Numbered from the stretch's first letter, positions 1 through 64,000 are shown. The stretch: DNA of 64,000 nt from Phormidesmis sp. (GCA_965248535.1 CBDFJR010000005.1:160001-224000), one strand, 5' to 3'. The notes: generated from the letters alone by a model not told the origin. Translations and numbers: made by a program.

Positions 1-667
1 CGTTTTTTCTAAAGCCTTTCAAGCCTGCCTGCATATCTCGATAGCCGAGATTTAAAATTTTTCGAGACAGAATGTTAAACACTTTGCCTGCAATTTTGCG
101 GCTGAACTTGAGATCGCTGCTGTTGCCTGGGGAAAGGCTGCGAGACCCGATCGCCACATCAGACTGCTGCAAGGCGGCAACAAGCCGCTCTAAATGATCT
201 AGCGAGTAGGCGAGATCACTATCGAGATAGCAAACAAACTCTGCATCTGCATGATCAACGCCGCGCTTGATGGCATAGCCTTTGCCTGCGCGAGGGTGAT
301 AGGAAACGAGTTGAATTTGATGAGTTTTAGCCGCGTGAATGCTTGCGGTGATGATGGATTTTGTGCGATCGCTAGACCCATCATTCACAAAAATAAACGT
401 AAATTGAGGATGGCGACAGGCATATTCAAAAACTGCATTAAAGGTTTTTTGAATGCAAGCCTGCTCATTGTAGACGGGCAAAACGACACACACATCGCCC
501 GTTTTAGTGAGCGTAGCCGGATTGTCATAAGCGCGATGTCTTGAGGCGCAGTCGGGAGATTCATCTTGCATCGGTCTAGAACCTTGAGATCTGGAACTCT
601 GCCGAGTCCCCTCTTGCCGATGCAGGAATTGAACCCAGACATTGCGAGGGTTCCACGTTTTTTTCAT
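1..667 (-). CDS. Glycosyltransferase family 2 (Dol-P-Man synthase-like), runs off window start
   Basis: Not in the ORF track because there is no stop inside the window. Manual translation gives VCVVLPVYNE...FIFVNDGSSD...GKGYAIKRG...YLDSDL...IGSR...DMQAGLKGF. Start codon uncertain (ATG 667 chosen). Confidence 0.85.
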   Translation of the reverse strand, partial: MKKTWNPRNVWVQFLHRQEGTRQSSRSQGSRPMQDESPDCASRHRAYDNPATLTKTGDVCVVLPVYNEQACIQKTFNAVFEYACRHPQFTFIFVNDGSSDRTKSIITASIHAAKTHQIQLVSYHPRAGKGYAIKRGVDHADAEFVCYLDSDLAYSLDHLERLVAALQQSDVAIGSRSLSPGNSSDLKFSRKIAGKVFNILSRKILNLGYRDMQAGLKGFRKN

Positions 668-746
668 TGCGATCGCGTCCTCATCGATATGCCTTGACAC
701 TCCTGACGACTCAAACGAGCCTGAAAATAAGAATACATGATCCATC

Positions 747-2360
747 CTACATTCCGGCTTTCAGGGTTTGCCAGGCAGCCAGCGCGCTAGGGTTTGACGA
801 GACCCCTCGCTGCATCAACACTACGCCGTCTTGAACATCAAGCACTCCATAGGTGCCGTCTGCCACAATTTTTTCTAGCGTGGGAAGCGTTGATCGTAAG
901 TCACTTCGACTATCGGCAAATGCCGTTTGATATTCTTGCATCTGCCATAAATCTGCAACCGCATAGTCTACAGCGATCGTCTGGTCACGATCGTCCTTGA
1001 TTTGAAGTCCCGGTAGCCGAATGATCACCCGCCGACTCGACAAGTGAGGAATTAAATAAGTCGTTGCAGAAACGCTGGCATCGGCAGGAATTTGTCGAAT
1101 CACTTGATTCACTTGATCAGCATGGCTCCACTGGCGCGTCAGCGGCACAAACACCCACGGGCGAATCGAGTCAGGAATCATAAACGACAGCGCCCGATTG
1201 GGATTGTTTGTCACGGTGATGGCGATCGAGAGCACCAAACAAAGACTCCAGAAGCGGCGAAACCGGGGCGTAAATCGATCGGGATGGCACGACCACCACA
1301 GCACCGCCCCATAAAACACGCCAGGCACGATCGACAGGGCATAGCGCAGATTCAGCGACAAAGCAGAAAATCCTGATTGCAAAAACAGCATGATGAGTGG
1401 AAAGCCCGCGATCGTCCAAGCAGACGGCGACAAAGCAGGAATAAACGCCAGCGAGAGCCACTGTCCGGCGAGATAGCTGAGGCGACGATCGAGGGGCAAA
1501 AACAGGCTCGACAGCAGCGCGATCGGGTGAGTCAAAATGCCCCCCAAAACCTGCAACGTGCTGGGATTTTCAGTGGTGACAAATTGCTTAAATCGGTGGG
1601 CTAGATAGAGCCGCGAGTTGTCAGGAGAAATCTGCGGCATGATCGCATTCGTGACGATCGCCACATAGCTAAAGCTGATCAAACACACCGCTAGCCCAAC
1701 CCAAGGGTGACGGCGACTCAGCAGCAGATAGACTCCGACCCCAAACAGCAAAATCCCTGCGTCTTCTCGAATGCCTAACACGAGCAAAGCACACAGCCAA
1801 AACCAGATCCAGCGCTGTTTTTCTAACGCTAACAGCAACGCAAACGCCAATAGCGGAATCTGACACTGCTCATAAAAATTGGCCACGGTCGGAGAAATGA
1901 CCGCGATCGCGGCATAATAACTGCCCATGATCCACAGCGATAGATGCGGCTGAAGATAGTGTCGAGCCAAGGCGTAGAGCAAAAGTCCTGCCAGGGTGAT
2001 TAACCCAACCTGCAACACGATCAGCGTCACCGGGTGAGGAGCTATTGCATAGAAGGGCAGCCACAGTAGAAAATCTAAAACAAAATGCTGACCTAAATGC
2101 AAAAAATGCACCGTTGGAATCACGCCATCTTCAAGAGACACGACCGAATTTGCAGAGGTTAGAGAACTCTGGAACCAATGCCCGTGCAAATTGTTCCAAA
2201 AAATCTGATTAAACAGTCCGTGATCATAAGACGAATAGAAAACGAAGTAGCGGTGCAGCGAAATCAGCAACACGCTGGTAAAAAAAATGGCTGCAAGCAA
2301 CCCCGATCGCTTCCAACCCAGTTGATCGGTTGCCGGAATCCAAGATTTAAGAAAAGTCAT
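747..2360 (-). CDS. DUF2079-like multi-pass membrane protein (putative GT-C fold glycosyltransferase)
   Basis: 537 aa, many TM segments; YDHGLFNQIFWN, LGQHF and REDAG motifs; adjacent to a GT2 gene. Confidence 0.7.
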   Translation of the reverse strand: MTFLKSWIPATDQLGWKRSGLLAAIFFTSVLLISLHRYFVFYSSYDHGLFNQIFWNNLHGHWFQSSLTSANSVVSLEDGVIPTVHFLHLGQHFVLDFLLWLPFYAIAPHPVTLIVLQVGLITLAGLLLYALARHYLQPHLSLWIMGSYYAAIAVISPTVANFYEQCQIPLLAFALLLALEKQRWIWFWLCALLVLGIREDAGILLFGVGVYLLLSRRHPWVGLAVCLISFSYVAIVTNAIMPQISPDNSRLYLAHRFKQFVTTENPSTLQVLGGILTHPIALLSSLFLPLDRRLSYLAGQWLSLAFIPALSPSAWTIAGFPLIMLFLQSGFSALSLNLRYALSIVPGVFYGAVLWWSCHPDRFTPRFRRFWSLCLVLSIAITVTNNPNRALSFMIPDSIRPWVFVPLTRQWSHADQVNQVIRQIPADASVSATTYLIPHLSSRRVIIRLPGLQIKDDRDQTIAVDYAVADLWQMQEYQTAFADSRSDLRSTLPTLEKIVADGTYGVLDVQDGVVLMQRGVSSNPSALAAWQTLKAGM

Positions 2361-2390
2361 TCAACACAAGCTTGAGGATATGGGCGATCG

Positions 2391-3899
2391 TCAACGAGCG
2401 ACGGCGGGTTTTTGAGTCGCCTTAGGCTTGGGTGACTGTTGAGGAGCAGGCACCGCCGGAACCGGAAGCGGTTTTATAGTGGTAGGCACCGCCGTCGAAG
2501 TCGGAGCGGGCACACTCGCCGGGGGCTGGCTTTTCGCCCAAAATGCTGCGCTGCCCGTGTCATAAAACCCAGCCACACACGCGATCATCATCGTCGCTAA
2601 AGTGCCCACAAAGAGCGCCTTCCACCCCAGTTCTGAAATGTCTTTGCGACGAGACGGAATCAGCGCGATCGTGCCTCCCACAAAAATCCCCACCGAGGCC
2701 AGGTGAGCAAACCCAGACAGCGCATAGCTGATGATCAAAACCGCCCGATCGCTGAGAGGGTGAACCGGACGAGCGGCAGCAGCAGCCAAAGCCTGATAGG
2801 GCGGAATCGCCGTTTCTAGCAATCTGCGCCCAATAATCACCGACGATTCCCACAACTCATTCCACTCTAGAGACACGCCCGTCAAAAACGTAAACGGCAG
2901 GAACAATGCGCCCTCAATATTCGCCAGAGTGACAATGCCAAAAAACTGTCCAATCACCCCCGGAATGCCCGCCAAGCCTGCAAAAATTTGATTGACGAGG
3001 GACACCAAACCCAAGATGAGAATCAGCACGGCGGCGATCGCCACCGACATTTTCACCCCGTCTAAGGCACCCACGATCGCCGCATCTAGAGGACTCACTC
3101 GCTCGATCGGTTCGCCACCGACCGTCTCTCTAGACAACCCTTCATCGTTTTCATCTCGGTCTAACTCAACTGGAATGCCCCCCGCCGTTAGGGGAACCTC
3201 GGTTTCGGGCACCAAAATCTTAGACAACACAAAACAAGCCGGAATCGCAATGATCGACGCAGAAACCAAGTGTCCTAAAATGTTGGGAAACACCGGACGT
3301 AAAAAGCTGACATAAATCGCCAGCGTTGATGAAGCCGCCGTGCCAAAACAGCAGGCCAAAATCGCACAGAGTTCGCTGCGGGTCATCTTCGCCAAAAAGG
3401 GCTTGACCACGATCGCCGCTTCAATGCCGACAAAAATATTCGCCGCGCCGCTCAACGCCTCAGCCCCACTCAACCGCATCGTAGTGTAAAACGCTTTCGC
3501 AAACAGATTGGTGACGACCTGAATCACGCCAATGTTATAGAGCAACGCCATTAAACCAGAGAAAAAAACCACCGTCGGCAAAGCTCGAAAGGCAAAAATA
3601 TAGCCGAGATTAATATCAGCAGGTCGAGTCGGCAACGGGACAATATTTTTGCCAAACACAAAACTCGCACCCGTATCTGCGGCCAAAAACACGCCATCTA
3701 GCAGGTTACTAAAGACTTGCAGCGCCTCTCTTGTGAAGGGCAACCAAAACACTAGCGCCCCCAGCACCAGTTGCATCAGAATTCCCATGATCACGACGCG
3801 CCATGGAAAGACTCTAGGGCTGCGGTTTTCTGAAAACAGCCAGGCGATCGCACACAAGCCAAAAATGCCTAAAAATGAGATGAGATTGAGTAGACTCAT
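2391..3899 (-). CDS. nupC: Concentrative nucleoside transporter (CNT/NupC family)
   Basis: FAFRALPTVVFFS, AANIFVGIE and SYALSGFAH motifs; Pro-rich C-terminal tail. Confidence 0.9.
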   Translation of the reverse strand: MSLLNLISFLGIFGLCAIAWLFSENRSPRVFPWRVVIMGILMQLVLGALVFWLPFTREALQVFSNLLDGVFLAADTGASFVFGKNIVPLPTRPADINLGYIFAFRALPTVVFFSGLMALLYNIGVIQVVTNLFAKAFYTTMRLSGAEALSGAANIFVGIEAAIVVKPFLAKMTRSELCAILACCFGTAASSTLAIYVSFLRPVFPNILGHLVSASIIAIPACFVLSKILVPETEVPLTAGGIPVELDRDENDEGLSRETVGGEPIERVSPLDAAIVGALDGVKMSVAIAAVLILILGLVSLVNQIFAGLAGIPGVIGQFFGIVTLANIEGALFLPFTFLTGVSLEWNELWESSVIIGRRLLETAIPPYQALAAAAARPVHPLSDRAVLIISYALSGFAHLASVGIFVGGTIALIPSRRKDISELGWKALFVGTLATMMIACVAGFYDTGSAAFWAKSQPPASVPAPTSTAVPTTIKPLPVPAVPAPQQSPKPKATQKPAVAR

Positions 3900-4092
3900 G
3901 GAACCGAATCCTTGAACGAGGGCGAAACGTTCTTCAGGACTACTCTCAAGGTAGATGAATGAGCGTCTCTAAGACGATACCTAAAAAAGGCTCGATCGGC
4001 GCACCTAATTCTCACGATCGCGATCGCCCAAAATTGGTAAGCCGAGACTTGAAACGGTCATAATAAGCAGAGTCGCCCTCATTCGTTGATTT

Positions 4093-4377
4093 ATGGATGC
4101 TTTTAAGCCAACCGCGCCGACCTGGACAGAACTCGCCGTTCACGCTCATGAGTTTCACTGTCCTGCTTGCCATAAATCTTGCATTGAAGCAGACCAGGTT
4201 TGGGTAAATCGACGATCGCCCGTTTTTTCAGATGACTATCGCAAAAAATGGCAAGAGTTTTATCAGTGCCAGTGTGGTCAGGTTTGGTGGGCTTGGAGTA
4301 ACGATCGTCCGCCGTCAGAGTTGCCTGAGCGCGATCGGCCAGTCAGAGATGTTTTTAACCCGTTTGACGATCTGTGA
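4093..4377 (+). CDS. Small hypothetical protein with possible Zn ribbon
   Basis: 94 aa, CPAC and CQCG Cys pairs, Trp-rich. Confidence 0.7.
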   Translation: MDAFKPTAPTWTELAVHAHEFHCPACHKSCIEADQVWVNRRSPVFSDDYRKKWQEFYQCQCGQVWWAWSNDRPPSELPERDRPVRDVFNPFDDL

Positions 4378-4470
4378 GAACGAATGTGGAGTGCTAGTTC
4401 AAACAGCCGACCAGATGCTTAAGAAGCATTTAGAAAAAAGTTAGGCGAGTCTACATTCCACGATCGATTT

Positions 4471-5469
4471 TCACCACAAGGATTTTCGACATATGGAATT
4501 CGGAAAATTTTCGACAAATCTTCTATGGGAAGTAACCGAAGGACTATACGTAGTCGGATCTTTACCAACCTCAATTAAAATAGTTCCTCCACAGCATTTT
4601 TTACTCATAAGTCCCTTGGCGGGTAAACCGCTGAGATGAACAATATTGCCATCTGGCAAATTTACAGCACATTTCTCTGATAGCTGTGTGCATAAAATAT
4701 GAGCCTTCGGCGTGGCTAATAAAACTCCCTCTACAATCTCATCATCTGGATTTTTATGAAGCTTTCTGTCAATTGAGAAAATGACTAACTTGGGCCGCAC
4801 AAGACTGCATAATTGTTGAGCAAATGCTTTGCTGTTTACACGAAAACCTGGTTTACCACCATGATGGGGAAAAACTAAAATATCAGCTTGTAGGTCTTCA
4901 GATTCCTTGAGCATATTGTTTAGCCCAGTTTGGTCTAAATCTCCTGCTAGAATAGCGACCTTACGAGTGTTGTAAACTAGAGAAACGACGGCTGACATAG
5001 AATTAGCTCGTAGAGTTTTACCCGCCAAGTCTTTTCCACCTACACCTGCTAAGGCAAGTTCTGGAACTGGAGCGAGTACTTCAACGATCACTTGTCCAAC
5101 ATTAAGTTCGCCCGTTGTTGATGTTGTCAATTCTGCCTTAACTTTGACACCAGAACGGCGACGTGCATCTCCCAATGCACTGAGTACATCTTTCCAGACT
5201 TCAGTGTCTCTGAGCCAATCGGAATTGAGGTGGATATTATGAATTTTGATATCTCGATTCAGGAGTAGCTGAGGAATTCCAGCAATGTGATCTTGGTCAG
5301 CGTGAGAAATCAAAACATGGGAAATTTCTGTGATCCCAAGATGATGCAATGTTTCTGGTAATACAGCACCGGGAGGACAGTCAATCAGCACCGTGCCTTC
5401 TGTATCTCTCAACAATGCACAATTGCCATGTCCAACATCTAAAATGATTAGCTCAGGAAATTCCATCAA
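4471..5469 (-). CDS. ComEC/Rec2-like metallo-beta-lactamase-fold hydrolase (putative nuclease)
   Basis: LDVGHGNC, SHADQDH (HxDxDH), NSMS, LAGD and PHHG motifs; no TM competence domain. Confidence 0.85.
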   Translation of the reverse strand: MMEFPELIILDVGHGNCALLRDTEGTVLIDCPPGAVLPETLHHLGITEISHVLISHADQDHIAGIPQLLLNRDIKIHNIHLNSDWLRDTEVWKDVLSALGDARRRSGVKVKAELTTSTTGELNVGQVIVEVLAPVPELALAGVGGKDLAGKTLRANSMSAVVSLVYNTRKVAILAGDLDQTGLNNMLKESEDLQADILVFPHHGGKPGFRVNSKAFAQQLCSLVRPKLVIFSIDRKLHKNPDDEIVEGVLLATPKAHILCTQLSEKCAVNLPDGNIVHLSGLPAKGLMSKKCCGGTILIEVGKDPTTYSPSVTSHRRFVENFPNSICRKSLW

Positions 5470-6187
5470 TCTCTTCCGGTGTAGGTGCTACTTCAAAATC
5501 AGTGAAATATAAATCTTCAGGATTCTCAGCACCGCTATTGACATTAGCAATGAGGCGAGTACCGATTTCTGGCTCAAAGTTAAAAATCCATTCACGGATC
5601 AAGGATAAAGGTAACGGCACAGGAGTCTCAGGCTTCCAACTTGGAATGATTACATCTACAACGTCCTCCCTGTAGTTTGCATCAAAATCAATAATCCTTA
5701 CTATGTTTCTGTAAGGTTTTCTGTCACTTGAAAATGTCCCACCAAACTCAGATAAGCAAGTTTCTAATCCTGCTTTTATGGTGGATTTATTTAAATTACT
5801 CTTGCTCAAAAGCACAGGTATTTTGTGCCTAAGTTTTCTGATGGGTACATCTTTATCCATCTCGTAAAACTGAGTATTTAGTATCGCTGGTATTTTCCGA
5901 TCGTATAGAGTTGCTACCAAGTCAGAACCATCAAAATTAGCGAATCCAGATTTTCTTAGGCGCTGATCACACAAAACTCCGTATGTATCTTCAGAAATCT
6001 GCGATATTAAGTCATCAATATCTGTGAAAGAACCTTCAACAATCAAAACCGGTTCGTAACCTGCCTCTTCAACATCCCAAAACGCTGCGTTAGCAAAATC
6101 TTTTTCATCATCAATGATGAAAACTTTAGACTTCTCACGTGGTTGTTCACTTGAAAGATCTTCAGCAAACTTGCTTATTGCAACCAT
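5453..6187 (-). CDS. Response-regulator receiver domain plus uncharacterised C-terminal domain
   Basis: FIIDDE, VLCDQRL (putative phospho-Asp), ILNT and LSK; beta-rich C-terminus without a recognisable HTH. Confidence 0.7.
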   Translation of the reverse strand: MVAISKFAEDLSSEQPREKSKVFIIDDEKDFANAAFWDVEEAGYEPVLIVEGSFTDIDDLISQISEDTYGVLCDQRLRKSGFANFDGSDLVATLYDRKIPAILNTQFYEMDKDVPIRKLRHKIPVLLSKSNLNKSTIKAGLETCLSEFGGTFSSDRKPYRNIVRIIDFDANYREDVVDVIIPSWKPETPVPLPLSLIREWIFNFEPEIGTRLIANVNSGAENPEDLYFTDFEVAPTPEEIDGIS

Positions 6188-8241
6188 TACAAAACTCCAG
6201 TTAGTGGTAATTTGACCATGAATTCTGCACCGCCTAGTTCACCGTTTGCTTTCGCCCATATTTCACCGCCTAAATCAGTGACCGAATCTTTAACGATCGT
6301 CAACCCCAAACCTGTACCTCCTGATGTGGTTGTTCGACCAGGCAGCCAAATCTCGTCTAGAGCCAAGCTTTTAATCCCAAGACCACTATCCAGAAATCGA
6401 AGCTCAAGATAGGTTGTCGTCAACACGGTATTAACTACAATTTGACGTTTTTCACAGGGTGCATCTTTGTCGTTGAAGGCATTAATTGCATTAGTCATGA
6501 GATTAACAAGGATGGCTTCTAAGAGGGAAATGCTGCCACGTATCGATGGTGCGCCATCAGCTAACTCTTTCTTAACGTCTACTTTTGCTTCTTCTAAAAA
6601 TGGTTGGAATAGCTCGATCACTCCATCAATTACATTGTGAACATCAACAGTACTCGATCGTCGTTTTGTGCGTTTTAGTAGATGTAGAGGAAACTTAGCA
6701 AAACTCTTTAATGAGTTCGCAGCCCTATACAGCATCTCTACAGGCTCACCTAGAGTTCTGACATACTGACCCGCTAATAGTTTTTGTCCTTGTGTTGCAA
6801 TTCGTTTAGCAGCTTTCTCAACTAAAGTGACTGGTTTACCTGACTCATGGGCAAATAGCGCGGCGGTTGTACCCGCTGTTGCCAAACTACGGTAGAGCAA
6901 TACGTCTTCCCGTAATGACTGAGTTTCACGCTCCTTAACTCTTTCGTAGTTCTGGATCAACTGAAGTACTTGTGTGCGAGATGTTTGAGGAATCTCTAAT
7001 GCTGCGATCGTTTCCTCAACTTTAGTTTTAGCCTCTACTACAGCATGGTTGATGTCTCGCTTGCCTTGATCTCGTTTTTTCTCAGACTCCTTCAATCTCA
7101 CATCAGCCATCCACTTAAAAGCATCGATCGCAAATTGTCTAAGTTCAGAAAACGCCTCATTTTCAATAAATCCTAGTCGATCTGTCTTTTGAATTAAGAC
7201 ATCATCTGGGTCAACGACAACCACACGACCAATTACCGTGTTAGTTGAAGGACGCTCTTCGGCTGCTTTTGCCCTTTCCAGGTTAATATTCAACCAATCG
7301 TTACCTGAGTCTCCATAGGGTTTCACTCGTAGCCCTCGATGATAGAAATGCACCCCTCCTACAATCGAGAGCCAATCTCTAATCTCTCCAATAGATGCTG
7401 TTCTCTCTCTTCGAGAAAAGGTTTGGGAACTCAGCCCAAAAATCCACACTTCGAGGTTTGCTGCTACTGTTTGATAGGGTCTTTGGGCAGAGTGTTGAAG
7501 ATCACTACGGAACAAGACATCCCCCTTCCAATCTGTAAGCCTTGCTTCAGCTTTACCATGAGCATCTAGAGAGGCGCTGAGTCGGTATTCAGTATCCTCA
7601 AAATAAGCTTCTTGCACCCGCTTTTCCAGTTCAGCGAACCCTGGAGCAATCAGTTTGGGACGGAAGCCAGTTTCACTATCAAACGGGTCTGCTAGTAATA
7701 AAAGTTCCCTGGCTAACCGTTGAACTTCCCGTTTACCCAGTTTAAATCTTAAATTTTGAATAATAGTATCAGTGCCTTGGGATTGTTGTGTTTCATCCTC
7801 TTCGACAGCGAGAGCAACATCTTCAACCACTTTTGCCTGAGCAAAGTCATTCCAGTCGATGGACAGAGAATATTCAATGCCAGAGTTGTCAGCAGATCGA
7901 GTTTTCAAGGTAACGTACGAACCTTGTCGAAGAGCCGCCAGTCTCCCTAAGCCCTTATCCCCCACAGGTAACCGCCCTAATTGAGTGGGAAGACGAGCCG
8001 CTTTTTTAGAGCGCCCAATGACAAGCCACCCCTCAGCGATCGCGTTTAAGTCCATGCCAATGCCATTATCTGATACGACAAGCGAACCCCCAGTTGTTTC
8101 AGAATTGATTATTTGAACTGTACATTCTGTGGCATCTGCGTCGTAAGAATTCTTTACCAGTTCCATAATGCCTTGGTCAGGATTAGGGATGAGTTCCTCA
8201 CCCAATCTACTTAGGATGTCTGGCGAGAATTTGAAGTGCAT
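6187..8241 (-). CDS. MORC/MutL-type GHKL ATPase fused to a C-terminal histidine kinase
   Basis: N-terminal ELVKNSYDA, DNGIGM, GDKGLGRLA; C-terminal H-box FAHE, N-box NLMTNA, G1 DSGLGI, G2 GTGLGL; no TM segments. Confidence 0.88.
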   Translation of the reverse strand: MHFKFSPDILSRLGEELIPNPDQGIMELVKNSYDADATECTVQIINSETTGGSLVVSDNGIGMDLNAIAEGWLVIGRSKKAARLPTQLGRLPVGDKGLGRLAALRQGSYVTLKTRSADNSGIEYSLSIDWNDFAQAKVVEDVALAVEEDETQQSQGTDTIIQNLRFKLGKREVQRLARELLLLADPFDSETGFRPKLIAPGFAELEKRVQEAYFEDTEYRLSASLDAHGKAEARLTDWKGDVLFRSDLQHSAQRPYQTVAANLEVWIFGLSSQTFSRRERTASIGEIRDWLSIVGGVHFYHRGLRVKPYGDSGNDWLNINLERAKAAEERPSTNTVIGRVVVVDPDDVLIQKTDRLGFIENEAFSELRQFAIDAFKWMADVRLKESEKKRDQGKRDINHAVVEAKTKVEETIAALEIPQTSRTQVLQLIQNYERVKERETQSLREDVLLYRSLATAGTTAALFAHESGKPVTLVEKAAKRIATQGQKLLAGQYVRTLGEPVEMLYRAANSLKSFAKFPLHLLKRTKRRSSTVDVHNVIDGVIELFQPFLEEAKVDVKKELADGAPSIRGSISLLEAILVNLMTNAINAFNDKDAPCEKRQIVVNTVLTTTYLELRFLDSGLGIKSLALDEIWLPGRTTTSGGTGLGLTIVKDSVTDLGGEIWAKANGELGGAEFMVKLPLTGVL

Positions 8242-8523
8242 TGCTATTTTTTGTGCCAGTGAGATTTTATCGTTGTCCTCATCATATCAATCTCCCAAAA
8301 ATGCGTTCTGATGGTGGGTAAATTTTATTGGGAATGCACCTAGAAGTCGTCTCTATTTTGCGGAGTCACTGCTCATCCCTCAACAACTACCCCACAGATT
8401 GACTCCTGAATGGCGAAACCGCAGACAACTGGATGCCCTCACCGCAACTTGCCGTTGCACTTTGCACTTAAACGCTCCCCCTGCAATGCGACAATGAACC
8501 CGTCCCTTTGTCGATAAACTCCC

Positions 8524-8751
8524 ATGTGGCGTGTCATCGTTTATTGTTCTGCTGATAGCTGGCGCATTCATGCCACTGCTTTTAAAGCCATTGCTGCAAA
8601 ATATCAGACCAAGCCGCTCTCTAGCAAAAAAATGAAAGACGATGAGCGGCGAATTATGGAATTTCAGGTAGAGGAGGTGGACGATGCTGAGTCTTTTCAA
8701 GATGAGTGCATGACGCTGGAAGGATTTAGCGCTCAGTTTGAGTCGCTGTAA
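8524..8751 (+). CDS. Small hypothetical protein
   Basis: 75-aa ORF with plausible globular composition, upstream of the GATase gene. Confidence 0.6.
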   Translation: MWRVIVYCSADSWRIHATAFKAIAAKYQTKPLSSKKMKDDERRIMEFQVEEVDDAESFQDECMTLEGFSAQFESL

Positions 8752-8856
8752 GGACATTTATATCCAGCGATCGTTCAAACTCAGATAAACCTCCCGGCTG
8801 ATGCAGATTTGGGCAGAAAGTGAGCTTTACTAGGCAAAGGGTTTCTAAAAAGTTTC

Positions 8857-9597
8857 ATGGCAAAGCAGCGATCGGATCTCAAAATTCTCCTCCTACAAAT
8901 CCGCAGTGACGCGATCACGCGATTAGAAGAGCTAGACGAGTTTGGGCGCTATGGTCGCTTAGAACCCCACCAGTTTTCGGTGCTCGATGTCTTTGCCACT
9001 CCTGACTTTAGCCCGACTGAGATTGAAGGCTATGATGCGTTATTTATCGGCGGATCGAGTGATGCCTCGGTGACTCAGCCAGCGTTATATCCCTTTGTCG
9101 AACCTACTAAGAAGCTGATTGTTCACTGTCTTGACAAAAGCATTCCTGTTTTTGCTTCTTGTTTTGGGTTTCAGGCGGCGATCGAGGCCTTAGGTGGGCA
9201 AGTGATCGTCGATAAACCCAATATGGAGATGGGCACCTATCCCATTTGGTTGACTGAAAATGCTGCGAGTGATTTGCTCTTTCATGACGTGCCGAATGGG
9301 TTTCTAGCCATCTCAGGTCACAAAGAACGGGCAATTTCAATGCCCAAAGATGCCATTTTGTTAGCCTATTCCGATCTCTGTCCGTTTCACGCCTTTAAGA
9401 TTGTCGATAAACCATTTTATGGCTTTCAGTTTCACCCCGAAGTCGATGCCAAAGATTTAGTCGCTCGCATCAGTCGCTATCACGAACGATATTTGGACGA
9501 TCGGGCCCTGCTCGATCGCATTCTAGATCAAGCGCAAGACACGCCGATCGCCAATCAACTAATCGAGAAGTTTGTCGATCGCATCCTGCTACAGTAA
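8857..9597 (+). CDS. Class I glutamine amidotransferase (GMP synthase-like domain)
   Basis: FIGGS, nucleophile ASCFGFQ, and FQFHPE. Confidence 0.9.
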   Translation: MAKQRSDLKILLLQIRSDAITRLEELDEFGRYGRLEPHQFSVLDVFATPDFSPTEIEGYDALFIGGSSDASVTQPALYPFVEPTKKLIVHCLDKSIPVFASCFGFQAAIEALGGQVIVDKPNMEMGTYPIWLTENAASDLLFHDVPNGFLAISGHKERAISMPKDAILLAYSDLCPFHAFKIVDKPFYGFQFHPEVDAKDLVARISRYHERYLDDRALLDRILDQAQDTPIANQLIEKFVDRILLQ

Positions 9598-10776
9598 GTC
9601 CAAAATTTCTTGGGCGGCCCGATCGCACACTCCCACTTCTCCCACGGCTCGACGCATTTCTTGATAGTCTGCCAGCATTTTTTGACGGCGATCAGGCTGA
9701 AGCAGGGCGATCGCTTCTTCGACAATGTTTTCTACGGTGGCTTCGTCTTGCAGAAATTCTGGCACGATCGGCTTCATTTCGACCAAGTTAGGCGGCGACA
9801 TAAAGGGAATCGACACCCTGAGAATCTTTTGAGCAATCCAGGCGGTGACGCGATTGACGCGATAAAGCACCACTTGCGGCACGTCTAGTAAGGCCATTTC
9901 AAGATTTACCGTGCCCGATTTGGTGATGGCTAGATCTGCGGCCGCGATCGCTTGCAGGGTTGTCTGCCCTTGATTGCTGTCTAACAATGTCGCCCGCAGT
10001 CCATATTCCTCAATCGCTTGCTCGATCGCCCAGCGATATTTTTCTAGCGCTAGCGGAATCCAAAAATGAGCTTTGGGAAACGTTTCTTGAATTTGCTGCG
10101 CCGCCTCAAAGATCACAGGCAGCAGATACTTCAACTCTTGTTGACGAGACGCAGGCAACAGCACGATCGCCGTTTCGTCAGGGGGAATGCCCAGCGCCGA
10201 TCGCGCATCTTCTCGACTCGGAGCCGCCTGCACCCGATCGACTAAGGGATGCCCCACCCAAGCCACGTTTCCGCCCTTGCGTTTGAAATAGTTAGCCTCT
10301 TCTTGAAAGATCGCCAAAATTTTGCGAGTGGCTCCCACAATGCGATCGGTGTTGTAAGAACTCGCCGACCACACCCACTCTTGAGGCGCAATAAAATAGA
10401 CCACAGGCACTTGAGGCAAATGCTTGGGCAAATAGCTGCAAAACGCCACATTGGGAGTCATGTAGTCAATCAACACCACCACATCAGGTGGATGGGTTTT
10501 GAGATATTGCTTGGCTTGCTGCTGCACCTTGAGAGTGGGCAAGATATAGGGCAAGGATTCCAGCAGCCCGATCGAGCCGATGGCGCTGGTGTGTCCGAGC
10601 AGTTTGGCTCCGGCTTCTTCCATGCGATCGCCGCCCAAGGCCAAAATTTCTAACACCATGCCCAGCTTTTCGGCGCGGCGCTGCAAAGCTTGAATCAGCA
10701 AAGCCCCCTGAAGATCGCCGGAGACTTCGCCTGTGCTGATGAAAACGCGAACGGGTTTTAAAGAGTCGGACTTCAT
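9589..10776 (-). CDS. lpxB: Lipid-A-disaccharide synthase
   Basis: STGEVSGDLQG, VGHPLVD, LLPASR and KSGTVNLE motifs; lpx operon context. Confidence 0.97.
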   Translation of the reverse strand: MKSDSLKPVRVFISTGEVSGDLQGALLIQALQRRAEKLGMVLEILALGGDRMEEAGAKLLGHTSAIGSIGLLESLPYILPTLKVQQQAKQYLKTHPPDVVVLIDYMTPNVAFCSYLPKHLPQVPVVYFIAPQEWVWSASSYNTDRIVGATRKILAIFQEEANYFKRKGGNVAWVGHPLVDRVQAAPSREDARSALGIPPDETAIVLLPASRQQELKYLLPVIFEAAQQIQETFPKAHFWIPLALEKYRWAIEQAIEEYGLRATLLDSNQGQTTLQAIAAADLAITKSGTVNLEMALLDVPQVVLYRVNRVTAWIAQKILRVSIPFMSPPNLVEMKPIVPEFLQDEATVENIVEEAIALLQPDRRQKMLADYQEMRRAVGEVGVCDRAAQEILDLL

Positions 10777-11594
10777 CCTTCATCCCTCACACGCTTTCCG
10801 GGCGTTAGCCCTCGTCTGCCGGGCAAGAGAGATTGCCGAATAAATCGCTGCAAGTGCTGCAAATGGACGTTTTCGGGCAGTAATTCTAGCTGCTCGATCG
10901 CGTCATTTAGCGTCAACCCCGATCGATAGATCAATCGAAACGCTTTTTTGAGCAACTGCATGGTTTGTCCGTCGTGCTCATCGGCTAGGCCCGATCGCTG
11001 TAAGCCAATTAAGTTGAGCGATCGCACCCGTGAAGGGTTGCCCTCCACCGTCATATAGGGCGGAACGTCTCGATCGATGCGAGCCATGCCGCCGACCATG
11101 GCGTGTCGCCCAATGTGCACAAATTGATGAACGCCCAGCACGCCGCTCAGTCGCGCTCGTGACTCAATGTGGACGTGACCCGCTAACGCCACCGCATTGG
11201 AAATGATCACCTGATCTTCGATCGAGCAGTTATGCCCGACGTGGACGTTTGCCATCAGCATATTGCCATTGCCGATCGTCGTGACTTCGCCCGCAAACGT
11301 GGCCCGATGAATGGTGACAAACTCGCGAATCTGGTTGTCGTCGCCAATCTTGACCAGACTCAGCGCCCCATTATATTTCAAGTCTTGCGGCTCTAGCCCA
11401 ATCACCGCACCCGGAAAGATGTGATTGCGATCGCCGATCTCAGTCTGGCCTTCTAGCACCACATGATGACCGACCAGACTTCCGGCTCCCACTGTCACCT
11501 TTTCCCCAATCACCGCATAAGCGCCCACCGTCACCGTCGGGTGAAGTTGAGCACCAGGATGAATAACTGCCGTTGGATGAATCAGGGTTGCCAT
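10773..11594 (-). CDS. lpxA: UDP-N-acetylglucosamine acyltransferase
   Basis: IHPTAVI hexapeptide repeats, PQDLKY, IREFVTIHRAT. Confidence 0.97.
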   Translation of the reverse strand: MATLIHPTAVIHPGAQLHPTVTVGAYAVIGEKVTVGAGSLVGHHVVLEGQTEIGDRNHIFPGAVIGLEPQDLKYNGALSLVKIGDDNQIREFVTIHRATFAGEVTTIGNGNMLMANVHVGHNCSIEDQVIISNAVALAGHVHIESRARLSGVLGVHQFVHIGRHAMVGGMARIDRDVPPYMTVEGNPSRVRSLNLIGLQRSGLADEHDGQTMQLLKKAFRLIYRSGLTLNDAIEQLELLPENVHLQHLQRFIRQSLLPGRRGLTPGKRVRDEG

Positions 11595-11597
11595 AAA

Positions 11598-11724
11598 AGT
11601 TTTGAGGTTTGAGTTCTGAGTTTTAGGGGGTTAAATTGCAGGGTTTACGACACGAACAGCGATCGAGAGAAGTCGATACACCAGTGATTAGCAGTGACTC
11701 AACTCAAAATTCAAAGCTCAAAAC
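11598..11724. repeat. Short heptamer-type tandem repeats in inverted arrangement
   Basis: TTTGAGG-TTTGAGT-TCTGAGT-TTTAG at left and CTCAACT-CAAAATT-CAAAGCT-CAAAAC at right of the fabZ-lpxA spacer. Confidence 0.55.
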
Positions 11725-11730
11725 CCACGC

Positions 11731-12255
11731 TTAACTGACTAACGCAAACATTAAATCACCTTCGCAAGCCAATTGTCCGTCTACTTCGGCACGACCGCGC
11801 ATCTTCCCAAAACGACGAGCTTTAACTGACAGCAGTTCCACCGTTATGACTAGCTGATCGCCAGGCACCACGGGGCGACGAAACCGCACGCCATCAATGC
11901 CCGCAAACATAAACAGACCACCCTGCACGTCTGCCATCTGGGTCAGCACCACGCCACCCACCTGGGCCATGGCTTCAATAATCAGCACCCCCGGCATGAT
12001 TGGTTTGCCTGGAAAGTGCCCTTGAAAATGTGGCTCATTAAACGAGACATTCTTGATCCCGATCGCCATCTTGGCGGGCACGTAGTCAATGATGCGATCG
12101 ACCAGCGCAAACGGGTAGCGGTGAGGCAACAGAGCGTGAATTTCTTCAACTGTGAACACGGTTTTTTGAGGAGCGGGTTCAGAAGCCTGTTCGGTGGGCA
12201 GATCAACGTGGAGCGCAGCCGCATTTTCTGAATTGGTATCAATCAGGGTTGACAT
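11731..12255 (-). CDS. fabZ: 3-hydroxyacyl-ACP dehydratase
   Basis: [11 protein letters not shown] and [22 protein letters not shown]. Confidence 0.97.
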
Positions 12256-13145
12256 GGGTTGGGTGGTGAATATAGGGCGAGGGAAATTTTTTGTGCAAGC
12301 TGAGTGTGCAGACGGTGACTTGCCTTGTAAGCAAGAAAATGGGCGATCGGAATAACTCCCAGCAAACTCAAGTCCCCTACTAAGTCTAAAAGCTTATGGC
12401 GCACTGGCTCATTGGAAAATCTGAGGGGAGGGTTTAGCCAGCCTTCAGGGCCACACACCAAAGCGTTTTCTAACGACCCTCCTTTGATCAGCCCGCTAGC
12501 ACGAAGCTGATCGATTTGATGAGCTAACCCAAAGGTGCGGGCCGGGGCAAGCTCGGCCGCAAAGGAATCACCACTCCCAGGGGCCCAACTGTGCCACTGT
12601 TGCCCGATCGCCGCTAGCTCAAAGTCAATGCCATAGCTAAACCGCAGCGCCAGAGCCGGGATCGCCGCCACAAACGCATCGCCTTCATAGATCCAAATCG
12701 GCTCTGCAAGGGAGGGAGTGACGCGATCGACCGCTTGAGAAACGAGACCGACTTCCGCGATCGCGCTCACCCATTCCTGGGCAGAACCGTCTAATAAAGG
12801 CACTTCGGCCCCGTCAATCTCAATGCGGGCGTTGTCAACCCCCAGTCCCGTCAGCGCTGCCAGCAAATGCTCAACCGTGCGAACCTTGGCATCGCCCTGG
12901 ATCAACTCCGTCGAGAGCATCGTGGGACTGACCGCCTCGATTTGGGCAGAGATGATTGGCTCACCCGGCAAATCAACTCGCACAAAATAGCGCCCCTCTC
13001 CAGGGTTCGCCGGACAAATTTGCACCTGCGTTAACGTTCCAGAGTGCAGACCAATGCCCGATCGGGTCACCGTCTGCGCCAGAGTGTGCTGAGAAGACAA
13101 ATTCAAGCTGGTTTCTGCCCCTGATTGAGTCGTGACCGTTGTCAT
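12243..13145 (-). CDS. lpxC: UDP-3-O-acyl-GlcNAc deacetylase
   Basis: [31 protein letters not shown]. Confidence 0.97.
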
Positions 13146-15475
13146 TAAAATCGCTCCCCAAACCCAAAGCGAATGTTGTTGCCGCCACGATCGTTCAGAC
13201 CAAAATCGATCCGAATCGGGCCGAGCGGAGATTGCACCCTCACGCCAATCCCATAGCCAAAGCCACTTCCCGGCTTGCCGCGCACTCCGGCTGGGTCACC
13301 CGGCACATTCTTTCCACTGCCTAAATCGCTGGCAGCATCGACAAACAACGCCCCAGAGATAATCGAGAATACGGGAAACCGATATTCTGCGGTGGCTTGC
13401 AGATAGCTGCGACCGCTGCCCACATCGCCTTCGTCATAGCCCCGCACCGAGTTGGTGCCACCGAGGGGAAACGCCTCATAGGGCGGTAGATCACCCAACA
13501 CAGTGCCACCTTGAAGGTTAAAGGCCAAGGCTTGCGCGCAACCGCCTGTCGGGGGCTTTTCACCAATTTTCAAGACTTTATTATCTCGACAGCCCGGCGT
13601 GAGACGAGTCAACCGCACCGGAACATAAAAGCTATAGTTTCCGCGCAGGCGATTAAAGAGAATGCTGCCACTGCCCAACGGAACCGATTGCTCAGTGCTA
13701 AAGCTGAGAACCGAGCCGCTGGTGGGGGTCAGAAAATTGTTGCGGCGATCGCGCACAAACCCCAGTCTCCCCGTGATCAAATCATCTTTGCCACTAGAGT
13801 CAAAACTCAACAGGTTGCCCAAACTGTCTCTCGGACTCAGCTTGCCATCGGCATCTCGAATCGAAACCCGTTGATATTGGAATCCGAGAGAAGCCGTCCA
13901 TTCTGCCCGCTTAAAGGGATTTCGCTCTAAAGGACGGTTAAAGCTGATGCCGCCTCCCGTTCTCAAAACACGAGGACGATCGCCGTTGGGTAACTTAATT
14001 TCTGGGTCGCCCCCATCAAAAACGAGTGAAATCGTCTTGCGTCTAAACAGGTTAACCGTGTAGGACGTGCGGAACGGGTCGCCCCCAATCCACGGGTCAG
14101 TAAAGCTCAGGTCAAAGAGTTGATCGCGCTGACCAATCTGCACTTCTGCATTCAGCTTTTGGTCATTGCCGCCCACATTTTGCTGCTGATAGCTGACGCT
14201 GCCAAACAGACCACTGGCAGAGCTAAAGCCCCCAGCCAGACCAACGTTGCCCGTGTTCTTTTCGGTGACGTTGGCGACCACAATCACTTTACGAGGGTCT
14301 TGACCCGGACTCAGCGACAGCTTGATGTCATCAAAAATGCCTAAGCCAAAAGCCCGTTGCAGATCTCGCTCGGCTGTCGCCCGGTTAAAGACATCGCCCG
14401 GTTTTAGCTCAAACTCACGGGTGACGATAAAATCTCGCGTCCGGCCTCGAATCGGATTGCCCTTGGCATCTTTTTCTTCGCCTTGTTTATTGACAAACCG
14501 GACTTGCAGCCCCTCGACCACTCCTTCTGCCACTTCTAGCGTCACGGAGCCATCAGGAGCAACCTTGGGCACGTTGACTACCTGGGCCAAAACATAGCCA
14601 TTGTCTTGATACCACTTGGTCAGAGCTTGAATGCCTGTCTGAAGCTGGCGCAGGTTGAGCGTGGTGCCATATTGCGGGGTAAAAATATCGCTGACCACTT
14701 TGGCGGGCACGACACGAGCACCCTCTAGCTGCACAGACTTTAAGACGGGGTTGGGCTGCACTTCAAACGTGACTCGCACCCCAAGCGGTGTATCGGCTGG
14801 CGTTGCCTTGACGTTTTGAAAGAAGCCAGTCGCAAAGATGGCATTGATGTCTTCTTGCAGTTGCGATCGGGTGGTCGTCCGTCCGGGTTGGGTGCGAATG
14901 ACTCGATAGACTTCAGCTTGCAGATCAGCTTCTGCACCGACTACAAGCACCTCGCCGACTAGCACTCTAGGCTCTGGTGCCGCGTCGGGGGCTGGGCTGG
15001 GAGTCGTTGAAGGGGTTGGAGTTGAAGGTTGAGGAGTCGGAGCCGGAACCGTGGGAATAGTCAAGGTCGGTGAGGTTGGAGACGGAGGATTAAGCTGAAT
15101 TGGGTTAGGCTGCTGCTCGTCAACTGGGCTGCCTTGAGTTTGGGCGATCTCAACGGCGGCAGTCACCAATTTTGACCGAAATGGTTTTAGGGGCTGGGCT
15201 GAGATTGTGTCAGGAACGGAAACCGCAGCCACCTTCACCGTCTCGACCACAACATCTTGGCTCGATCGCTGCGTCTGAGCAGTCACCTTTTCTGACGGTT
15301 GACTCGGTTTAATGCCGGGGTCAGTTCCTATGACCTGGAGAGGGGTCACCTGTGATTTTTGGGAGCCTTCAGGGGGTTGGGCTTTTGCAGAACTCGACCA
15401 GCCAACGGTGGCGACAGCCGCAAAGGCTGCCATTAAAACAGGGGATAATCGCATTTTGTTCACGTTACTTGGCAC
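13145..15475 (-). CDS. bamA: Omp85/BamA outer-membrane assembly protein
   Basis: Signal peptide, Pro-rich linker, POTRA region, VRGY motif, C-terminal GERF; start may be 15454. Confidence 0.93.
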
Positions 15476-15626
15476 GTCCTCACACCAGAGTCTGCTCAGA
15501 GCAGATTCAACATCACAATATCAAGAAGCGGTTCCAATCCTAGCAGGCTGTGAAATTTTACCGCATTGTTGGGGGCTACTCTGCGGCGATCGAGCCAGTT
15601 ACTGCAAAATCATCTGAGGTGATTTG

Positions 15627-16355
15627 CTAAACGGCTTGGACTAAAACCCGCGCTAGCACTTGCTGATAGGCTTCTTCGACGCTGCCTAGATCGCGACGAA
15701 AACGGTCTTTATCCATAACGCGGCGATCGGGGTCAGTTTCGGTTTGGTTCCACAAGCGGCAAGTGTCAGGGCTGATCTCGTCGGCTAAGAGAAGCTGGTC
15801 TTTTGAGTCGATGCCAAACTCAAGCTTGAAGTCTACCAGGGTGATTTGACACTGGTTAAAGAAGGCGATGAGTAGGTCATTGATCCGCAGGGCCATTCTT
15901 CTTAATTGATCCACCTGATCATCGGCAGCCAGATCAAGAAGCCGAAGCCGATCGAGGGTTAGCAAAGGGTCACCCAATTGATCGTTTTTATAATAAAACT
16001 CCACGAGCGGTTGACTGAGAATTGTTCCGAGCTTCAGACCTGTTTGTTGACAGAGACTACCCGCTGCAATGTTCCTGACGACAACTTCTAAAGGCAAAAT
16101 TTTGACTGATTTGACCCGCATTTCATTGGGCGCAGGGCAGTCAATGAAATGGGTTGACACTCCGTTAGTTTCTAGCAATTTAAAAAGGTGAGCAGACATG
16201 GCGCAGTTGATTTCTCCTTTGCCAACGATGCTGCCTCGCTTTTGCGCGTTAAAGGCGGTGGCATCGTCTTTGAAGTGAGTTAATAAAATCTGTGGATCGT
16301 CTGTGGTGTAGAGGATCTTAGCTTTGCCTTCGTAGAGTTTTTGTCCGATCGACAT
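15627..16355 (-). CDS. purC: SAICAR synthase
   Basis: LYEGKAK, FKDDATAFNA, LVDFKLEFG, LADEISPDTCR. Confidence 0.97.
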   Translation of the reverse strand: MSIGQKLYEGKAKILYTTDDPQILLTHFKDDATAFNAQKRGSIVGKGEINCAMSAHLFKLLETNGVSTHFIDCPAPNEMRVKSVKILPLEVVVRNIAAGSLCQQTGLKLGTILSQPLVEFYYKNDQLGDPLLTLDRLRLLDLAADDQVDQLRRMALRINDLLIAFFNQCQITLVDFKLEFGIDSKDQLLLADEISPDTCRLWNQTETDPDRRVMDKDRFRRDLGSVEEAYQQVLARVLVQAV

Positions 16356-16435
16356 GGCCGTGATCGCTCCCAAGCGCCAAATTTGAGTTTAACTATTGTA
16401 CCGTTCAACTCAGCGCTATTCGCAGTCTGTGATCG

Positions 16436-17707
16436 CTATCCGATTTCTCTCTTCCAAGTTGTTTTAGGTGGTTGTGTCTCAGCCAAGAGCGTTCCTTGAA
16501 AGATCACATAGCGCACGATCGCTCGTCGCCGAATCGCGTCGTAGCGATCGTCTGCATCCAACACGATTAGATTGGCAGGTTTGCCGACCTCGATCCCATA
16601 AGCGTCCTGAATGTTGAGCGTTTTAGCCCCGTTGCTTGTCACCATCTCATAGCAGGCATCAATTTCGGGCATCCCGGTCATCTGGCAAACATGCACCGCC
16701 ATCGACGCGACATCCAGCATATTGCCCGTGCCCAGCGAGTACCACGGATCTTGCACGCAGTCGTGGCCTAAACTCACGTTGGTGCCCTGCTGCCACAGTT
16801 CTTTAACACGAGTTACGCCCCGCCGTTTGGGATAGGTATCGGTGCGACCTTGCAGCGTGATGTTGATCAGGGGATTGGCAATGAAATTGATCTGAGTGCG
16901 TTGCAAAAACCCCAAAAGCTTGAATGCGTAAGCGTTGTTGTAAGAGCCAAACGCTGTAGTGTGGCTGGCGGTGACTCGCGATCCCATTTCAGTCCGAATG
17001 GCACAAGCAGCCACCACTTCTAAAAACCGGGATTGATCATCATCAATTTCATCACAGTGAACATCGATTAAGCGATCGTACTTTTCCGCCAGTTCAAAAA
17101 TGCGATGCACCGATCGCACTCCATCTTCACGAGTTAGTTCGTAATGGGGAATGCCGCCCACAGCATCGGCTCCCATTTTGAGCGCTTCTTCCATCAACTC
17201 GTCATTTTTCGGGCTGCCATAGATGCCGTCTTGGGGAAAGGCCACGATTTGTAGTGTGATCCAGTCTTTTACCGCTTCTCGCACTTCTAATAGAGCTTGC
17301 AGAGCCGTTAAACTGGCTTCGCTGACATCGGCGTGACTGCGAACAAAGAGAACCCCTTGAGCCGCCTGCTGTTTGAGCGTCGCGATCGCCCGCCGCTTGA
17401 CGTTATCCAGCGACAAATTTTGTTTATAGTCTCGCCAGATCTCAATGCCCTCAAACAAAGTGCCGCTTTGATTCCAGCGCGGATCGCCTGCTGTCATCGC
17501 CGAGTCGAGATGGATGTGTGACTCAACAAACGGCGGACTGACGAACAGATCGTGAGCGTCTAACTCTAAGTCAGCTACGCCATCAATGTGAGGCGCGATC
17601 GCCGCAATTTTGCCGTCTTGGATCGCAATATCTACGGGTTCAACCAGGTCGGATGGTTGTCGCAATCGACCCTGCCGCAAAATCATCTCATAGACGGGCG
17701 TGGTCAT
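16436..17707 (-). CDS. codA: Cytosine deaminase
   Basis: ESHIHLD, PRWNQSGTLFEGI, VHCDEIDD, GHDCVQDPWY. Confidence 0.93.
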   Translation of the reverse strand: MTTPVYEMILRQGRLRQPSDLVEPVDIAIQDGKIAAIAPHIDGVADLELDAHDLFVSPPFVESHIHLDSAMTAGDPRWNQSGTLFEGIEIWRDYKQNLSLDNVKRRAIATLKQQAAQGVLFVRSHADVSEASLTALQALLEVREAVKDWITLQIVAFPQDGIYGSPKNDELMEEALKMGADAVGGIPHYELTREDGVRSVHRIFELAEKYDRLIDVHCDEIDDDQSRFLEVVAACAIRTEMGSRVTASHTTAFGSYNNAYAFKLLGFLQRTQINFIANPLINITLQGRTDTYPKRRGVTRVKELWQQGTNVSLGHDCVQDPWYSLGTGNMLDVASMAVHVCQMTGMPEIDACYEMVTSNGAKTLNIQDAYGIEVGKPANLIVLDADDRYDAIRRRAIVRYVIFQGTLLAETQPPKTTWKREIG

Positions 17708-17848
17708 AAAATTTGCACCTCTGGGCGATCGTCACTCTCCCCAATTTATCCGATCGGGACGGCGCGAAGAGTACCCAAAGGTGCAATCTATCAAGAAGCT
17801 AGGCCTTTGAAAATGATGAAATGAGCAAAGCCCCTTAACTAACTTGCT

Positions 17849-18268
17849 TTAGTGGCTAGGATAGCTGTGCTGCTCGATCAGCGGCTCTAACCAGGGCTGA
17901 AATTCATCTCGACGGAAAATCTGAGCGCGGCGACGATAGTCAAATCTGACTAAGCTAGGCAACCCATGCTTGCGAAGACAGTCTTTGATCCAAGAGGCCA
18001 CTCCTTGACCTGCTTCGGGCAACATCTCGGTTTGAAAAGGGCCATACATCAGCACCAGTTGACTGTTGGTTTGAAGCGGAGCGTCTTGCTCAATCAGCTT
18101 CGTCAGACTGGTTTTGGTGTTTGCAGGGCGACTGCGGGTTGATTCTCCCCATTGATGCGAGGGGGGCACTTCGGCTTTAGAGTCGGGTCGATTGGCTTTG
18201 CGAAGCTCTGAAGGGTTGCTCGCGGATGGGTGGGGGTTTGAGGAACGATGAGAATGTCTGTGGGGCAT
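17849..18268 (-). CDS. Hypothetical protein
   Basis: 139-aa ORF with AAGGAG RBS; disordered N-terminal half. Confidence 0.55.
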   Translation of the reverse strand: MPHRHSHRSSNPHPSASNPSELRKANRPDSKAEVPPSHQWGESTRSRPANTKTSLTKLIEQDAPLQTNSQLVLMYGPFQTEMLPEAGQGVASWIKDCLRKHGLPSLVRFDYRRRAQIFRRDEFQPWLEPLIEQHSYPSH

Positions 18269-18577
18269 ATAACTCCTTACGAGAGAATATAGAGGTAACA
18301 GATTTACCCCTGCTATCTATCGCAGACCTCATCAGGAACCGTCTGACTTATCGGTAAATGCAACCTAAGTCAAGGTGTAAATCTTTATATCTTGATAATA
18401 TTGTCTTTTATAAAAAACCGCAAACATTAGTTTATCTGTAGGTCAGGTTTGTATAGACGATCACAAAAACATGGTACGCGGGCGTGAGCGATCGAGGGTT
18501 TGGTGCAGACACTACAATCTGTTCTGCTAAATCTGATAAGTTAGCTGGAGACTTCCACAATAAGATAACGGTGAATC

Positions 18578-19714
18578 ATGACTGTCTGCGAATTTAGGGC
18601 AGGTCTAGAAGGCGTTCCAGCAACCCAGTCCAGCATTAGCTTCGTGGACGGGCAAAAAGGCATCTTGGAATATCGGGGCATCCCCATCCATGAACTCGCT
18701 GAAAAAAGCACCTTTTTGGAAACAGCCTATCTGCTGATCTGGAACGAGTTGCCAACCAAAGAAGAGTTAGAAGCCTTTAAAAATGAGATCCGATATCATC
18801 GAAGGCTGAAATACCGCATTCGAGACATGATGAAGTGCTTTCCTGAGAGCGGTCATCCGATGGATGCGCTTCAGGCTTGCGCGGCAGCATTGGGGCTGTT
18901 TTATTCTCGTCGCGCTTTAGACGACCCTACGTATATTCGGGCGGCTGTCGTCAGGCTTCTGGCCAAGATTCCGACAATGGTGGCCGCCTTTCAACTAATG
19001 CGAAAGGGAAATGATCCAGTTCAGCCTCGCGATGATCTGAGCTATGCCGCCAACTTTCTCTATATGCTGAATGAGAAAGAACCCGACCCACTCGCTGCCC
19101 GAATTTTTGAAGTGTGTCTGGTGCTTCACGCCGAGCACACGATCAATGCTTCGACCTTTTCGGCGATGGTGACGGCTTCGACGCTGACCGACCCTTACGC
19201 GGTGATTGCCTCGGCGGTGGGAACCTTGGCCGGCCCCCTGCACGGGGGAGCCAGCGAAGAAGTGATTGAAATGCTCGAAGAGATCGGCTCGGTTGAGAAC
19301 GTGCGTCCGTTTTTAGACGATCGACTTCAGCGCAAAGCAAAAATCATGGGCTTTGGGCACCGAGTCTACAAAGTTAAAGACCCCAGAGCTATTATTTTGC
19401 AGCAACTGGCCGAACAACTGTTTGAGAAATTTGGGCACGACAAATATTACGACATTGCGACAGAGCTAGAGCGGGCTGTTGAAGAAAAACTGGGCGGCAA
19501 GGGCATTTACCCCAACGTCGATTTTTATTCGGGTTTGGTTTATCGCAAGTTGGGCATTCCGACAGACCTGTTTACGCCTGTGTTTGCGATCTCTCGCGTC
19601 GCAGGCTGGCTGGCTCATTGGAAAGAGCAGTTGAACGAAAATCGAATCTTCAGACCGACGCAGATCTATACCGGGTTGCATTCAGCACCCTATGTGTCGA
19701 TCGACGATCGCTAG
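18578..19714 (+). CDS. gltA: Citrate synthase
   Basis: HAEHTINAST, GPLHGGA, GFGHRVYK, YPNVDFYSG. Confidence 0.97.
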   Translation: MTVCEFRAGLEGVPATQSSISFVDGQKGILEYRGIPIHELAEKSTFLETAYLLIWNELPTKEELEAFKNEIRYHRRLKYRIRDMMKCFPESGHPMDALQACAAALGLFYSRRALDDPTYIRAAVVRLLAKIPTMVAAFQLMRKGNDPVQPRDDLSYAANFLYMLNEKEPDPLAARIFEVCLVLHAEHTINASTFSAMVTASTLTDPYAVIASAVGTLAGPLHGGASEEVIEMLEEIGSVENVRPFLDDRLQRKAKIMGFGHRVYKVKDPRAIILQQLAEQLFEKFGHDKYYDIATELERAVEEKLGGKGIYPNVDFYSGLVYRKLGIPTDLFTPVFAISRVAGWLAHWKEQLNENRIFRPTQIYTGLHSAPYVSIDDR

Positions 19715-19800
19715 TTCAACCCCAAATGCAGGGTGTCACCCCTCTTCCCCGATTGACGATCCCTTGCAACTATAGTCAGGTGACGATTTTCAGGAACTCC

Positions 19801-19835
19801 AGCCCCCAAGATTCTTGCTTTTGGGGGCTTCTTTT
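19801..19835 (+). terminator. Intrinsic terminator after gltA
   Basis: AGCCCCCAA...TTGGGGGCT stem followed by TCTTTT. Confidence 0.7.
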
Positions 19836-20075
19836 ATGGAGGGTAAAATCGGTCACCTCTAATCAGCCTAAATTGCTGCTTGAATTTGAAATCACTATTC
19901 AGTGAAATGAATGCAAACGATTGATTAGTTTGATGACCCGAAAGGCTCAAATTCAAGACCTTGATGCAATTCTGTTCCATCAGGAAAGATATACTGATAG
20001 GCGTTAATGTCGCCCAGGAACTTCATCTTGGGGTGAGTGAGCGGCGAACACAGCAATGATTTGAGTTGGGAAAGC

Positions 20076-21194
20076 ATGAACCCAGGAATCGACCTTCAAG
20101 GAACTTTTATTGAATCTGTCAAAGGTTTTAGCATCCCCCCTGGGGCTGCGAGAGCACTTTGGTTGCCTTTGCCGATGCTGATCGTGCTGGTAGCTGCAAC
20201 CGTGAGTGTGTTGGCATCGGTTTGGCTAGAGCGAAAAATTTCTGCTGCTGCCCAACAGCGAATCGGCCCAGAATTCATGGGCCCGTTGGGCATTTTGGCT
20301 CCTTTAGCAGACGGGCTAAAACTAGTTTTTAAAGAAGACACTACACCGTCGAAAGCAGATGGGCTGTTGTTTACGCTGGGCCCGGCGATCGTCGTTATTC
20401 CCGTTTTTCTCTCCTACCTGATTGTCCCGTTTGGGCAAAATCTGCTCATTGCCGATGTCGGAATGGGCGTGTTTTTGTGGATTGCGCTGTCGAGCATCGT
20501 CCCGATCGGGCTATTGATGTCGGGCTATGCCTCTAATAATAAATATTCGCTGCTGGGGGGTCTGCGCGCTGCCGCCCAATCGATTAGCTATGAGTTGCCT
20601 TTGGCGCTGTCGGTGCTGGCGATCGTCATGATGTCTGGCTCCCTCAGCACCGTGGATATCGTGCAGCAGCAGTCAGGCTACGGCATTTTGGGCTGGAATA
20701 TTTGGCGGCAGCCCGTCGGGTTTCTGATTTTCTGGATTGCGGCCCTGGCTGAATGTGAGCGCATTCCCTTTGACTTGCCAGAGGCTGAAGAAGAACTGGT
20801 GGCAGGCTATCAGACTGAATATTCGGGCATGAAGTTTGCTCTTTTCTATCTGGGGTCTTATGTCAACCTCACCCTGTCGGCGCTGCTGTTTGCAATTCTC
20901 TATCTCGGCGGCTGGGAGTTTCCGGTGAGTGTCGGCACGATCGCTAGCTGGATTGGAGTCAGCGAAAACACGCCTTGGCTGCAAGTGGTCACGGCCACGA
21001 TCGGCATCACCATGACCTTGTTAAAGGCTTACTTCTTAGTATTCATCGCGATTTTGATGCGCTGGACGGTTCCCCGCGTCCGCATTGACCAATTGCTAGA
21101 CTTGGGATGGAAGTTTCTGCTCCCCGTTTCGCTGGTCAACTTACTGCTGACGGCTGGCCTAAAGCTGGCGTTTCCTGTTGCCTTTGGCGGTTAA
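20076..21194 (+). CDS. ndhA: NDH-1 subunit A (NuoH)
   Basis: [38 protein letters not shown] 20076 gives the typical MNPGIDLQ start. Confidence 0.97.
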
Positions 21195-21227
21195 GCTCCC
21201 TCCCCTACCCCTTTTAAGCGGAGAACA

Positions 21228-21824
21228 TTGATGCTCAAGTTTCTTAAGCAAGTTGGTGACTACACCAAAGAGGCGTTTCAGGCGGGCAAATATATCGGTC
21301 AGGGGCTATCTGTGACCTTTGACCACATGCGCCGCCGCCCGATCACCGTTCAATATCCCTACGAAAAGCTGATTCTCTCAGAGCGATTTCGCGGACGAAT
21401 TCACTTTGAGTTTGACAAGTGCATTTCTTGCGAAGTCTGTGTGCGAGTGTGCCCGATCAACCTGCCCGTGGTCGATTGGGACTTTAACAAAGAAACCAAG
21501 AAAAAGCAGCTTAAGCACTACAGTATTGACTTTGGAGTCTGCATTTTTTGCGGCAACTGTGTCGAATATTGTCCGACTAACTGTTTGTCGATGACCGAAG
21601 AATATGAGATGTCAACCTACGATCGCCACGAGCTAAATTACGATAGCGTGGCGTTAGGTCGTCTGCCTTATAAAGTCACCGATGACCCGATGGTGACTCC
21701 GTTGAGAGAGTTTGCTTACCTGCCCAAAGGGGTGTTTGACCCTCACGATCTCCCCGCAGGTTCGCGCCGTTCTGGGTTGCGTCCAGAAGAAATTTTAGAC
21801 AAAGAACCCCAAGAACAGGAGTAA
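21228..21824 (+). CDS. ndhI: NDH-1 subunit I
   Basis: Two CxxCxxCxxxCP ferredoxin motifs. Confidence 0.97.
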
Positions 21825-21829
21825 AGAGC

Positions 21830-22444
21830 GTGAATTTAGCCGAAGGAGTTCAAATCGTCTCGCTGGGCGTGCTGGCGTTGATGATGGTGGGGTCTGCTTT
21901 GGGTGTGGTGCTGTTGAGCAATATCGTCTATTCAGCGTTCTTGCTGGGCGGTGTGTTTATCAGCATTGCGGGACTGTATCTGCTGCTCAATGCCGACTTT
22001 GTGGCGGCGGCTCAGGTCTTGATCTACGTCGGAGCGGTTAACGTGCTGATTTTGTTTGCCATCATGCTGGTCAACAAGCGCGAAGACTTTAAAGTAGTGC
22101 CGAGAATCTGGATCAGGCAGGTGGCGACAGCATTTGTGTGTTTGGGCATTTTTGCTCTGCTGGGCACGATGGTGGTGACGACTCCTTGGGCGATCTCAAC
22201 CGAAACGGCGGCCGGAGACTCTTCGATCGTCCGCATCGGTCTCCATTTCTTTAGTGATTTTCTCTTGCCTTTTGAGTTGGCTTCGATCTTGCTGCTGATG
22301 GCGCTGGTGGGCGCGATCGTGCTAGCTCGTCGAGAGTTTCTGCCCGAAACTGAGCTTGAGTCAGACGGCACTGAGTCGCTAACCTTGCCAGAGCGCCCTC
22401 GTGAGTTAATCACCACAGGTCGCGCTGACACCACTATTCAATAA
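21830..22444 (+). CDS. ndhG: NDH-1 subunit G (NuoJ)
   Basis: [20 protein letters not shown] and LPFELAS. Confidence 0.97.
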
Positions 22445-22455
22445 GGGTTGAGATT

Positions 22456-22761
22456 ATGCAACTTCAGTACTTTTTACTTCTGGCGGCGGCGCTGTTTTGC
22501 ATTGGCATTTATGGACTGATTACGAGCCGCAATGCTGTGCGGGTGTTGATGTCGATCGAGCTAATGCTGAATGCAGTCAACCTTAATCTGATGGCGTTTT
22601 CTAACTATCTCGACCCGCAGACGATTAAAGGTCAGGTTTTCACTATTTTTGTGATCACGATCGCGGCGGCCGAAGCGGCCGTTGGGTTGGCGATCGTGCT
22701 AGCCATCTACCGCAACCGCAACACGGTCGATATGGAGCAGTTCAACTTGCTCAAGTGGTAG
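22456..22761 (+). CDS. ndhE: NDH-1 subunit E (NuoK)
   Basis: [12 protein letters not shown] and [10 protein letters not shown]. Confidence 0.97.
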
Positions 22762-22789
22762 TAGATATCCCAATTTGATTTGTAATGTT

Positions 22790-22820
22790 AAGGGCGCAAG
22801 CAATTGCGCCTTTATTTTTT
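22790..22820 (+). terminator. Intrinsic terminator of the ndh operon
   Basis: AAGGGCGCAA-GCAA-TTGCGCCTTT hairpin followed by ATTTTTT. Confidence 0.7.
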
Positions 22821-22921
22821 AGGGTGATTTTGCGGTGATTTTTGCTGGTTGCTTCTATGATCAGAAGCACTCAAATCAAGTTTCCTTCAGCCCACCCTTT
22901 TCGTCGCTGAATTTGCCCTCT

Positions 22922-24790
22922 ATGCCTGAGACCTCTCCCCTTTACGATCGCTATTTAGCCCTCATTGATCAGATTGTGCAACTCACGCTCAAGGGCAGCA
23001 TTCGCTCTAAAGAGCAGGTTTATCAAATGCTGCTGCAAGAAGCCGAACCGGGCACCGGAGAAGAATTTGAGCACTGCTTGCGCGATCGCTTCACCACCAC
23101 ACAGCGACAAGCCGACGATCCTCAAAACGAGGCCAAACAAGCGCGGGCAACTCGTTCTTTAAGGGCGCTGCAAACTATTCAGGGCGAGTGGGATCGCTGG
23201 CAAACTCAAACGCGATCGCGAGAAGCGATCGTCAGCGCGCTCCACCAGATCACGCAGGCAGATTCGACGCAGCGCCTGCTGGCTTTTCTCAAATTCACTG
23301 ACCCAAATCATCCTCAAAAGCTTGCGCCTGAGCAGCTTAAACAACTGGCAGCTACCTTGCGTCAGTCGCCGATTTCCGATCCGACGTTAAAAGAAGATCT
23401 GGGGCAGATCGCTGACGGCATTTCTCGTGGGCTAGAGTCTTGGCAACCCCTGCAAGATCATCTGATTAGCTGGATCTATGATCCCGATCAACTCGGATTT
23501 GAAGGCGCGTCTGGGCAAAGCAACCCCTGGGCAACTTGGGCAAAACAGCCGATCGGGGCGGTGCCAAAATCGCTGTTTCAGGCGCTCTATGAGCAGCAGT
23601 CTGGCAGCGATTGGGCAGCCAGTCAAACCGAGATGACGCTGGCCGCTTGGGTCGAGTTGGCGATCGTGCTGCAAGCGATCGAGCATGGGCTGGTGGGGTG
23701 GGCCGAAAATCTGGTCTACAACTCTAAAGCGGGGGCAAAACTGGCGATCGCGATTTTTCTCACTTTTGGCGTGATCTGGTCGCAGCTAGCCAATGGCTTT
23801 AGCCGATCGACCTCGCTGAATTCGCTGACTCGCGATCGCTACACCGAAGCCGCCTTTCGCATCACTCTGCAAGGTCTGCGGGTCTTTTCTCAACGCGATT
23901 ATTTTCCGCTCTATGGCACGGTGTTTGCCTCGTTTACGGGTGGATATTTCCGCAACGCCATGAGCTACCTGAGTGAGCCGCTCAACCGCGCTGAAGGCAC
24001 GCAAGAAAAAGCGCGAATTCTGACCTTGTTGGGGTCATCGCAGCGAGTGCGAGGCCCGCTCGACTTGGCCAAAGAAATGCACTCCACGGCGAGAGACATT
24101 GCTCAGGAGGCGGGCGATCGTCCCTGTGAGATTGCCAACCTCAACCACCTGAGCCGGATTGGAGTGATCGAAAAAGCCTACGCAGAGGCGATCAGCTACA
24201 GCCAACGAGCGCTGATGTTAAGTCGGCAGAGCGGCGATCGCATGGGAGAAGCCAACGCCCTCGCTAATTTGGGCTATGGCGAAGTGTTTCAAGCCCAGCA
24301 GCTTGAGTCGGCACCAGAGGTTTATGAAACCGCGATCGCCTATTTAGAACAAGGACTTGAACTCTCAGAGCGATTGGGAGACGGGCAGAGTAAAGCACTT
24401 TGCTACACCAGTTTGGGCAATGCTTACGTCATTTTGGGCGAACCACAAAAAGCGCTGAAGTTCTTAGAAAGCGGCATTCACGCGGCCGAATTTTCCGGCG
24501 ATCTCTACATTCAAGCGATTAATTTGGCGCAGCTTGGCGAAGCCTTCTATCAGCTAGAAGCCTATGGCAAAGCGGTGTTATCCGCTTCTCTGGCGATGTA
24601 TAAGCTTGAACAAATGGGGTCTAACGATTGGCGACAGAGTGCTGGGTTGCTGACTGTTTTGCAAGGGCGATTGGGTGAGTCGTTTCAGTCAGTTTTAGCA
24701 GGGCAGCGATCGCAGCTTCTAGAAATAATTGGGGTCGATGGCTATGACTATCTAGCCGAGTTGTTAGAACGATATCGCACGTCGTCGTGA
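22922..24790 (+). CDS. Tetratricopeptide-repeat protein
   Basis: Repeated GDRxxEA-LxNLG TPR-like units in the C-terminal half; ATG 22922 preferred to GTG 22835. Confidence 0.8.
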   Translation: MPETSPLYDRYLALIDQIVQLTLKGSIRSKEQVYQMLLQEAEPGTGEEFEHCLRDRFTTTQRQADDPQNEAKQARATRSLRALQTIQGEWDRWQTQTRSREAIVSALHQITQADSTQRLLAFLKFTDPNHPQKLAPEQLKQLAATLRQSPISDPTLKEDLGQIADGISRGLESWQPLQDHLISWIYDPDQLGFEGASGQSNPWATWAKQPIGAVPKSLFQALYEQQSGSDWAASQTEMTLAAWVELAIVLQAIEHGLVGWAENLVYNSKAGAKLAIAIFLTFGVIWSQLANGFSRSTSLNSLTRDRYTEAAFRITLQGLRVFSQRDYFPLYGTVFASFTGGYFRNAMSYLSEPLNRAEGTQEKARILTLLGSSQRVRGPLDLAKEMHSTARDIAQEAGDRPCEIANLNHLSRIGVIEKAYAEAISYSQRALMLSRQSGDRMGEANALANLGYGEVFQAQQLESAPEVYETAIAYLEQGLELSERLGDGQSKALCYTSLGNAYVILGEPQKALKFLESGIHAAEFSGDLYIQAINLAQLGEAFYQLEAYGKAVLSASLAMYKLEQMGSNDWRQSAGLLTVLQGRLGESFQSVLAGQRSQLLEIIGVDGYDYLAELLERYRTSS

Positions 24791-24923
24791 GCAGGCGATC
24801 TAGGTCACTGACGAGCGTCTGAAATAGTGCCACTTCGAGAAGAGTAACAACCCTCCGTCAGTCCTTTATGTGGCTTGTAATACTAAAGGCTGTGAACTCT
24901 TTCAACCTGAGGCTGTGAATTCG

Positions 24924-25343
24924 ATGAAATCCCATAAGCGTTGGTCAGTGGTGCCCACGGCGATCGCTGCCGTTCTCACTCTTGCAGGGGTTGCCTCTAG
25001 TCAAATGGTGGCGGTTTCCCCAAACTCTTCAAAAGTGACCCTTGATGGCACCTCTGGGGGGTCTAAAAAAGATCCCGGCTGTGCGGGGTTTATTGCTGAC
25101 GTGCCCAACCACACGATTCAAGTCACCGCAGACAGCAACCTGCTCTTCAGCCTCCAGGGTGCGGGTCAGCCGACGCTGCTGATCACGGGGGCGCAGGGGC
25201 AAACCGTCTGTGTGCAGGCTGATAGTCTATCAGGGGGCAAAATTGAGGTTCCGGGGCGCTGGAGCAAGGGCACCTATTCGGTTTATGTTGGCGATCGTGC
25301 TCAGGGTCGCAATCCCTACAAGCTATCGATTATTCCTAGATAA
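24924..25343 (+). CDS. Secreted hypothetical protein (possible PPC-like beta-sandwich)
   Basis: Signal peptide; CAGFI...PNH and GTYSVYVGD. Confidence 0.65.
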   Translation: MKSHKRWSVVPTAIAAVLTLAGVASSQMVAVSPNSSKVTLDGTSGGSKKDPGCAGFIADVPNHTIQVTADSNLLFSLQGAGQPTLLITGAQGQTVCVQADSLSGGKIEVPGRWSKGTYSVYVGDRAQGRNPYKLSIIPR

Positions 25344-25368
25344 GGTCGGTAGGTAAGCTAGACAGGCT

Positions 25369-25408
25369 AAGCGGACAGGAGTTTGATTCTTCTGTCCGCT
25401 TGATTTTG
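25369..25408. terminator. Hairpin between convergent genes
   Basis: AAGCGGACAG...CTGTCCGCTT stem followed by GATTTT. Confidence 0.6.
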
Positions 25409-25456
25409 TGAAAATCTGGTTTTGAGCCTCCACGATCGCTAAAGAGCATCGGTTGC

Positions 25457-25858
25457 TTAGGGGCGTTGCCCTAAGCGATTGATCACCTTTAAGAGTTCAT
25501 CAAAGGCCACGTCTTTTTTGCAAAAGGCATCCACCTTCGCAGTTTGCAGCATCACTTCAGTCTGCGGATCTTCTAGAGATGAATAGGCCAGAATCTTGAT
25601 GTTGGGATGGTCAATTTTAATTTGAGTTGATGCGCTCAACCCATCCATCACGGGCATCTGCAAGTCGATGACAATGACATCGGGCAAGTAACGATTGGCC
25701 ATTTCGACCGCTTCTTTCCCGTTGCTTGCCAGACCTACTAACTCGATTCCAACCTGCTGCAAGGCGTGCTTGAGGCTGATACGGGTTAGCTCATGATCAT
25801 CGACGACTAATACACGCAACACTTGACGCTCACAAGACAGCATTTGAACCTGGGACAT
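25457..25858 (-). CDS. Stand-alone receiver-domain response regulator
   Basis: VLVVDDH, IDLQMPVMDG; no output domain. Confidence 0.9.
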   Translation of the reverse strand: MSQVQMLSCERQVLRVLVVDDHELTRISLKHALQQVGIELVGLASNGKEAVEMANRYLPDVIVIDLQMPVMDGLSASTQIKIDHPNIKILAYSSLEDPQTEVMLQTAKVDAFCKKDVAFDELLKVINRLGQRP

Positions 25859-25964
25859 GGATCTTTGATAGCTAGGTAGAGTGTAGCCGTTTCTACATAC
25901 TGAGTCCTCTACCGCAAGGGTTAGCCAATGCTAAAACTCACCCTATTGCATCTGAAGGCAGGGT

Positions 25965-26954
25965 CTACATCCAGTCTTTGAGCAGAGCCTGACGGCGAGG
26001 GTGGCGCAGTTTTCTCATCGCCTTGGCCTGAATCTGCCGCACCCGCTCACGAGATAGCTGATAGCGCTCACCGATCTCAGTCAGAGTGTAGTGTTGCCCA
26101 TCGGTCAAGCCAAACCGCAGTTTGATGATTTCTCGCTCCCGATCGCTCAAGTGATCTAACACCGAGTTAAGGCGATCGCACAACAGGTTGTGATCGAGCG
26201 ACTGGTTGGGTGCTACATTGTCAGCGTCTTGGATTAGCTGCATTAACTCAGTGTCTTCGTCACGCCCCACCCAAGCATGAAGGGAGAGGGTGCGCTGGCT
26301 TACATCTAAGACTTGCTCTAGTTTGTCTTCATCCATATCTAGTGCCCCAGCCAGTTCTTGCTTAGTAGGCTTCCGTCCTAGAGTCTGGGTGAGGGTCTGC
26401 CGCACTTTGCGAACCTGGTTGAGTTTTTCGACCATGTGAACGGGGAGACGAACCGTTCGAGATTGAGAAGCGATCGCGCGGGTAATGCCCTGGCGAATCC
26501 ACCAATACGCATAGGTTGAGAATTTGTAGCCACGCTCATAATCAAACTTTTCGGCGGCTCTCATCAGCCCCATTGCGCCTTCTTGAATCAAATCTAGAAA
26601 AGGCACTCCACGATTGAGATATTTTTTAGCAATAGAAACCACTAAACGAAGGTTTGCGCGGACGAGTTTGCGCTTGGCCTTCTCACCCTGAGCACCGCCT
26701 TTGGCGATTTCTCTAGCCAGTTCGATCTCTTGCGCTTGAGTCAGCAGGGGGTAGCGGGCCATTTCTCGTAAAAACATCCCCACTGAGTCATCAGTAAGAC
26801 CGAGATAATCGCTGGTTTTTCCTTTGACCGATCGTGACAGAGTTTCTGGATCAAACTCTTCTTTGTCTAAGGATTCCAGTTCAGTCGGGTCAATGTCGAG
26901 ATCAACAGGAACTGAGTCAACCGAAGCGGGGGTGGTAGGAACTTTAGTTGTCAT
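25965..26954 (-). CDS. RpoD-like sigma-70 factor (probably group 2)
   Basis: [41 protein letters not shown]. Confidence 0.92.
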
Positions 26955-27386
26955 TGGGTTGGGGGCAAGGTTGCTAATTTATATTCAAAAATTTGAATCC
27001 AACTGTAGCTTACTTTTTGGTCATTGTTCACATCTTTTTTGAGAAAGATTGGCTTTTTTGAATGTTTTTTTATTTGAAGTTGTTATTTCTGGTTTATGAG
27101 CCGAAAATTCATCTTTTTTTAACCCGATTTCCGTGCCTTTACGGAAGAAATAGGGGTGCCTGAAAGCGCTATAGTAAGCAGTTTTGTTGATTAAGGGTGT
27201 TGAGTTTGGAGAATGGCTGCACCGATCAAGACGGGAACTATTTTGAAAACAAAGATCTCAAACAAAACAATAGGCAACTGGAATGGATTACCCGTTGCCT
27301 ATGAGTCACTTCTCTAGGAGTTTTCTTCAGTTCAATCGATCAAACGTAGTGGCTTCTCTAGAGTCTGACCACTCATCTCTGTCTCT

Positions 27387-29552
27387 TTATGTAGCGGTTG
27401 CCTGCTGGGCCATCTCCATAAAGATTTTTTGTGAGCTTTGCTCTGGGCTGCCGTTGAGCGGGCGACGCTGAACATATCGCCCGTCGGGCTGCAAATCCCA
27501 CGCGTGGCGGTTGTCTGCCAGCATGATGCCGAGAATTTCTTCGAGATCTTTGATTAGGTCAGGGTCTGCGATCGGCACCACGGCTTCGACCCGTCGATCG
27601 AGGTTGCGGGGCATCCAGTCAGCACTGCCCATTAAGATTTCTTCTTGACCATTGTTATGGAAGTAAAAAATCCGAGAATGTTCCAGAAATCGCCCCACAA
27701 TGCTGACGACGCGAATATTTTCGCTGATCTCTTTGACACCGGGGCGCAAACAGCAGATGCCCCGCACGATTAGATCGACTGAGACTCCGGCTTGAGAGGC
27801 TTCATAGAGGGCCACGATCAGTCTAGGGTCAACGAGGGCGTTCATTTTGGCTACGATGCGCCCGTGCCCCCCCCCGCGCTGATGATCGATTTCGCGTTGG
27901 ATCAGAGCTAGGAGGCGATCGCGCAAGTTGACTGGAGCCACCACTAATTTTCGATAAGACTGCTGGCGCGAGTGGCCGGTCAAATGGTTAAATAACTCCG
28001 TCAGATCAGCGCCGAGATCTGGATGGCAGCTAAACAGACCCAGATCAGTGTAAAGTCGGGCGGTTTTAGGATTGTAATTTCCGGTGCCGATGTGGACATA
28101 GCGCCGAATTTTCCCCTCTTCGCGACGCACGATTAAGACGAGTTTGGTGTGGGTTTTGAGACCGACTAGCCCATAGACAACGTGGACTCCGGCACTTTCT
28201 AGCTTTCTGGCCCAGAGAATGTTGTTTTCTTCGTCAAATCGGGCTTTGAGTTCGACGAGGGCGGCGACTTGTTTGCCGTTTTCAGCCGCCGCGATCAGCG
28301 CGCTAACGATCGGAGAGTCGCCAGAGGTGCGATAGAGGGTCATCTTGATGGCCAAGACGTTGGGGTCATAGGCTGCCTCGGTGATAAATCGCTGCACACT
28401 TCTAGAAAACGAGTCGTAGGGGTGGTGCACCATCAAGTCTTGTTTGCGAATTACGGCAAAAAAGTCTTCTTCGCTCTCGTCTAGATCTTCGATCGCGGTT
28501 TCATTAACCCGCTTGAGGCGGGGCGGAGTGACCGGACTCCAGGGCGGATCTTTGAGGTCGGGCGCGGGCAGATCTGCTAGCCCAAACATATCTCGCAGAC
28601 AAAGCAATCCTTCGACTTCATAGACATCGTTGGCGGTTAAGCCCATCTCTTGCATGAGCATGATGCGGATGCTTTCGGGCATGGAGGGCTGAAGCTCAAT
28701 GCGAACCACTGAACCCCCAAAGCGGCGTTTTCGCAACTCTTGCTCGATCGCCAGCATCAAGTCTTCGGCTTCGTCTTCTTCAAGGTCTAAATCGGCGTTG
28801 CGGGTGATGCGAAATGGGTAATATTCTTGAATCTTCATGCCCGGAAAGAGCGGATCGAGGTTGTGGGCGATCACTTGCTCTAAAGGCACGCCTGCCCAGA
28901 CCGGAGGACGAGATTTTGGCAACGCGGCGGGTGACCCTTGAGTCTCGATCGGCAACTGAATAAATCGAGGCAACACCTTGGGCACTTTCACCCTGGCAAA
29001 TAATTCTTCGCCCGTGATGCTGTCTTTGACTACTACGGCTAAATTCAGGCTGAGACTTGAGATGTAGGGGAAGGGATGGCTGGGGTCGATCGCCAACGGA
29101 GTCAGCACTGGGAACACCTGCTCGGCAAAATAGGTTTGCAGATGGGCGCGCTGCTCTTGATTGAGGTCAATATAGTCGAGTAGATAAATGCCGTGAGCCG
29201 ATAGCTGAGGGCGCAACGCCTGCTCAAAATGACGATGCTGCTTTTCGACCATTGGGCGCAGCCGCTCGTAGATCATGTCTAGGTGCTCTTGGGGTTGTCG
29301 CCCATCGGCACTGACCTTGCTGACGTTTGCTTCAACTTGTTCTTTGAGGGCTGCGACTCTCACCATGAAATATTCATCCAGGTTAGAGCTATAAATGGCC
29401 ATAAACTTGAGCCGCTCTAGCAAGGGGGTGCGAGGGTCAAACGCCTCGTGCAGCACCCGGTTGTTAAACTCTAGCCAACTCATTTCGCGGCTGAAGTAGT
29501 GTTTTGGATCGTTAAGGTTAATGTCTTCGGGTTCTTTTTTACGGCGGCGCAT
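27387..29552 (-). CDS. ppk1: Polyphosphate kinase 1
   Basis: REMSWLEFNNRV, ELKARFDE, KTHTK, GTGNYN, GSADWM. Confidence 0.97.
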   Translation of the reverse strand: MRRRKKEPEDINLNDPKHYFSREMSWLEFNNRVLHEAFDPRTPLLERLKFMAIYSSNLDEYFMVRVAALKEQVEANVSKVSADGRQPQEHLDMIYERLRPMVEKQHRHFEQALRPQLSAHGIYLLDYIDLNQEQRAHLQTYFAEQVFPVLTPLAIDPSHPFPYISSLSLNLAVVVKDSITGEELFARVKVPKVLPRFIQLPIETQGSPAALPKSRPPVWAGVPLEQVIAHNLDPLFPGMKIQEYYPFRITRNADLDLEEDEAEDLMLAIEQELRKRRFGGSVVRIELQPSMPESIRIMLMQEMGLTANDVYEVEGLLCLRDMFGLADLPAPDLKDPPWSPVTPPRLKRVNETAIEDLDESEEDFFAVIRKQDLMVHHPYDSFSRSVQRFITEAAYDPNVLAIKMTLYRTSGDSPIVSALIAAAENGKQVAALVELKARFDEENNILWARKLESAGVHVVYGLVGLKTHTKLVLIVRREEGKIRRYVHIGTGNYNPKTARLYTDLGLFSCHPDLGADLTELFNHLTGHSRQQSYRKLVVAPVNLRDRLLALIQREIDHQRGGGHGRIVAKMNALVDPRLIVALYEASQAGVSVDLIVRGICCLRPGVKEISENIRVVSIVGRFLEHSRIFYFHNNGQEEILMGSADWMPRNLDRRVEAVVPIADPDLIKDLEEILGIMLADNRHAWDLQPDGRYVQRRPLNGSPEQSSQKIFMEMAQQATAT

Positions 29553-29557
29553 AGGGC

Positions 29558-29764
29558 TTAAAATACCTCGTTTTCAAGACCGACCCACCACTCGCCCAAT
29601 CTCATTAAGTCTTGGTGAAGATCAGACAGGGCTGCCTCATAGTCTTCAGATGAGAGGGTGGTTTGGCGCTCTTTTAATTTGATCAGTCGCAGTTGGGCCA
29701 ATAGCCAGGGTTTTGAGAGTCCATCGGTGGCTTCTATGTAGTGGGCGAGTTCGTTGCTGTCCAT
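29558..29764 (-). CDS. Small hypothetical protein
   Basis: 68-aa ORF ending 5 nt before the ppk1 start, probably co-transcribed. Confidence 0.7.
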   Translation of the reverse strand: MDSNELAHYIEATDGLSKPWLLAQLRLIKLKERQTTLSSEDYEAALSDLHQDLMRLGEWWVGLENEVF

Positions 29765-29859
29765 AAAAGGCTGGGGACTTGGGATGTTGAATCAGAATTT
29801 TTACACAATTACCCTATCGTACTCGCTGAATTTATGGGTGTTATCTAGCACAAGTTGCC

Positions 29860-29890
29860 AAAAAAACAGCCACGATCGCTTCGTGGCTGC
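29860..29890 (-). terminator. Intrinsic terminator after sodB
   Basis: CAGCCACGA...TCGTGGCTG stem with an adjacent A-run (U-tract on the minus strand). Confidence 0.7.
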
Positions 29891-29937
29891 CTAACTATCC
29901 GGCTATTTACTTAACCCGGCTATTCTCTTAAGTCTGA

Positions 29938-30537
29938 CTAAGCAGCGAGGTTGTGAGCAACAAAGTCCCAGTTCACCAGCTTGTCTAAGAAGTTGTCGAT
30001 AAACGCGGGGCGCGCATTTTTGAAGTCAATGTAGTAAGCATGTTCCCACACGTCAAGGGTGAGAAGTGCTTTTTGCCCGTGCGCGAGAGGGTTTTCTGCG
30101 TTAGGGGTTTTGACGACTTTGAGGGTGCCGCCATCGTCAACTAGCCAGGCCCAACCGCTGCCAAATTGAGTCGCTGCTGCCGCCTTAAACTCTTCTTTAA
30201 ACTTGTCGTAGCTGCCAAAGTCTTTGGTGATGCGATCGGCAATCTCACCCGTCGGAGCGCCACCGCCACCCGCTTTCAGGCAGTTCCAAAAGAAGCTGTG
30301 GTTCCAAACTTGAGCCGCGTTGTTAAACACCCCAACCTTGGCAGGGTCTTTAAACGAGGTGGTGATGATTTCTTCTAGGGGTTTGCTGTCAAGCTCAGTG
30401 TCTTTGATCAGGTTGTTGAGGTTTGTGACATAGGCAGCGTGGTGCTTGCCGTAGTGATAATCAAACGTTTCTGCCTTCATGCCGTATGGCTCAAGCGCGT
30501 CTTTGGCAAACGGTAAAGGGGGCTGTGTAACTGCCAT
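29938..30537 (-). CDS. sodB: Fe superoxide dismutase
   Basis: HYGKHH, NNAAQVWNH (Fe-type Ala-Gln signature), DVWEHAYY. Confidence 0.95.
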   Translation of the reverse strand: MAVTQPPLPFAKDALEPYGMKAETFDYHYGKHHAAYVTNLNNLIKDTELDSKPLEEIITTSFKDPAKVGVFNNAAQVWNHSFFWNCLKAGGGGAPTGEIADRITKDFGSYDKFKEEFKAAAATQFGSGWAWLVDDGGTLKVVKTPNAENPLAHGQKALLTLDVWEHAYYIDFKNARPAFIDNFLDKLVNWDFVAHNLAA

Positions 30538-30682
30538 CGTGTTCTATCCTCTTCTAGTCTGGTTTCAAGATCTGGCGAACAGAAGTCTTTTCGCATTCTA
30601 TCAAGCTGGTTTCTGTCGTCGCTTAGGCTATGAGAGCGACAGAAACATAACTTCATGTTCAACCTTATCGTAAAACGAAGCG

Positions 30683-30720
30683 TTGATACTCCCCCCTCCC
30701 CTTAGGGCAGGGATTCTTTA
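30683..30720 (-). mobile_element. IS200/IS605-family end-like hairpin (relic)
   Basis: Minus strand AAGAATCCCTGCCCTAAGGGGAGGGGGGAGTATCAA: GC-rich subterminal hairpin ending in TCAA. Confidence 0.55.
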
Positions 30721-30811
30721 ATAGTCCATAAACGCATCTTAAGCGGCGTTGACCCATCCCTACTGACTTCTTCTAGACCTAGCTCTGAGGTAGACGATGG
30801 GCCGTGTCTAG

Positions 30812-31656
30812 AGGGTGTTATGCACTTTTAAATCCGATACTCACGAACTGCCTGACCATCAATATTACAAACGCAATCAGGTGAAAGCCAATTAGGGTTT
30901 CTGTGAGCCGCTCGTAATCTCGCGCTAATCGCCGAAACCGCGACATCCAGCCAAAACTGCGCTCAACGACCCAGCGCCGAGGCAGCAACACAAAGCCTTT
31001 CTTTGCCTCCGGCAGTTTCACCACTTCCAGTCGAATGCCTGCTGCCTCAGCATCGGCGGCAGCTTGCGCTCCTGTATAGCCTTGGTCAACAAAGGCGACC
31101 TCAACGGATTCCCCCGTCATCTGCTGCACTTGGTGCATCAGTTCTGCGACCTGCGCTCGGTCTTGCTCGTTCGCAGGCGTGACGTGCAGGGCAAGCAAAT
31201 GTCCTAGCGTGTCCACCGCCATGTGAACCTTGCTCCCTTTTTTGCGTTTCCCGCCATCGTAGCCCGCTCGATGTCCACTTTCCACCGTCGATTGCAAGGT
31301 GCGACTGTCTAGAATCACCGCACTCGGTTGCTCGTTGCGTCCCGCTAAAATTCGCAGGATCTCGCGCAAATCCTGCACCATCGTTTCAAAGACTCCAGCT
31401 TTGAGCCACCGTTGCGTTTGTTGGTAGACCGTATGCCACGGCGGTAAGTCATGCGGCATCAGTCGCCAAGCTTCTCCCGCTCGCACCACGTACCGTAAGC
31501 CATTGAACACTTCACGCAGGCTGTGGTCTCGTTGAGGAGCATTTTCCGTCATTAACGTTAAATATGGAGCGACAAATGCCCATTCTTCGTCGCTCACGTC
31601 TGTTGGGTAAGGCTTTCTACTCATGCTCCCAGTTTAACAAAAGTGCATAACACCCT
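30812..31656 (-). mobile_element. IS5-family insertion sequence, complete
   Basis: Perfect 18-bp terminal inverted repeats AGGGTGTTATGCACTTTT (30812-30829) and AAAAGTGCATAACACCCT (31639-31656), flanked by CTAG on both sides. The ends shift by 1 nt if the duplication is TA. Confidence 0.93.
30818..31624 (-). CDS. IS5-family DDE transposase
   Basis: YPTDVSDEEW N-terminus; ILDS, FVDQGY and RWVVERSF catalytic motifs. Confidence 0.95.
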   Translation of the reverse strand: MSRKPYPTDVSDEEWAFVAPYLTLMTENAPQRDHSLREVFNGLRYVVRAGEAWRLMPHDLPPWHTVYQQTQRWLKAGVFETMVQDLREILRILAGRNEQPSAVILDSRTLQSTVESGHRAGYDGGKRKKGSKVHMAVDTLGHLLALHVTPANEQDRAQVAELMHQVQQMTGESVEVAFVDQGYTGAQAAADAEAAGIRLEVVKLPEAKKGFVLLPRRWVVERSFGWMSRFRRLARDYERLTETLIGFHLIAFVILMVRQFVSIGFKSA

Positions 31657-31837
31657 CTAGGCTGAGGCTGAAATTTGCCCAACTTGCGAGAGTCTAGTTG
31701 CTTGATGCAAGGGTAAGGAGTCTTTTCACACAATGCTATTCACACAATCAGGGTCGCTCGCGATCGGAGTTTTACCGCTTCTTCATCTTTCTGTGGGAAC
31801 CCTTTGTTAAGCTGTAGTCGCTGTCAGACCCCCGACG

Positions 31838-32668
31838 ATGCACAGACTTCTCACTGGCTCACTCACCGTTGATCGATTGACCCTAGCGATCGTAGACTTG
31901 CCTGCCGCGCTGGATGGCACCACGATCGTGCAGCTTTCTGACTTGCACTATGACGGCAAGCGATTGTCTGAGGCGCTGTTGAGACAAGTCATCAAGGTCA
32001 CAAACCAAGCCGAGCCAGATTTAGTTGTGATCACGGGTGATTTTGTCACCGACGATCCGGCTCCGATCTATCCCCTAGCGCTGCACCTCAAGCATCTCCG
32101 CAGCCGCGCCGGAGTCTACGCCGTTTTGGGCAACCATGATCTCCATCGCTCTGCTAGCAGAGCCACGATTACCGAAGCGCTCACCCGCATTGATGTGTCT
32201 GTTTTGTGGGATGAAGTCGTCTATCCGCTAGGAGACGGGCTAGCGATCGTGGGTCTGCCCGAATATTGGTCGCCCGCGTTTAGAGCCTCTCGAATTCTCG
32301 ATCGTGTTTCTCCGACGGTGCCGCGCATCGTTCTCGCTCACAATCCTGATTGCGCCGAACCGCTTCAGCAGTGGCGAGTCGATCTCCAGTTATCTGGACA
32401 CACTCACGGCGGGCAGATTGTGATTCCGGGGTTGGGAAACGTCTCGGCCCGCGCTGCCCAGCTTTATAGCCACCTACCCCCGCGCACCCGCAACCGTCTG
32501 CCTTTTTTGAGAGGGTGCTATCGCGTCATGAAGCACTGGGAATGGGCAAAGGGCTTATATCAGGTCGGTGACAATCGCCTCTATGTCAATCGCGGGTTAG
32601 GCACTTACCTTCCCGGACGGTTGTTTTGTCCGCCAGAGGTGACGGTGATCACCCTAGTCGCGGGCTAA
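31838..32668 (+). CDS. Metallophosphoesterase (YkuE-like)
   Basis: SDLH, TGDFV, LGNHD, AHNPD, SGHTHGGQ. Confidence 0.92.
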   Translation: MHRLLTGSLTVDRLTLAIVDLPAALDGTTIVQLSDLHYDGKRLSEALLRQVIKVTNQAEPDLVVITGDFVTDDPAPIYPLALHLKHLRSRAGVYAVLGNHDLHRSASRATITEALTRIDVSVLWDEVVYPLGDGLAIVGLPEYWSPAFRASRILDRVSPTVPRIVLAHNPDCAEPLQQWRVDLQLSGHTHGGQIVIPGLGNVSARAAQLYSHLPPRTRNRLPFLRGCYRVMKHWEWAKGLYQVGDNRLYVNRGLGTYLPGRLFCPPEVTVITLVAG

Positions 32669-33354
32669 AGGTCGCCGCCGCCAAATCGATAGCCTTTGCC
32701 ATAGACCGTTGAGATCAAAGGGGTTTCTCCTTCAGACTCAATTTTGCGACGCAGGAGGCGAATCTGAGCCGCCAGCGCGTTGCTGGTTGGCTTTTCACCG
32801 TCGCTCCACAGGTGTTGATAAAGCTGGTCATGGGTGAGGAGTTGATGGTGTTGCCGCATAAAACAGTCCAGCAGTTGGCTTTCTTTTTCAGAAAGCTCGA
32901 TCGCTCGACCTTTGCGATAGGCGATTTGGTTTTGAGCATCTAGCTCTAAATCATCGACTCGCAGCCGCAGGTCAGAAGACGCAGATTCCAATGTGGCGGG
33001 GCGGCGCAGCAGCGCTCTGACTCGGGCCAAAAGCTCTCTTAGCTCAAAGGGTTTGATCAAATAATCATCGGCTCCGGCATCTAGCCCCTGCACCCGATCG
33101 TCGATCGTGTCTTTTGCCGTGAGAAACAAGACAGGGGTGGTGTCGCCCCGCGATCGCAGCCGTTGACAAATCTCTAACCCTGACTGGTGAGGCAACATCC
33201 AATCTAAAATCAATAGGTCATAGTGATTTTGTTCGACGAGATGAGAACCTTGGCGACCGTCATAAGCCACATCTAAGCGATAGCCTTCTCGCATCAGCAA
33301 TCGGCTCAGAGGGTCGGCCATTTCAATTTCGTCATCGACGAGCAATATTCGCAC
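32665..33354 (-). CDS. OmpR-family response regulator (RppA-like)
   Basis: LVDDE, LDWMLP, GADDYLIKPF, winged-helix TVYGKGYRF. Confidence 0.92.
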   Translation of the reverse strand: MRILLVDDEIEMADPLSRLLMREGYRLDVAYDGRQGSHLVEQNHYDLLILDWMLPHQSGLEICQRLRSRGDTTPVLFLTAKDTIDDRVQGLDAGADDYLIKPFELRELLARVRALLRRPATLESASSDLRLRVDDLELDAQNQIAYRKGRAIELSEKESQLLDCFMRQHHQLLTHDQLYQHLWSDGEKPTSNALAAQIRLLRRKIESEGETPLISTVYGKGYRFGGGDL

Positions 33355-33447
33355 TTTAGGAATTTGAAGATTGAGTTCTCTCTCTATTCAAGACGCAAAC
33401 CTGGCACCTTTCAAAGTTTTGGTCACTTTTAACTTAAAACGCCTCTC

Positions 33448-34110
33448 ATGATTACTGTTGCATTACCCAAAGGTGCTTTGCTCAAAGACAGCATTCGACT
33501 GCTGCAAGCGATCGGGCTGGACTTTAGCGCGTTTCTAGAAACGGGCAACCGTCAACTGCAAATCACCGATCCGACCCACACAGCCAAAGCGCTGCTGGTG
33601 AGAAATTCTGATGTGTCGGTCTATGTCGAATATGGCCAGGCCCAACTGGGCATTGTCGGCTATGACGTGCTGCGCGAAAAAAGCGCCAATGTTGCCCAAC
33701 TGGTCGATCTGGGGTTTGGGCAATGCCGGATGTCGGTCGCGGTGAAAGCCTCAAGTCCCTATCGATCGAGCCTTGAATTGCCCCTAAATGGACGGGTTGC
33801 CTCTAAGTTTGTCCACTGTGCTCACGATTATTTTCAGAGTTTAGACCTGCCTGTAGAGATTATTCCGCTCTCTGGCTCGGTCGAGTTGGGCCCGATCACC
33901 GGGATGTCGGAAGCGATCGTCGATCTGGTGGCGACGGGCAACACGCTGCGCGAAAACGGCTTGATTGAAATTGACGTTTTATTTCAAAGTACGGCTCGGC
34001 TAATCGCGCACCCCCTCAGCTATCGCCTTGACGCAGACGGGCTATATGGCTGCGTTGAGCAGATTCGTCACCAGGTGAGTCAGTCTGCCGCGACCGCTAA
34101 TATTCGTTAA
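33448..34110 (+). CDS. hisG: ATP phosphoribosyltransferase, short form
   Basis: [28 protein letters not shown]. Confidence 0.95.
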
Positions 34111-34175
34111 GCTTAGATCACTGGTTGCCCTGGGCTTGGGGTGCGATCGTGCCGCAAGCTTTCTATAAAATTGCT

Positions 34176-36015
34176 ATGACTCATCTTCCCGCTGATCAAC
34201 CCAACCATCGCCCCAAGGAAACTGATTGGCGGCTTTTTTTGCGGCTGGTTCCCTACGCTAAAAAGAATCTGCGGCTGCTGCTGCTGTCGATGGTGTTTTT
34301 GGTGCCCTCAGCGATCGCTAACGCCCTTCAGCCGATTTTGATTGGTCAAACCGTGTCGCTGCTCAAGCGTGAGTCTACCAGTCTGAGCTTTTTTGGTCTG
34401 CAATTTGACTGGCTCAACGGGCGATCGCTGACCGACGGGCTAAATTTTTTGGCCGGGCTGCTGTTGATCACGATTTTGACGCGGTTGCTCTTAGACGGCA
34501 CCCAGAGCTATCTGGTGCAAAAAGTTGGGCAGCGCATCACCGCAGGCATTCGCAGCGATTTGTTTGATCATGTCACGTCGCTGGCAGTTCGGTTCTTCGA
34601 TCGCACCCCTGTCGGCCGCCTGATCACGCGGCTCACGAGCGATGTCGAAGCGCTTAGGAGAAGTCTTTTCGACGGGAGCGATCGGGGTCGTCAATGACCT
34701 GTTTTCGATTTTGGTGATCACGGTGATCATGTTCTCTCGGCAGTGGCAACTGGCTACACTGCTGCTGCTGCTGCTGTTGCCCGTGACGGGGCTGATTATT
34801 TATTTTCAGCAGCAATATCGCAAGGCGAACTATAAAGCTAGAGAAGAACTGTCTGCGCTCAACTCGATGTTGCAGGAAAACATTACAGGGATCGGGGTCG
34901 TCCAATTATTTCGGCGCGAAAAATTTAATGGCGACCTGTTTCGCACGATCAATCAACGCTACATTCACGAAGTCGATCGCACGATCTTTCACGATTCTGC
35001 GGTGTCTGCCACCCTAGAGTGGATTTCTCTCGTCGCGATTTCGGGCGTTTTGGGCATCGGTAGCTGGCTCGTGATGAACCGACAGCTTGACTTTGGGCTT
35101 CTATCCACCTTTATTTTGTTTGCCCAACGGCTATTTGATCCCCTGCGCCAGTTTGCTGAAAAATTCACCGCTATTCAAGCCGGGTTCACAGCCGTCGAGC
35201 GGGTCAGCGACATTATGAATGAACCGATCGAGATCCGCGACCCCGAAAAATCTCATGACAAACCCCCTGCCACCACTCCTATCACTCCCGGCGAGATTCG
35301 GTTTGAGCACGTTTGGTTTGCCTATAAGCAAGACGACTATGTGCTGCAAGATCTGGATTTCACAATTCGTCCCGGTGAGAAGGTAGCGCTAGTTGGCCCC
35401 ACCGGAGCCGGAAAAAGCTCGATCATTCGCCTGCTAAGTCGGCTTTATGAGCCAACCAACGGGCGCATTCTACTAGACGGCGTTGACATCAGACAATTGC
35501 CCCAAGCTGACCTGCGGCGACGCATGGCGATCATTTTGCAAGACGGGTTTCTGTTTGCCGGGGATGTCAAGAGCAACATCACCCTAGGCGAGACCTACAC
35601 CTATGATCAGATTCGAGCGGCGGCTGAAGCGACCAACGTGGCTAGCCTGATCGAACGCTTGCCCCAAGGCTACAACACGATGCTGCGCGAACGCGGCACT
35701 AATCTTTCTGGCGGACAAAAACAGCTTTTGGCCTTTGCCCGTGCTGCCATTCGCGATCCCCAAATCTTAGTGCTCGACGAAGCCACGGCCAACCTTGATG
35801 TCGGCACTGAGGCGCTGATCCAAGAGGCCCTAGAGCGTCTCCTAGAAGACCGCAGTGCGATTATTATTGCCCACCGACTTTCGACGATTCGCAACGTCGA
35901 TCGCATTCTGGTGCTTAAGCGAGGACAGCTTGTTGAGTCAGGCAGTCACGAGGCATTGCTCAAGCAAGGCGGACTCTATGCCAGCCTCTATCAACTGCAA
36001 ATGCTAGAGAGTTAG
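34176..36015 (+). pseudogene. ABC exporter (TMD+NBD) split by a +1 frameshift near 34653; real pseudogene or sequencing error
   Basis: ORF1 ends ...TRLTSDVEAL and ORF2 continues LGEVFSTG...GPTGAGKS...LSGGQ...ILVLDEAT; removing one base of GCGCTTAGGA fuses them. Confidence 0.85.
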
Positions 36016-36028
36016 GGGCGCGCCCGGC

Positions 36029-36286
36029 TTAATCTTGCTCTTTTGCCTGCATAAATTGCTCAATGTCTGCCACGGCTTGCTCTAACGTGTCGAGATTGAT
36101 TTCGATCGGGGGGTGAGACGGGCTATCTGCGACTTTTTCAACGGGTTTAGGCTCAGGAATAGCGGCTTGACCTGCCTCAGAGCAGAGCGTTTCTTGCAGT
36201 TTATTCAGAGACTCGATAAAGGCTTTGGCTGCGGCACGGCGCACGTCTTGCTGTTGCAGATCCATCAGGCTTGACTCCAAATTCAA
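36029..36286 (-). CDS. Hypothetical protein
   Basis: RRAAAKAFIESL...LEQAVADIEQF helical small protein; start may be 36265. Confidence 0.65.
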   Translation of the reverse strand: MNLESSLMDLQQQDVRRAAAKAFIESLNKLQETLCSEAGQAAIPEPKPVEKVADSPSHPPIEINLDTLEQAVADIEQFMQAKEQD

Positions 36287-36570
36287 GGATCAAAACTCTA
36301 ATCGGCTGAGGCTTAAAATAAGGTCAACAGCCTTCAGGTTTAGTTGATCACGGTTTCGTTGGGTATCTACCCAGATCAGAATGCCCAATCTAAATTAAAT
36401 CGTTTCATTACGATCGCGACTCTGTTGTTGATAATAACTTCATAAGGTTTGACTTTCTTTAAAGTTTGGAGTTCTCTATGTCAATATGTCTGGAAAAATG
36501 ACTGGAAAAGTTGTCTGATCCACCTCTAGCAGACGAAAATAAACAGAGCAATCAGCGCCAGGAGGCAGAC

Positions 36571-38001
36571 GTGACGGACGGATTTGACTATGACTTGGTA
36601 ATTATTGGTGCGGGCGTGGGTGGGCATGGTGCGGCTCTTCATGCAGTTGACTGTGGGCTAAAAACCGCCATTATTGAAGCGGCAGAAATGGGCGGCACCT
36701 GCGTCAATCGGGGCTGCATTCCGTCTAAGGCGCTGTTGGCGGCGGCAGGTCGAGTGCGAGAACTCCGCAACGCCCACCACTTAAAGGCTTTAGGAATTCA
36801 AGTCGGCAATGTCTCGTTTGAGCGAGGCGCGATCGCCGATCATGCAGGCGGCATCGTCACCAAGCAGAGAGACGGGCTAATCAACAGCCTCAAGCGGGTC
36901 GGGGTCGAGGTGATTCACGGCTGGGGTCGCGTCGCGGGTTCTCAAAAAGTAGCCGTTACCACCGACACAGGCGAGAAGATGATCACCGCCAAAGAGATTA
37001 TTCTCGCACCGGGGTCAGTGCCTTTTGTGCCTCCTGGCGTGCAGATAGACGGTAAAACTGTGTTTACGAGCGATGACGCAATCAAGCTAGAGAGTTTGCC
37101 GCCCTGGATCGCGATCGTCGGCAGCGGCTATATTGGACTGGAATTTGCCGATATCTACACCGCTTTGGGCTGCGAAGTAACCATGATCGAAGCTCTCGAT
37201 CAACTGATGCCAGGGTTCGATCCCGATATTGCCAAACAAGCACAACGCATTCTAATCACGCCCCGCGACATCGAAACTAAAGTCGGAATGCTGGCGATGA
37301 AAGTCACCCCCGGTTCGCCCGTGGTGATTGAACTGGCAGACGCAAAAACGAAAGAAATCGTCGAAGTGCTTGAAGTCGATGCCTGCTTAATCGCTACAGG
37401 CCGCATTCCAAAAGCAAAAGAGATGGGGCTAGAGTCCGTTAGCGTTGAGTTAGATCGGCGGGGCTATATCCCCGTCAACGATCGCTTAGAGGTGATCTCA
37501 GCCGGAGAACCTGTGCCTCACTTGTGGGCGATCGGCGATGCCACGGGCAAAATGATGCTGGCTCATGCGGCGGCGGCTCAGGGCGTGGTCGCGGTGGAAA
37601 ATATCTGCGGGCGCGATCGGGAAGTAGACTATCGCAGCATTCCGGCGGCGGCGTTTACGCATCCTGAAATCAGCTTTGTCGGACTGACCGAACCTGCGGC
37701 CCAAGAATTGGGCAACGCCGAAGGATTTGAAGTGTCTGCGGTGCGAACCTACTTTAAAGGCAACGCCAAAGCCCTCGCTGAAGGAGAAGTCGAAGGCATT
37801 GCCAAACTGATCTATCGCTCAGACACCGGAGAAGTCTTGGGTGCCCATATTATCGGACTCCATGCCGCCGATTTGATTCAAGAAGCGGCAAACGCGATCG
37901 CTAGCCGTCAATCTGTCCGATCGCTGGCCTTCCTAGTCCACACCCACCCCACCCTATCGGAGATTTTAGACGAAGCCTACAAACGAGCCGTAGCCCATTA
38001 A
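36571..38001 (+). CDS. lpdA: Dihydrolipoyl dehydrogenase
   Basis: [38 protein letters not shown] start after AGGAGG. Confidence 0.96.
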
Positions 38002-38021
38002 GCCCTCAACGCAGCCCCATC

Positions 38022-38055
38022 GTACGGGCACGGCATTGCCGTGCCCAGGGCCTAC
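38022..38055. repeat. REP-like palindrome after lpdA
   Basis: GTAC-GGGCACGGCA-T-TGCCGTGCCC...CCTAC; perfect 10-bp inverted repeat. Confidence 0.6.
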
Positions 38056-38286
38056 GCCACAACCAACCCCCTAAATTCGCCTCTTAATTCCATTCGCCCT
38101 CTCCCCAAAAGACTCCAATCCAGAACGAACCCCCAGCCCACTAACCCAAAACTCAGAACTATTCAGGAATTGCGTTACGCTACTAGTGAAGGTTTTGCGT
38201 CGGTCAACTCTAGTCACACCCCTCTGACTTAGACCGCCGCAGATCGTGCTGATTGTTCGTTTCGTTTGTGGTTTTTGGCTACCTAA

Positions 38287-39170
38287 ATGGAGATTCGTCG
38301 TCGTCAGCCTAATCCTGCGATTAGCATCCCTCTGATTCGCTATCAGACAACTGTTTTTGATGCAGAGCCGCGCCACATCTTAGAAGAAATCGTTTGGCAA
38401 AAAGAAGCGGAAGTTGCCAAAATGCGCGATCGCCTCTCCCTGGCAGACTTGCAGAAAAAAATGCCGTCAGTTGCCCCAATCCGCGATTTTGTTGCTGCCC
38501 TGCGCCATGGAAAAACCAACCCGGCTGTGATTGCCGAAGTCAAAAAAGCATCGCCCAGCAAAGGCGTGATTCGAGAAGATTTTGATGCGGTGGCGATCGC
38601 CCAATCCTATCAAGCGGGCGGCGCATCCTGTCTGTCTGTCCTCACCGATCAGAAATTCTTTCAAGGCAGCTTTGAGAATCTGGCTCAGATTCGAGAAGTC
38701 GTCGATTTGCCCTGCTGTGCAAAGATTTCATCATCTATCCCTATCAGATGTATTGGGCGCGGCTGCAAGGAGCCGATGCCGTGCTGCTGATTGCGGCGAT
38801 CCTCCCTGACAAAGACTTGCAGTATTTCTTGAAAATTGTCAAAGCTCTGGGCATGGCAGCGCTGATCGAAGTGCACACCCTCGAAGAACTCGATCGCGTC
38901 CTCTCTCTCACTGGGGTCACCATGGTCGGCATCAACAACCGCAACCTTAAAGACTTTTCGGTTGACTTAGACACCACTCGGCAACTGCTGGCTGCACGAG
39001 GCGATCAGCTTGCATCCCAAGAGATTTTGGTCGTCAGTGAGTCGGGGTTGCACACCCCTGCTGATCTAGATTTGGTGGTCAAAGCAGGTGCCCAGGCCGT
39101 CCTAGTCGGAGAATCTCTGATCAAGCAGCCTGATCCGGGTCGAGCGATCGGGCAGTTGGTAACTCGCTAG
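38287..39170 (+). pseudogene. trpC: Indole-3-glycerol-phosphate synthase with a -1 frameshift at ~38710 (probably a homopolymer sequencing error)
   Basis: [12 protein letters not shown] and SVLTD in frame 1; LLCKDF, EVH, GINNRNL, SESG and LVGESL in frame 2; adding one C to TTGCCCTGCTG restores VDLPLLCKDF. Confidence 0.9.
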
Positions 39171-39220
39171 GCTGCTTTATTTGTGTCGATCATTGTTTCC
39201 TTTAGCCAGGTTAGCCTTAC

Positions 39221-39496
39221 ATGGAGCCAATTCCCCTTCCTTCGCACATTCACTATGAGTTATTGCTGCAACTGTTAGAGCGGCAGACGATGTTTGCAGT
39301 CAGCCAAAAAACTCAGCAGCGAGAGCAAGTTCACCAGTTGATCATCACGCTGCGAAAGGCCTATTCTCAACAAAAACAGCTAGAGGAAAACTGCCAGCGC
39401 AATCGGTTAGATGTTGAATATCGCTGGTCACTCAACAGCCTCGAAGCGCCACCCAATGTTGAGAAAACCGCCAAGCCTCAAGAGCCTAAAGTCTAG
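39221..39496 (+). CDS. Cyanobacterial conserved hypothetical protein (DUF5340-like)
   Basis: PIPLPSHIHYELLLQLLERQT motif recognised from memory. Confidence 0.65.
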   Translation: MEPIPLPSHIHYELLLQLLERQTMFAVSQKTQQREQVHQLIITLRKAYSQQKQLEENCQRNRLDVEYRWSLNSLEAPPNVEKTAKPQEPKV

Positions 39497-39612
39497 CGAT
39501 CGGGCCTTTTAATCGCAGAGGCAACTCAGCGTCAACATTTTTGATTTTGCGTCTACTATAGGAAACTAAGGATTGGTTTCTCAGGTGAGATCAGGTTTTG
39601 GGGAGGTTCTGA

Positions 39613-40815
39613 GTGTCTGAACCGAACGCTGCTCATAGGTCAGAGTCGTCGGATCAGCTACCCGATTATGCTGTCACGTCAGAAATTTCTGTGGGGCCTG
39701 GCATTCTAGCTGAGTTAGAGCAGATGCAGGCTCAGAGTCGCCATGACCTTGAGCGAATTCAGGATTTAGAGCTAGCGCTAGACCAATCGATTTCTAACTT
39801 AAATGAGCTACGGCTGCAAATCATCGACCAACGATTTCTAGAAGAGCAGCTAGCGTCTACTGAAGAGATCGCCAACGTTCAGCAGCAGGCCATCCATCAA
39901 CTAAAGCGCCAGTTTTCTGAGAAACAAGCTGCCCTTGAACAGCAGATTCATCAGGCGCAGACGCGAGAGCAAGACTATCAGAGATTGCTTGGGGCAGCGG
40001 AGACGTTTGCCCACCATCAACAGGTTGAGCTAGAGCGATTGCGATCGCAGGTCACTCACGATCGATCTGATGAGCCACAGCAAACTCACCTGATCTCTCA
40101 GATTGACGAGTTGCAGATGGCAATGCAAACCCAGCAGCAGCGCGTGTTAGAGCTAGAATCTCAAGAGTTAACCGCCCGCAGTCTCGCCGCAAATTTAGAG
40201 CTACATCTGCAAGAAGCCCAGAAACAAATTCGGCGGCTCTATCGTGAACTCAACGATCGACACACTGCAATCAACGAGTTAGAAGCCCGCCTAGAAGGCG
40301 ATTTTGCGGCTGATCCTTCGTTAAACGCCTTTGCTTTGACGCAGACCTCAGACCCTGCCCAATCGCTGCAAAAGGTCGAAGAGTTAGAGTCTCAGATGGT
40401 CAAACAGATGGCGACTCAAGCGCTCTTGCAGCAGGCGTGTCAAGAGTTAGAACTCGATCGTGAACAAAGTCAAACCCGCATTGCCGAGCTAGAGAGACAG
40501 TCCGCCGAAATGCAGGAACAAATTCTCAGTCAGGCCCAGCAGGCCAGCGAATATGAAACGGCCGTGCAGCATTGGAAAGATCGCTTCTACAGCACCCAAG
40601 ATAAAGTCGGGCAATTAAAAGAACTTTTGGAAAATGACTTGCCCCATGAGTCACCTGAGCTAGCGGAAATCTTTGCAGCGATTCAAGCGGCCTCCACGAT
40701 CGCCGTTGAGCCATTGACCCGATCGCCCGGCAAAACAGATTCCTTCAACGAAGATCTCAAAATTGATTTGCCCGACTTTTTAACCCGTCGCCGCACCTAT
40801 CGCAACCGATCGTAA
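39613..40815 (+). CDS. Long coiled-coil protein
   Basis: E/Q/L-rich heptads; C-terminal IDLPDFL motif; GGAGG RBS. Confidence 0.75.
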   Translation: MSEPNAAHRSESSDQLPDYAVTSEISVGPGILAELEQMQAQSRHDLERIQDLELALDQSISNLNELRLQIIDQRFLEEQLASTEEIANVQQQAIHQLKRQFSEKQAALEQQIHQAQTREQDYQRLLGAAETFAHHQQVELERLRSQVTHDRSDEPQQTHLISQIDELQMAMQTQQQRVLELESQELTARSLAANLELHLQEAQKQIRRLYRELNDRHTAINELEARLEGDFAADPSLNAFALTQTSDPAQSLQKVEELESQMVKQMATQALLQQACQELELDREQSQTRIAELERQSAEMQEQILSQAQQASEYETAVQHWKDRFYSTQDKVGQLKELLENDLPHESPELAEIFAAIQAASTIAVEPLTRSPGKTDSFNEDLKIDLPDFLTRRRTYRNRS

Positions 40816-40935
40816 GAAGGCATTTGTGACATATCTTCCCTAACGAAATTATCAACCTGCGATCGAAGTTGGAGAACACTGCATGTCAGAACCCCAGCTA
40901 AAATGGTGAGAGACGATCGAAATGAGGTAGAGCTT

Positions 40936-41222
40936 ATGGCACAGCAACTCCGATACAGCAAAGAGGAATTTGCTCGACGTGGCAATGAGATTTATGAATC
41001 TCAAGTGCGTCCCCAAGTCGAGGAAGGCAACCACGGTAAGATCGTCGCGGGCAGCTTCGCTGTGCCAAAGGCAACGATATCGAGACAGGAGCATTTGAGC
41101 TTGCAAAAGATACCATCACTGCCTCAGATCGATTGCTTGAACGGTATCCAGATGCTCAAATTTGGTGCGTTCGGATTGGGCATAAAGGCGTTCATCGCTT
41201 TGGCGTAGGTCGTCTGCTGTAA
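40936..41222 (+). pseudogene. Small gene upstream of the clan AA protease, frameshifted by a 23-nt insertion
   Basis: MAQQLRYSKEEFARRGNEIYE...GKIVA then, after deleting 41050-41072, NDIETGAFELAKDTITASDRLLERYPDAQIWCVRIGHKGVHRFGVGRLL*. Confidence 0.75.
41050..41073. repeat. SDR5-like mini-insertion with two tri-loop hairpins
   Basis: GGC-AGC TTC GCT-G-TGCC AAA GGCA, inserted directly after GCG. Confidence 0.6.
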
Positions 41223-41226
41223 CGTT

Positions 41227-41607
41227 ATGATGCAAGGGATTGTTGATCAAAACTGTGAAGCGACAATTCGACTGGTCGTAGGCAATGCAGACTCCCAAAG
41301 GCAAACGAATGCTGTCATTGATAGGGGGTTCACAGGCTTTCTGACTCTGCCTTTGTCAGTGCTGACTAGTCTCAACTTACGAGCATATAGACGTGAAGCG
41401 GGAACCTTAGGGGACGGCAGCAGTTGTATTTTTGACGTGTATAGTGGCTTCGTCATTTGGGATGGGGCATTTCGGCGAATTGATGTCAATGCAGCCGAGA
41501 CAGTTCCTTTAGTTGGGATGAGTTTGCTCTACGGCTATCGAGTGCAGTTTGATACGATCGAGGGTGGTGCGGTTACGATTCCGTCATTGAGCAGTTTGAG
41601 TGAATGA
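41227..41607 (+). CDS. Clan AA (retropepsin-like) aspartic protease, AF_0612-type, with altered catalytic motif
   Basis: AVIDRGFTGFLTLP (canonical DTGF), LGDGS, PLVGMSLL. Confidence 0.8.
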   Translation: MMQGIVDQNCEATIRLVVGNADSQRQTNAVIDRGFTGFLTLPLSVLTSLNLRAYRREAGTLGDGSSCIFDVYSGFVIWDGAFRRIDVNAAETVPLVGMSLLYGYRVQFDTIEGGAVTIPSLSSLSE

Positions 41608-41749
41608 TTAATTTCTTTTAGAAACGCGCCCTAAAGACCGTTTCTCAAGAAAATTAATTTCCAACTGGATTAAACCCGATCGCGGATCACTTGTGTAATC
41701 CTGGATCATGCACAAAAAATTGCATCCTCACCCCTAAAAGGACACTCTC

Positions 41750-42904
41750 ATGGACGACAAGTTGATGCTGATGATTCCGGGCCCGACCCCGGTGCCAGAG
41801 CAGGTTTTGCTAGCGATGGCGAAGCATCCGATCGGGCATCGCAGCGCTGACTTTGGCAAAATTATGGCAGAAGTCACCGCTAATTTAAAATGGCTACACC
41901 AAACCCAAAATGACGTGCTGATTCTCACGGCCAGCGGCACTGGTGTGATGGAAGCTGGGATTATTAATTTTCTGAGTCCGGGCGATCGGGTGTTGGTCGG
42001 CTCTAATGGCAAGTTTGGCGAACGCTGGGCAGAAGTCACTGATGCCTATGGGCTAACCACCGAGCGGATCACGGCTGAATGGGGCAAACCCCTTGACCCT
42101 GAGCAGTTTCGGCTGGCTTTAGAAGCAGATGTTGACAAGCAAATCAAAGCCGTCGTGATCACCCACAGCGAAACCTCAACGGGGGTGATTAACGATCTTG
42201 AAACGATTAATCGTCACGTTAAAGCCCACGGCAAGGCGCTGATTATCGTCGATACGGTGACAAGTTTAGGGGCAACGAACGTTCCGGTGGATGCTTGGGG
42301 TCTAGATGTGGTCGCATCGGGTTCGCAAAAAGGCTACATGATTCCGCCGGGGCTAGGGTTTGTGGCGGTCAGCGCCAAAGCCTGGGATGCTTATAAAACG
42401 GCAAAATTGCCTCGCTATTATCTAGACTTGGGCAAATATCGCAAAGATGCCGCCAAAAATACGACTCCGTTCACGCCGCCGATCAATCTGTTTTTTGCGC
42501 TGCAAGCGGCGCTGAGAATGATGCAGGCAGAAGGGCTAGAGGCAATTTTTGCTCGTCACCACCGACTGTTGGCGGCCACTCGTGCGGCGGTGCAGGCGAT
42601 GGCGATGCCGTTGTTGGCAGCCGATGGCTGTGCAAGTCCGGCGATTACGGCGGTGATGCCGAGTGGAGTCGATGCCGAGCAGATTCGATCGGTGATGAAG
42701 AAGCGGTTTGACATCGTGCTAGCAGGTGGACAGGATCACCTCAAGGGCAAGATTTTTCGGATTGGTCACTTGGGCTTTGTCAGCGATCGCGATGTGCTAA
42801 CGGCGATCGCGGCCCTAGAAGCCACCCTGCAAGAGTTAGGTCATGAAGGCTTTACGTCAGGTGCCGGGGTTGCGGCGGCGGCGAAGGTGTTTGCCAGCGC
42901 TTAG
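41750..42904 (+). CDS. Class V PLP aminotransferase (alanine/serine-glyoxylate aminotransferase family)
   Basis: MIPGPTPVP, HSETSTG, SGSQKG (PLP Lys), FRIGHLG. Confidence 0.93.
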   Translation: MDDKLMLMIPGPTPVPEQVLLAMAKHPIGHRSADFGKIMAEVTANLKWLHQTQNDVLILTASGTGVMEAGIINFLSPGDRVLVGSNGKFGERWAEVTDAYGLTTERITAEWGKPLDPEQFRLALEADVDKQIKAVVITHSETSTGVINDLETINRHVKAHGKALIIVDTVTSLGATNVPVDAWGLDVVASGSQKGYMIPPGLGFVAVSAKAWDAYKTAKLPRYYLDLGKYRKDAAKNTTPFTPPINLFFALQAALRMMQAEGLEAIFARHHRLLAATRAAVQAMAMPLLAADGCASPAITAVMPSGVDAEQIRSVMKKRFDIVLAGGQDHLKGKIFRIGHLGFVSDRDVLTAIAALEATLQELGHEGFTSGAGVAAAAKVFASA

Positions 42905-43039
42905 ATCTGGATGGGGACATTTGATCAAAGATTAGGGATTAGGATCGAACGTCTGTGCTGGACACTGCATTGCTGCGCCTTTGTGGATCAGACTGGTTTG
43001 AGTGATTTAGTCCACGATCGTAAGAATGTCCCTATCGCA

Positions 43040-44254
43040 TCACGGCTGCCACCGCTTGTTAAATTCGCCCAATTGATAAGCTTGATAGGTCGATCGCCAG
43101 TCGAGTTCTCTGATTAAAACGCCTTCTTTAATCGAGACCTGAACTTTTGCCGAGTCTGAATGGATTGTTTTAGCAACAGGCTCTTTTTGATAAGTCTGAA
43201 TTACATCAAGATTAAAAATTAGCCCATATAAAAGCTGTAGCCCGATCAAAAAGCTTAAATATCGAGTCTTTTTGACCCGATCGGAGGTTGCAATGAAATA
43301 AGTGACGCTAAACAAGATTGGCAGCAGATAAGCATATTCATGGGGAAGCTTGAAAAACATGATTTCGTTGTAGATAAGGCACCACAAAGCGCCATGAAAC
43401 AGCAGTTTTTCGACCCGAATCTTTTGAAAAGGATTCGTCACCATTTTCTGAAAGAAGCCGTTGTCTTGAATCAAGAATATGACCAGCAAAATAAACGCGG
43501 GAAGCCCCCAGAAGTAAATATTTTTGTAGAAAAATCTGGCTAGAATGCCGATAAATCCACCAGCGGCATCTGGGCCAACGGCTAAAAATGACAGGGACAT
43601 CCCAGAAGCGAAAAAAACAGGCAAATAGAACCCACCAGTCGCCACCAAAAAAATTAGAAACCCCTGAATCAGTGAGTTTCTGAGCTTGGGGGTTTCATGG
43701 GTGTAAGGAACGTAGAGGAGAAACGCGATCGCGCCCATTGGCCCATAGGTCAACCGCGAACAAACCGCCGCCGCAAACAGCAACCCAGCCCATCTCGGCT
43801 TTTCTTTAATGAGAATAAAGAGTCCTAAACTAAAGAAAAATGCGCCATAAACGTAGTCCATTGAGGTGGTAGAGGCAATGATCCAAAAGGGATTTGACGC
43901 AATGGCTAACACCGATAAAGCTGCGATCAAAGAAGTCGTTATTCTCAACAGCAGCCTATAGAAAATAAATAAACTGGAGACAGAAAGCGCAATCGAAATG
44001 AAGTTTGCAAGATAGAATCCTCCAATCTCAGACGCTAGCCCGATCGTCAATTCTGGAATTAAATTGCCTTGAAACCGAGACGGAACATACTTCCCCTCGC
44101 TGATTAATATTTTCCAAGTGTTTAGCATCCGATAGGTATCGTCGTCATTTCCATAGCCGTGACCATTGAGGGCAAAAATGCCGTAACCGATCGCTAAGAG
44201 ACCTAGAATCCAATAAATGTTAACGGGCTGAGACGGTTTTATTGCTTGAGTCAT
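43040..44254 (-). CDS. Multi-pass membrane protein, possible GT-C glycosyltransferase
   Basis: GYGNDDD acidic loop after the first TM, many TM helices; last gene of the polysaccharide cluster. Confidence 0.6.
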   Translation of the reverse strand: MTQAIKPSQPVNIYWILGLLAIGYGIFALNGHGYGNDDDTYRMLNTWKILISEGKYVPSRFQGNLIPELTIGLASEIGGFYLANFISIALSVSSLFIFYRLLLRITTSLIAALSVLAIASNPFWIIASTTSMDYVYGAFFFSLGLFILIKEKPRWAGLLFAAAVCSRLTYGPMGAIAFLLYVPYTHETPKLRNSLIQGFLIFLVATGGFYLPVFFASGMSLSFLAVGPDAAGGFIGILARFFYKNIYFWGLPAFILLVIFLIQDNGFFQKMVTNPFQKIRVEKLLFHGALWCLIYNEIMFFKLPHEYAYLLPILFSVTYFIATSDRVKKTRYLSFLIGLQLLYGLIFNLDVIQTYQKEPVAKTIHSDSAKVQVSIKEGVLIRELDWRSTYQAYQLGEFNKRWQP

Positions 44255-44279
44255 TGCGATTACTCCCCACGAGTTGATT

Positions 44280-45665
44280 CTAAGATTTGCTCCCCAACGC
44301 GGCTGCATAATAGTGACGAGCCGCGATCGTGATGCCGATAAAACTCCACAACACCATGCCAAACGCACTTAACATCACATTATTTAACCCAATCTGAGAA
44401 AAAGTAGCGATCGCGATCGCTCGTGCTGCACTCATAAACGAATCACTAATCACATCACGACTTTGAATCAAACTCGCAATCAGCAATAGCAATCCTCCCA
44501 GATAAGGCAACAGCCCGATCCATCCCAACGTTAACAGCAACGTTAAAATTCCACTATCGTTGCTGCCAATGTTAGCGTTTTTAATCACAAATCCCATTCC
44601 TAAACCTGAAACATTAGTCACAGCACTGGTCAGAATCGTGTTATAACCTTGCGATCGATCAGCATAACTCACGTCATTTTGTCCTGAAAAGACGCTTTGA
44701 ACACGAGCACTGATTACTGATGCAAACGGATCAATGGTCGTCAACGGCAACACAACAATCATCATGACTAAAAGCGTTAAAATAAGCTGCATTTGCAGTT
44801 TTGGCTTCAGTGATGGTAAAAACACGACTAAGGCAACCACCCAACTCAGCCACGCCGATCGGGCCAGCGACAGCAACAGTGAGAGATAGCCTACGCTAGA
44901 TGCTGGAAATCGCAACGCGCTGCGACTAGCAAACAGTAAAAATAATCCTGCCACCATCACACACGCGAATGGCTGCGGAGACTGCATCGTGCTAAACACC
45001 CTGATTCCTAAAGGGTTTGGCGTTCCAAACACCAGGGTTGCTTGGTTTTGCAGCCAAAAACGATCCCATCCTGGCGCAATTAAAAACTGCACGACTCCAT
45101 AAGCGCCCATCACCAACACGCCCCACACAAACACGCGCTGAAGCGTCTGGCGCAAATCGGGATAGATGCGCCAATGGGCATACAGATGATAGCCAAATGC
45201 AACCGGAGCCAGCCAATTCAGCAAGGGAACGATCACCGTCTGTGGGGGCGAATTAATTAATCCCACCAAAAAACCATAGATCACTCCCGTCATGCAAAGC
45301 ACAAACGGCAACCCTCCCCCTTTGAGCGCTTTGGGCAACCCCTTAGCGAAGGTGATCAGAGAGACGATCGTGACCAAAAACGGAGCCAACAACACCGGGC
45401 TAGGATCAACCCATCCCGCCTGCACGTCTACGAGTCGGCGCACAAAGGCCGCCAAAAACCAAATCCACCACGTAAACCCCACATAGAGCAAGGGATATCG
45501 CCAATAGAGAAATATCCCGATCGCCAGCGACCCCGCCGGAAACGCATAGCGCAGCACTCCTCCCGCGTGCACCACCAGACAAAGCGCTGAAAACAGCACC
45601 AGGCTGAGAATCGCGATCCAGGCGGGGGCAGGGTAGAAGAGGCGAGAAGGCGCAGAAGAAGTCAT
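44280..45665 (-). CDS. O-antigen ligase/Wzy-like polymerase
   Basis: About 11-12 TM helices; RVFST and LSLARSAW motifs. Confidence 0.7.
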   Translation of the reverse strand: MTSSAPSRLFYPAPAWIAILSLVLFSALCLVVHAGGVLRYAFPAGSLAIGIFLYWRYPLLYVGFTWWIWFLAAFVRRLVDVQAGWVDPSPVLLAPFLVTIVSLITFAKGLPKALKGGGLPFVLCMTGVIYGFLVGLINSPPQTVIVPLLNWLAPVAFGYHLYAHWRIYPDLRQTLQRVFVWGVLVMGAYGVVQFLIAPGWDRFWLQNQATLVFGTPNPLGIRVFSTMQSPQPFACVMVAGLFLLFASRSALRFPASSVGYLSLLLSLARSAWLSWVVALVVFLPSLKPKLQMQLILTLLVMMIVVLPLTTIDPFASVISARVQSVFSGQNDVSYADRSQGYNTILTSAVTNVSGLGMGFVIKNANIGSNDSGILTLLLTLGWIGLLPYLGGLLLLIASLIQSRDVISDSFMSAARAIAIATFSQIGLNNVMLSAFGMVLWSFIGITIAARHYYAAALGSKS

Positions 45666-46795
45666 GGCGAAAGGGCTTTTTCATAGCATCGAAGATTGTC
45701 TTGAGCCACCCGTGACCATTGATAGGTTTGAGCCGTGTGGTAGGCACTGCGGCGGAGTCGATCGAGCCAGTCACGATCGCGGATCAACTGCTCTAGTGCC
45801 TGCTCGATTGCATCGCTGTCTCGGCAGGGAATCACGATCGCGTCTTTGCCATCTTGCACAATCTCTAGCGGGCCGGGTGTAGCAGTGGTGATCGGCGCTA
45901 AACCGCAGGCCATGGCCTCAATCAGAGCCACGCCAAACCCTTCTGAAATAGTGGGAAAAAGCTTGATGTGATGACCCTTGAGCAAGGTTGGCAGCGTGTT
46001 ATTAGCGTAGTAGGGAACGACGTTGACGCGATCGCGCACGGCCGGATCAAACTCAGCATAGACTTCTGCGGCAGGCCGTTCTGTGCCTAACATGCTGACC
46101 TCAACGTGGGGATGGCGCTGAAGAATGCGATTAAGCGCAGGCGTACCGTATTGAATGCCCTTGCGGAGGATATAGCTGCTGACCTGGGCAATTCGCAACG
46201 GCTCACCCTGGGCAGGAGTCGGCTCAAACGGCAGATTGAGATAGTGATCAGGAATGCCGTTAGGAACGATGTGCGCCCGATCGGGGTGAATGCCTAACTG
46301 ATCAATCACGTATTGACGATCGCGCTGATTGAGCAACAAAACCACATCGGCATAGCGCATTGAAGTAGCGGCTTCCCAGAGGCGAATGCTGCCGCGATAG
46401 AGCGGATATTTCCAACTCAGGCGCAGGTTGCCCCGTCGCGCTTCTTCCAAATATTCTAGGTGCTCAATGTGCTCTAAGCCGTGGCACCGCGCCACCAAAA
46501 GCGGCCGACGCTGGCGAAACTTGCTCAACAGAGTAGCCCACATCCAGGCATCTCCGGTGGAGGCATCGACGATATCAACCGCGTGCTGGTCTAGCAGTTG
46601 AGAAATCTGACGCGCCACAAAAATTGGAAAAGCAGAGAATCTGGCCAGTTTATGAAGTCGCTCTGGCACATTGTCAAGGGAGTAATAATGAACGTCGTGG
46701 CCTAACTTTTGATATTCTTGACCAAGCCGCCAAGTGACACCCGCCGCACCCGCGTTGACATCAAAGGGATAATGACAAGTGAATAGAGTTTTCAT
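45662..46795 (-). CDS. Glycosyltransferase family 4
   Basis: VPNGI, RKG, SEGFGVALIEAMACG. Confidence 0.92.
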   Translation of the reverse strand: MKTLFTCHYPFDVNAGAAGVTWRLGQEYQKLGHDVHYYSLDNVPERLHKLARFSAFPIFVARQISQLLDQHAVDIVDASTGDAWMWATLLSKFRQRRPLLVARCHGLEHIEHLEYLEEARRGNLRLSWKYPLYRGSIRLWEAATSMRYADVVLLLNQRDRQYVIDQLGIHPDRAHIVPNGIPDHYLNLPFEPTPAQGEPLRIAQVSSYILRKGIQYGTPALNRILQRHPHVEVSMLGTERPAAEVYAEFDPAVRDRVNVVPYYANNTLPTLLKGHHIKLFPTISEGFGVALIEAMACGLAPITTATPGPLEIVQDGKDAIVIPCRDSDAIEQALEQLIRDRDWLDRLRRSAYHTAQTYQWSRVAQDNLRCYEKALSP

Positions 46796-47931
46796 CGTGC
46801 AACGATCGCCTCATTAAACAGACGTTCTAACTTTTCAAAATGAGTTTGGGCATTAAATTTACGCTCGACAAGTGTGCGCCCTTGATGGCCCATCTGCTGT
46901 CTTAATTCAGGATTTTGAATCAGTTGATGAATGCTGTGAGCAAGGGCAACGCGATCGCCACGTTCAATGAGTAAGCCATTCTCGCCATGAACAATAATTT
47001 CAGGAATAGCATTCACTCGCGTGGTAATAATCGGCAACCCTGCCGCCATCGCTTCTAAAAACACCCACGGCGTGCAGTCAGAATAGGTGGGCATCACAAA
47101 CAGATCAGCGTCTCGATAGAGGTTGAGCCATTCGGGTGTGTAGGCTTTGATGTCGTGATAGAGGTGCACGTTAGGATGATCACAAGCGGGTCTAGCCTCT
47201 GTGACTAGATGTAGGTTAGCGCGATCGCTGAATTGATCGAGAAAAACCTCTAAAAGATCATTGCCCCCTTTGCGTTCAAAATCTATGCCGATGAACAGAA
47301 TATTGGGAAGCGCTCGATCGGGCTGGTTAGATGCAGGCGTAATCTGATCGGCGTTGATTCCGGTATAGACAGTCACCACTTTTGCGGGTTCTATTCCATA
47401 ATCATGAATGACAGATTGGCGCGCCGCTTCAGAAAAACTGAGAATTTTTTGAGCCGTTTGAAAAACCTTTCTCTCTAAGTAGATATTGGGTGCATAAGTC
47501 CAGTGAAAACCAAGATCGGTGTGGTCTCTGGCTGCCTGCTTTGCAGTCCGATCGATGCTGACGATCGTAGGATATTTCCGCATTAAATCGAGACAGAGAA
47601 ACGCTAGAGGCTGGGTGTGAATATGTAGAGCAGCATAGTCTGCTTTACCCAAATTTCGGATCAGAACTCGTCTTGATAAATAGGCCAGGGCAATTTGAAA
47701 TCGAAATAGAAAAAGGTCAAAGTTTTGCTTCCGAATCCAGCGACTTGATGAATAATGACTTAAGAGGCGACGCAAGATTTTGCTATGCAATTCTCGGTCT
47801 TGATCGTGCCAATAAAAATCAACCGTGCAGGCATCTGATTGACGGAAGTAATTTTGCATCAGTTGCCCATAGGTTCGGTGGCCTATGTAGCCTTCAATGA
47901 CTGAAAAAATTCGAGGCGTGTTGATCATCAT
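46792..47931 (-). CDS. Glycosyltransferase family 4
   Basis: FERKGG, ADLFVMPT, FLEAMAAGLPII. Confidence 0.92.
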   Translation of the reverse strand: MMINTPRIFSVIEGYIGHRTYGQLMQNYFRQSDACTVDFYWHDQDRELHSKILRRLLSHYSSSRWIRKQNFDLFLFRFQIALAYLSRRVLIRNLGKADYAALHIHTQPLAFLCLDLMRKYPTIVSIDRTAKQAARDHTDLGFHWTYAPNIYLERKVFQTAQKILSFSEAARQSVIHDYGIEPAKVVTVYTGINADQITPASNQPDRALPNILFIGIDFERKGGNDLLEVFLDQFSDRANLHLVTEARPACDHPNVHLYHDIKAYTPEWLNLYRDADLFVMPTYSDCTPWVFLEAMAAGLPIITTRVNAIPEIIVHGENGLLIERGDRVALAHSIHQLIQNPELRQQMGHQGRTLVERKFNAQTHFEKLERLFNEAIVAR

Positions 47932-47944
47932 AGAAGGATAACCG

Positions 47945-49111
47945 CTACATTTTTGTCGTGTTGAGTAACGTTTTTTCTACTCCACTAATCATGCTTTCTA
48001 AGCTGAATTTTTTAACGACATGATCAGAGCATCGCTGCCCCAATCCTGGATCGGTTTCTCGCCAATGAATCACCTCAGAAATTCGATTAGCCAAAGCTTT
48101 TTCGTCTCTAGGAGTCACTAAATTAGCGGCAAGCTCTCCTGTTAAAATCTCAGGAATTCCGCCAACATGACTCGCGACAACGGGCGTTCCACAAGCCAGA
48201 GATTCGATGATTGAGCGACCAAACGGTTCAGACCAGGTGCTAGGTAAAACGCTGATATCACTAGTTTGATAAAGAGCAGCGGGATTGGATAAGTGACCTA
48301 AAAACTGGACGCGATCTTCAATGCCTAAATCTTTGGCTAATTGCTCTAGCGATCGCTGATATTTCAGTCCTTCTTCTTCGCATTCTGCGCCTTTTAACAG
48401 ACTGAAATGAACCACAGGTCTACCAGCGATCATCAGCTTAATATCTGGCTCTTGATGGGCTAAAAGCGCGACCGCTTTGATCAGATATTCAAGCCCCTTG
48501 TCTTGATCGATTCGACCTGCATAGGCGATGACCTTTGCGGGTTCAGAAATCCCCCAAGATTTGCGAGTTGCTAAGAAATCTGAGGCAGGCTTGAATTGGT
48601 GGATATCAGTGCCATTGTGCACCACTTCAATTTTTGAGTCAGGCAGCCCATAGTCAACCCAACTCTGCTTAGTTTGATGAGAAACGGTAATGTAGCGATC
48701 GACGCGATCGAGGGCAAAGCGATTTTGGCGATTAAGCTCACAGGAAGGAATCTGAAAATAGCAGACAAAGGGTAGCCCTCTGAGCCGCGATAAAAGATAG
48801 CCAAACGTGACGGTGTGGCAGACGTTGCTAAACACAATGCTGTCGTCATGAACTGGAATTTTGCCGATTCCGGCCACATTGCGAACAAACTGCAAAATAT
48901 TTTTGGGCTTGCGGCGATCGAAGCCATAGGCATCAATGTGTAAGGTCGAGTCGCAAAACTCACGATATTGATCGAGCAAATTACCGTTTCGTTCATAGAG
49001 CAAGGTGATTTTGTGGCCGCGATCGGCTAAATCACGACAGATTTCTAGCAGATTGCGCTCTTGACCGCCTCGCATTGAGGTTGGCTCTTGTTCTAAAGCA
49101 ATTAAGTGCAT
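47945..49111 (-). CDS. Glycosyltransferase family 4
   Basis: GGQE, VHNG, AGRIDQDKG, EPFGRSIIESLACG. Confidence 0.92.
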   Translation of the reverse strand: MHLIALEQEPTSMRGGQERNLLEICRDLADRGHKITLLYERNGNLLDQYREFCDSTLHIDAYGFDRRKPKNILQFVRNVAGIGKIPVHDDSIVFSNVCHTVTFGYLLSRLRGLPFVCYFQIPSCELNRQNRFALDRVDRYITVSHQTKQSWVDYGLPDSKIEVVHNGTDIHQFKPASDFLATRKSWGISEPAKVIAYAGRIDQDKGLEYLIKAVALLAHQEPDIKLMIAGRPVVHFSLLKGAECEEEGLKYQRSLEQLAKDLGIEDRVQFLGHLSNPAALYQTSDISVLPSTWSEPFGRSIIESLACGTPVVASHVGGIPEILTGELAANLVTPRDEKALANRISEVIHWRETDPGLGQRCSDHVVKKFSLESMISGVEKTLLNTTKM

Positions 49112-49176
49112 TGATTCTCCTCTGGTGTCTCAGTAGATGGGTCAGCGCTTAGGAATTCAATCCGCCCTGTTTCTTT

Positions 49177-51042
49177 TTAGCGATCGGGTTTCACATCTAC
49201 TCCATGCTGCATCTGGTGATAGTTCCATAGTTTGCCGCGTAGATTGAGTAGTTCTTGATAGGTTCCTTGTTCGACTATTTGACCTTGTTCTAAAACGACT
49301 ACTTTATCGGCCCGAATAATTGTTGATAAACGGTGCGCGATCGCAATCACGGTGCGTCCTTCTGAGATGTCTTCTAGTGATTGTTGAATCAATCGTTCCG
49401 ACACTGAATCTAGAGCGCTGGTGGCTTCATCAAGAATCAGAATTTCAGGGTTCCGCAAGAGAGCACGAGCGATCGCGAGGCGCTGCCGTTGACCTCCCGA
49501 TAGCCGCACACCCCGATCGCCCAGCATGGTCTCAAACTGGTGCGGCATTTCTAAAATGAAATCCATTGCATTAGCCTGCCTCGCAGCATTCCAGACTTGA
49601 GAATCGCTGACGTTTTCTAGCCCATAGGCGATGTTGTAGCGCACCGATGCGTTAAAAATAAATGTGTCTTGACTGACGATCGCCATCCTTTGCCGCAGAG
49701 AGTTTGTGGAGAACGATCGCAGATCTCGTCCATCGATCAAAATCTGTCCCTGTGTCGGGTCATAAAAGCGCGGAATCAAATCGACCAGCGTTGTTTTTCC
49801 GGCACCCGATGCCCCGATTAGCGCCGTCATTTTGCCTCGCGGAATCGTCAGTGTGATGTCTCTCAGCACCGGGCAATGGAGATCGTAACCAAACTCGACC
49901 GCCACGAACTCGATCGCCGTTTTCAAGCCCGCAAACGGCTGAGTTCCCTCTAGCAAATAGGGCTTGTTATCGCTGCGAAGCACGTCGGTAAGGTTAGCGA
50001 TCGTGCCCCCATAGCTGCTTAACTGAGCTCGATTTCCATTCAACTCATGCACCGCCGGAACGAGTCGAAATAAGATAAACAAAAACGTCAGCAGTGACGC
50101 AGTTTGCAGCGTTCCGTTGGCGACAAAGATGGTGATCGCCACGATGATCATGCTGATTAAAACGGTGGTGGCTAGCCCTTCGGCCACAGGTCGCACTAAG
50201 GCGCTACGGGTTGCTGCTTTCATGCTGGTTTTGAGCATCGCTTGGCTAGAGTCATAAAAGCGTTTGCGCTCATAGTCTTGGGTTGCAGACGCTTGCACCG
50301 TGCGAATGCCGCTAATAAACTCTAGGGAAATCGTGGTAAACGCCCCGGCTGCGGTTGACATAGCAAAACTGCTTTCACGCACTCGCGCATTTAGACCAGA
50401 TAACCCCAACGCCAACAGGGTAAACAACGTCAACGCGATCACGGTTAACTGCCAGGAGATTGTGAACATCAACGCAGCGTAGACGACGAGCGTTGCGCCT
50501 TTGGTGATCATATAAGCGATGAGTGAGAATGCTGACTGCAATCGACCTAGCTCACCCGTCAGTGTGTTGATCAACTGGCCAGAACTTGTCTTGCCAAAAT
50601 AGCTGAGGCTGACTGCTTGCAGTTGCTCAAAAATCTGTTTGCGGAGCCGATCGACCAGCTTTTGTTGGGTTAACTCGGTGTAAACCTGAGTTAAATAGTT
50701 AAATCCGGCTCGAATCCAAGTGGAGGCGAGAATCAAACCCGACACTCGATAAAGCCGACTCGTTGAGGAGGCATTAATTCCCAAAATCCACACGTCGAAC
50801 CAGTTCAACCCAGTCTGAAACGGTTTAATCGTCGGGCTAACGAGACTTTGCAGAAACGCGAGCAGGAATCCGAATCCAAATCCTTCAAACGATGCCGCAC
50901 ACAGCGCAAACACGATCGCCGCGATCGCAACCACCGGAAAGTATTGAAACTCTCTCAAAATCAAGGAGTTGTCGCGCCAAAAGCGAGTTGCTTTGACCCC
51001 ACTCCGCACCACCTTGGGAAGCTTAAATCGCATGGATATCAA
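49177..51042 (-). CDS. hepA: HepA-like ABC transporter (TMD+NBD)
   Basis: GASGAGKT, LSGGQRQR, ILDEATSALD; downstream of a hepC-like gene. Confidence 0.82.
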   Translation of the reverse strand: MISMRFKLPKVVRSGVKATRFWRDNSLILREFQYFPVVAIAAIVFALCAASFEGFGFGFLLAFLQSLVSPTIKPFQTGLNWFDVWILGINASSTSRLYRVSGLILASTWIRAGFNYLTQVYTELTQQKLVDRLRKQIFEQLQAVSLSYFGKTSSGQLINTLTGELGRLQSAFSLIAYMITKGATLVVYAALMFTISWQLTVIALTLFTLLALGLSGLNARVRESSFAMSTAAGAFTTISLEFISGIRTVQASATQDYERKRFYDSSQAMLKTSMKAATRSALVRPVAEGLATTVLISMIIVAITIFVANGTLQTASLLTFLFILFRLVPAVHELNGNRAQLSSYGGTIANLTDVLRSDNKPYLLEGTQPFAGLKTAIEFVAVEFGYDLHCPVLRDITLTIPRGKMTALIGASGAGKTTLVDLIPRFYDPTQGQILIDGRDLRSFSTNSLRQRMAIVSQDTFIFNASVRYNIAYGLENVSDSQVWNAARQANAMDFILEMPHQFETMLGDRGVRLSGGQRQRLAIARALLRNPEILILDEATSALDSVSERLIQQSLEDISEGRTVIAIAHRLSTIIRADKVVVLEQGQIVEQGTYQELLNLRGKLWNYHQMQHGVDVKPDR

Positions 51043-51067
51043 TGAAAGAGGTTTAGTTGGCTTAACG

Positions 51068-51997
51068 TCAATACGCCCCGAATCCCGACAGCACTTTAGG
51101 CACGGTTCTGAGAAGGATTTTGAAATCTTTGGCTAGAGACCAGTTTCGCAGATAGTCCAAATCGAGATCGCTCACTTTGTCGATATCTAACAGATGCGAT
51201 CGGGCTTGAATCTGCCAGGCCCCCGTGATTCCCGGCAGCGCATTTAATCGCTCCAACAGATCGGGACGAATGCGAACAGCATCATAAAGCGCCCAAGGTC
51301 TTGGCCCCACGAGGCTCATTTCGCCCAGCAGCACATTCAATAGCTGGGGCAACTCATCAAAGCTATATTTTCGCAGCCATCTGCCCAGAGGCGTAATCCG
51401 AGGGTCGTCGTCCCGCTTGTGCAGGTTGGTGTGCATTTGGTCTGCCATGACTTGATGATGAGAGTCTTCGGCGTTAACCGTCATTGTGCGAAACTTTAGC
51501 ACTCTAAACAGTTTGCCTCGCTGCCCCACGCGCCACTGTCTAAACAGCACCGGCCCAGGGGTAGAAGCCTTGATCAAAGCAGCGATCGTCAGCATCAGCG
51601 GACTCAGCACTATCAGCAACAATAACGCCAAACTGAAGTCTATCAACCGCTTGCAGCCCCAAAAAACGTGGGTGCGCTGCTGGGGGAGCTTAGAGGCAGT
51701 CGGCAACCTCAGATAGAACGTTTTGCGCGCCTGTTCGCAGGCGTTTGCCCAAAACCTCAGCCCAGACTCGCCCAGACTCGCATCGGCTCGCACGAGACGA
51801 ATGGGGGAGTGACTTAAACAGTCAATTAGCCGCCGCTGGTTGGTTAAGGGGGGAAGGTGGGAGGAGTGCTGCTGCGATCGCAAGACGATCAACTGCTTTT
51901 GTCGCCATTTCAAGACGCACGAAGGAGACTCAACCCCTGATCTCTCCCGAATGATAGAGCGGCTTTCCTGCAAAATTGGAGGGTTAAAAGTCGTCAT
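51068..51997 (-). CDS. hepC: HepC-like priming sugar transferase (phosphoglycosyl transferase)
   Basis: KRLIDF, KFRTM, DPRIT, DELPQLLNVLLGEMSLVGPRP; N-terminal extension with FWANACEQA. Confidence 0.85.
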   Translation of the reverse strand: MTTFNPPILQESRSIIRERSGVESPSCVLKWRQKQLIVLRSQQHSSHLPPLTNQRRLIDCLSHSPIRLVRADASLGESGLRFWANACEQARKTFYLRLPTASKLPQQRTHVFWGCKRLIDFSLALLLLIVLSPLMLTIAALIKASTPGPVLFRQWRVGQRGKLFRVLKFRTMTVNAEDSHHQVMADQMHTNLHKRDDDPRITPLGRWLRKYSFDELPQLLNVLLGEMSLVGPRPWALYDAVRIRPDLLERLNALPGITGAWQIQARSHLLDIDKVSDLDLDYLRNWSLAKDFKILLRTVPKVLSGFGAY

Positions 51998-52674
51998 AGT
52001 TTGACTGAAATTACAGTAAAAGACACCGATCGAAGTCGAAAATCTGATCACAGGTGAGAGAGATGAACGATCGCTTCTGGGTTCACACGCGGAGAGGTTA
52101 TTCAACCAATCTGAGAATCATGGATTTGCTACAACCGAACTCTGTGCAAGACGTGGCACTGCTCAACATGGGTCTAATGTGACAGTGCTCATTAGCTTAG
52201 GCGAGTAGCCGATAGAATTGAATCCACGATCTCGGATATTAAGTAACTTAAATATTAGTAGGCTAGCGAGAAAAAAAATCTACTCCAAGTTAGATCCGTA
52301 GCTGTCAATTTGGGGTCTAAAAGTGAAATCTCGCATGGGTCTTTGTCCATAGACCTTGAATGAATCGCAAAAAGTAGAGATAGATTCATTTCTGCAAGTT
52401 ATATAAGATACAAACTGCCGATTAAAAACTAGGGGCAACGGTCAAGATTCTCTCAGGGTCAAGAGTGTGAGTTTAGATACTAAAAAATCTCAAGTCACTA
52501 AACATCGGACTTGATATCAAATTAGGGAGATTATTTTGACAAAGATTAAGCGATCGCAGGCACCCTCCTCGATTGGGACTCCTCCTTTCTGTGGGGATCA
52601 CTGCTAGCAAGGACAGTCAGGGAAATATCGCGCTCAAAAATCTCTGAATATTGAGACAATTCACCCTGAAATGT

Positions 52675-54879
52675 TTAAGCAACTGACCCGCTGCGATAAT
52701 ATTGATTGCTCGGAATGGTTGCCCCGTTTGCAATCATGCCGACTAAATTTAACTGATTCATCGCTGTCACCGCCTGAGTCACCTCGTGGCGCGTCACCTG
52801 ACCAATTTTTCCCACCAGCAGCGTTCCATCACAAAATGAGGCGGCCAGCATCGCATCGACAAGGCCCAGCACCGGAGGCACATCGACAATCACCAGATCA
52901 TAGCTCTGCTCAAACACCGTCAGCAGTTCCTTCATGCGTCGAGAACTGAGCAACTTCACCGGATCGCTCGGAGCCGGGCCTGCCGTCAAAACCGAGATCG
53001 ATAGATCGCTATAGGTGCCCGCTAGCTGAATCGCGCTTTGACCTGACAGCCGATCGCCCGATAGCAACGTAGACAACCCTTGTTCGTTAGGTAACTCAAG
53101 CTGTTTGTGTAACCCCGGACGGCGCAGATCAGCATCGATGATCAGCACGCGCTGATGAAGACGAGCCGCACTGATGGCCAAGCCTAGGGCGATCGTAGAT
53201 TTGCCCTCACCCGCTAGCGCCGACGTGACCACCAGCGATCGCAGCGGGCTGGTCGCCGTCAATAGCTGAATATTCTTATAAATCAGATCCAACGACTCGC
53301 GGAACGGGGCCCAGTGAATCACCTGCATCATGGAAGGAGACAGGCTTTCGGCCCGTTGAAAGGGCATCACGATCGAGCGGGGATGCAGGTCTCCCAGAGG
53401 CACATCTGGCACCATGCCCAGCAGCGGCAGCGGCACCTGCTTTTGAAAATCTTCAGAAGTGCGAACTGCATCGTCAGCCGACTCTCGCAAAAAGGCTGCC
53501 ACGCCGCCTAACATCAACCCGCCCACCGCCCCCAGCAGCAGATTTCGCAGCCAGCTTGGGCCGATCTGTCGCCCGACTTTGGGCTGCTCAACCACCTGCC
53601 AATCAAACCCGCCACGGGCAATCTCTAGCCCTAGATCTTGCCGCGCTTTGAGAAGTTGCTGCAAGGTGTCTCGGTTGACCTGCACATTAGGCTGAAGGCG
53701 ATTGTATTCAGCTAGCAGACTCGGAAATCGCTTTAACTCACCTCGAAGCTGTAGTTCGTTATTAGTGAGACTGCGATCGCGGGCCTGGGCCGCGGCTAGA
53801 TTGACCTGCGATTCCACCAGAGCGCTGGCAAATTTCAGGTCGTTCTCTCCCAGTTGTCCGATCGCGACGAGTCCGTCTCCTGAGGGCGCGATCGTGGCTG
53901 CTTGCGCGCCTAAAATTCGCTGCACTTCTTGCTGCAAAAGCACCTGCTGTTTCTGTCGCTGTTCGGTCAGTTGATCTACAAACGGCCCTTTTTTAAACCG
54001 CAGTCGCTGCTGAACGGCTGCCACCTCGGTTTTTTGAATCTCGTTGAGCAAGGCCTGATAGCGGGGCGACTGACTCAGGCGGGCGGCGATCGTGGCTTGT
54101 TGTGGCGATCGCGCCAACTGCTGTTGCAGGGCCCCATAGCGAGCGCTGAGATCCTGCAACTCGGTGCGATTGGCCCGCTGATCTCGCTGCACCGCCGCCA
54201 GAGAATCCACCATTGATTTAGACTGAAGTTCGGGATCGATCAGATCTTGAGTCTTGCGAAATTTCTCTAGCGCCGCCTCGGCCTGATTGACTCGCTCCTC
54301 AACTTGCGGAATCTGTTCGTTGATGAACCCCAAGCCTTTGGTCAGTCTGAGTTTTTGCTGCTCAAGATTGTATTGCTGATAGACCTGCTGAATCGCTTGT
54401 AAAACCGCTTGAGTTTCTTGGCGATCGCGCCCCACATAGACCATCTCAAAAATGCTGGTTGTGATCTTGTCGTTGCCTTTTTGCTCCATCACCTGGCTAA
54501 CGGTGAGTCCTTTTTGCAGGTCGTCTACGGTGAGGTCTGAGCCGCCGAGCTTTAATCGATCCACTGCCCGTTGCAGCAGTTGTGACGATCGCATCAAATT
54601 CAACTGCGTGGCGTTATCAATCTCGACATTAGAGTCTGCAAACGATGAGGTGCCTGCGTTAGCGTCAGTTTTGCGGCTGCGATAGTTAGACTCACTCATT
54701 AGCTGCATTGAGCTACGATAAATCGGTTTAGAAGAGAGGGTAAACAGCGCCGCCGCTAACAGCGCTAACCCCAACCCGCCCATCAGCCACAGCCGCCGCC
54801 GCATCAGCACTGCCAGCAGTTGCCCATAGCCCGGATCGGGATCGGCCGTCGCCATTAAATTTAGATTAGTCTGAGCCAC
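52675..54879 (-). CDS. wzc: Wzc/GumC-type polysaccharide co-polymerase with BY-kinase domain
   Basis: Two TM helices flanking a coiled coil; GEGKS, IDADLRRP, IVDVPP; short YY tail. Confidence 0.88.
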   Translation of the reverse strand: MAQTNLNLMATADPDPGYGQLLAVLMRRRLWLMGGLGLALLAAALFTLSSKPIYRSSMQLMSESNYRSRKTDANAGTSSFADSNVEIDNATQLNLMRSSQLLQRAVDRLKLGGSDLTVDDLQKGLTVSQVMEQKGNDKITTSIFEMVYVGRDRQETQAVLQAIQQVYQQYNLEQQKLRLTKGLGFINEQIPQVEERVNQAEAALEKFRKTQDLIDPELQSKSMVDSLAAVQRDQRANRTELQDLSARYGALQQQLARSPQQATIAARLSQSPRYQALLNEIQKTEVAAVQQRLRFKKGPFVDQLTEQRQKQQVLLQQEVQRILGAQAATIAPSGDGLVAIGQLGENDLKFASALVESQVNLAAAQARDRSLTNNELQLRGELKRFPSLLAEYNRLQPNVQVNRDTLQQLLKARQDLGLEIARGGFDWQVVEQPKVGRQIGPSWLRNLLLGAVGGLMLGGVAAFLRESADDAVRTSEDFQKQVPLPLLGMVPDVPLGDLHPRSIVMPFQRAESLSPSMMQVIHWAPFRESLDLIYKNIQLLTATSPLRSLVVTSALAGEGKSTIALGLAISAARLHQRVLIIDADLRRPGLHKQLELPNEQGLSTLLSGDRLSGQSAIQLAGTYSDLSISVLTAGPAPSDPVKLLSSRRMKELLTVFEQSYDLVIVDVPPVLGLVDAMLAASFCDGTLLVGKIGQVTRHEVTQAVTAMNQLNLVGMIANGATIPSNQYYRSGSVA

Positions 54880-54911
54880 GAGCGGAACTCCTTAGGTTGC
54901 AAAACTCATCT

Positions 54912-55997
54912 CTACGCCAGACACACCGCCTTAATTACGCGATCGACCGAATCAAAAAACACGCCTTCTGAAAAGCGACTGAGAGCATGGTGACGAATAG
55001 TGTTGTAATCCCAAGAGATTTTTTTGGCATCAAGCAGCGCCGTGTGCAGCGATTCGGGGGTTTGCGACTGAAAGAAAATGCCCGTCGTGCCCGGCACTTG
55101 AGTATCTAACACACCCCCCGCACCATAGGCAATCACGGGGGTGCCACTGGCGTTAGCCTCGATCGGCACTAAGCCATAGTCTTCGAGGGCGGTCACAATC
55201 ACCGATCGGGATTTTGCCAGCAGTTGTTTACGCTCGGCATCGCTGACATGACCTGCAAATCGAATATTATCCAGGGCACGAGCTTGCAGGGTGTCGCGTT
55301 CGGGCCCGTCTCCGGTGATGACTAAATTCCAGCCTAGCCAGTTAAAGGCCTCCACAATCACATCAATGCGCTTATAGCCCAAGAGCCGCGCCGATGCTAG
55401 ATAGAAGTCATCTTTTTGAGCCGAAAATGTAAATTGCTCACTGTTGATCGGGTAGTTAATCACCACAGAGGGTTTGTCATAAATGGTTTGGATTCGGCGC
55501 GCCACAACGCTAGAGTTGGCGATATACAGATCTGGCTCTTGAGAAAAGGCTAAATCTGTCTCGCGCATTTTTTGAAACAGTGCCTCAATTAAGGGATAGA
55601 ACGGCTGATAGGCGGTGTATTCGCGCAGGTAGGTTTTGGTATCCCACAAAAAGCGAGTGACGTTGTGACAAAAGCAGACGTGCTTGGCATCGGGGCGTTT
55701 TTTGACCCCTTTGGCAAAGGTGGTGCTGCTGCTGATGATCAAATCATAATCGCTTAAATCAAGGGATCGAAACGCTGGGTAATAGAAGGGCGCTAATAGT
55801 TTAAAGTATTTAGCCGCGTGGGGAATCTTCTGCAAATAAGTGGTGTAGACTCGACGATCGCCAAGGTCGATCGAGTGCTGCGGCTCATAGAGAGACGTGA
55901 AAATATCAGCATCGGGGTAATGTTTGCAGAGCAACTCAAAGACTCGCTCCGCTCCTCCCCTCTGCGTCAAATAGTCATGGACTAAGGCTACTTTCAT
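54912..55997 (-). CDS. Glycosyltransferase family 4
   Basis: HDYLTQRGGAERV, YKRID, EDYGLVPIEANASG. Confidence 0.92.
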   Translation of the reverse strand: MKVALVHDYLTQRGGAERVFELLCKHYPDADIFTSLYEPQHSIDLGDRRVYTTYLQKIPHAAKYFKLLAPFYYPAFRSLDLSDYDLIISSSTTFAKGVKKRPDAKHVCFCHNVTRFLWDTKTYLREYTAYQPFYPLIEALFQKMRETDLAFSQEPDLYIANSSVVARRIQTIYDKPSVVINYPINSEQFTFSAQKDDFYLASARLLGYKRIDVIVEAFNWLGWNLVITGDGPERDTLQARALDNIRFAGHVSDAERKQLLAKSRSVIVTALEDYGLVPIEANASGTPVIAYGAGGVLDTQVPGTTGIFFQSQTPESLHTALLDAKKISWDYNTIRHHALSRFSEGVFFDSVDRVIKAVCLA

Positions 55998-56451
55998 GAC
56001 TGCACACGGAGTAAATGCAAGGGTTTTGGAGCTAATTTGTTAAAGACGAGTTGCTGTTAAAAATGAGATTTAAGCGATGACTCAAGTTCAGTTCAATGCC
56101 AGCAATTTGCTCTTAACCGTCAACGTGAACTCAATGAAACTTTTCGCGGCGGTTGCAACTCTGCTCAGGGCTTCTGTCCCCTGTTTTGAGGAGAGTTAGA
56201 GTTATTAAGTTCCCCACAATTAGACTACTTAAGGGACAGAAACTCTAAAGAACGGAGCAAGAGCGCTTATTAAAAAGACTTATTAAAAAGAACAAAGCGA
56301 ACGCGTTAAAAAAAGAATTCAGACGACAATCTATCGCAACACTTTAGTTTTGCGACGGCAACAGATCATCACTCGATCGGAGGATCTCTGTCGCATCTGG
56401 CTATGGGTCTAATGACATGGCTGGCTCGACCCATGCCAAATCAGCGATCGC

Positions 56452-56658
56452 TTAATCTTCATGAATTTCGTCCGATCGCAAGTCTCCAGGCTCGTTGATC
56501 ATCTCTGGTGTGACCCCAGGGTTTTCAACAAGTTCTCTAGGGTTGCCTTGATAGCCACCCGCATAGATCAAATCCATCGGGTTGACTGTTTTGGCTTTTA
56601 GGGCTTCGGCGTTGTCATTGTCTAAATCTGGCAGTCTTTCGGTTGGCTCATTGCTCAT
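56452..56658 (-). CDS. Small acidic hypothetical protein
   Basis: ATG 56658 with a CAGG-type RBS; 68 aa. Confidence 0.5.
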   Translation of the reverse strand: MSNEPTERLPDLDNDNAEALKAKTVNPMDLIYAGGYQGNPRELVENPGVTPEMINEPGDLRSDEIHED

Positions 56659-56793
56659 GGCAAAACCTGCAATCACGACTGGCACAAGCTTAAGAATGGG
56701 ATCGCACCGCAACCCCTATCTCTGGGCAGACTTCGTGAAGAGTCAATGCAGAGCGAGGACGACTCGTTGGGATCACGGGCAAGCGCTCAGATT

Positions 56794-57588
56794 TTAGACC
56801 TGATCATCTTCTTTGCCTAGCACCGATGGTTCGAGCCAGCCAGGGACATAGTGACTCGACTTGCGAAGCTCACGATCGAGGGCTTTATACTCGGATTCTT
56901 TTTCAAAAACCAGCCCCCAAAACTGAGCCGAGTGATTGAGATGAGTCGTGTGACAAAGCTCGTGAATCAGCACATAGCGCACTAGGTGACTGGGCAAAAA
57001 CAAGAGCTTATAGTTAAGGCTAATGTTTTTTTGTTGAGAACAGCTTGCCCAAAGGGTCTTTTGCCCCCTGACCGAGGCTTTGTTAAACGGAAGATTTAAT
57101 TCTTGACTGACTGACCACAGCCACGGCACTAGGCGCTGATAGGCTTTGTGACTAAGCCACTGCTGCAAGAGTGACTTGCAGGCATCTTCATTGTGGGTGC
57201 AGCCTCGCAAAATTAGCCGCGATTTGTCTTTTTCGGTCAGCGTGATTCGCTGAGACTGGGTGGGCTGATATTCAACTTGCCAGCATTGGTCGATCGCTCT
57301 TAGCTGCAAGTGATCAGGCAACTCATGGGAAGCCTCTAGCGAGAGTTGTTGACGCTGCTCTTCGAGTCGCCCGATCGTCTTCGCGATCCAATTTTGCTTA
57401 GTGTGCAAAATTTCAGGAATGCGACTCTGATCAAACCCTTGAGGAACGATCACCTCTAGCCCGCCTTGAACGGTCATTCTTAGGCTAACGTGCTTTGCCT
57501 TCAGGCTTTCCCGAATTTTATAGCCAGGTAGCGCCGTAAGCTGACCTGCCATCAGTTTAGACTCAGCCATGTGTATCCATCGCGGCAA
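56794..57588 (-). CDS. YgjP/DUF45-type zinc metallo-hydrolase
   Basis: WASCS, YVLIHELCH (HExxH), NHSAQFW. Confidence 0.88.
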   Translation of the reverse strand: MPRWIHMAESKLMAGQLTALPGYKIRESLKAKHVSLRMTVQGGLEVIVPQGFDQSRIPEILHTKQNWIAKTIGRLEEQRQQLSLEASHELPDHLQLRAIDQCWQVEYQPTQSQRITLTEKDKSRLILRGCTHNEDACKSLLQQWLSHKAYQRLVPWLWSVSQELNLPFNKASVRGQKTLWASCSQQKNISLNYKLLFLPSHLVRYVLIHELCHTTHLNHSAQFWGLVFEKESEYKALDRELRKSSHYVPGWLEPSVLGKEDDQV

Positions 57589-57753
57589 GTGCTAATCAGT
57601 GAGATAAATTAATTTTGAAGGGAAGACAGTCAATTTTTTGCCAGACTGAGGGTGTCTGAAGGTTGCCGCAATGGGCTGCTGAGAGAACTTGGGAGTGAGA
57701 ACTATTATTTATGATACCAGGATCATTGGAGTTGATTGGTGATGGTCAAGACC

Positions 57754-60027
57754 CTAGCTCCGATTTGGGGAGGCTAAATTGCGAAACTGCGTAAACTGTG
57801 GCTCAAACAGCAGTTTCACCGTCCCAGTTGGGCCGTTGCGATGTTTGCTGATGATCACTTCTGCGATGCCCCGATCGGGCGTGTCTTTGTTGTAATATTC
57901 ATCGCGATACAACATCATCACAAGGTCGGCATCTTGTTCAATTGACCCCGATTCGCGAAGGTCAGACATCATGGGGCGTTTTTCGGTGCGCGATTCTACG
58001 CCTCGACTGAGTTGAGATAGGGCGATCACAGGCACGTTTAACTCACGGGCAAGTCCTTTGAGCGATCGGGTGATTCTCGACAACACTTGGACTCGATTTT
58101 CGCTGCCGTTTCCTTCCATTAGCTGCAAATAGTCGATCAGCACTAGCCCCAATGCGCCGCCCTGCTCTGCCTGAAGACGACGAGACTGCGATCGCATTTC
58201 GTTCGCCCCTAAATTGGGCGTGTCGTCAATAAAGATCGGCAGTTGTGACAAGGTGCTGATGGCGTGTCCCAACGGCTCCCACTCATTTTGGCTGATGCGT
58301 CCTGCCCGCAGCCGTCCACTTTCGATCCGCACTTCGCTGGCGAGCAATCGCTGCACTAGCTGATCTTTTGACATCTCTAGACTAAAGATGGCAACCGGAA
58401 GTTTATGATAAGCGGCAATGTTGCGGGCCACGTTGAGAACAAAGCTGGTGTTGTGAACACAAATATCATTGGCAACGAAGTTGTGCGTTTCTGGAATGGT
58501 TAAGTCATAGACCTGCTGATTGCCCAGAGGCTCGATCGAGACAATTTCATCCCAATACACGTCGCTAGAAGTGGACTGAAGAGGACGATCGAGCACTGCC
58601 GTTCTGTCTAAGCTAGGTTGTCTGACTTCGCGAGAAGTTAGACCTCGACCGATTTGACGGGATGGGTTGACGATCTCTGAATGGATGGTTTGAAATACCG
58701 ATTCTTCGCCAAAGATGCCGATTGCGGCGATAAATGTCTGAAGCGATCGCGAGTCCGTAATCTCAAGTTGCCAGGCAATCGGCTTGGTTTGAGATTCAAG
58801 CGATCGCGGCTTGAGAGCAGCAATGATGCCAAATCGCAGCAGCAAATGCTGAGTCTGTTGAGCTAACCGACGGCTAACCGCCGCAGAGCCGTCGTGAGAA
58901 GGTTCATCTGCTGCCGTTGCCCAACCGTTGACCGCAAACAAATGATGCAGAAAGAGCGCCATCTGCGATCGCTGCAATTTAAACACGATCGCCGGAACTT
59001 CTTGCCTGTGAACCGCTTGCTCACAAAGCAATTTGACCTCCGAGTCTCGAAGGACTTCGGTTCCAAAAACCGCTAGCTGGCGAGGAACCGCAATCTTTTC
59101 GCCGGGTTTGAGCAGCGCCAGCGATCGCCAGCCAGCGATCGTTAAAAAAGGATGGCTCAAGGTCGATTCGACCGAGCGGCCCGATCGCGTCGTCACTCTA
59201 AAAACAGGTTTGATCCCATCATCCACAAAGGCTGAAGGCTGCGTGAAGCCAAATCTCTCATCGGAGTCTAGGGTCAGGAGGTCTGCGTAACCGCGCTGAT
59301 AGATCTGCTCGATCGTGGTGACGCTGCCGTCTTTTAAAACAATCTCTGCGTTGGCTGCGAGACATTTTCCCATTGATGGGCGACCTGCCACGATGATTAA
59401 GTCCGATCGCTGAAACCCTTGGGTCATCGCGTCTAGATCATAAAAACCGCAAGACAATCCGGGGGTGGCCATCCCAGTTGAGAGCCGCTCGATCTCTGAA
59501 AAAGTTTGAGTCAGCACGTCGGCGGCGGCAACAAGTCCCTGCTGGGGACGGGCTTGCGTGACGTTAAAAATCTTCTGTTCGGCATCGTCCAAAACGGTTT
59601 CTAACGTTTCAGCCGTTTTGTGACCGAGTTGAGAAATTTCTTGCCCGACCTTGATCAGTTTGCGCCGCAGGTGTTTGTCGGTGACCAACTGCGCGTATTG
59701 GTCAATGTTGACCGCGCTCACCGTGCGATCGACCAACTGCACTAATTTGTTTTGCCCGCCCACCTTATCAAGCAAGCCGCGATCTTGCAGCCAAGTGGTG
59801 ACGCTCATCAAATCGGTTGGACTGCCCTGATTTTGAAGAGCGATCGCGGCTCTAAAAATTTCTTTGTGAGCGCTGAGATAAAACGCTTCGGGCGCGATTA
59901 GATCGAGAATGCGAGTTAGCGCTTCGGGGTCAAGCAAGATGCCCCCCAAAATCGCTTCTTCGGCATCAATATTTTGAGGCGGAACTTTGTCTTGAAACGG
60001 CTGAAAGTTAAGCTGTTCTTGAACCAT
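57754..60027 (-). CDS. dnaB: Replicative DNA helicase containing an intein
   Basis: PPQNIDAEEAILG, GRPSMGK|T, FSLEMS, IDYLQLM, LSQLSR, DLRESGSIEQDAD, KHRNGPTG. Confidence 0.97.
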   Translation of the reverse strand: MVQEQLNFQPFQDKVPPQNIDAEEAILGGILLDPEALTRILDLIAPEAFYLSAHKEIFRAAIALQNQGSPTDLMSVTTWLQDRGLLDKVGGQNKLVQLVDRTVSAVNIDQYAQLVTDKHLRRKLIKVGQEISQLGHKTAETLETVLDDAEQKIFNVTQARPQQGLVAAADVLTQTFSEIERLSTGMATPGLSCGFYDLDAMTQGFQRSDLIIVAGRPSMGKCLAANAEIVLKDGSVTTIEQIYQRGYADLLTLDSDERFGFTQPSAFVDDGIKPVFRVTTRSGRSVESTLSHPFLTIAGWRSLALLKPGEKIAVPRQLAVFGTEVLRDSEVKLLCEQAVHRQEVPAIVFKLQRSQMALFLHHLFAVNGWATAADEPSHDGSAAVSRRLAQQTQHLLLRFGIIAALKPRSLESQTKPIAWQLEITDSRSLQTFIAAIGIFGEESVFQTIHSEIVNPSRQIGRGLTSREVRQPSLDRTAVLDRPLQSTSSDVYWDEIVSIEPLGNQQVYDLTIPETHNFVANDICVHNTSFVLNVARNIAAYHKLPVAIFSLEMSKDQLVQRLLASEVRIESGRLRAGRISQNEWEPLGHAISTLSQLPIFIDDTPNLGANEMRSQSRRLQAEQGGALGLVLIDYLQLMEGNGSENRVQVLSRITRSLKGLARELNVPVIALSQLSRGVESRTEKRPMMSDLRESGSIEQDADLVMMLYRDEYYNKDTPDRGIAEVIISKHRNGPTGTVKLLFEPQFTQFRNLASPNRS
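58450..59364 (-). mobile_element. Intein (305 aa) in the DnaB Walker A motif, with degenerate LAGLIDADG region
   Basis: Starts CLAANAEI, block B TLSHPFL, ends VYDLTIPETHNFVANDICVHN, followed by Thr. Confidence 0.93.
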
Positions 60028-60198
60028 GACTAGACAGTTTCAACAAGATTTACTCAAATTGAGGAGTGAGCTACCGCCTCAATGCTCGACTCGCCCCTCA
60101 ATAGACTGTTCACGACTAGTCTAGCAGAAACTAGTAAAAATGTACTTACTAGACGGGCTGTTGAGTGAAAAAGTTCAGCCCAACGGTTAGCCCGATCG

Positions 60199-60657
60199 CT
60201 AGCTGGCAACTACCTGAATTGTGACGGTCGCAGTCACTTCAGGATGCAGCTTGATCTCAGCCCGATAGTCGCCAATCTTGTGAACGTCGGGAAGCGTAAT
60301 GCCCCGCCGATCGATCTCTTGACCCGTGATCTGCTTGATCACATCCACCACATCTTGGCTAGTGACGGTTCCAAAAATTGCGTCGTTTTCGCCGACTTGT
60401 TTAGCGATCGTAAAGCTGCCTGCTTTCTCGATCGTGGCTTTTTGAGTCGTTGAGACTTCTTTCAATTCTGCAAGGCGCTGACGCTCTTTCTCTTTGCGCC
60501 GCTCAACTTGCTTGAGAAGACCCACCGTTGCAGGTTGCCCCTTGCCCTGAGGGATCAAGTAATTCCGAGCATAACCGGGAGCCACTTCGACCAAATCGCC
60601 CGATTTGCCCAGCTTACTAACGTCCTGATTAAGGACTAATTGAACACGCTTCGCCAT
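60199..60657 (-). CDS. rplI: 50S ribosomal protein L9
   Basis: [27 protein letters not shown]; upstream of dnaB. Confidence 0.97.
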
Positions 60658-60798
60658 AATAGTTCCTGTTGTCAACTGTGCCGCAGAACTTCTTATTTTA
60701 CTGGAGAATGGGGAAGAAAGGCTTGAATTTTGAATTTGAGCGACCCAATCTTGCCTTTTTCTCTCCCAAAGTCAAGCTCCTAATCTTCCCCTCAACCC

Positions 60799-61659
60799 TC
60801 AGAGTTTGACCAGTTCTCCCACCTTCATAACCCGCAATTTGCTCTTTGCTCCCTCTTGCTTGAGCGCTTGAGCAAAGGCTTCAGGGGTGCCTGTTAACGC
60901 TGGAAACGTGCCAAAGTGCATGGGCACCACCGTAGCAGGATTGACCAATTTAACTGCGGCGGCGGCCCGTGTGGGGCCCATCGTAAAATGATCGCCAATG
61001 CACGCCAGCATCAGGCTGACCTTGCCAAACTGGGGGATCAACGCCATGTCTTGAAACAAATCGGTATCGCCTGTGTGGTAGATCACAGGGCCGTTTTTGA
61101 CGCTGATCAAAAACCCGCCGGGGTTGCCAGCAGATTGAGCAGGGCGGCCGTCAGATGCCACTGCCGAGCTATGGATTGCGGGAATAAACGCCACTTTGAC
61201 CTCTCCACTGAGCAGCGTTAATTCTCCCCCAAAGTTGCCTTGAGTCTCTAACCCGACGAGATTTTTTGGATAGCCTCCGTAATTTACCAGGGCTTGACCT
61301 AAATCAGCCGTGCTCACAAGTTTAGCGTTTGTTTTTTGAGCGATCGCCGCTGCGTCGCCAACGTGATCAAAATGTCCGTGAGTGATCAGGATGAGATCGG
61401 CCCGATCGAGCTTTGCCAAATCCGCTTTTCCAGTCGGGTTAACGGGGTTAGTGAGCCAGGGATCAATCAACAAAACCTTGCCCGCAGGGGTCGTTAACTT
61501 AAAAGCAGATTGTCCATACCATAAAAGTTGGGTGTTGAGGGCAGGTTGAGCACTGCTGCTAAAAACGGTGCTGCCTATCACCGCCCCCGCCAAGATGAGG
61601 GCTGCTAAAACTCCGCCAACCCTGATAGAGCTAAATTTCACCCAGTTCAAAATCGTCAT
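60799..61659 (-). CDS. Exported MBL-fold metal-dependent hydrolase (UPF0173-like)
   Basis: WYGQS, IDPW, THGHFDH, HTGDT, PMHFGTF; N-terminal hydrophobic segment. Confidence 0.85.
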   Translation of the reverse strand: MTILNWVKFSSIRVGGVLAALILAGAVIGSTVFSSSAQPALNTQLLWYGQSAFKLTTPAGKVLLIDPWLTNPVNPTGKADLAKLDRADLILITHGHFDHVGDAAAIAQKTNAKLVSTADLGQALVNYGGYPKNLVGLETQGNFGGELTLLSGEVKVAFIPAIHSSAVASDGRPAQSAGNPGGFLISVKNGPVIYHTGDTDLFQDMALIPQFGKVSLMLACIGDHFTMGPTRAAAAVKLVNPATVVPMHFGTFPALTGTPEAFAQALKQEGAKSKLRVMKVGELVKL

Positions 61660-62138
61660 TGATTCAAGTCCTTGAGTTGATGTTCTACAGACAGCCGCTG
61701 ATCTCAGAAGATATCGAAAAATGTCGAAACCAGTAGGTTTAAACATCTTCTCAACAGTTCGAGATATTTCTGGCACACAGATAGCAGTCAACGCCGCCTA
61801 AAAGCAGTTTGATGATAGAGGGGCATTTTCCAACTGGGGTTCATCTTACGCAAAAAGCTGACAAACCATGTCAGTTTAAAGCGGAGTCTAGCTTCAGCAA
61901 AATTTCGTAATTGATTACGTCAATTGACTATTGACATTGCAGCAGACCTACCCTTGCCGACCTCTCAAAAAGGCTATACAGTTGAATCAGCACCAACGGC
62001 ACATTTGCCAGCTTTCAAAAAGCAACGCTGTGAGATCTGACTTTTTAGACCGTGATGAGCGTCTGTAAGCCCTAATGCCCCTGGGGAACTAAACACCTCG
62101 AAAACGACTACTGCCTGAGCAGTTTGTAGAGCCTAGGG

Positions 62139-62567
62139 ATGAACAAAAAATTTGAACAGTGGTTAACGATCGTGGCTTTGGGCAGTTGGGTTGCCTCAAT
62201 GGGGGCACTGGTGGCGATCGGGGTGGCTTCGACTCAGCCTGTGTCTGACCAGTCTGTGCCCTCCTCTCAGGCGGCTCATCCTCTTCTGAGACAAAGTTCG
62301 CGGTTTGCCGCCGTTTTAGACTCGCCGTTTTATCAACAATTGCGGCAGTCTGACCCCTTAGCGAGTTTAGAATCGGGGCGGGGACACTGGCTCGATCGCA
62401 CGTTAGTTACTCATGATCCGCTCACCCAAGATTTCTTTAAGTTAAATCTTGACAGCCAAACGCCAGATAGCCGCTCTCAAAAGCCTTTGGTTGACCCTAA
62501 GCCTGAAACCGTTGGACTGTTAGCCCAGACCTCTGAGACTTGGCAAGATCCCGCTCTACACAAATGA
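62139..62567 (+). CDS. Hypothetical protein with N-terminal TM/signal segment
   Basis: 142-aa ORF starting MNKKFEQWLTIVALG. Confidence 0.55.
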   Translation: MNKKFEQWLTIVALGSWVASMGALVAIGVASTQPVSDQSVPSSQAAHPLLRQSSRFAAVLDSPFYQQLRQSDPLASLESGRGHWLDRTLVTHDPLTQDFFKLNLDSQTPDSRSQKPLVDPKPETVGLLAQTSETWQDPALHK

Positions 62568-62600
62568 GTCTGAGCTTTGTCTAGCGGGGATCGACGATTT

Positions 62601-63374
62601 TTAAGCTCTCTGCCGTTTCACCTCATACAAAATCAACGCGGCAGAAATGGCCACATTCAGCGACTCTACGCCCCGACTTAAGGGAATCGATACTTGGCGA
62701 TCGGCGAGATCGGTTAACTCTGGAGACAGCCCTGCTCCTTCGTTGCCCAGCAAAATCAACGTCGGCAATCGAAAATCGACCTCCCAATAGGTCTGAGGTG
62801 CCGTGGGAATGGTTGAGATCACCTGCATCCCTGCTGCTTTGCATTTAAGCACGTCTGCTGTCAGATTAGCGCTCACTGCCATCGGCAATCGAAACCACTG
62901 ACCTGCCGACGATCGCAGCACTTTAGGGTTGTCTAAATCAACACTGTCATCGCTGATCAGCAAGCCTTCTGCGCCTGCCGCCGCCGCCGTGCGGATCATT
63001 GTTCCCAAATTGCCGGGGTCTTGAATCGTTTCTAGCATCAAACCCAACTGAGTGAACTGTAAAGGCTGCGCCTGAACTCGCTCTGCTGTCGCGATCACGC
63101 CATCAGGCTCGACAGTGGTGGCGATCGCTTTCAGCACGTCCGCACTGACTAACTCAACTCGCTGGGCCGTGTCGATCAGGTGTTGCCATAGGTCTGGGTG
63201 CTGCGATCGCCACGCCTCAGTGTGGCAGGCCGTCTCTAACGCAAACTGAGCCGCACACGCTTCTTCTATCAGATGCGTCCCTTCTAATAGAAAAAGCTGC
63301 TGTTCTCGCCGCTCTTTGGCGCGGTGCAGCTTCCGCAATTGCTTGATCAAAGGATTTTGCAGGCTCGTCAACAT
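62601..63374 (-). CDS. TrmH/SpoU-family RNA methyltransferase
   Basis: LTSLQNP, IQDPGNLGTMIRTA, GNEGAGL, VESLNVA. Confidence 0.93.
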   Translation of the reverse strand: MLTSLQNPLIKQLRKLHRAKERREQQLFLLEGTHLIEEACAAQFALETACHTEAWRSQHPDLWQHLIDTAQRVELVSADVLKAIATTVEPDGVIATAERVQAQPLQFTQLGLMLETIQDPGNLGTMIRTAAAAGAEGLLISDDSVDLDNPKVLRSSAGQWFRLPMAVSANLTADVLKCKAAGMQVISTIPTAPQTYWEVDFRLPTLILLGNEGAGLSPELTDLADRQVSIPLSRGVESLNVAISAALILYEVKRQRA

Positions 63375-63605
63375 TGGGGTTTAGGAAACCGAGAATAGCG
63401 TAAGGGGACATTCCTCAGTCAGTGAGTTAGAAGGATCTCTGAAGAACTTCTGCGAAAAGGTTAAAACAATGCGCCTGAAGTGATTAAAGTTTCGTTACAA
63501 ATCACTAATCACCCATAAGCAAACTTGCAGCTATCAAGGAGCTTATCGAGCTTTACCAGAGACCCGTGCGTTCACGAACTCCTCAAAAGAGATAGCCCCT
63601 ACCAA

Positions 63606-63689
63606 TGCGGAACCCGGGACTTGAACCCGGAAGTCCTTGCGAACACTAGAACCTGAATCTAGCGCGTCTACCAATTCCGCCAGTCCCGC
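63606..63689 (-). tRNA. trnL: tRNA-Leu (anticodon CAG)
   Basis: GCGGGACTGGCGGAATTGGTAGACGCG-CTAGA TTCAGGT TCTAG-long variable arm-GGTTCAAGTCC-CGGGTTCCGCA; CCA not encoded. Confidence 0.96.
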
Positions 63690-64000
63690 ATGAGACATTT
63701 GTGCGTCACAATCTACAATCTTTCAGCATATGGGCCCCGCTGTCAACAACTTTTTAGTCGCGGGTCAGCGATCGAGATCACAGCTACACGGTTGACTTTT
63801 GTTGGCTGTCACTTCAAAGTCTGGACATCCGCGATCTTTCCGGTAGAATCAAAACCAAATTTAGCGTCAACCTGGAGGACAAACCCATTACTTCCGCTCT
63901 CAGCCTACCCAACTCTCAATCTTCACCCGAAGAAACTAGCTCAGTGCTTCAAATCTGGGGCAAAACGCCTTTGAGTGGTCACGTCAATATCAGCGGCGCA

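Follow-up and report, generated by a model that had tools for sequence, protein, structure and literature searches.

Three adjoining genes, A, B and C, lie within the 64,000-nucleotide stretch of Phormidesmis sp. DNA analysed here (the window), and most likely form a phosphorelay-gated nuclease cassette that acts against phages or plasmids and, in cyanobacteria, does so without a methylase of its own; we put the probability of this reading at a little under 0.6. The cassette is best explained as the MBL branch of a class made up of methylase, MORC-like kinase, receiver and nuclease, the HNH branch of which is Ambrosia. The defence logic proposed in the initial annotation, a sensor, a phosphorelay and a nuclease, remains the best reading, and its domain calls (MORC-like ATPase/histidine kinase, receiver, ComEC-like MBL) proved right by Pfam and NCBIfam matches and by the structure model of B.

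The three gene products and their predicted contact

The genes are co-oriented with overlapping ends, as first annotated, the open reading frames and both overlaps being recovered at the positions listed below.

Table 1. Positions in the window of the A-B-C genes and of features within them.
Feature	Position	Strand	Remarks
Gene A	6187-8241	minus	684 aa
A, N-terminal Bergerat ATP-binding domain, residues 24-149	7795-8172	minus	Pfam HATPase_c_3
A, H-box H465 (FAHESGKP)	6847-6849	minus	predicted autophosphorylation site
A, kinase catalytic (CA) domain, residues 572-681	6199-6528	minus	Pfam HATPase_c
A/B TAATG stop/start overlap	6185-6189	minus
Gene B	5453-6187	minus	244 aa
B, CheY-fold receiver domain, residues ~19-151	5735-6133	minus	structure model
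B, predicted phospho-acceptor D74	5966-5968	minus	codon
B, C-terminal beta-rich domain (CTD), residues ~155-244	5456-5725	minus	predicted MBL-docking module
B/C overlap	5453-5469	minus	17 nt from TTG start at 5469; 14 nt if translation begins at the ATG at 5466
Gene C	4471-5469	minus	332 aa
C, metal-binding motif H56-x-D58-x-D60-H61	5287-5304	minus
C, Cys/His-rich C-terminal extension (C260, C267, H278, C292, C293, H315, C327)	4489-4692	minus

The product of gene A carries two ATP-binding domains, HATPase_c_3 (PF13589; E 1.3e-20) near its N-terminus and HATPase_c (E 2.9e-19) at its C-terminus. Residues 8-180 match the N-terminus of the BbrUII/HgiDII restriction enzymes in NCBIfam (E 1.9e-19), and a profile of A finds MORC3 (5ix1) in the PDB over residues 25-155 (E 7.5e-4). 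In Foldseek the N-terminal ~460 aa of the A model align with the MORC2 ATPase (9cdh_B) over 459 columns at E 3.8e-11, with a TM-score of only 0.44 and a model pLDDT of 68.8. The C-terminal half of the model matches ZraS, CpxA and HK853, NCBIfam histidine-kinase models cover residues ~430-681, and H465 sits in long DHp-like helices. The motifs of both modules are invariant in 22 sequences: E27/N31/D34, D58xG60xG62 and G94xxG97xG99 in the first, and H465-E466, N580/N584, D618xG and G642xG644xG646 in the second. Judged by these residues, A is an intact MORC-like GHKL ATPase module joined to an intact class-I histidine kinase.

Gene B finds no match among Pfam, NCBIfam or PADLOC models, although it belongs to a family of 939 clusters (50% identity, E<=1e-3); the general receiver model PF00072 is matched by 4 of 38 family members, below threshold. 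Its structure model (pLDDT 86) resembles the CheY, PhoB and VicR receivers at TM ~0.72-0.74 (Foldseek) and superposes on 3jte_A with a VIA Z of 13.9 and an rmsd of 2.9 over 119 aligned residues; D26-D27, D74, T105 and K122 are conserved. The CTD is modelled as strand-strand-strand-helix-strand-strand, all-beta with one short helix, and no HTH or other DNA-binding family match was found in it. A wHTH-type receiver was considered and set aside: the receiver fold is present, but the output domain is beta-rich and lacks an HTH match. From sequence and model together, B is a receiver with all the predicted phospho-acceptor residues and a CTD specific to its family.

Gene C matches Pfam Lactamase_B (E 4.1e-12), and the closest PDB relatives of its profile are the MBL domains of ComEC, 9ic4 (2.8e-9) and 30bt (3.5e-9) together with 9vcb, 9vcf and 9vc6 (range 2.8e-9 to 1.2e-7). 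It is not a full ComEC/Rec2: the MBL part alone, residues 150-236, matches TIGR00361 (E 4.1e-8), with 31.8 bits against an NCBIfam cut-off of 190. The H56-x-D58-x-D60-H61 motif, D11, D177/D179 and H202-H203 are invariant among 22 sequences, as are C260, C267, H278, C293, H315 and C327 of the tail, while C292 is nearly so (at least 90%). The predicted product is a ComEC-type metallo-hydrolase with all its metal ligands, and we infer that the Cys/His-rich tail binds zinc. A role as the nuclease effector is suggested by the ComEC-type similarity, itself far below the family cut-off. PADLOC gives C only the generic matches RTasMBL, LmuA and PDC-M48B (E 6e-8); the candidate system PDC-M48 was rejected, A and B matching none of its models.

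Complex prediction for C with B(150-244) returned an ipSAE of 0.87 (runs 0.89, 0.87, 0.87), compared with 0.00 for the best of three controls, the score being one of model confidence for the CTD apart from the full receiver and the kinase. At least 83% of contacts agree between runs, and partner pLDDT is at least 81. Among solved complexes 116 of 157 reach that ipSAE mark, as do 2 of 215 mismatched pairs; these counts are only a rough guide here, since our own alignments were used. The interface pairs residues 59-72 of C, beside the HxDxDH motif, with the neighbourhood of W184 and N217 in B, and no other CTD positions are as well conserved among 141 divergent family members. The CTD, so modelled, sits next to the active site of the MBL. 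Direct gating of C by B has independent genetic support from a fusion: at one locus (L065) an 890-aa methylase ends in a B-type CTD, and the gene after it encodes a C-like MBL with 46% identity, a two-gene variant with no kinase nearby. The CTD-methylase fusion recurs in 12 clusters, and the fused CTD aligns with that of B at an hhalign probability of 98.6% (E 8.3e-16).

Receiver proteins with output domains are mostly transcription factors, and B could act on DNA through its CTD. The genes of Ambrosia are indeed induced on infection in a receiver-dependent manner, according to the accessible text of the preprint (bioRxiv 10.1101/2025.09.30.679545). If B worked in the way proposed there, phospho-B would turn on transcription of gene C, and the predicted contact between B and C would be an artefact of modelling. 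We consider this quite improbable: the all-beta CTD, with its one short helix, has no HTH or DNA-binding match, whereas AbrC of Ambrosia, as described, has a wHTH; the overlapping B and C look co-translated, so that C would be made whenever B is made; the CTD is found repeatedly as a methylase fusion ahead of a C-like MBL where no kinase is near; and the C-CTD prediction stands far above its controls.

The reading we prefer, a nuclease gated by the phosphorelay, would work as follows. The MORC-like module of A would engage DNA or some other infection cue, and its ATP-driven dimerisation, a known property of MORC ATPases, would switch the attached kinase. H465 would then be phosphorylated and the phosphate passed to D74 of B, where a change in the shape of the receiver, acting through the CTD on the MBL beside its active site, would free or activate the nuclease. 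C would cut the invading DNA, and possibly that of the host. Since phospho-B would act through its CTD on C, control would be post-translational, in contrast to the regulation at the level of transcription put forward for Ambrosia.

Conservation and spread of the cassette

Conserved three-gene synteny had been suggested as a check on the initial annotation, and it holds far above chance: searching with B alone gave 43 loci, and in 39 of them the three genes are collinear, two of the other four reaching the contig end before C and two, from Chloroflexia, consisting of B only. In the 33 intact loci the A-B gap runs from -4 to +14 nt and B overlaps C by 4-32 nt without exception; the three genes look translationally coupled by their overlapping ends, and B and C co-translated. 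Median pairwise dN/dS in the methylase-less clade is 0.20 for A, 0.27 for B and 0.24 for C (24 sequences; 178, 238 and 218 pairs, respectively, with dS 0.05-2), and the cassette there is under purifying selection.

Of 41 cyanobacterial-type loci, five (L002, L015, L035, L040, L044) have a C gene disrupted by IS insertion, frameshift or stop, which fits a costly nuclease. The same broken copies could be taken as signs that the cassette is an inert, decaying remnant of a four-gene system that has lost its methylase. Decay is highly improbable given 33 intact loci, the invariance of every catalytic residue, dN/dS of 0.20-0.27 in a clade whose dS reaches about 2, and the intact copy in the window itself.

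As the initial annotation had it, the genes are set among ordinary ones: Pfam searches of the window's open reading frames place DUF2079, a nucleoside transporter, a glutamine amidotransferase and LpxB on the flanks, housekeeping neighbours that count against a defence-island setting. Neither of the open reading frames adjoining A, 8380-8757(-) and 8524-8751(+), matches a Pfam family, and no HTH family or XRE regulator was found in them. No tRNA gene was found in window positions 1-20000, nor direct repeats at the ends of the A-B-C island. Island GC is 0.427, compared with 0.511 in the rest of the window, and the island has one HIP1 site where 3.7 are expected by length; both are weak evidence of foreign origin.

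Such neighbours, the nucleoside transporter among them, would also suit an ordinary cellular two-component pathway, in which the ComEC-like hydrolase serves DNA uptake, repair or nucleotide salvage and not conflict; ComEC-type MBL domains do serve natural transformation, as titles of PDB entries state. The distribution of the cassette makes a cellular role distinctly unlikely. It occurs in 7 of 401 cyanobacterial genomes (6 of 156 genera) and was found in none of three other genera of the same family, and the transporter and amidotransferase genes are not adjacent in three related genera. Plasmids carry it in Pseudanabaena, Hymenobacter and Burkholderia, its relatives are found linked with methylases and HNH nucleases, and its flanks differ in every lineage. 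Its tree cuts across taxonomy, with Microcoleus and Pseudanabaena appearing twice each and an Obscuribacterales cassette nested inside the cyanobacterial clade, beside a Microcoleus copy. Integrase, transposase, TA, TIR/SMODS or AAA_15-type genes lie within three genes of 12 of 24 loci, a count made by eye from Pfam names and free of any background control. These observations are best explained by a cassette that is horizontally mobile and patchily distributed.

The missing methylase

The island holds no methyltransferase, as was first reported, and none is conserved beside the cassette in any cyanobacterial-type locus. This lack had been taken for the design of the system, a view the relatives overturn: a gene for an N6-adenine methylase, M, lies directly upstream in all eight non-cyanobacterial A-B-C loci examined, and in the tree the M-less cyanobacterial clade is nested within these M-bearing loci. 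By this evidence from gene order and phylogeny the absence is a derived loss and not the basic design. Seven aligned M copies share 35-47% mutual identity, with invariant DPxxGxGxLL-like and NPPF motifs. A profile of M, which detects both positive controls (4.7e-207 and 4.4e-179), finds no match in three carrier genomes, namely the window's own (99.76% complete) and two near-complete cyanobacterial ones. Classical type II restriction-modification was rejected, there being no methyltransferase in the island and no M-family methylase in the genome. With M lost, the cyanobacterial clade could act differently from its four-gene relatives.

The cassette might still be aware of methylation, an unlinked host methyltransferase such as a widely conserved cyanobacterial orphan methylase providing the self mark, in which case it would behave in a restriction-like manner. 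Cyanobacteria methylate GATC and CGATCG sites, and both are strongly enriched in the part of the window beyond the island (observed/expected 2.68 and 17.9), as would fit heavy resident methylation; the retention of a dedicated methylase by all eight non-cyanobacterial loci points the same way. We nevertheless think a borrowed mark rather unlikely: the M profile is unmatched in the three carriers, the cyanobacterial-type cassette has no conserved methylase neighbour, and in the Ambrosia work methylation by AbrA is described as giving phage no protection (bioRxiv 10.1101/2025.09.30.679545). A gated nuclease without its own methylase is again the reading carried forward.

Relation to known systems

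The initial annotation had called the system undescribed. This stands in that PADLOC gives no system-level match, recognising in A only a generic REase_II N-terminus; it fails in that kinase-receiver-R-M pairs (PMC8011034) and Ambrosia had already been reported.

The putative phosphorelay has the residues of canonical two-component systems, H465-E466, N580/N584, D618xG and G642xGxG in A and D26-D27, D74, T105 and K122 in B. ComEC/Rec2 proteins (TIGR00361) are the closest sequence relatives of C with solved structures and share its pattern of HxDxDH-type and HHG motifs, but C is a soluble, stand-alone protein of 332 aa that lacks the competence membrane domain and has the extra Cys/His-rich tail. 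Detocs, in which a TPR-type sensor kinase works with two receivers, one a buffer and the other joined to a PNP-type effector, defends against phage by a His-Asp phosphorelay that, in outline, controls its effector post-translationally, as we propose for the cassette, which differs in its MORC-like sensor, single receiver and separate MBL effector.

Prokaryotic MORC and paraMORC GHKL ATPases of R-M systems (Iyer, Abhiman and Aravind 2008, PMC2292703) resemble A in a GHKL domain at the N-terminus whose ATP motifs are intact, and they share with the cassette a sporadic, laterally mobile spread and methylase and nuclease partners. What follows that domain in A may be an S5-fold (transducer) domain, to judge by the loose alignment of the model with the MORC2 ATPase module. 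The accessible text of that paper describes neither a fusion to a kinase nor partners of receiver or MBL type for them ("receiver" and "lactamase" each occur 0 times), and the MORC-specific S5 motif it defines, GhXhhpXXRhl, is not exactly matched in A: the conserved GGVHFYHRGLRV at residues ~294-305 resembles it by eye, one position out of register.

Similar in plan to A and B are the HEF_HK (PF19191)/Response_reg_2 (PF19192) pairs, linked to R-M by computational prediction (Bellieny-Rabelo et al. 2021, PMC8011034). Their soluble HATPase_c_3 + DHp + HATPase_c kinases recall A, their divergent receiver-like neighbours, devoid of other known domains, recall B, and methylase/nuclease linkage and paraMORC ATPase kinship are common to both. 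Most of the contexts described there involve C5 methylase, Vsr and HNH_2, and the words "lactamase", "cyanobacteria" and "phage" are absent from the main text. Neither model matches A or B at E<=10 or anything in the genome, a search in which no positive control matched; both also miss five more distant plasmid kinase/partner pairs and two of the cassette's own family.

Ambrosia (AbrR-AbrA-AbrB-AbrC-AbrD) of P. aeruginosa is a methylase-kinase-receiver-HNH cassette that blocks phages (van den Berg et al., 2025, bioRxiv 10.1101/2025.09.30.679545). According to the accessible text of the preprint, all its genes are needed, a receiver D60A mutant loses defence, the authors argue for transcriptional control, and the system is reported from Gammaproteobacteria only. 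Compared by architecture only, both cluster a histidine kinase/HSP90-like ATPase, a receiver and a nuclease, and the non-cyanobacterial A-B-C relatives share the N6 methylase as well. The window's cassette differs in having neither XRE/HipB-like regulator nor methylase, a ComEC-type MBL in place of the type IV-like HNH endonuclease, and, as the output of B, a beta-rich domain for which nuclease binding is predicted, in place of the wHTH of AbrC. Ambrosia is validated against phages, whereas the MBL branch is known here from its genes. A Deinococcus plasmid locus has exactly the Ambrosia architecture (XRE, Eco57I-methylase, kinase, a 215-aa protein and HNH), and its kinase shares 25% identity with A in an alignment of 758 columns (E 2.6e-41); other distant relatives of A occur in dcm/vsr/REase contexts. 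To the kinase-receiver pairs near R-M genes, predicted in 2021, and the phage-blocking, HNH-type Ambrosia of 2025, the present analysis adds the MBL branch, its M-bearing relatives and M-less cyanobacterial offshoot, and the predicted docking of the CTD on the MBL.

Organisation and spread of the cassette

The three minus-strand ORFs proposed in the initial annotation are real and their ends overlap as described there (table). Also borne out is the placing of the island among ordinary genes, with housekeeping neighbours on both sides (a DUF2079 membrane protein, nucleoside transporter, glutamine amidotransferase and LpxB); the transporter and amidotransferase that flank it are non-adjacent in three related genera. 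GC content of the island is 0.427, against 0.511 for the remainder of the window, and it holds one HIP1 octamer where 3.7 are expected from its length: this is weak evidence of foreign origin. No tRNA gene was found at window positions 1-20000, nor direct repeats at the island ends, and promoter and terminator scans gave matches at chance level only.

Features of the window at and around the cassette
Feature	Position	Strand	Length	Remarks
Gene A	6187-8241	minus	684 aa	MORC-like GHKL ATPase fused to histidine kinase
Gene B	5453-6187	minus	244 aa	CheY-fold receiver and C-terminal domain (CTD)
Gene C	4471-5469	minus	332 aa	ComEC-type MBL hydrolase
TAATG	6189-6185	minus		common to A stop and B start
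C start, TTG	5469	minus		B/C overlap 17 nt
C start, alternative ATG	5466	minus		B/C overlap 14 nt
Small ORF	8524-8751	plus	75 aa	overlaps the next
Small ORF	8380-8757	minus	125 aa	overlaps the preceding
GGCC avoidance	4471-8241			
High AT skew	1001-4000			two minus-strand genes

Other features of the region were recorded in passing. The island is strongly depleted of GGCC (1 site where 7.7 are expected, ratio 0.13; 0.58 in the rest of the window), and GATC and CGATCG are far less enriched there than in the host background. The unusually high AT skew (0.22-0.36) over the two membrane-protein genes, DUF2079 and nucleoside transporter, is probably a codon effect of hydrophobic proteins. Upstream of A is a 615-nt gap that contains the two small ORFs; no family match was obtained for either, and the 75-aa frame is the more protein-like by eye.

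The B family alone retrieved 43 genomic loci, mostly cyanobacterial, and the three-gene synteny proved conserved: A, B and C occur in the same order in 39 of them, two others reaching a contig edge before C and two, from Chloroflexia, having B only. In the 33 intact loci the A-B gap ranges from -4 to +14 nt and the B-C overlap from 4 to 32 nt; judged by this layout, the three genes look co-translated. In the cyanobacterial clade the median pairwise dN/dS, calculated after Nei-Gojobori from 24 sequences and restricted to pairs with dS 0.05-2, comes to 0.20 (A), 0.27 (B) and 0.24 (C). Five of 41 loci have a broken C, disrupted by IS insertions (L002 and L044, the latter on a Pseudanabaena plasmid), a frameshift (L015), a stop (L035) or decay (L040). 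In L002, on a Nodosilinea chromosome, IS elements split A once and C twice; in L044 (8587-10540) the split in C is due to an IS982 transposase.

The cassette is rare and patchy, being present in 7 of 401 cyanobacterial genomes and 6 of 156 genera, and in none of three other genera of the window's own family; the genes that flank it differ in every lineage. An integrase, transposase, toxin-antitoxin, TIR/SMODS, AAA_15 or similar gene lies within three genes of it at 12 of 24 loci, a count that reflects our own reading of Pfam names without a background control. One Nostoc paludosum copy (L012:1061-10082) lies between a TIR-pYEATS gene plus integrase and a Cap17-like/TIR gene plus SMODS nucleotidyltransferase, a clear defence-island context, unlike that of the window's copy.

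Folds and conserved residues of the three proteins

A carries two Bergerat ATPase domains recognised by Pfam, HATPase_c_3 at residues 24-149 and HATPase_c at 572-681. In NCBIfam, the start of the protein up to residue ~180 is similar to BbrUII/HgiDII-family restriction enzymes at their N-terminus (E 1.9e-19), and residues ~430-681 are similar to ordinary sensor kinases. The ATP motifs of the first domain (E27/N31/D34, DxGxG, GxxGxG), the H-box H465-E466 and the kinase N, G1 and G2 boxes are invariant in 22 orthologues. In the structural model (pLDDT 68.8) the C-terminal half matches the class-I kinases ZraS, CpxA and HK853, and the first ~460 residues match the MORC2 ATPase module 9cdh_B (459 columns, E 3.8e-11, TM 0.44) and also Hsp90; the sequence profile of A reaches MORC3 at E 7.5e-4. 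Relatives of the N-terminal module appear in two phage-labelled records, MT838277.1 and NC_070907.1: one is a 5.4-kb human-gut contig, covering 96% of 430 aa with 27% identity, and the other comes from Yersinia phage P37, where a hypothetical protein matches residues 1-129 only.

B has no match in the Pfam, NCBIfam or PADLOC libraries. Its model (pLDDT 86) forms a CheY-fold receiver at residues ~19-151 (Foldseek TM ~0.72-0.74; VIA Z 13.9, rmsd 2.9 over 119 residues to 3jte_A), in which the acidic pair D26-D27, D74, T105 and K122 are conserved. Residues ~155-244 are modelled as a separate beta-rich domain ordered strand-strand-strand-helix-strand-strand; structure searches with the whole model returned receiver matches only, and the protein atlas held no usable match to this CTD. 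Searched at E<=1e-3, the B profile matched 939 clusters (50% identity), almost all of full length; among 38 sampled members, four matched the standard receiver model, below threshold, and none matched Response_reg_2. B-like proteins of 260-292 aa (~34% identity) also occur in three Chloroflexia loci (L041:3982-6762, L042, L063:6000-8965) that lack A and C; their neighbour is a ResIII/DEAD helicase, and an Eco57I-type methylase lies within a few genes. The receiver-CTD protein may have a further partnership here.

C belongs to the MBL-fold hydrolases; among solved structures its closest relatives are ComEC MBL domains (E 2.8e-9 to 1.2e-7). D11, H56xD58xD60H61, D177/D179 and H202-H203 are invariant, and a C-terminal extension has six invariant Cys/His residues and one nearly so. 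ATP binding, His-Asp transfer and metal-dependent hydrolysis all have their putative catalytic machinery conserved in the alignments.

Predicted docking of B on C

Complex prediction for C with B residues 150-244 gave an ipSAE of 0.87 (runs 0.89, 0.87 and 0.87; best of three controls, 0.00), with at least 83% of contacts agreeing between runs and partner pLDDT of at least 81. Of 157 solved complexes 116 attained this mark, as did 2 of 215 mismatched pairs; with the alignments that we supplied ourselves, these counts apply only approximately. The predicted interface takes in residues 59-72 of C, adjoining the HxDxDH motif, and on B it includes W184 and N217, the most conserved CTD positions among 141 divergent members. 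The complex model supports rather than demonstrates binding of the B CTD to C.

A second line comes from a two-gene variant in Chloroflexota (L065:5659-9370, genome G1042), where an 890-aa N6 methylase ends in B's CTD and is followed by a C-like MBL gene (46% identity). The fused CTD shares 43-49% identity with Nostoc-type B CTDs and 33% with that of L001, a locus of the window's clade. The methylase matches Pfam N6_Mtase/MmeI_Mtase and is unrelated to M, the N6-adenine methylase of the A-B-C loci outside cyanobacteria, and there is no kinase or receiver within 8 kb. A search from this fusion gave a family of 12 clusters, one named from Methylomirabilota, which hhalign aligned to the B profile with probability 98.6% and E 8.3e-16; a word-based search found no longer proteins bearing the window's own CTD. 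These two independent lines, complex prediction and natural fusion, suggest that C is under direct post-translational control via the B CTD.

Probable loss of the methylase and relation to known systems

Outside cyanobacteria, plasmid and whole-genome searches found eight A-B-C loci (a Hymenobacter plasmid, a Burkholderia plasmid, three Acidobacteriota and three Chloroflexota), and in all eight M lies directly upstream of A, often overlapping it. Aligned over their length, seven of the M proteins show 35-47% pairwise identity; by tblastn the eighth (L060) is 39-45% identical to them. The aligned proteins share an invariant SAM-binding motif and NPPF, and match Pfam N6_Mtase weakly. An identification of M as MAD2, the methyltransferase of MADS, an eight-gene system with OLD-like modules according to the accessible part of its description (PMC13662399), was rejected: the score of ~20 bits against a cut-off of 720 (NCBIfam) reflects generic methylase similarity.

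No M homologue is present in the window or in any cyanobacterial-type locus, and neither this genome (completeness 99.76%) nor two further near-complete carriers gave a match to the M profile, which does match two positive-control genomes, at 4.7e-207 and 4.4e-179. A tree of A was built from 37 rows after 17 near-duplicate, truncated or broken loci had been set aside (IQ-TREE quick, LG+G4, SH-aLRT); in it the 25 methylase-less rows form a single clade (support 99) nested in a grade of M-bearing rows, its sister being a Pyrinomonadaceae locus in which M is retained. A single change of state accounts for presence and absence of M; the root is less than certain because the outgroup, four distant plasmid kinases, has long branches. 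Microcoleus falls at two positions in the tree, as does Pseudanabaena, and inside the cyanobacterial clade an Obscuribacterales copy is nested beside a Microcoleus copy. On the simplest reading, M would have been lost once and the cassette then spread among cyanobacteria.

As to mechanism, the MORC-like module would sense DNA or an infection cue and switch the kinase, and phosphorylated B would then control C. We put at about three in ten the joint reading in which the MBL branch is truly a phospho-gated nuclease: the small OB-like receiver CTD would be a dedicated docking module that grips the ComEC-type nuclease at the active site and lets it go upon phosphorylation by the MORC-like kinase, the cyanobacterial clade would show the methylase to be dispensable, and the MORC-like ATPase would be the non-self sensor, so that the whole would amount to a two-component immune nuclease under post-translational control and independent of methylation.

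Kinases encoded on 97 plasmids match A over its N-terminal 430 residues, and we inspected four of these contexts: in Deinococcus an XRE regulator, Eco57I-type methylase, kinase, 215-aa protein and HNH nuclease; in Campylobacter a kinase and response regulator beside dcm; in Rhizobium a kinase and partner with dcm, vsr and a type II endonuclease; in Hymenobacter a kinase, two unknown proteins and an N6 methylase. The kinase-receiver core is therefore constant, while the nuclease and methylase that accompany it can be exchanged.

Related architectures have been described. MORC and paraMORC ATPases were placed in R-M operons by Iyer et al. 2008 (PMC2292703), the accessible part of which mentions no kinase, receiver or MBL. 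The accessible part of Bellieny-Rabelo et al. 2021 (PMC8011034) describes HATPase_c_3+HEF_HK+HATPase_c kinases with Response_reg_2 partners, the pairs being 91.6% linked and enriched near R-M genes; the Pfam models of that study match neither A nor B, and no positive control matched either. Closest in design is Ambrosia (bioRxiv 10.1101/2025.09.30.679545), the preprint being all that we found on it in the literature from 2025 on. As set out in the part of the preprint available, its five genes (XRE regulator, N6 methylase, kinase/HSP90-like ATPase, wHTH receiver and HNH nuclease) are all needed against P. aeruginosa phages and are induced by infection, the receiver mutant D60A is inactive, and methylation by AbrA does not protect phage. 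This design is common to the cassette, but four of Ambrosia's five component features are absent from it when the two are compared by described architecture rather than by sequence.

Neither PADLOC nor NCBIfam matched the cassette to a named system, and literature searches (MORC/histidine kinase/receiver/MBL; ComEC-MBL anti-phage with response regulator) found no report of the MBL form. The initial annotation's suggestion of a candidate undescribed system stands in part: the finding is real and coherent and its MBL form was not found in print, but its kind is already known from the Ambrosia-type design.

The Ambrosia work established phage defence by kinase-receiver pairs coupled to R-M-like enzymes, leaving relay control and the role of the methylase to explain. 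The cassette, which would join the few defence systems described in cyanobacteria, amounts to a natural dissection of an Ambrosia-like class, and it does so in three ways: one branch has another nuclease; the output domain of its receiver apparently binds that nuclease directly, or is alternatively fused to a methylase; and a large clade without methylase is kept by selection. Of particular interest are this selected clade, the apparent docking domain and the methylase-CTD fusion, which make the mechanism of the class directly testable: comparing three-gene with four-gene cassettes would test whether self-protection, sensing or neither of them requires methylation, and whether a MORC-type ATPase can serve as an immune sensor feeding a His-Asp relay.
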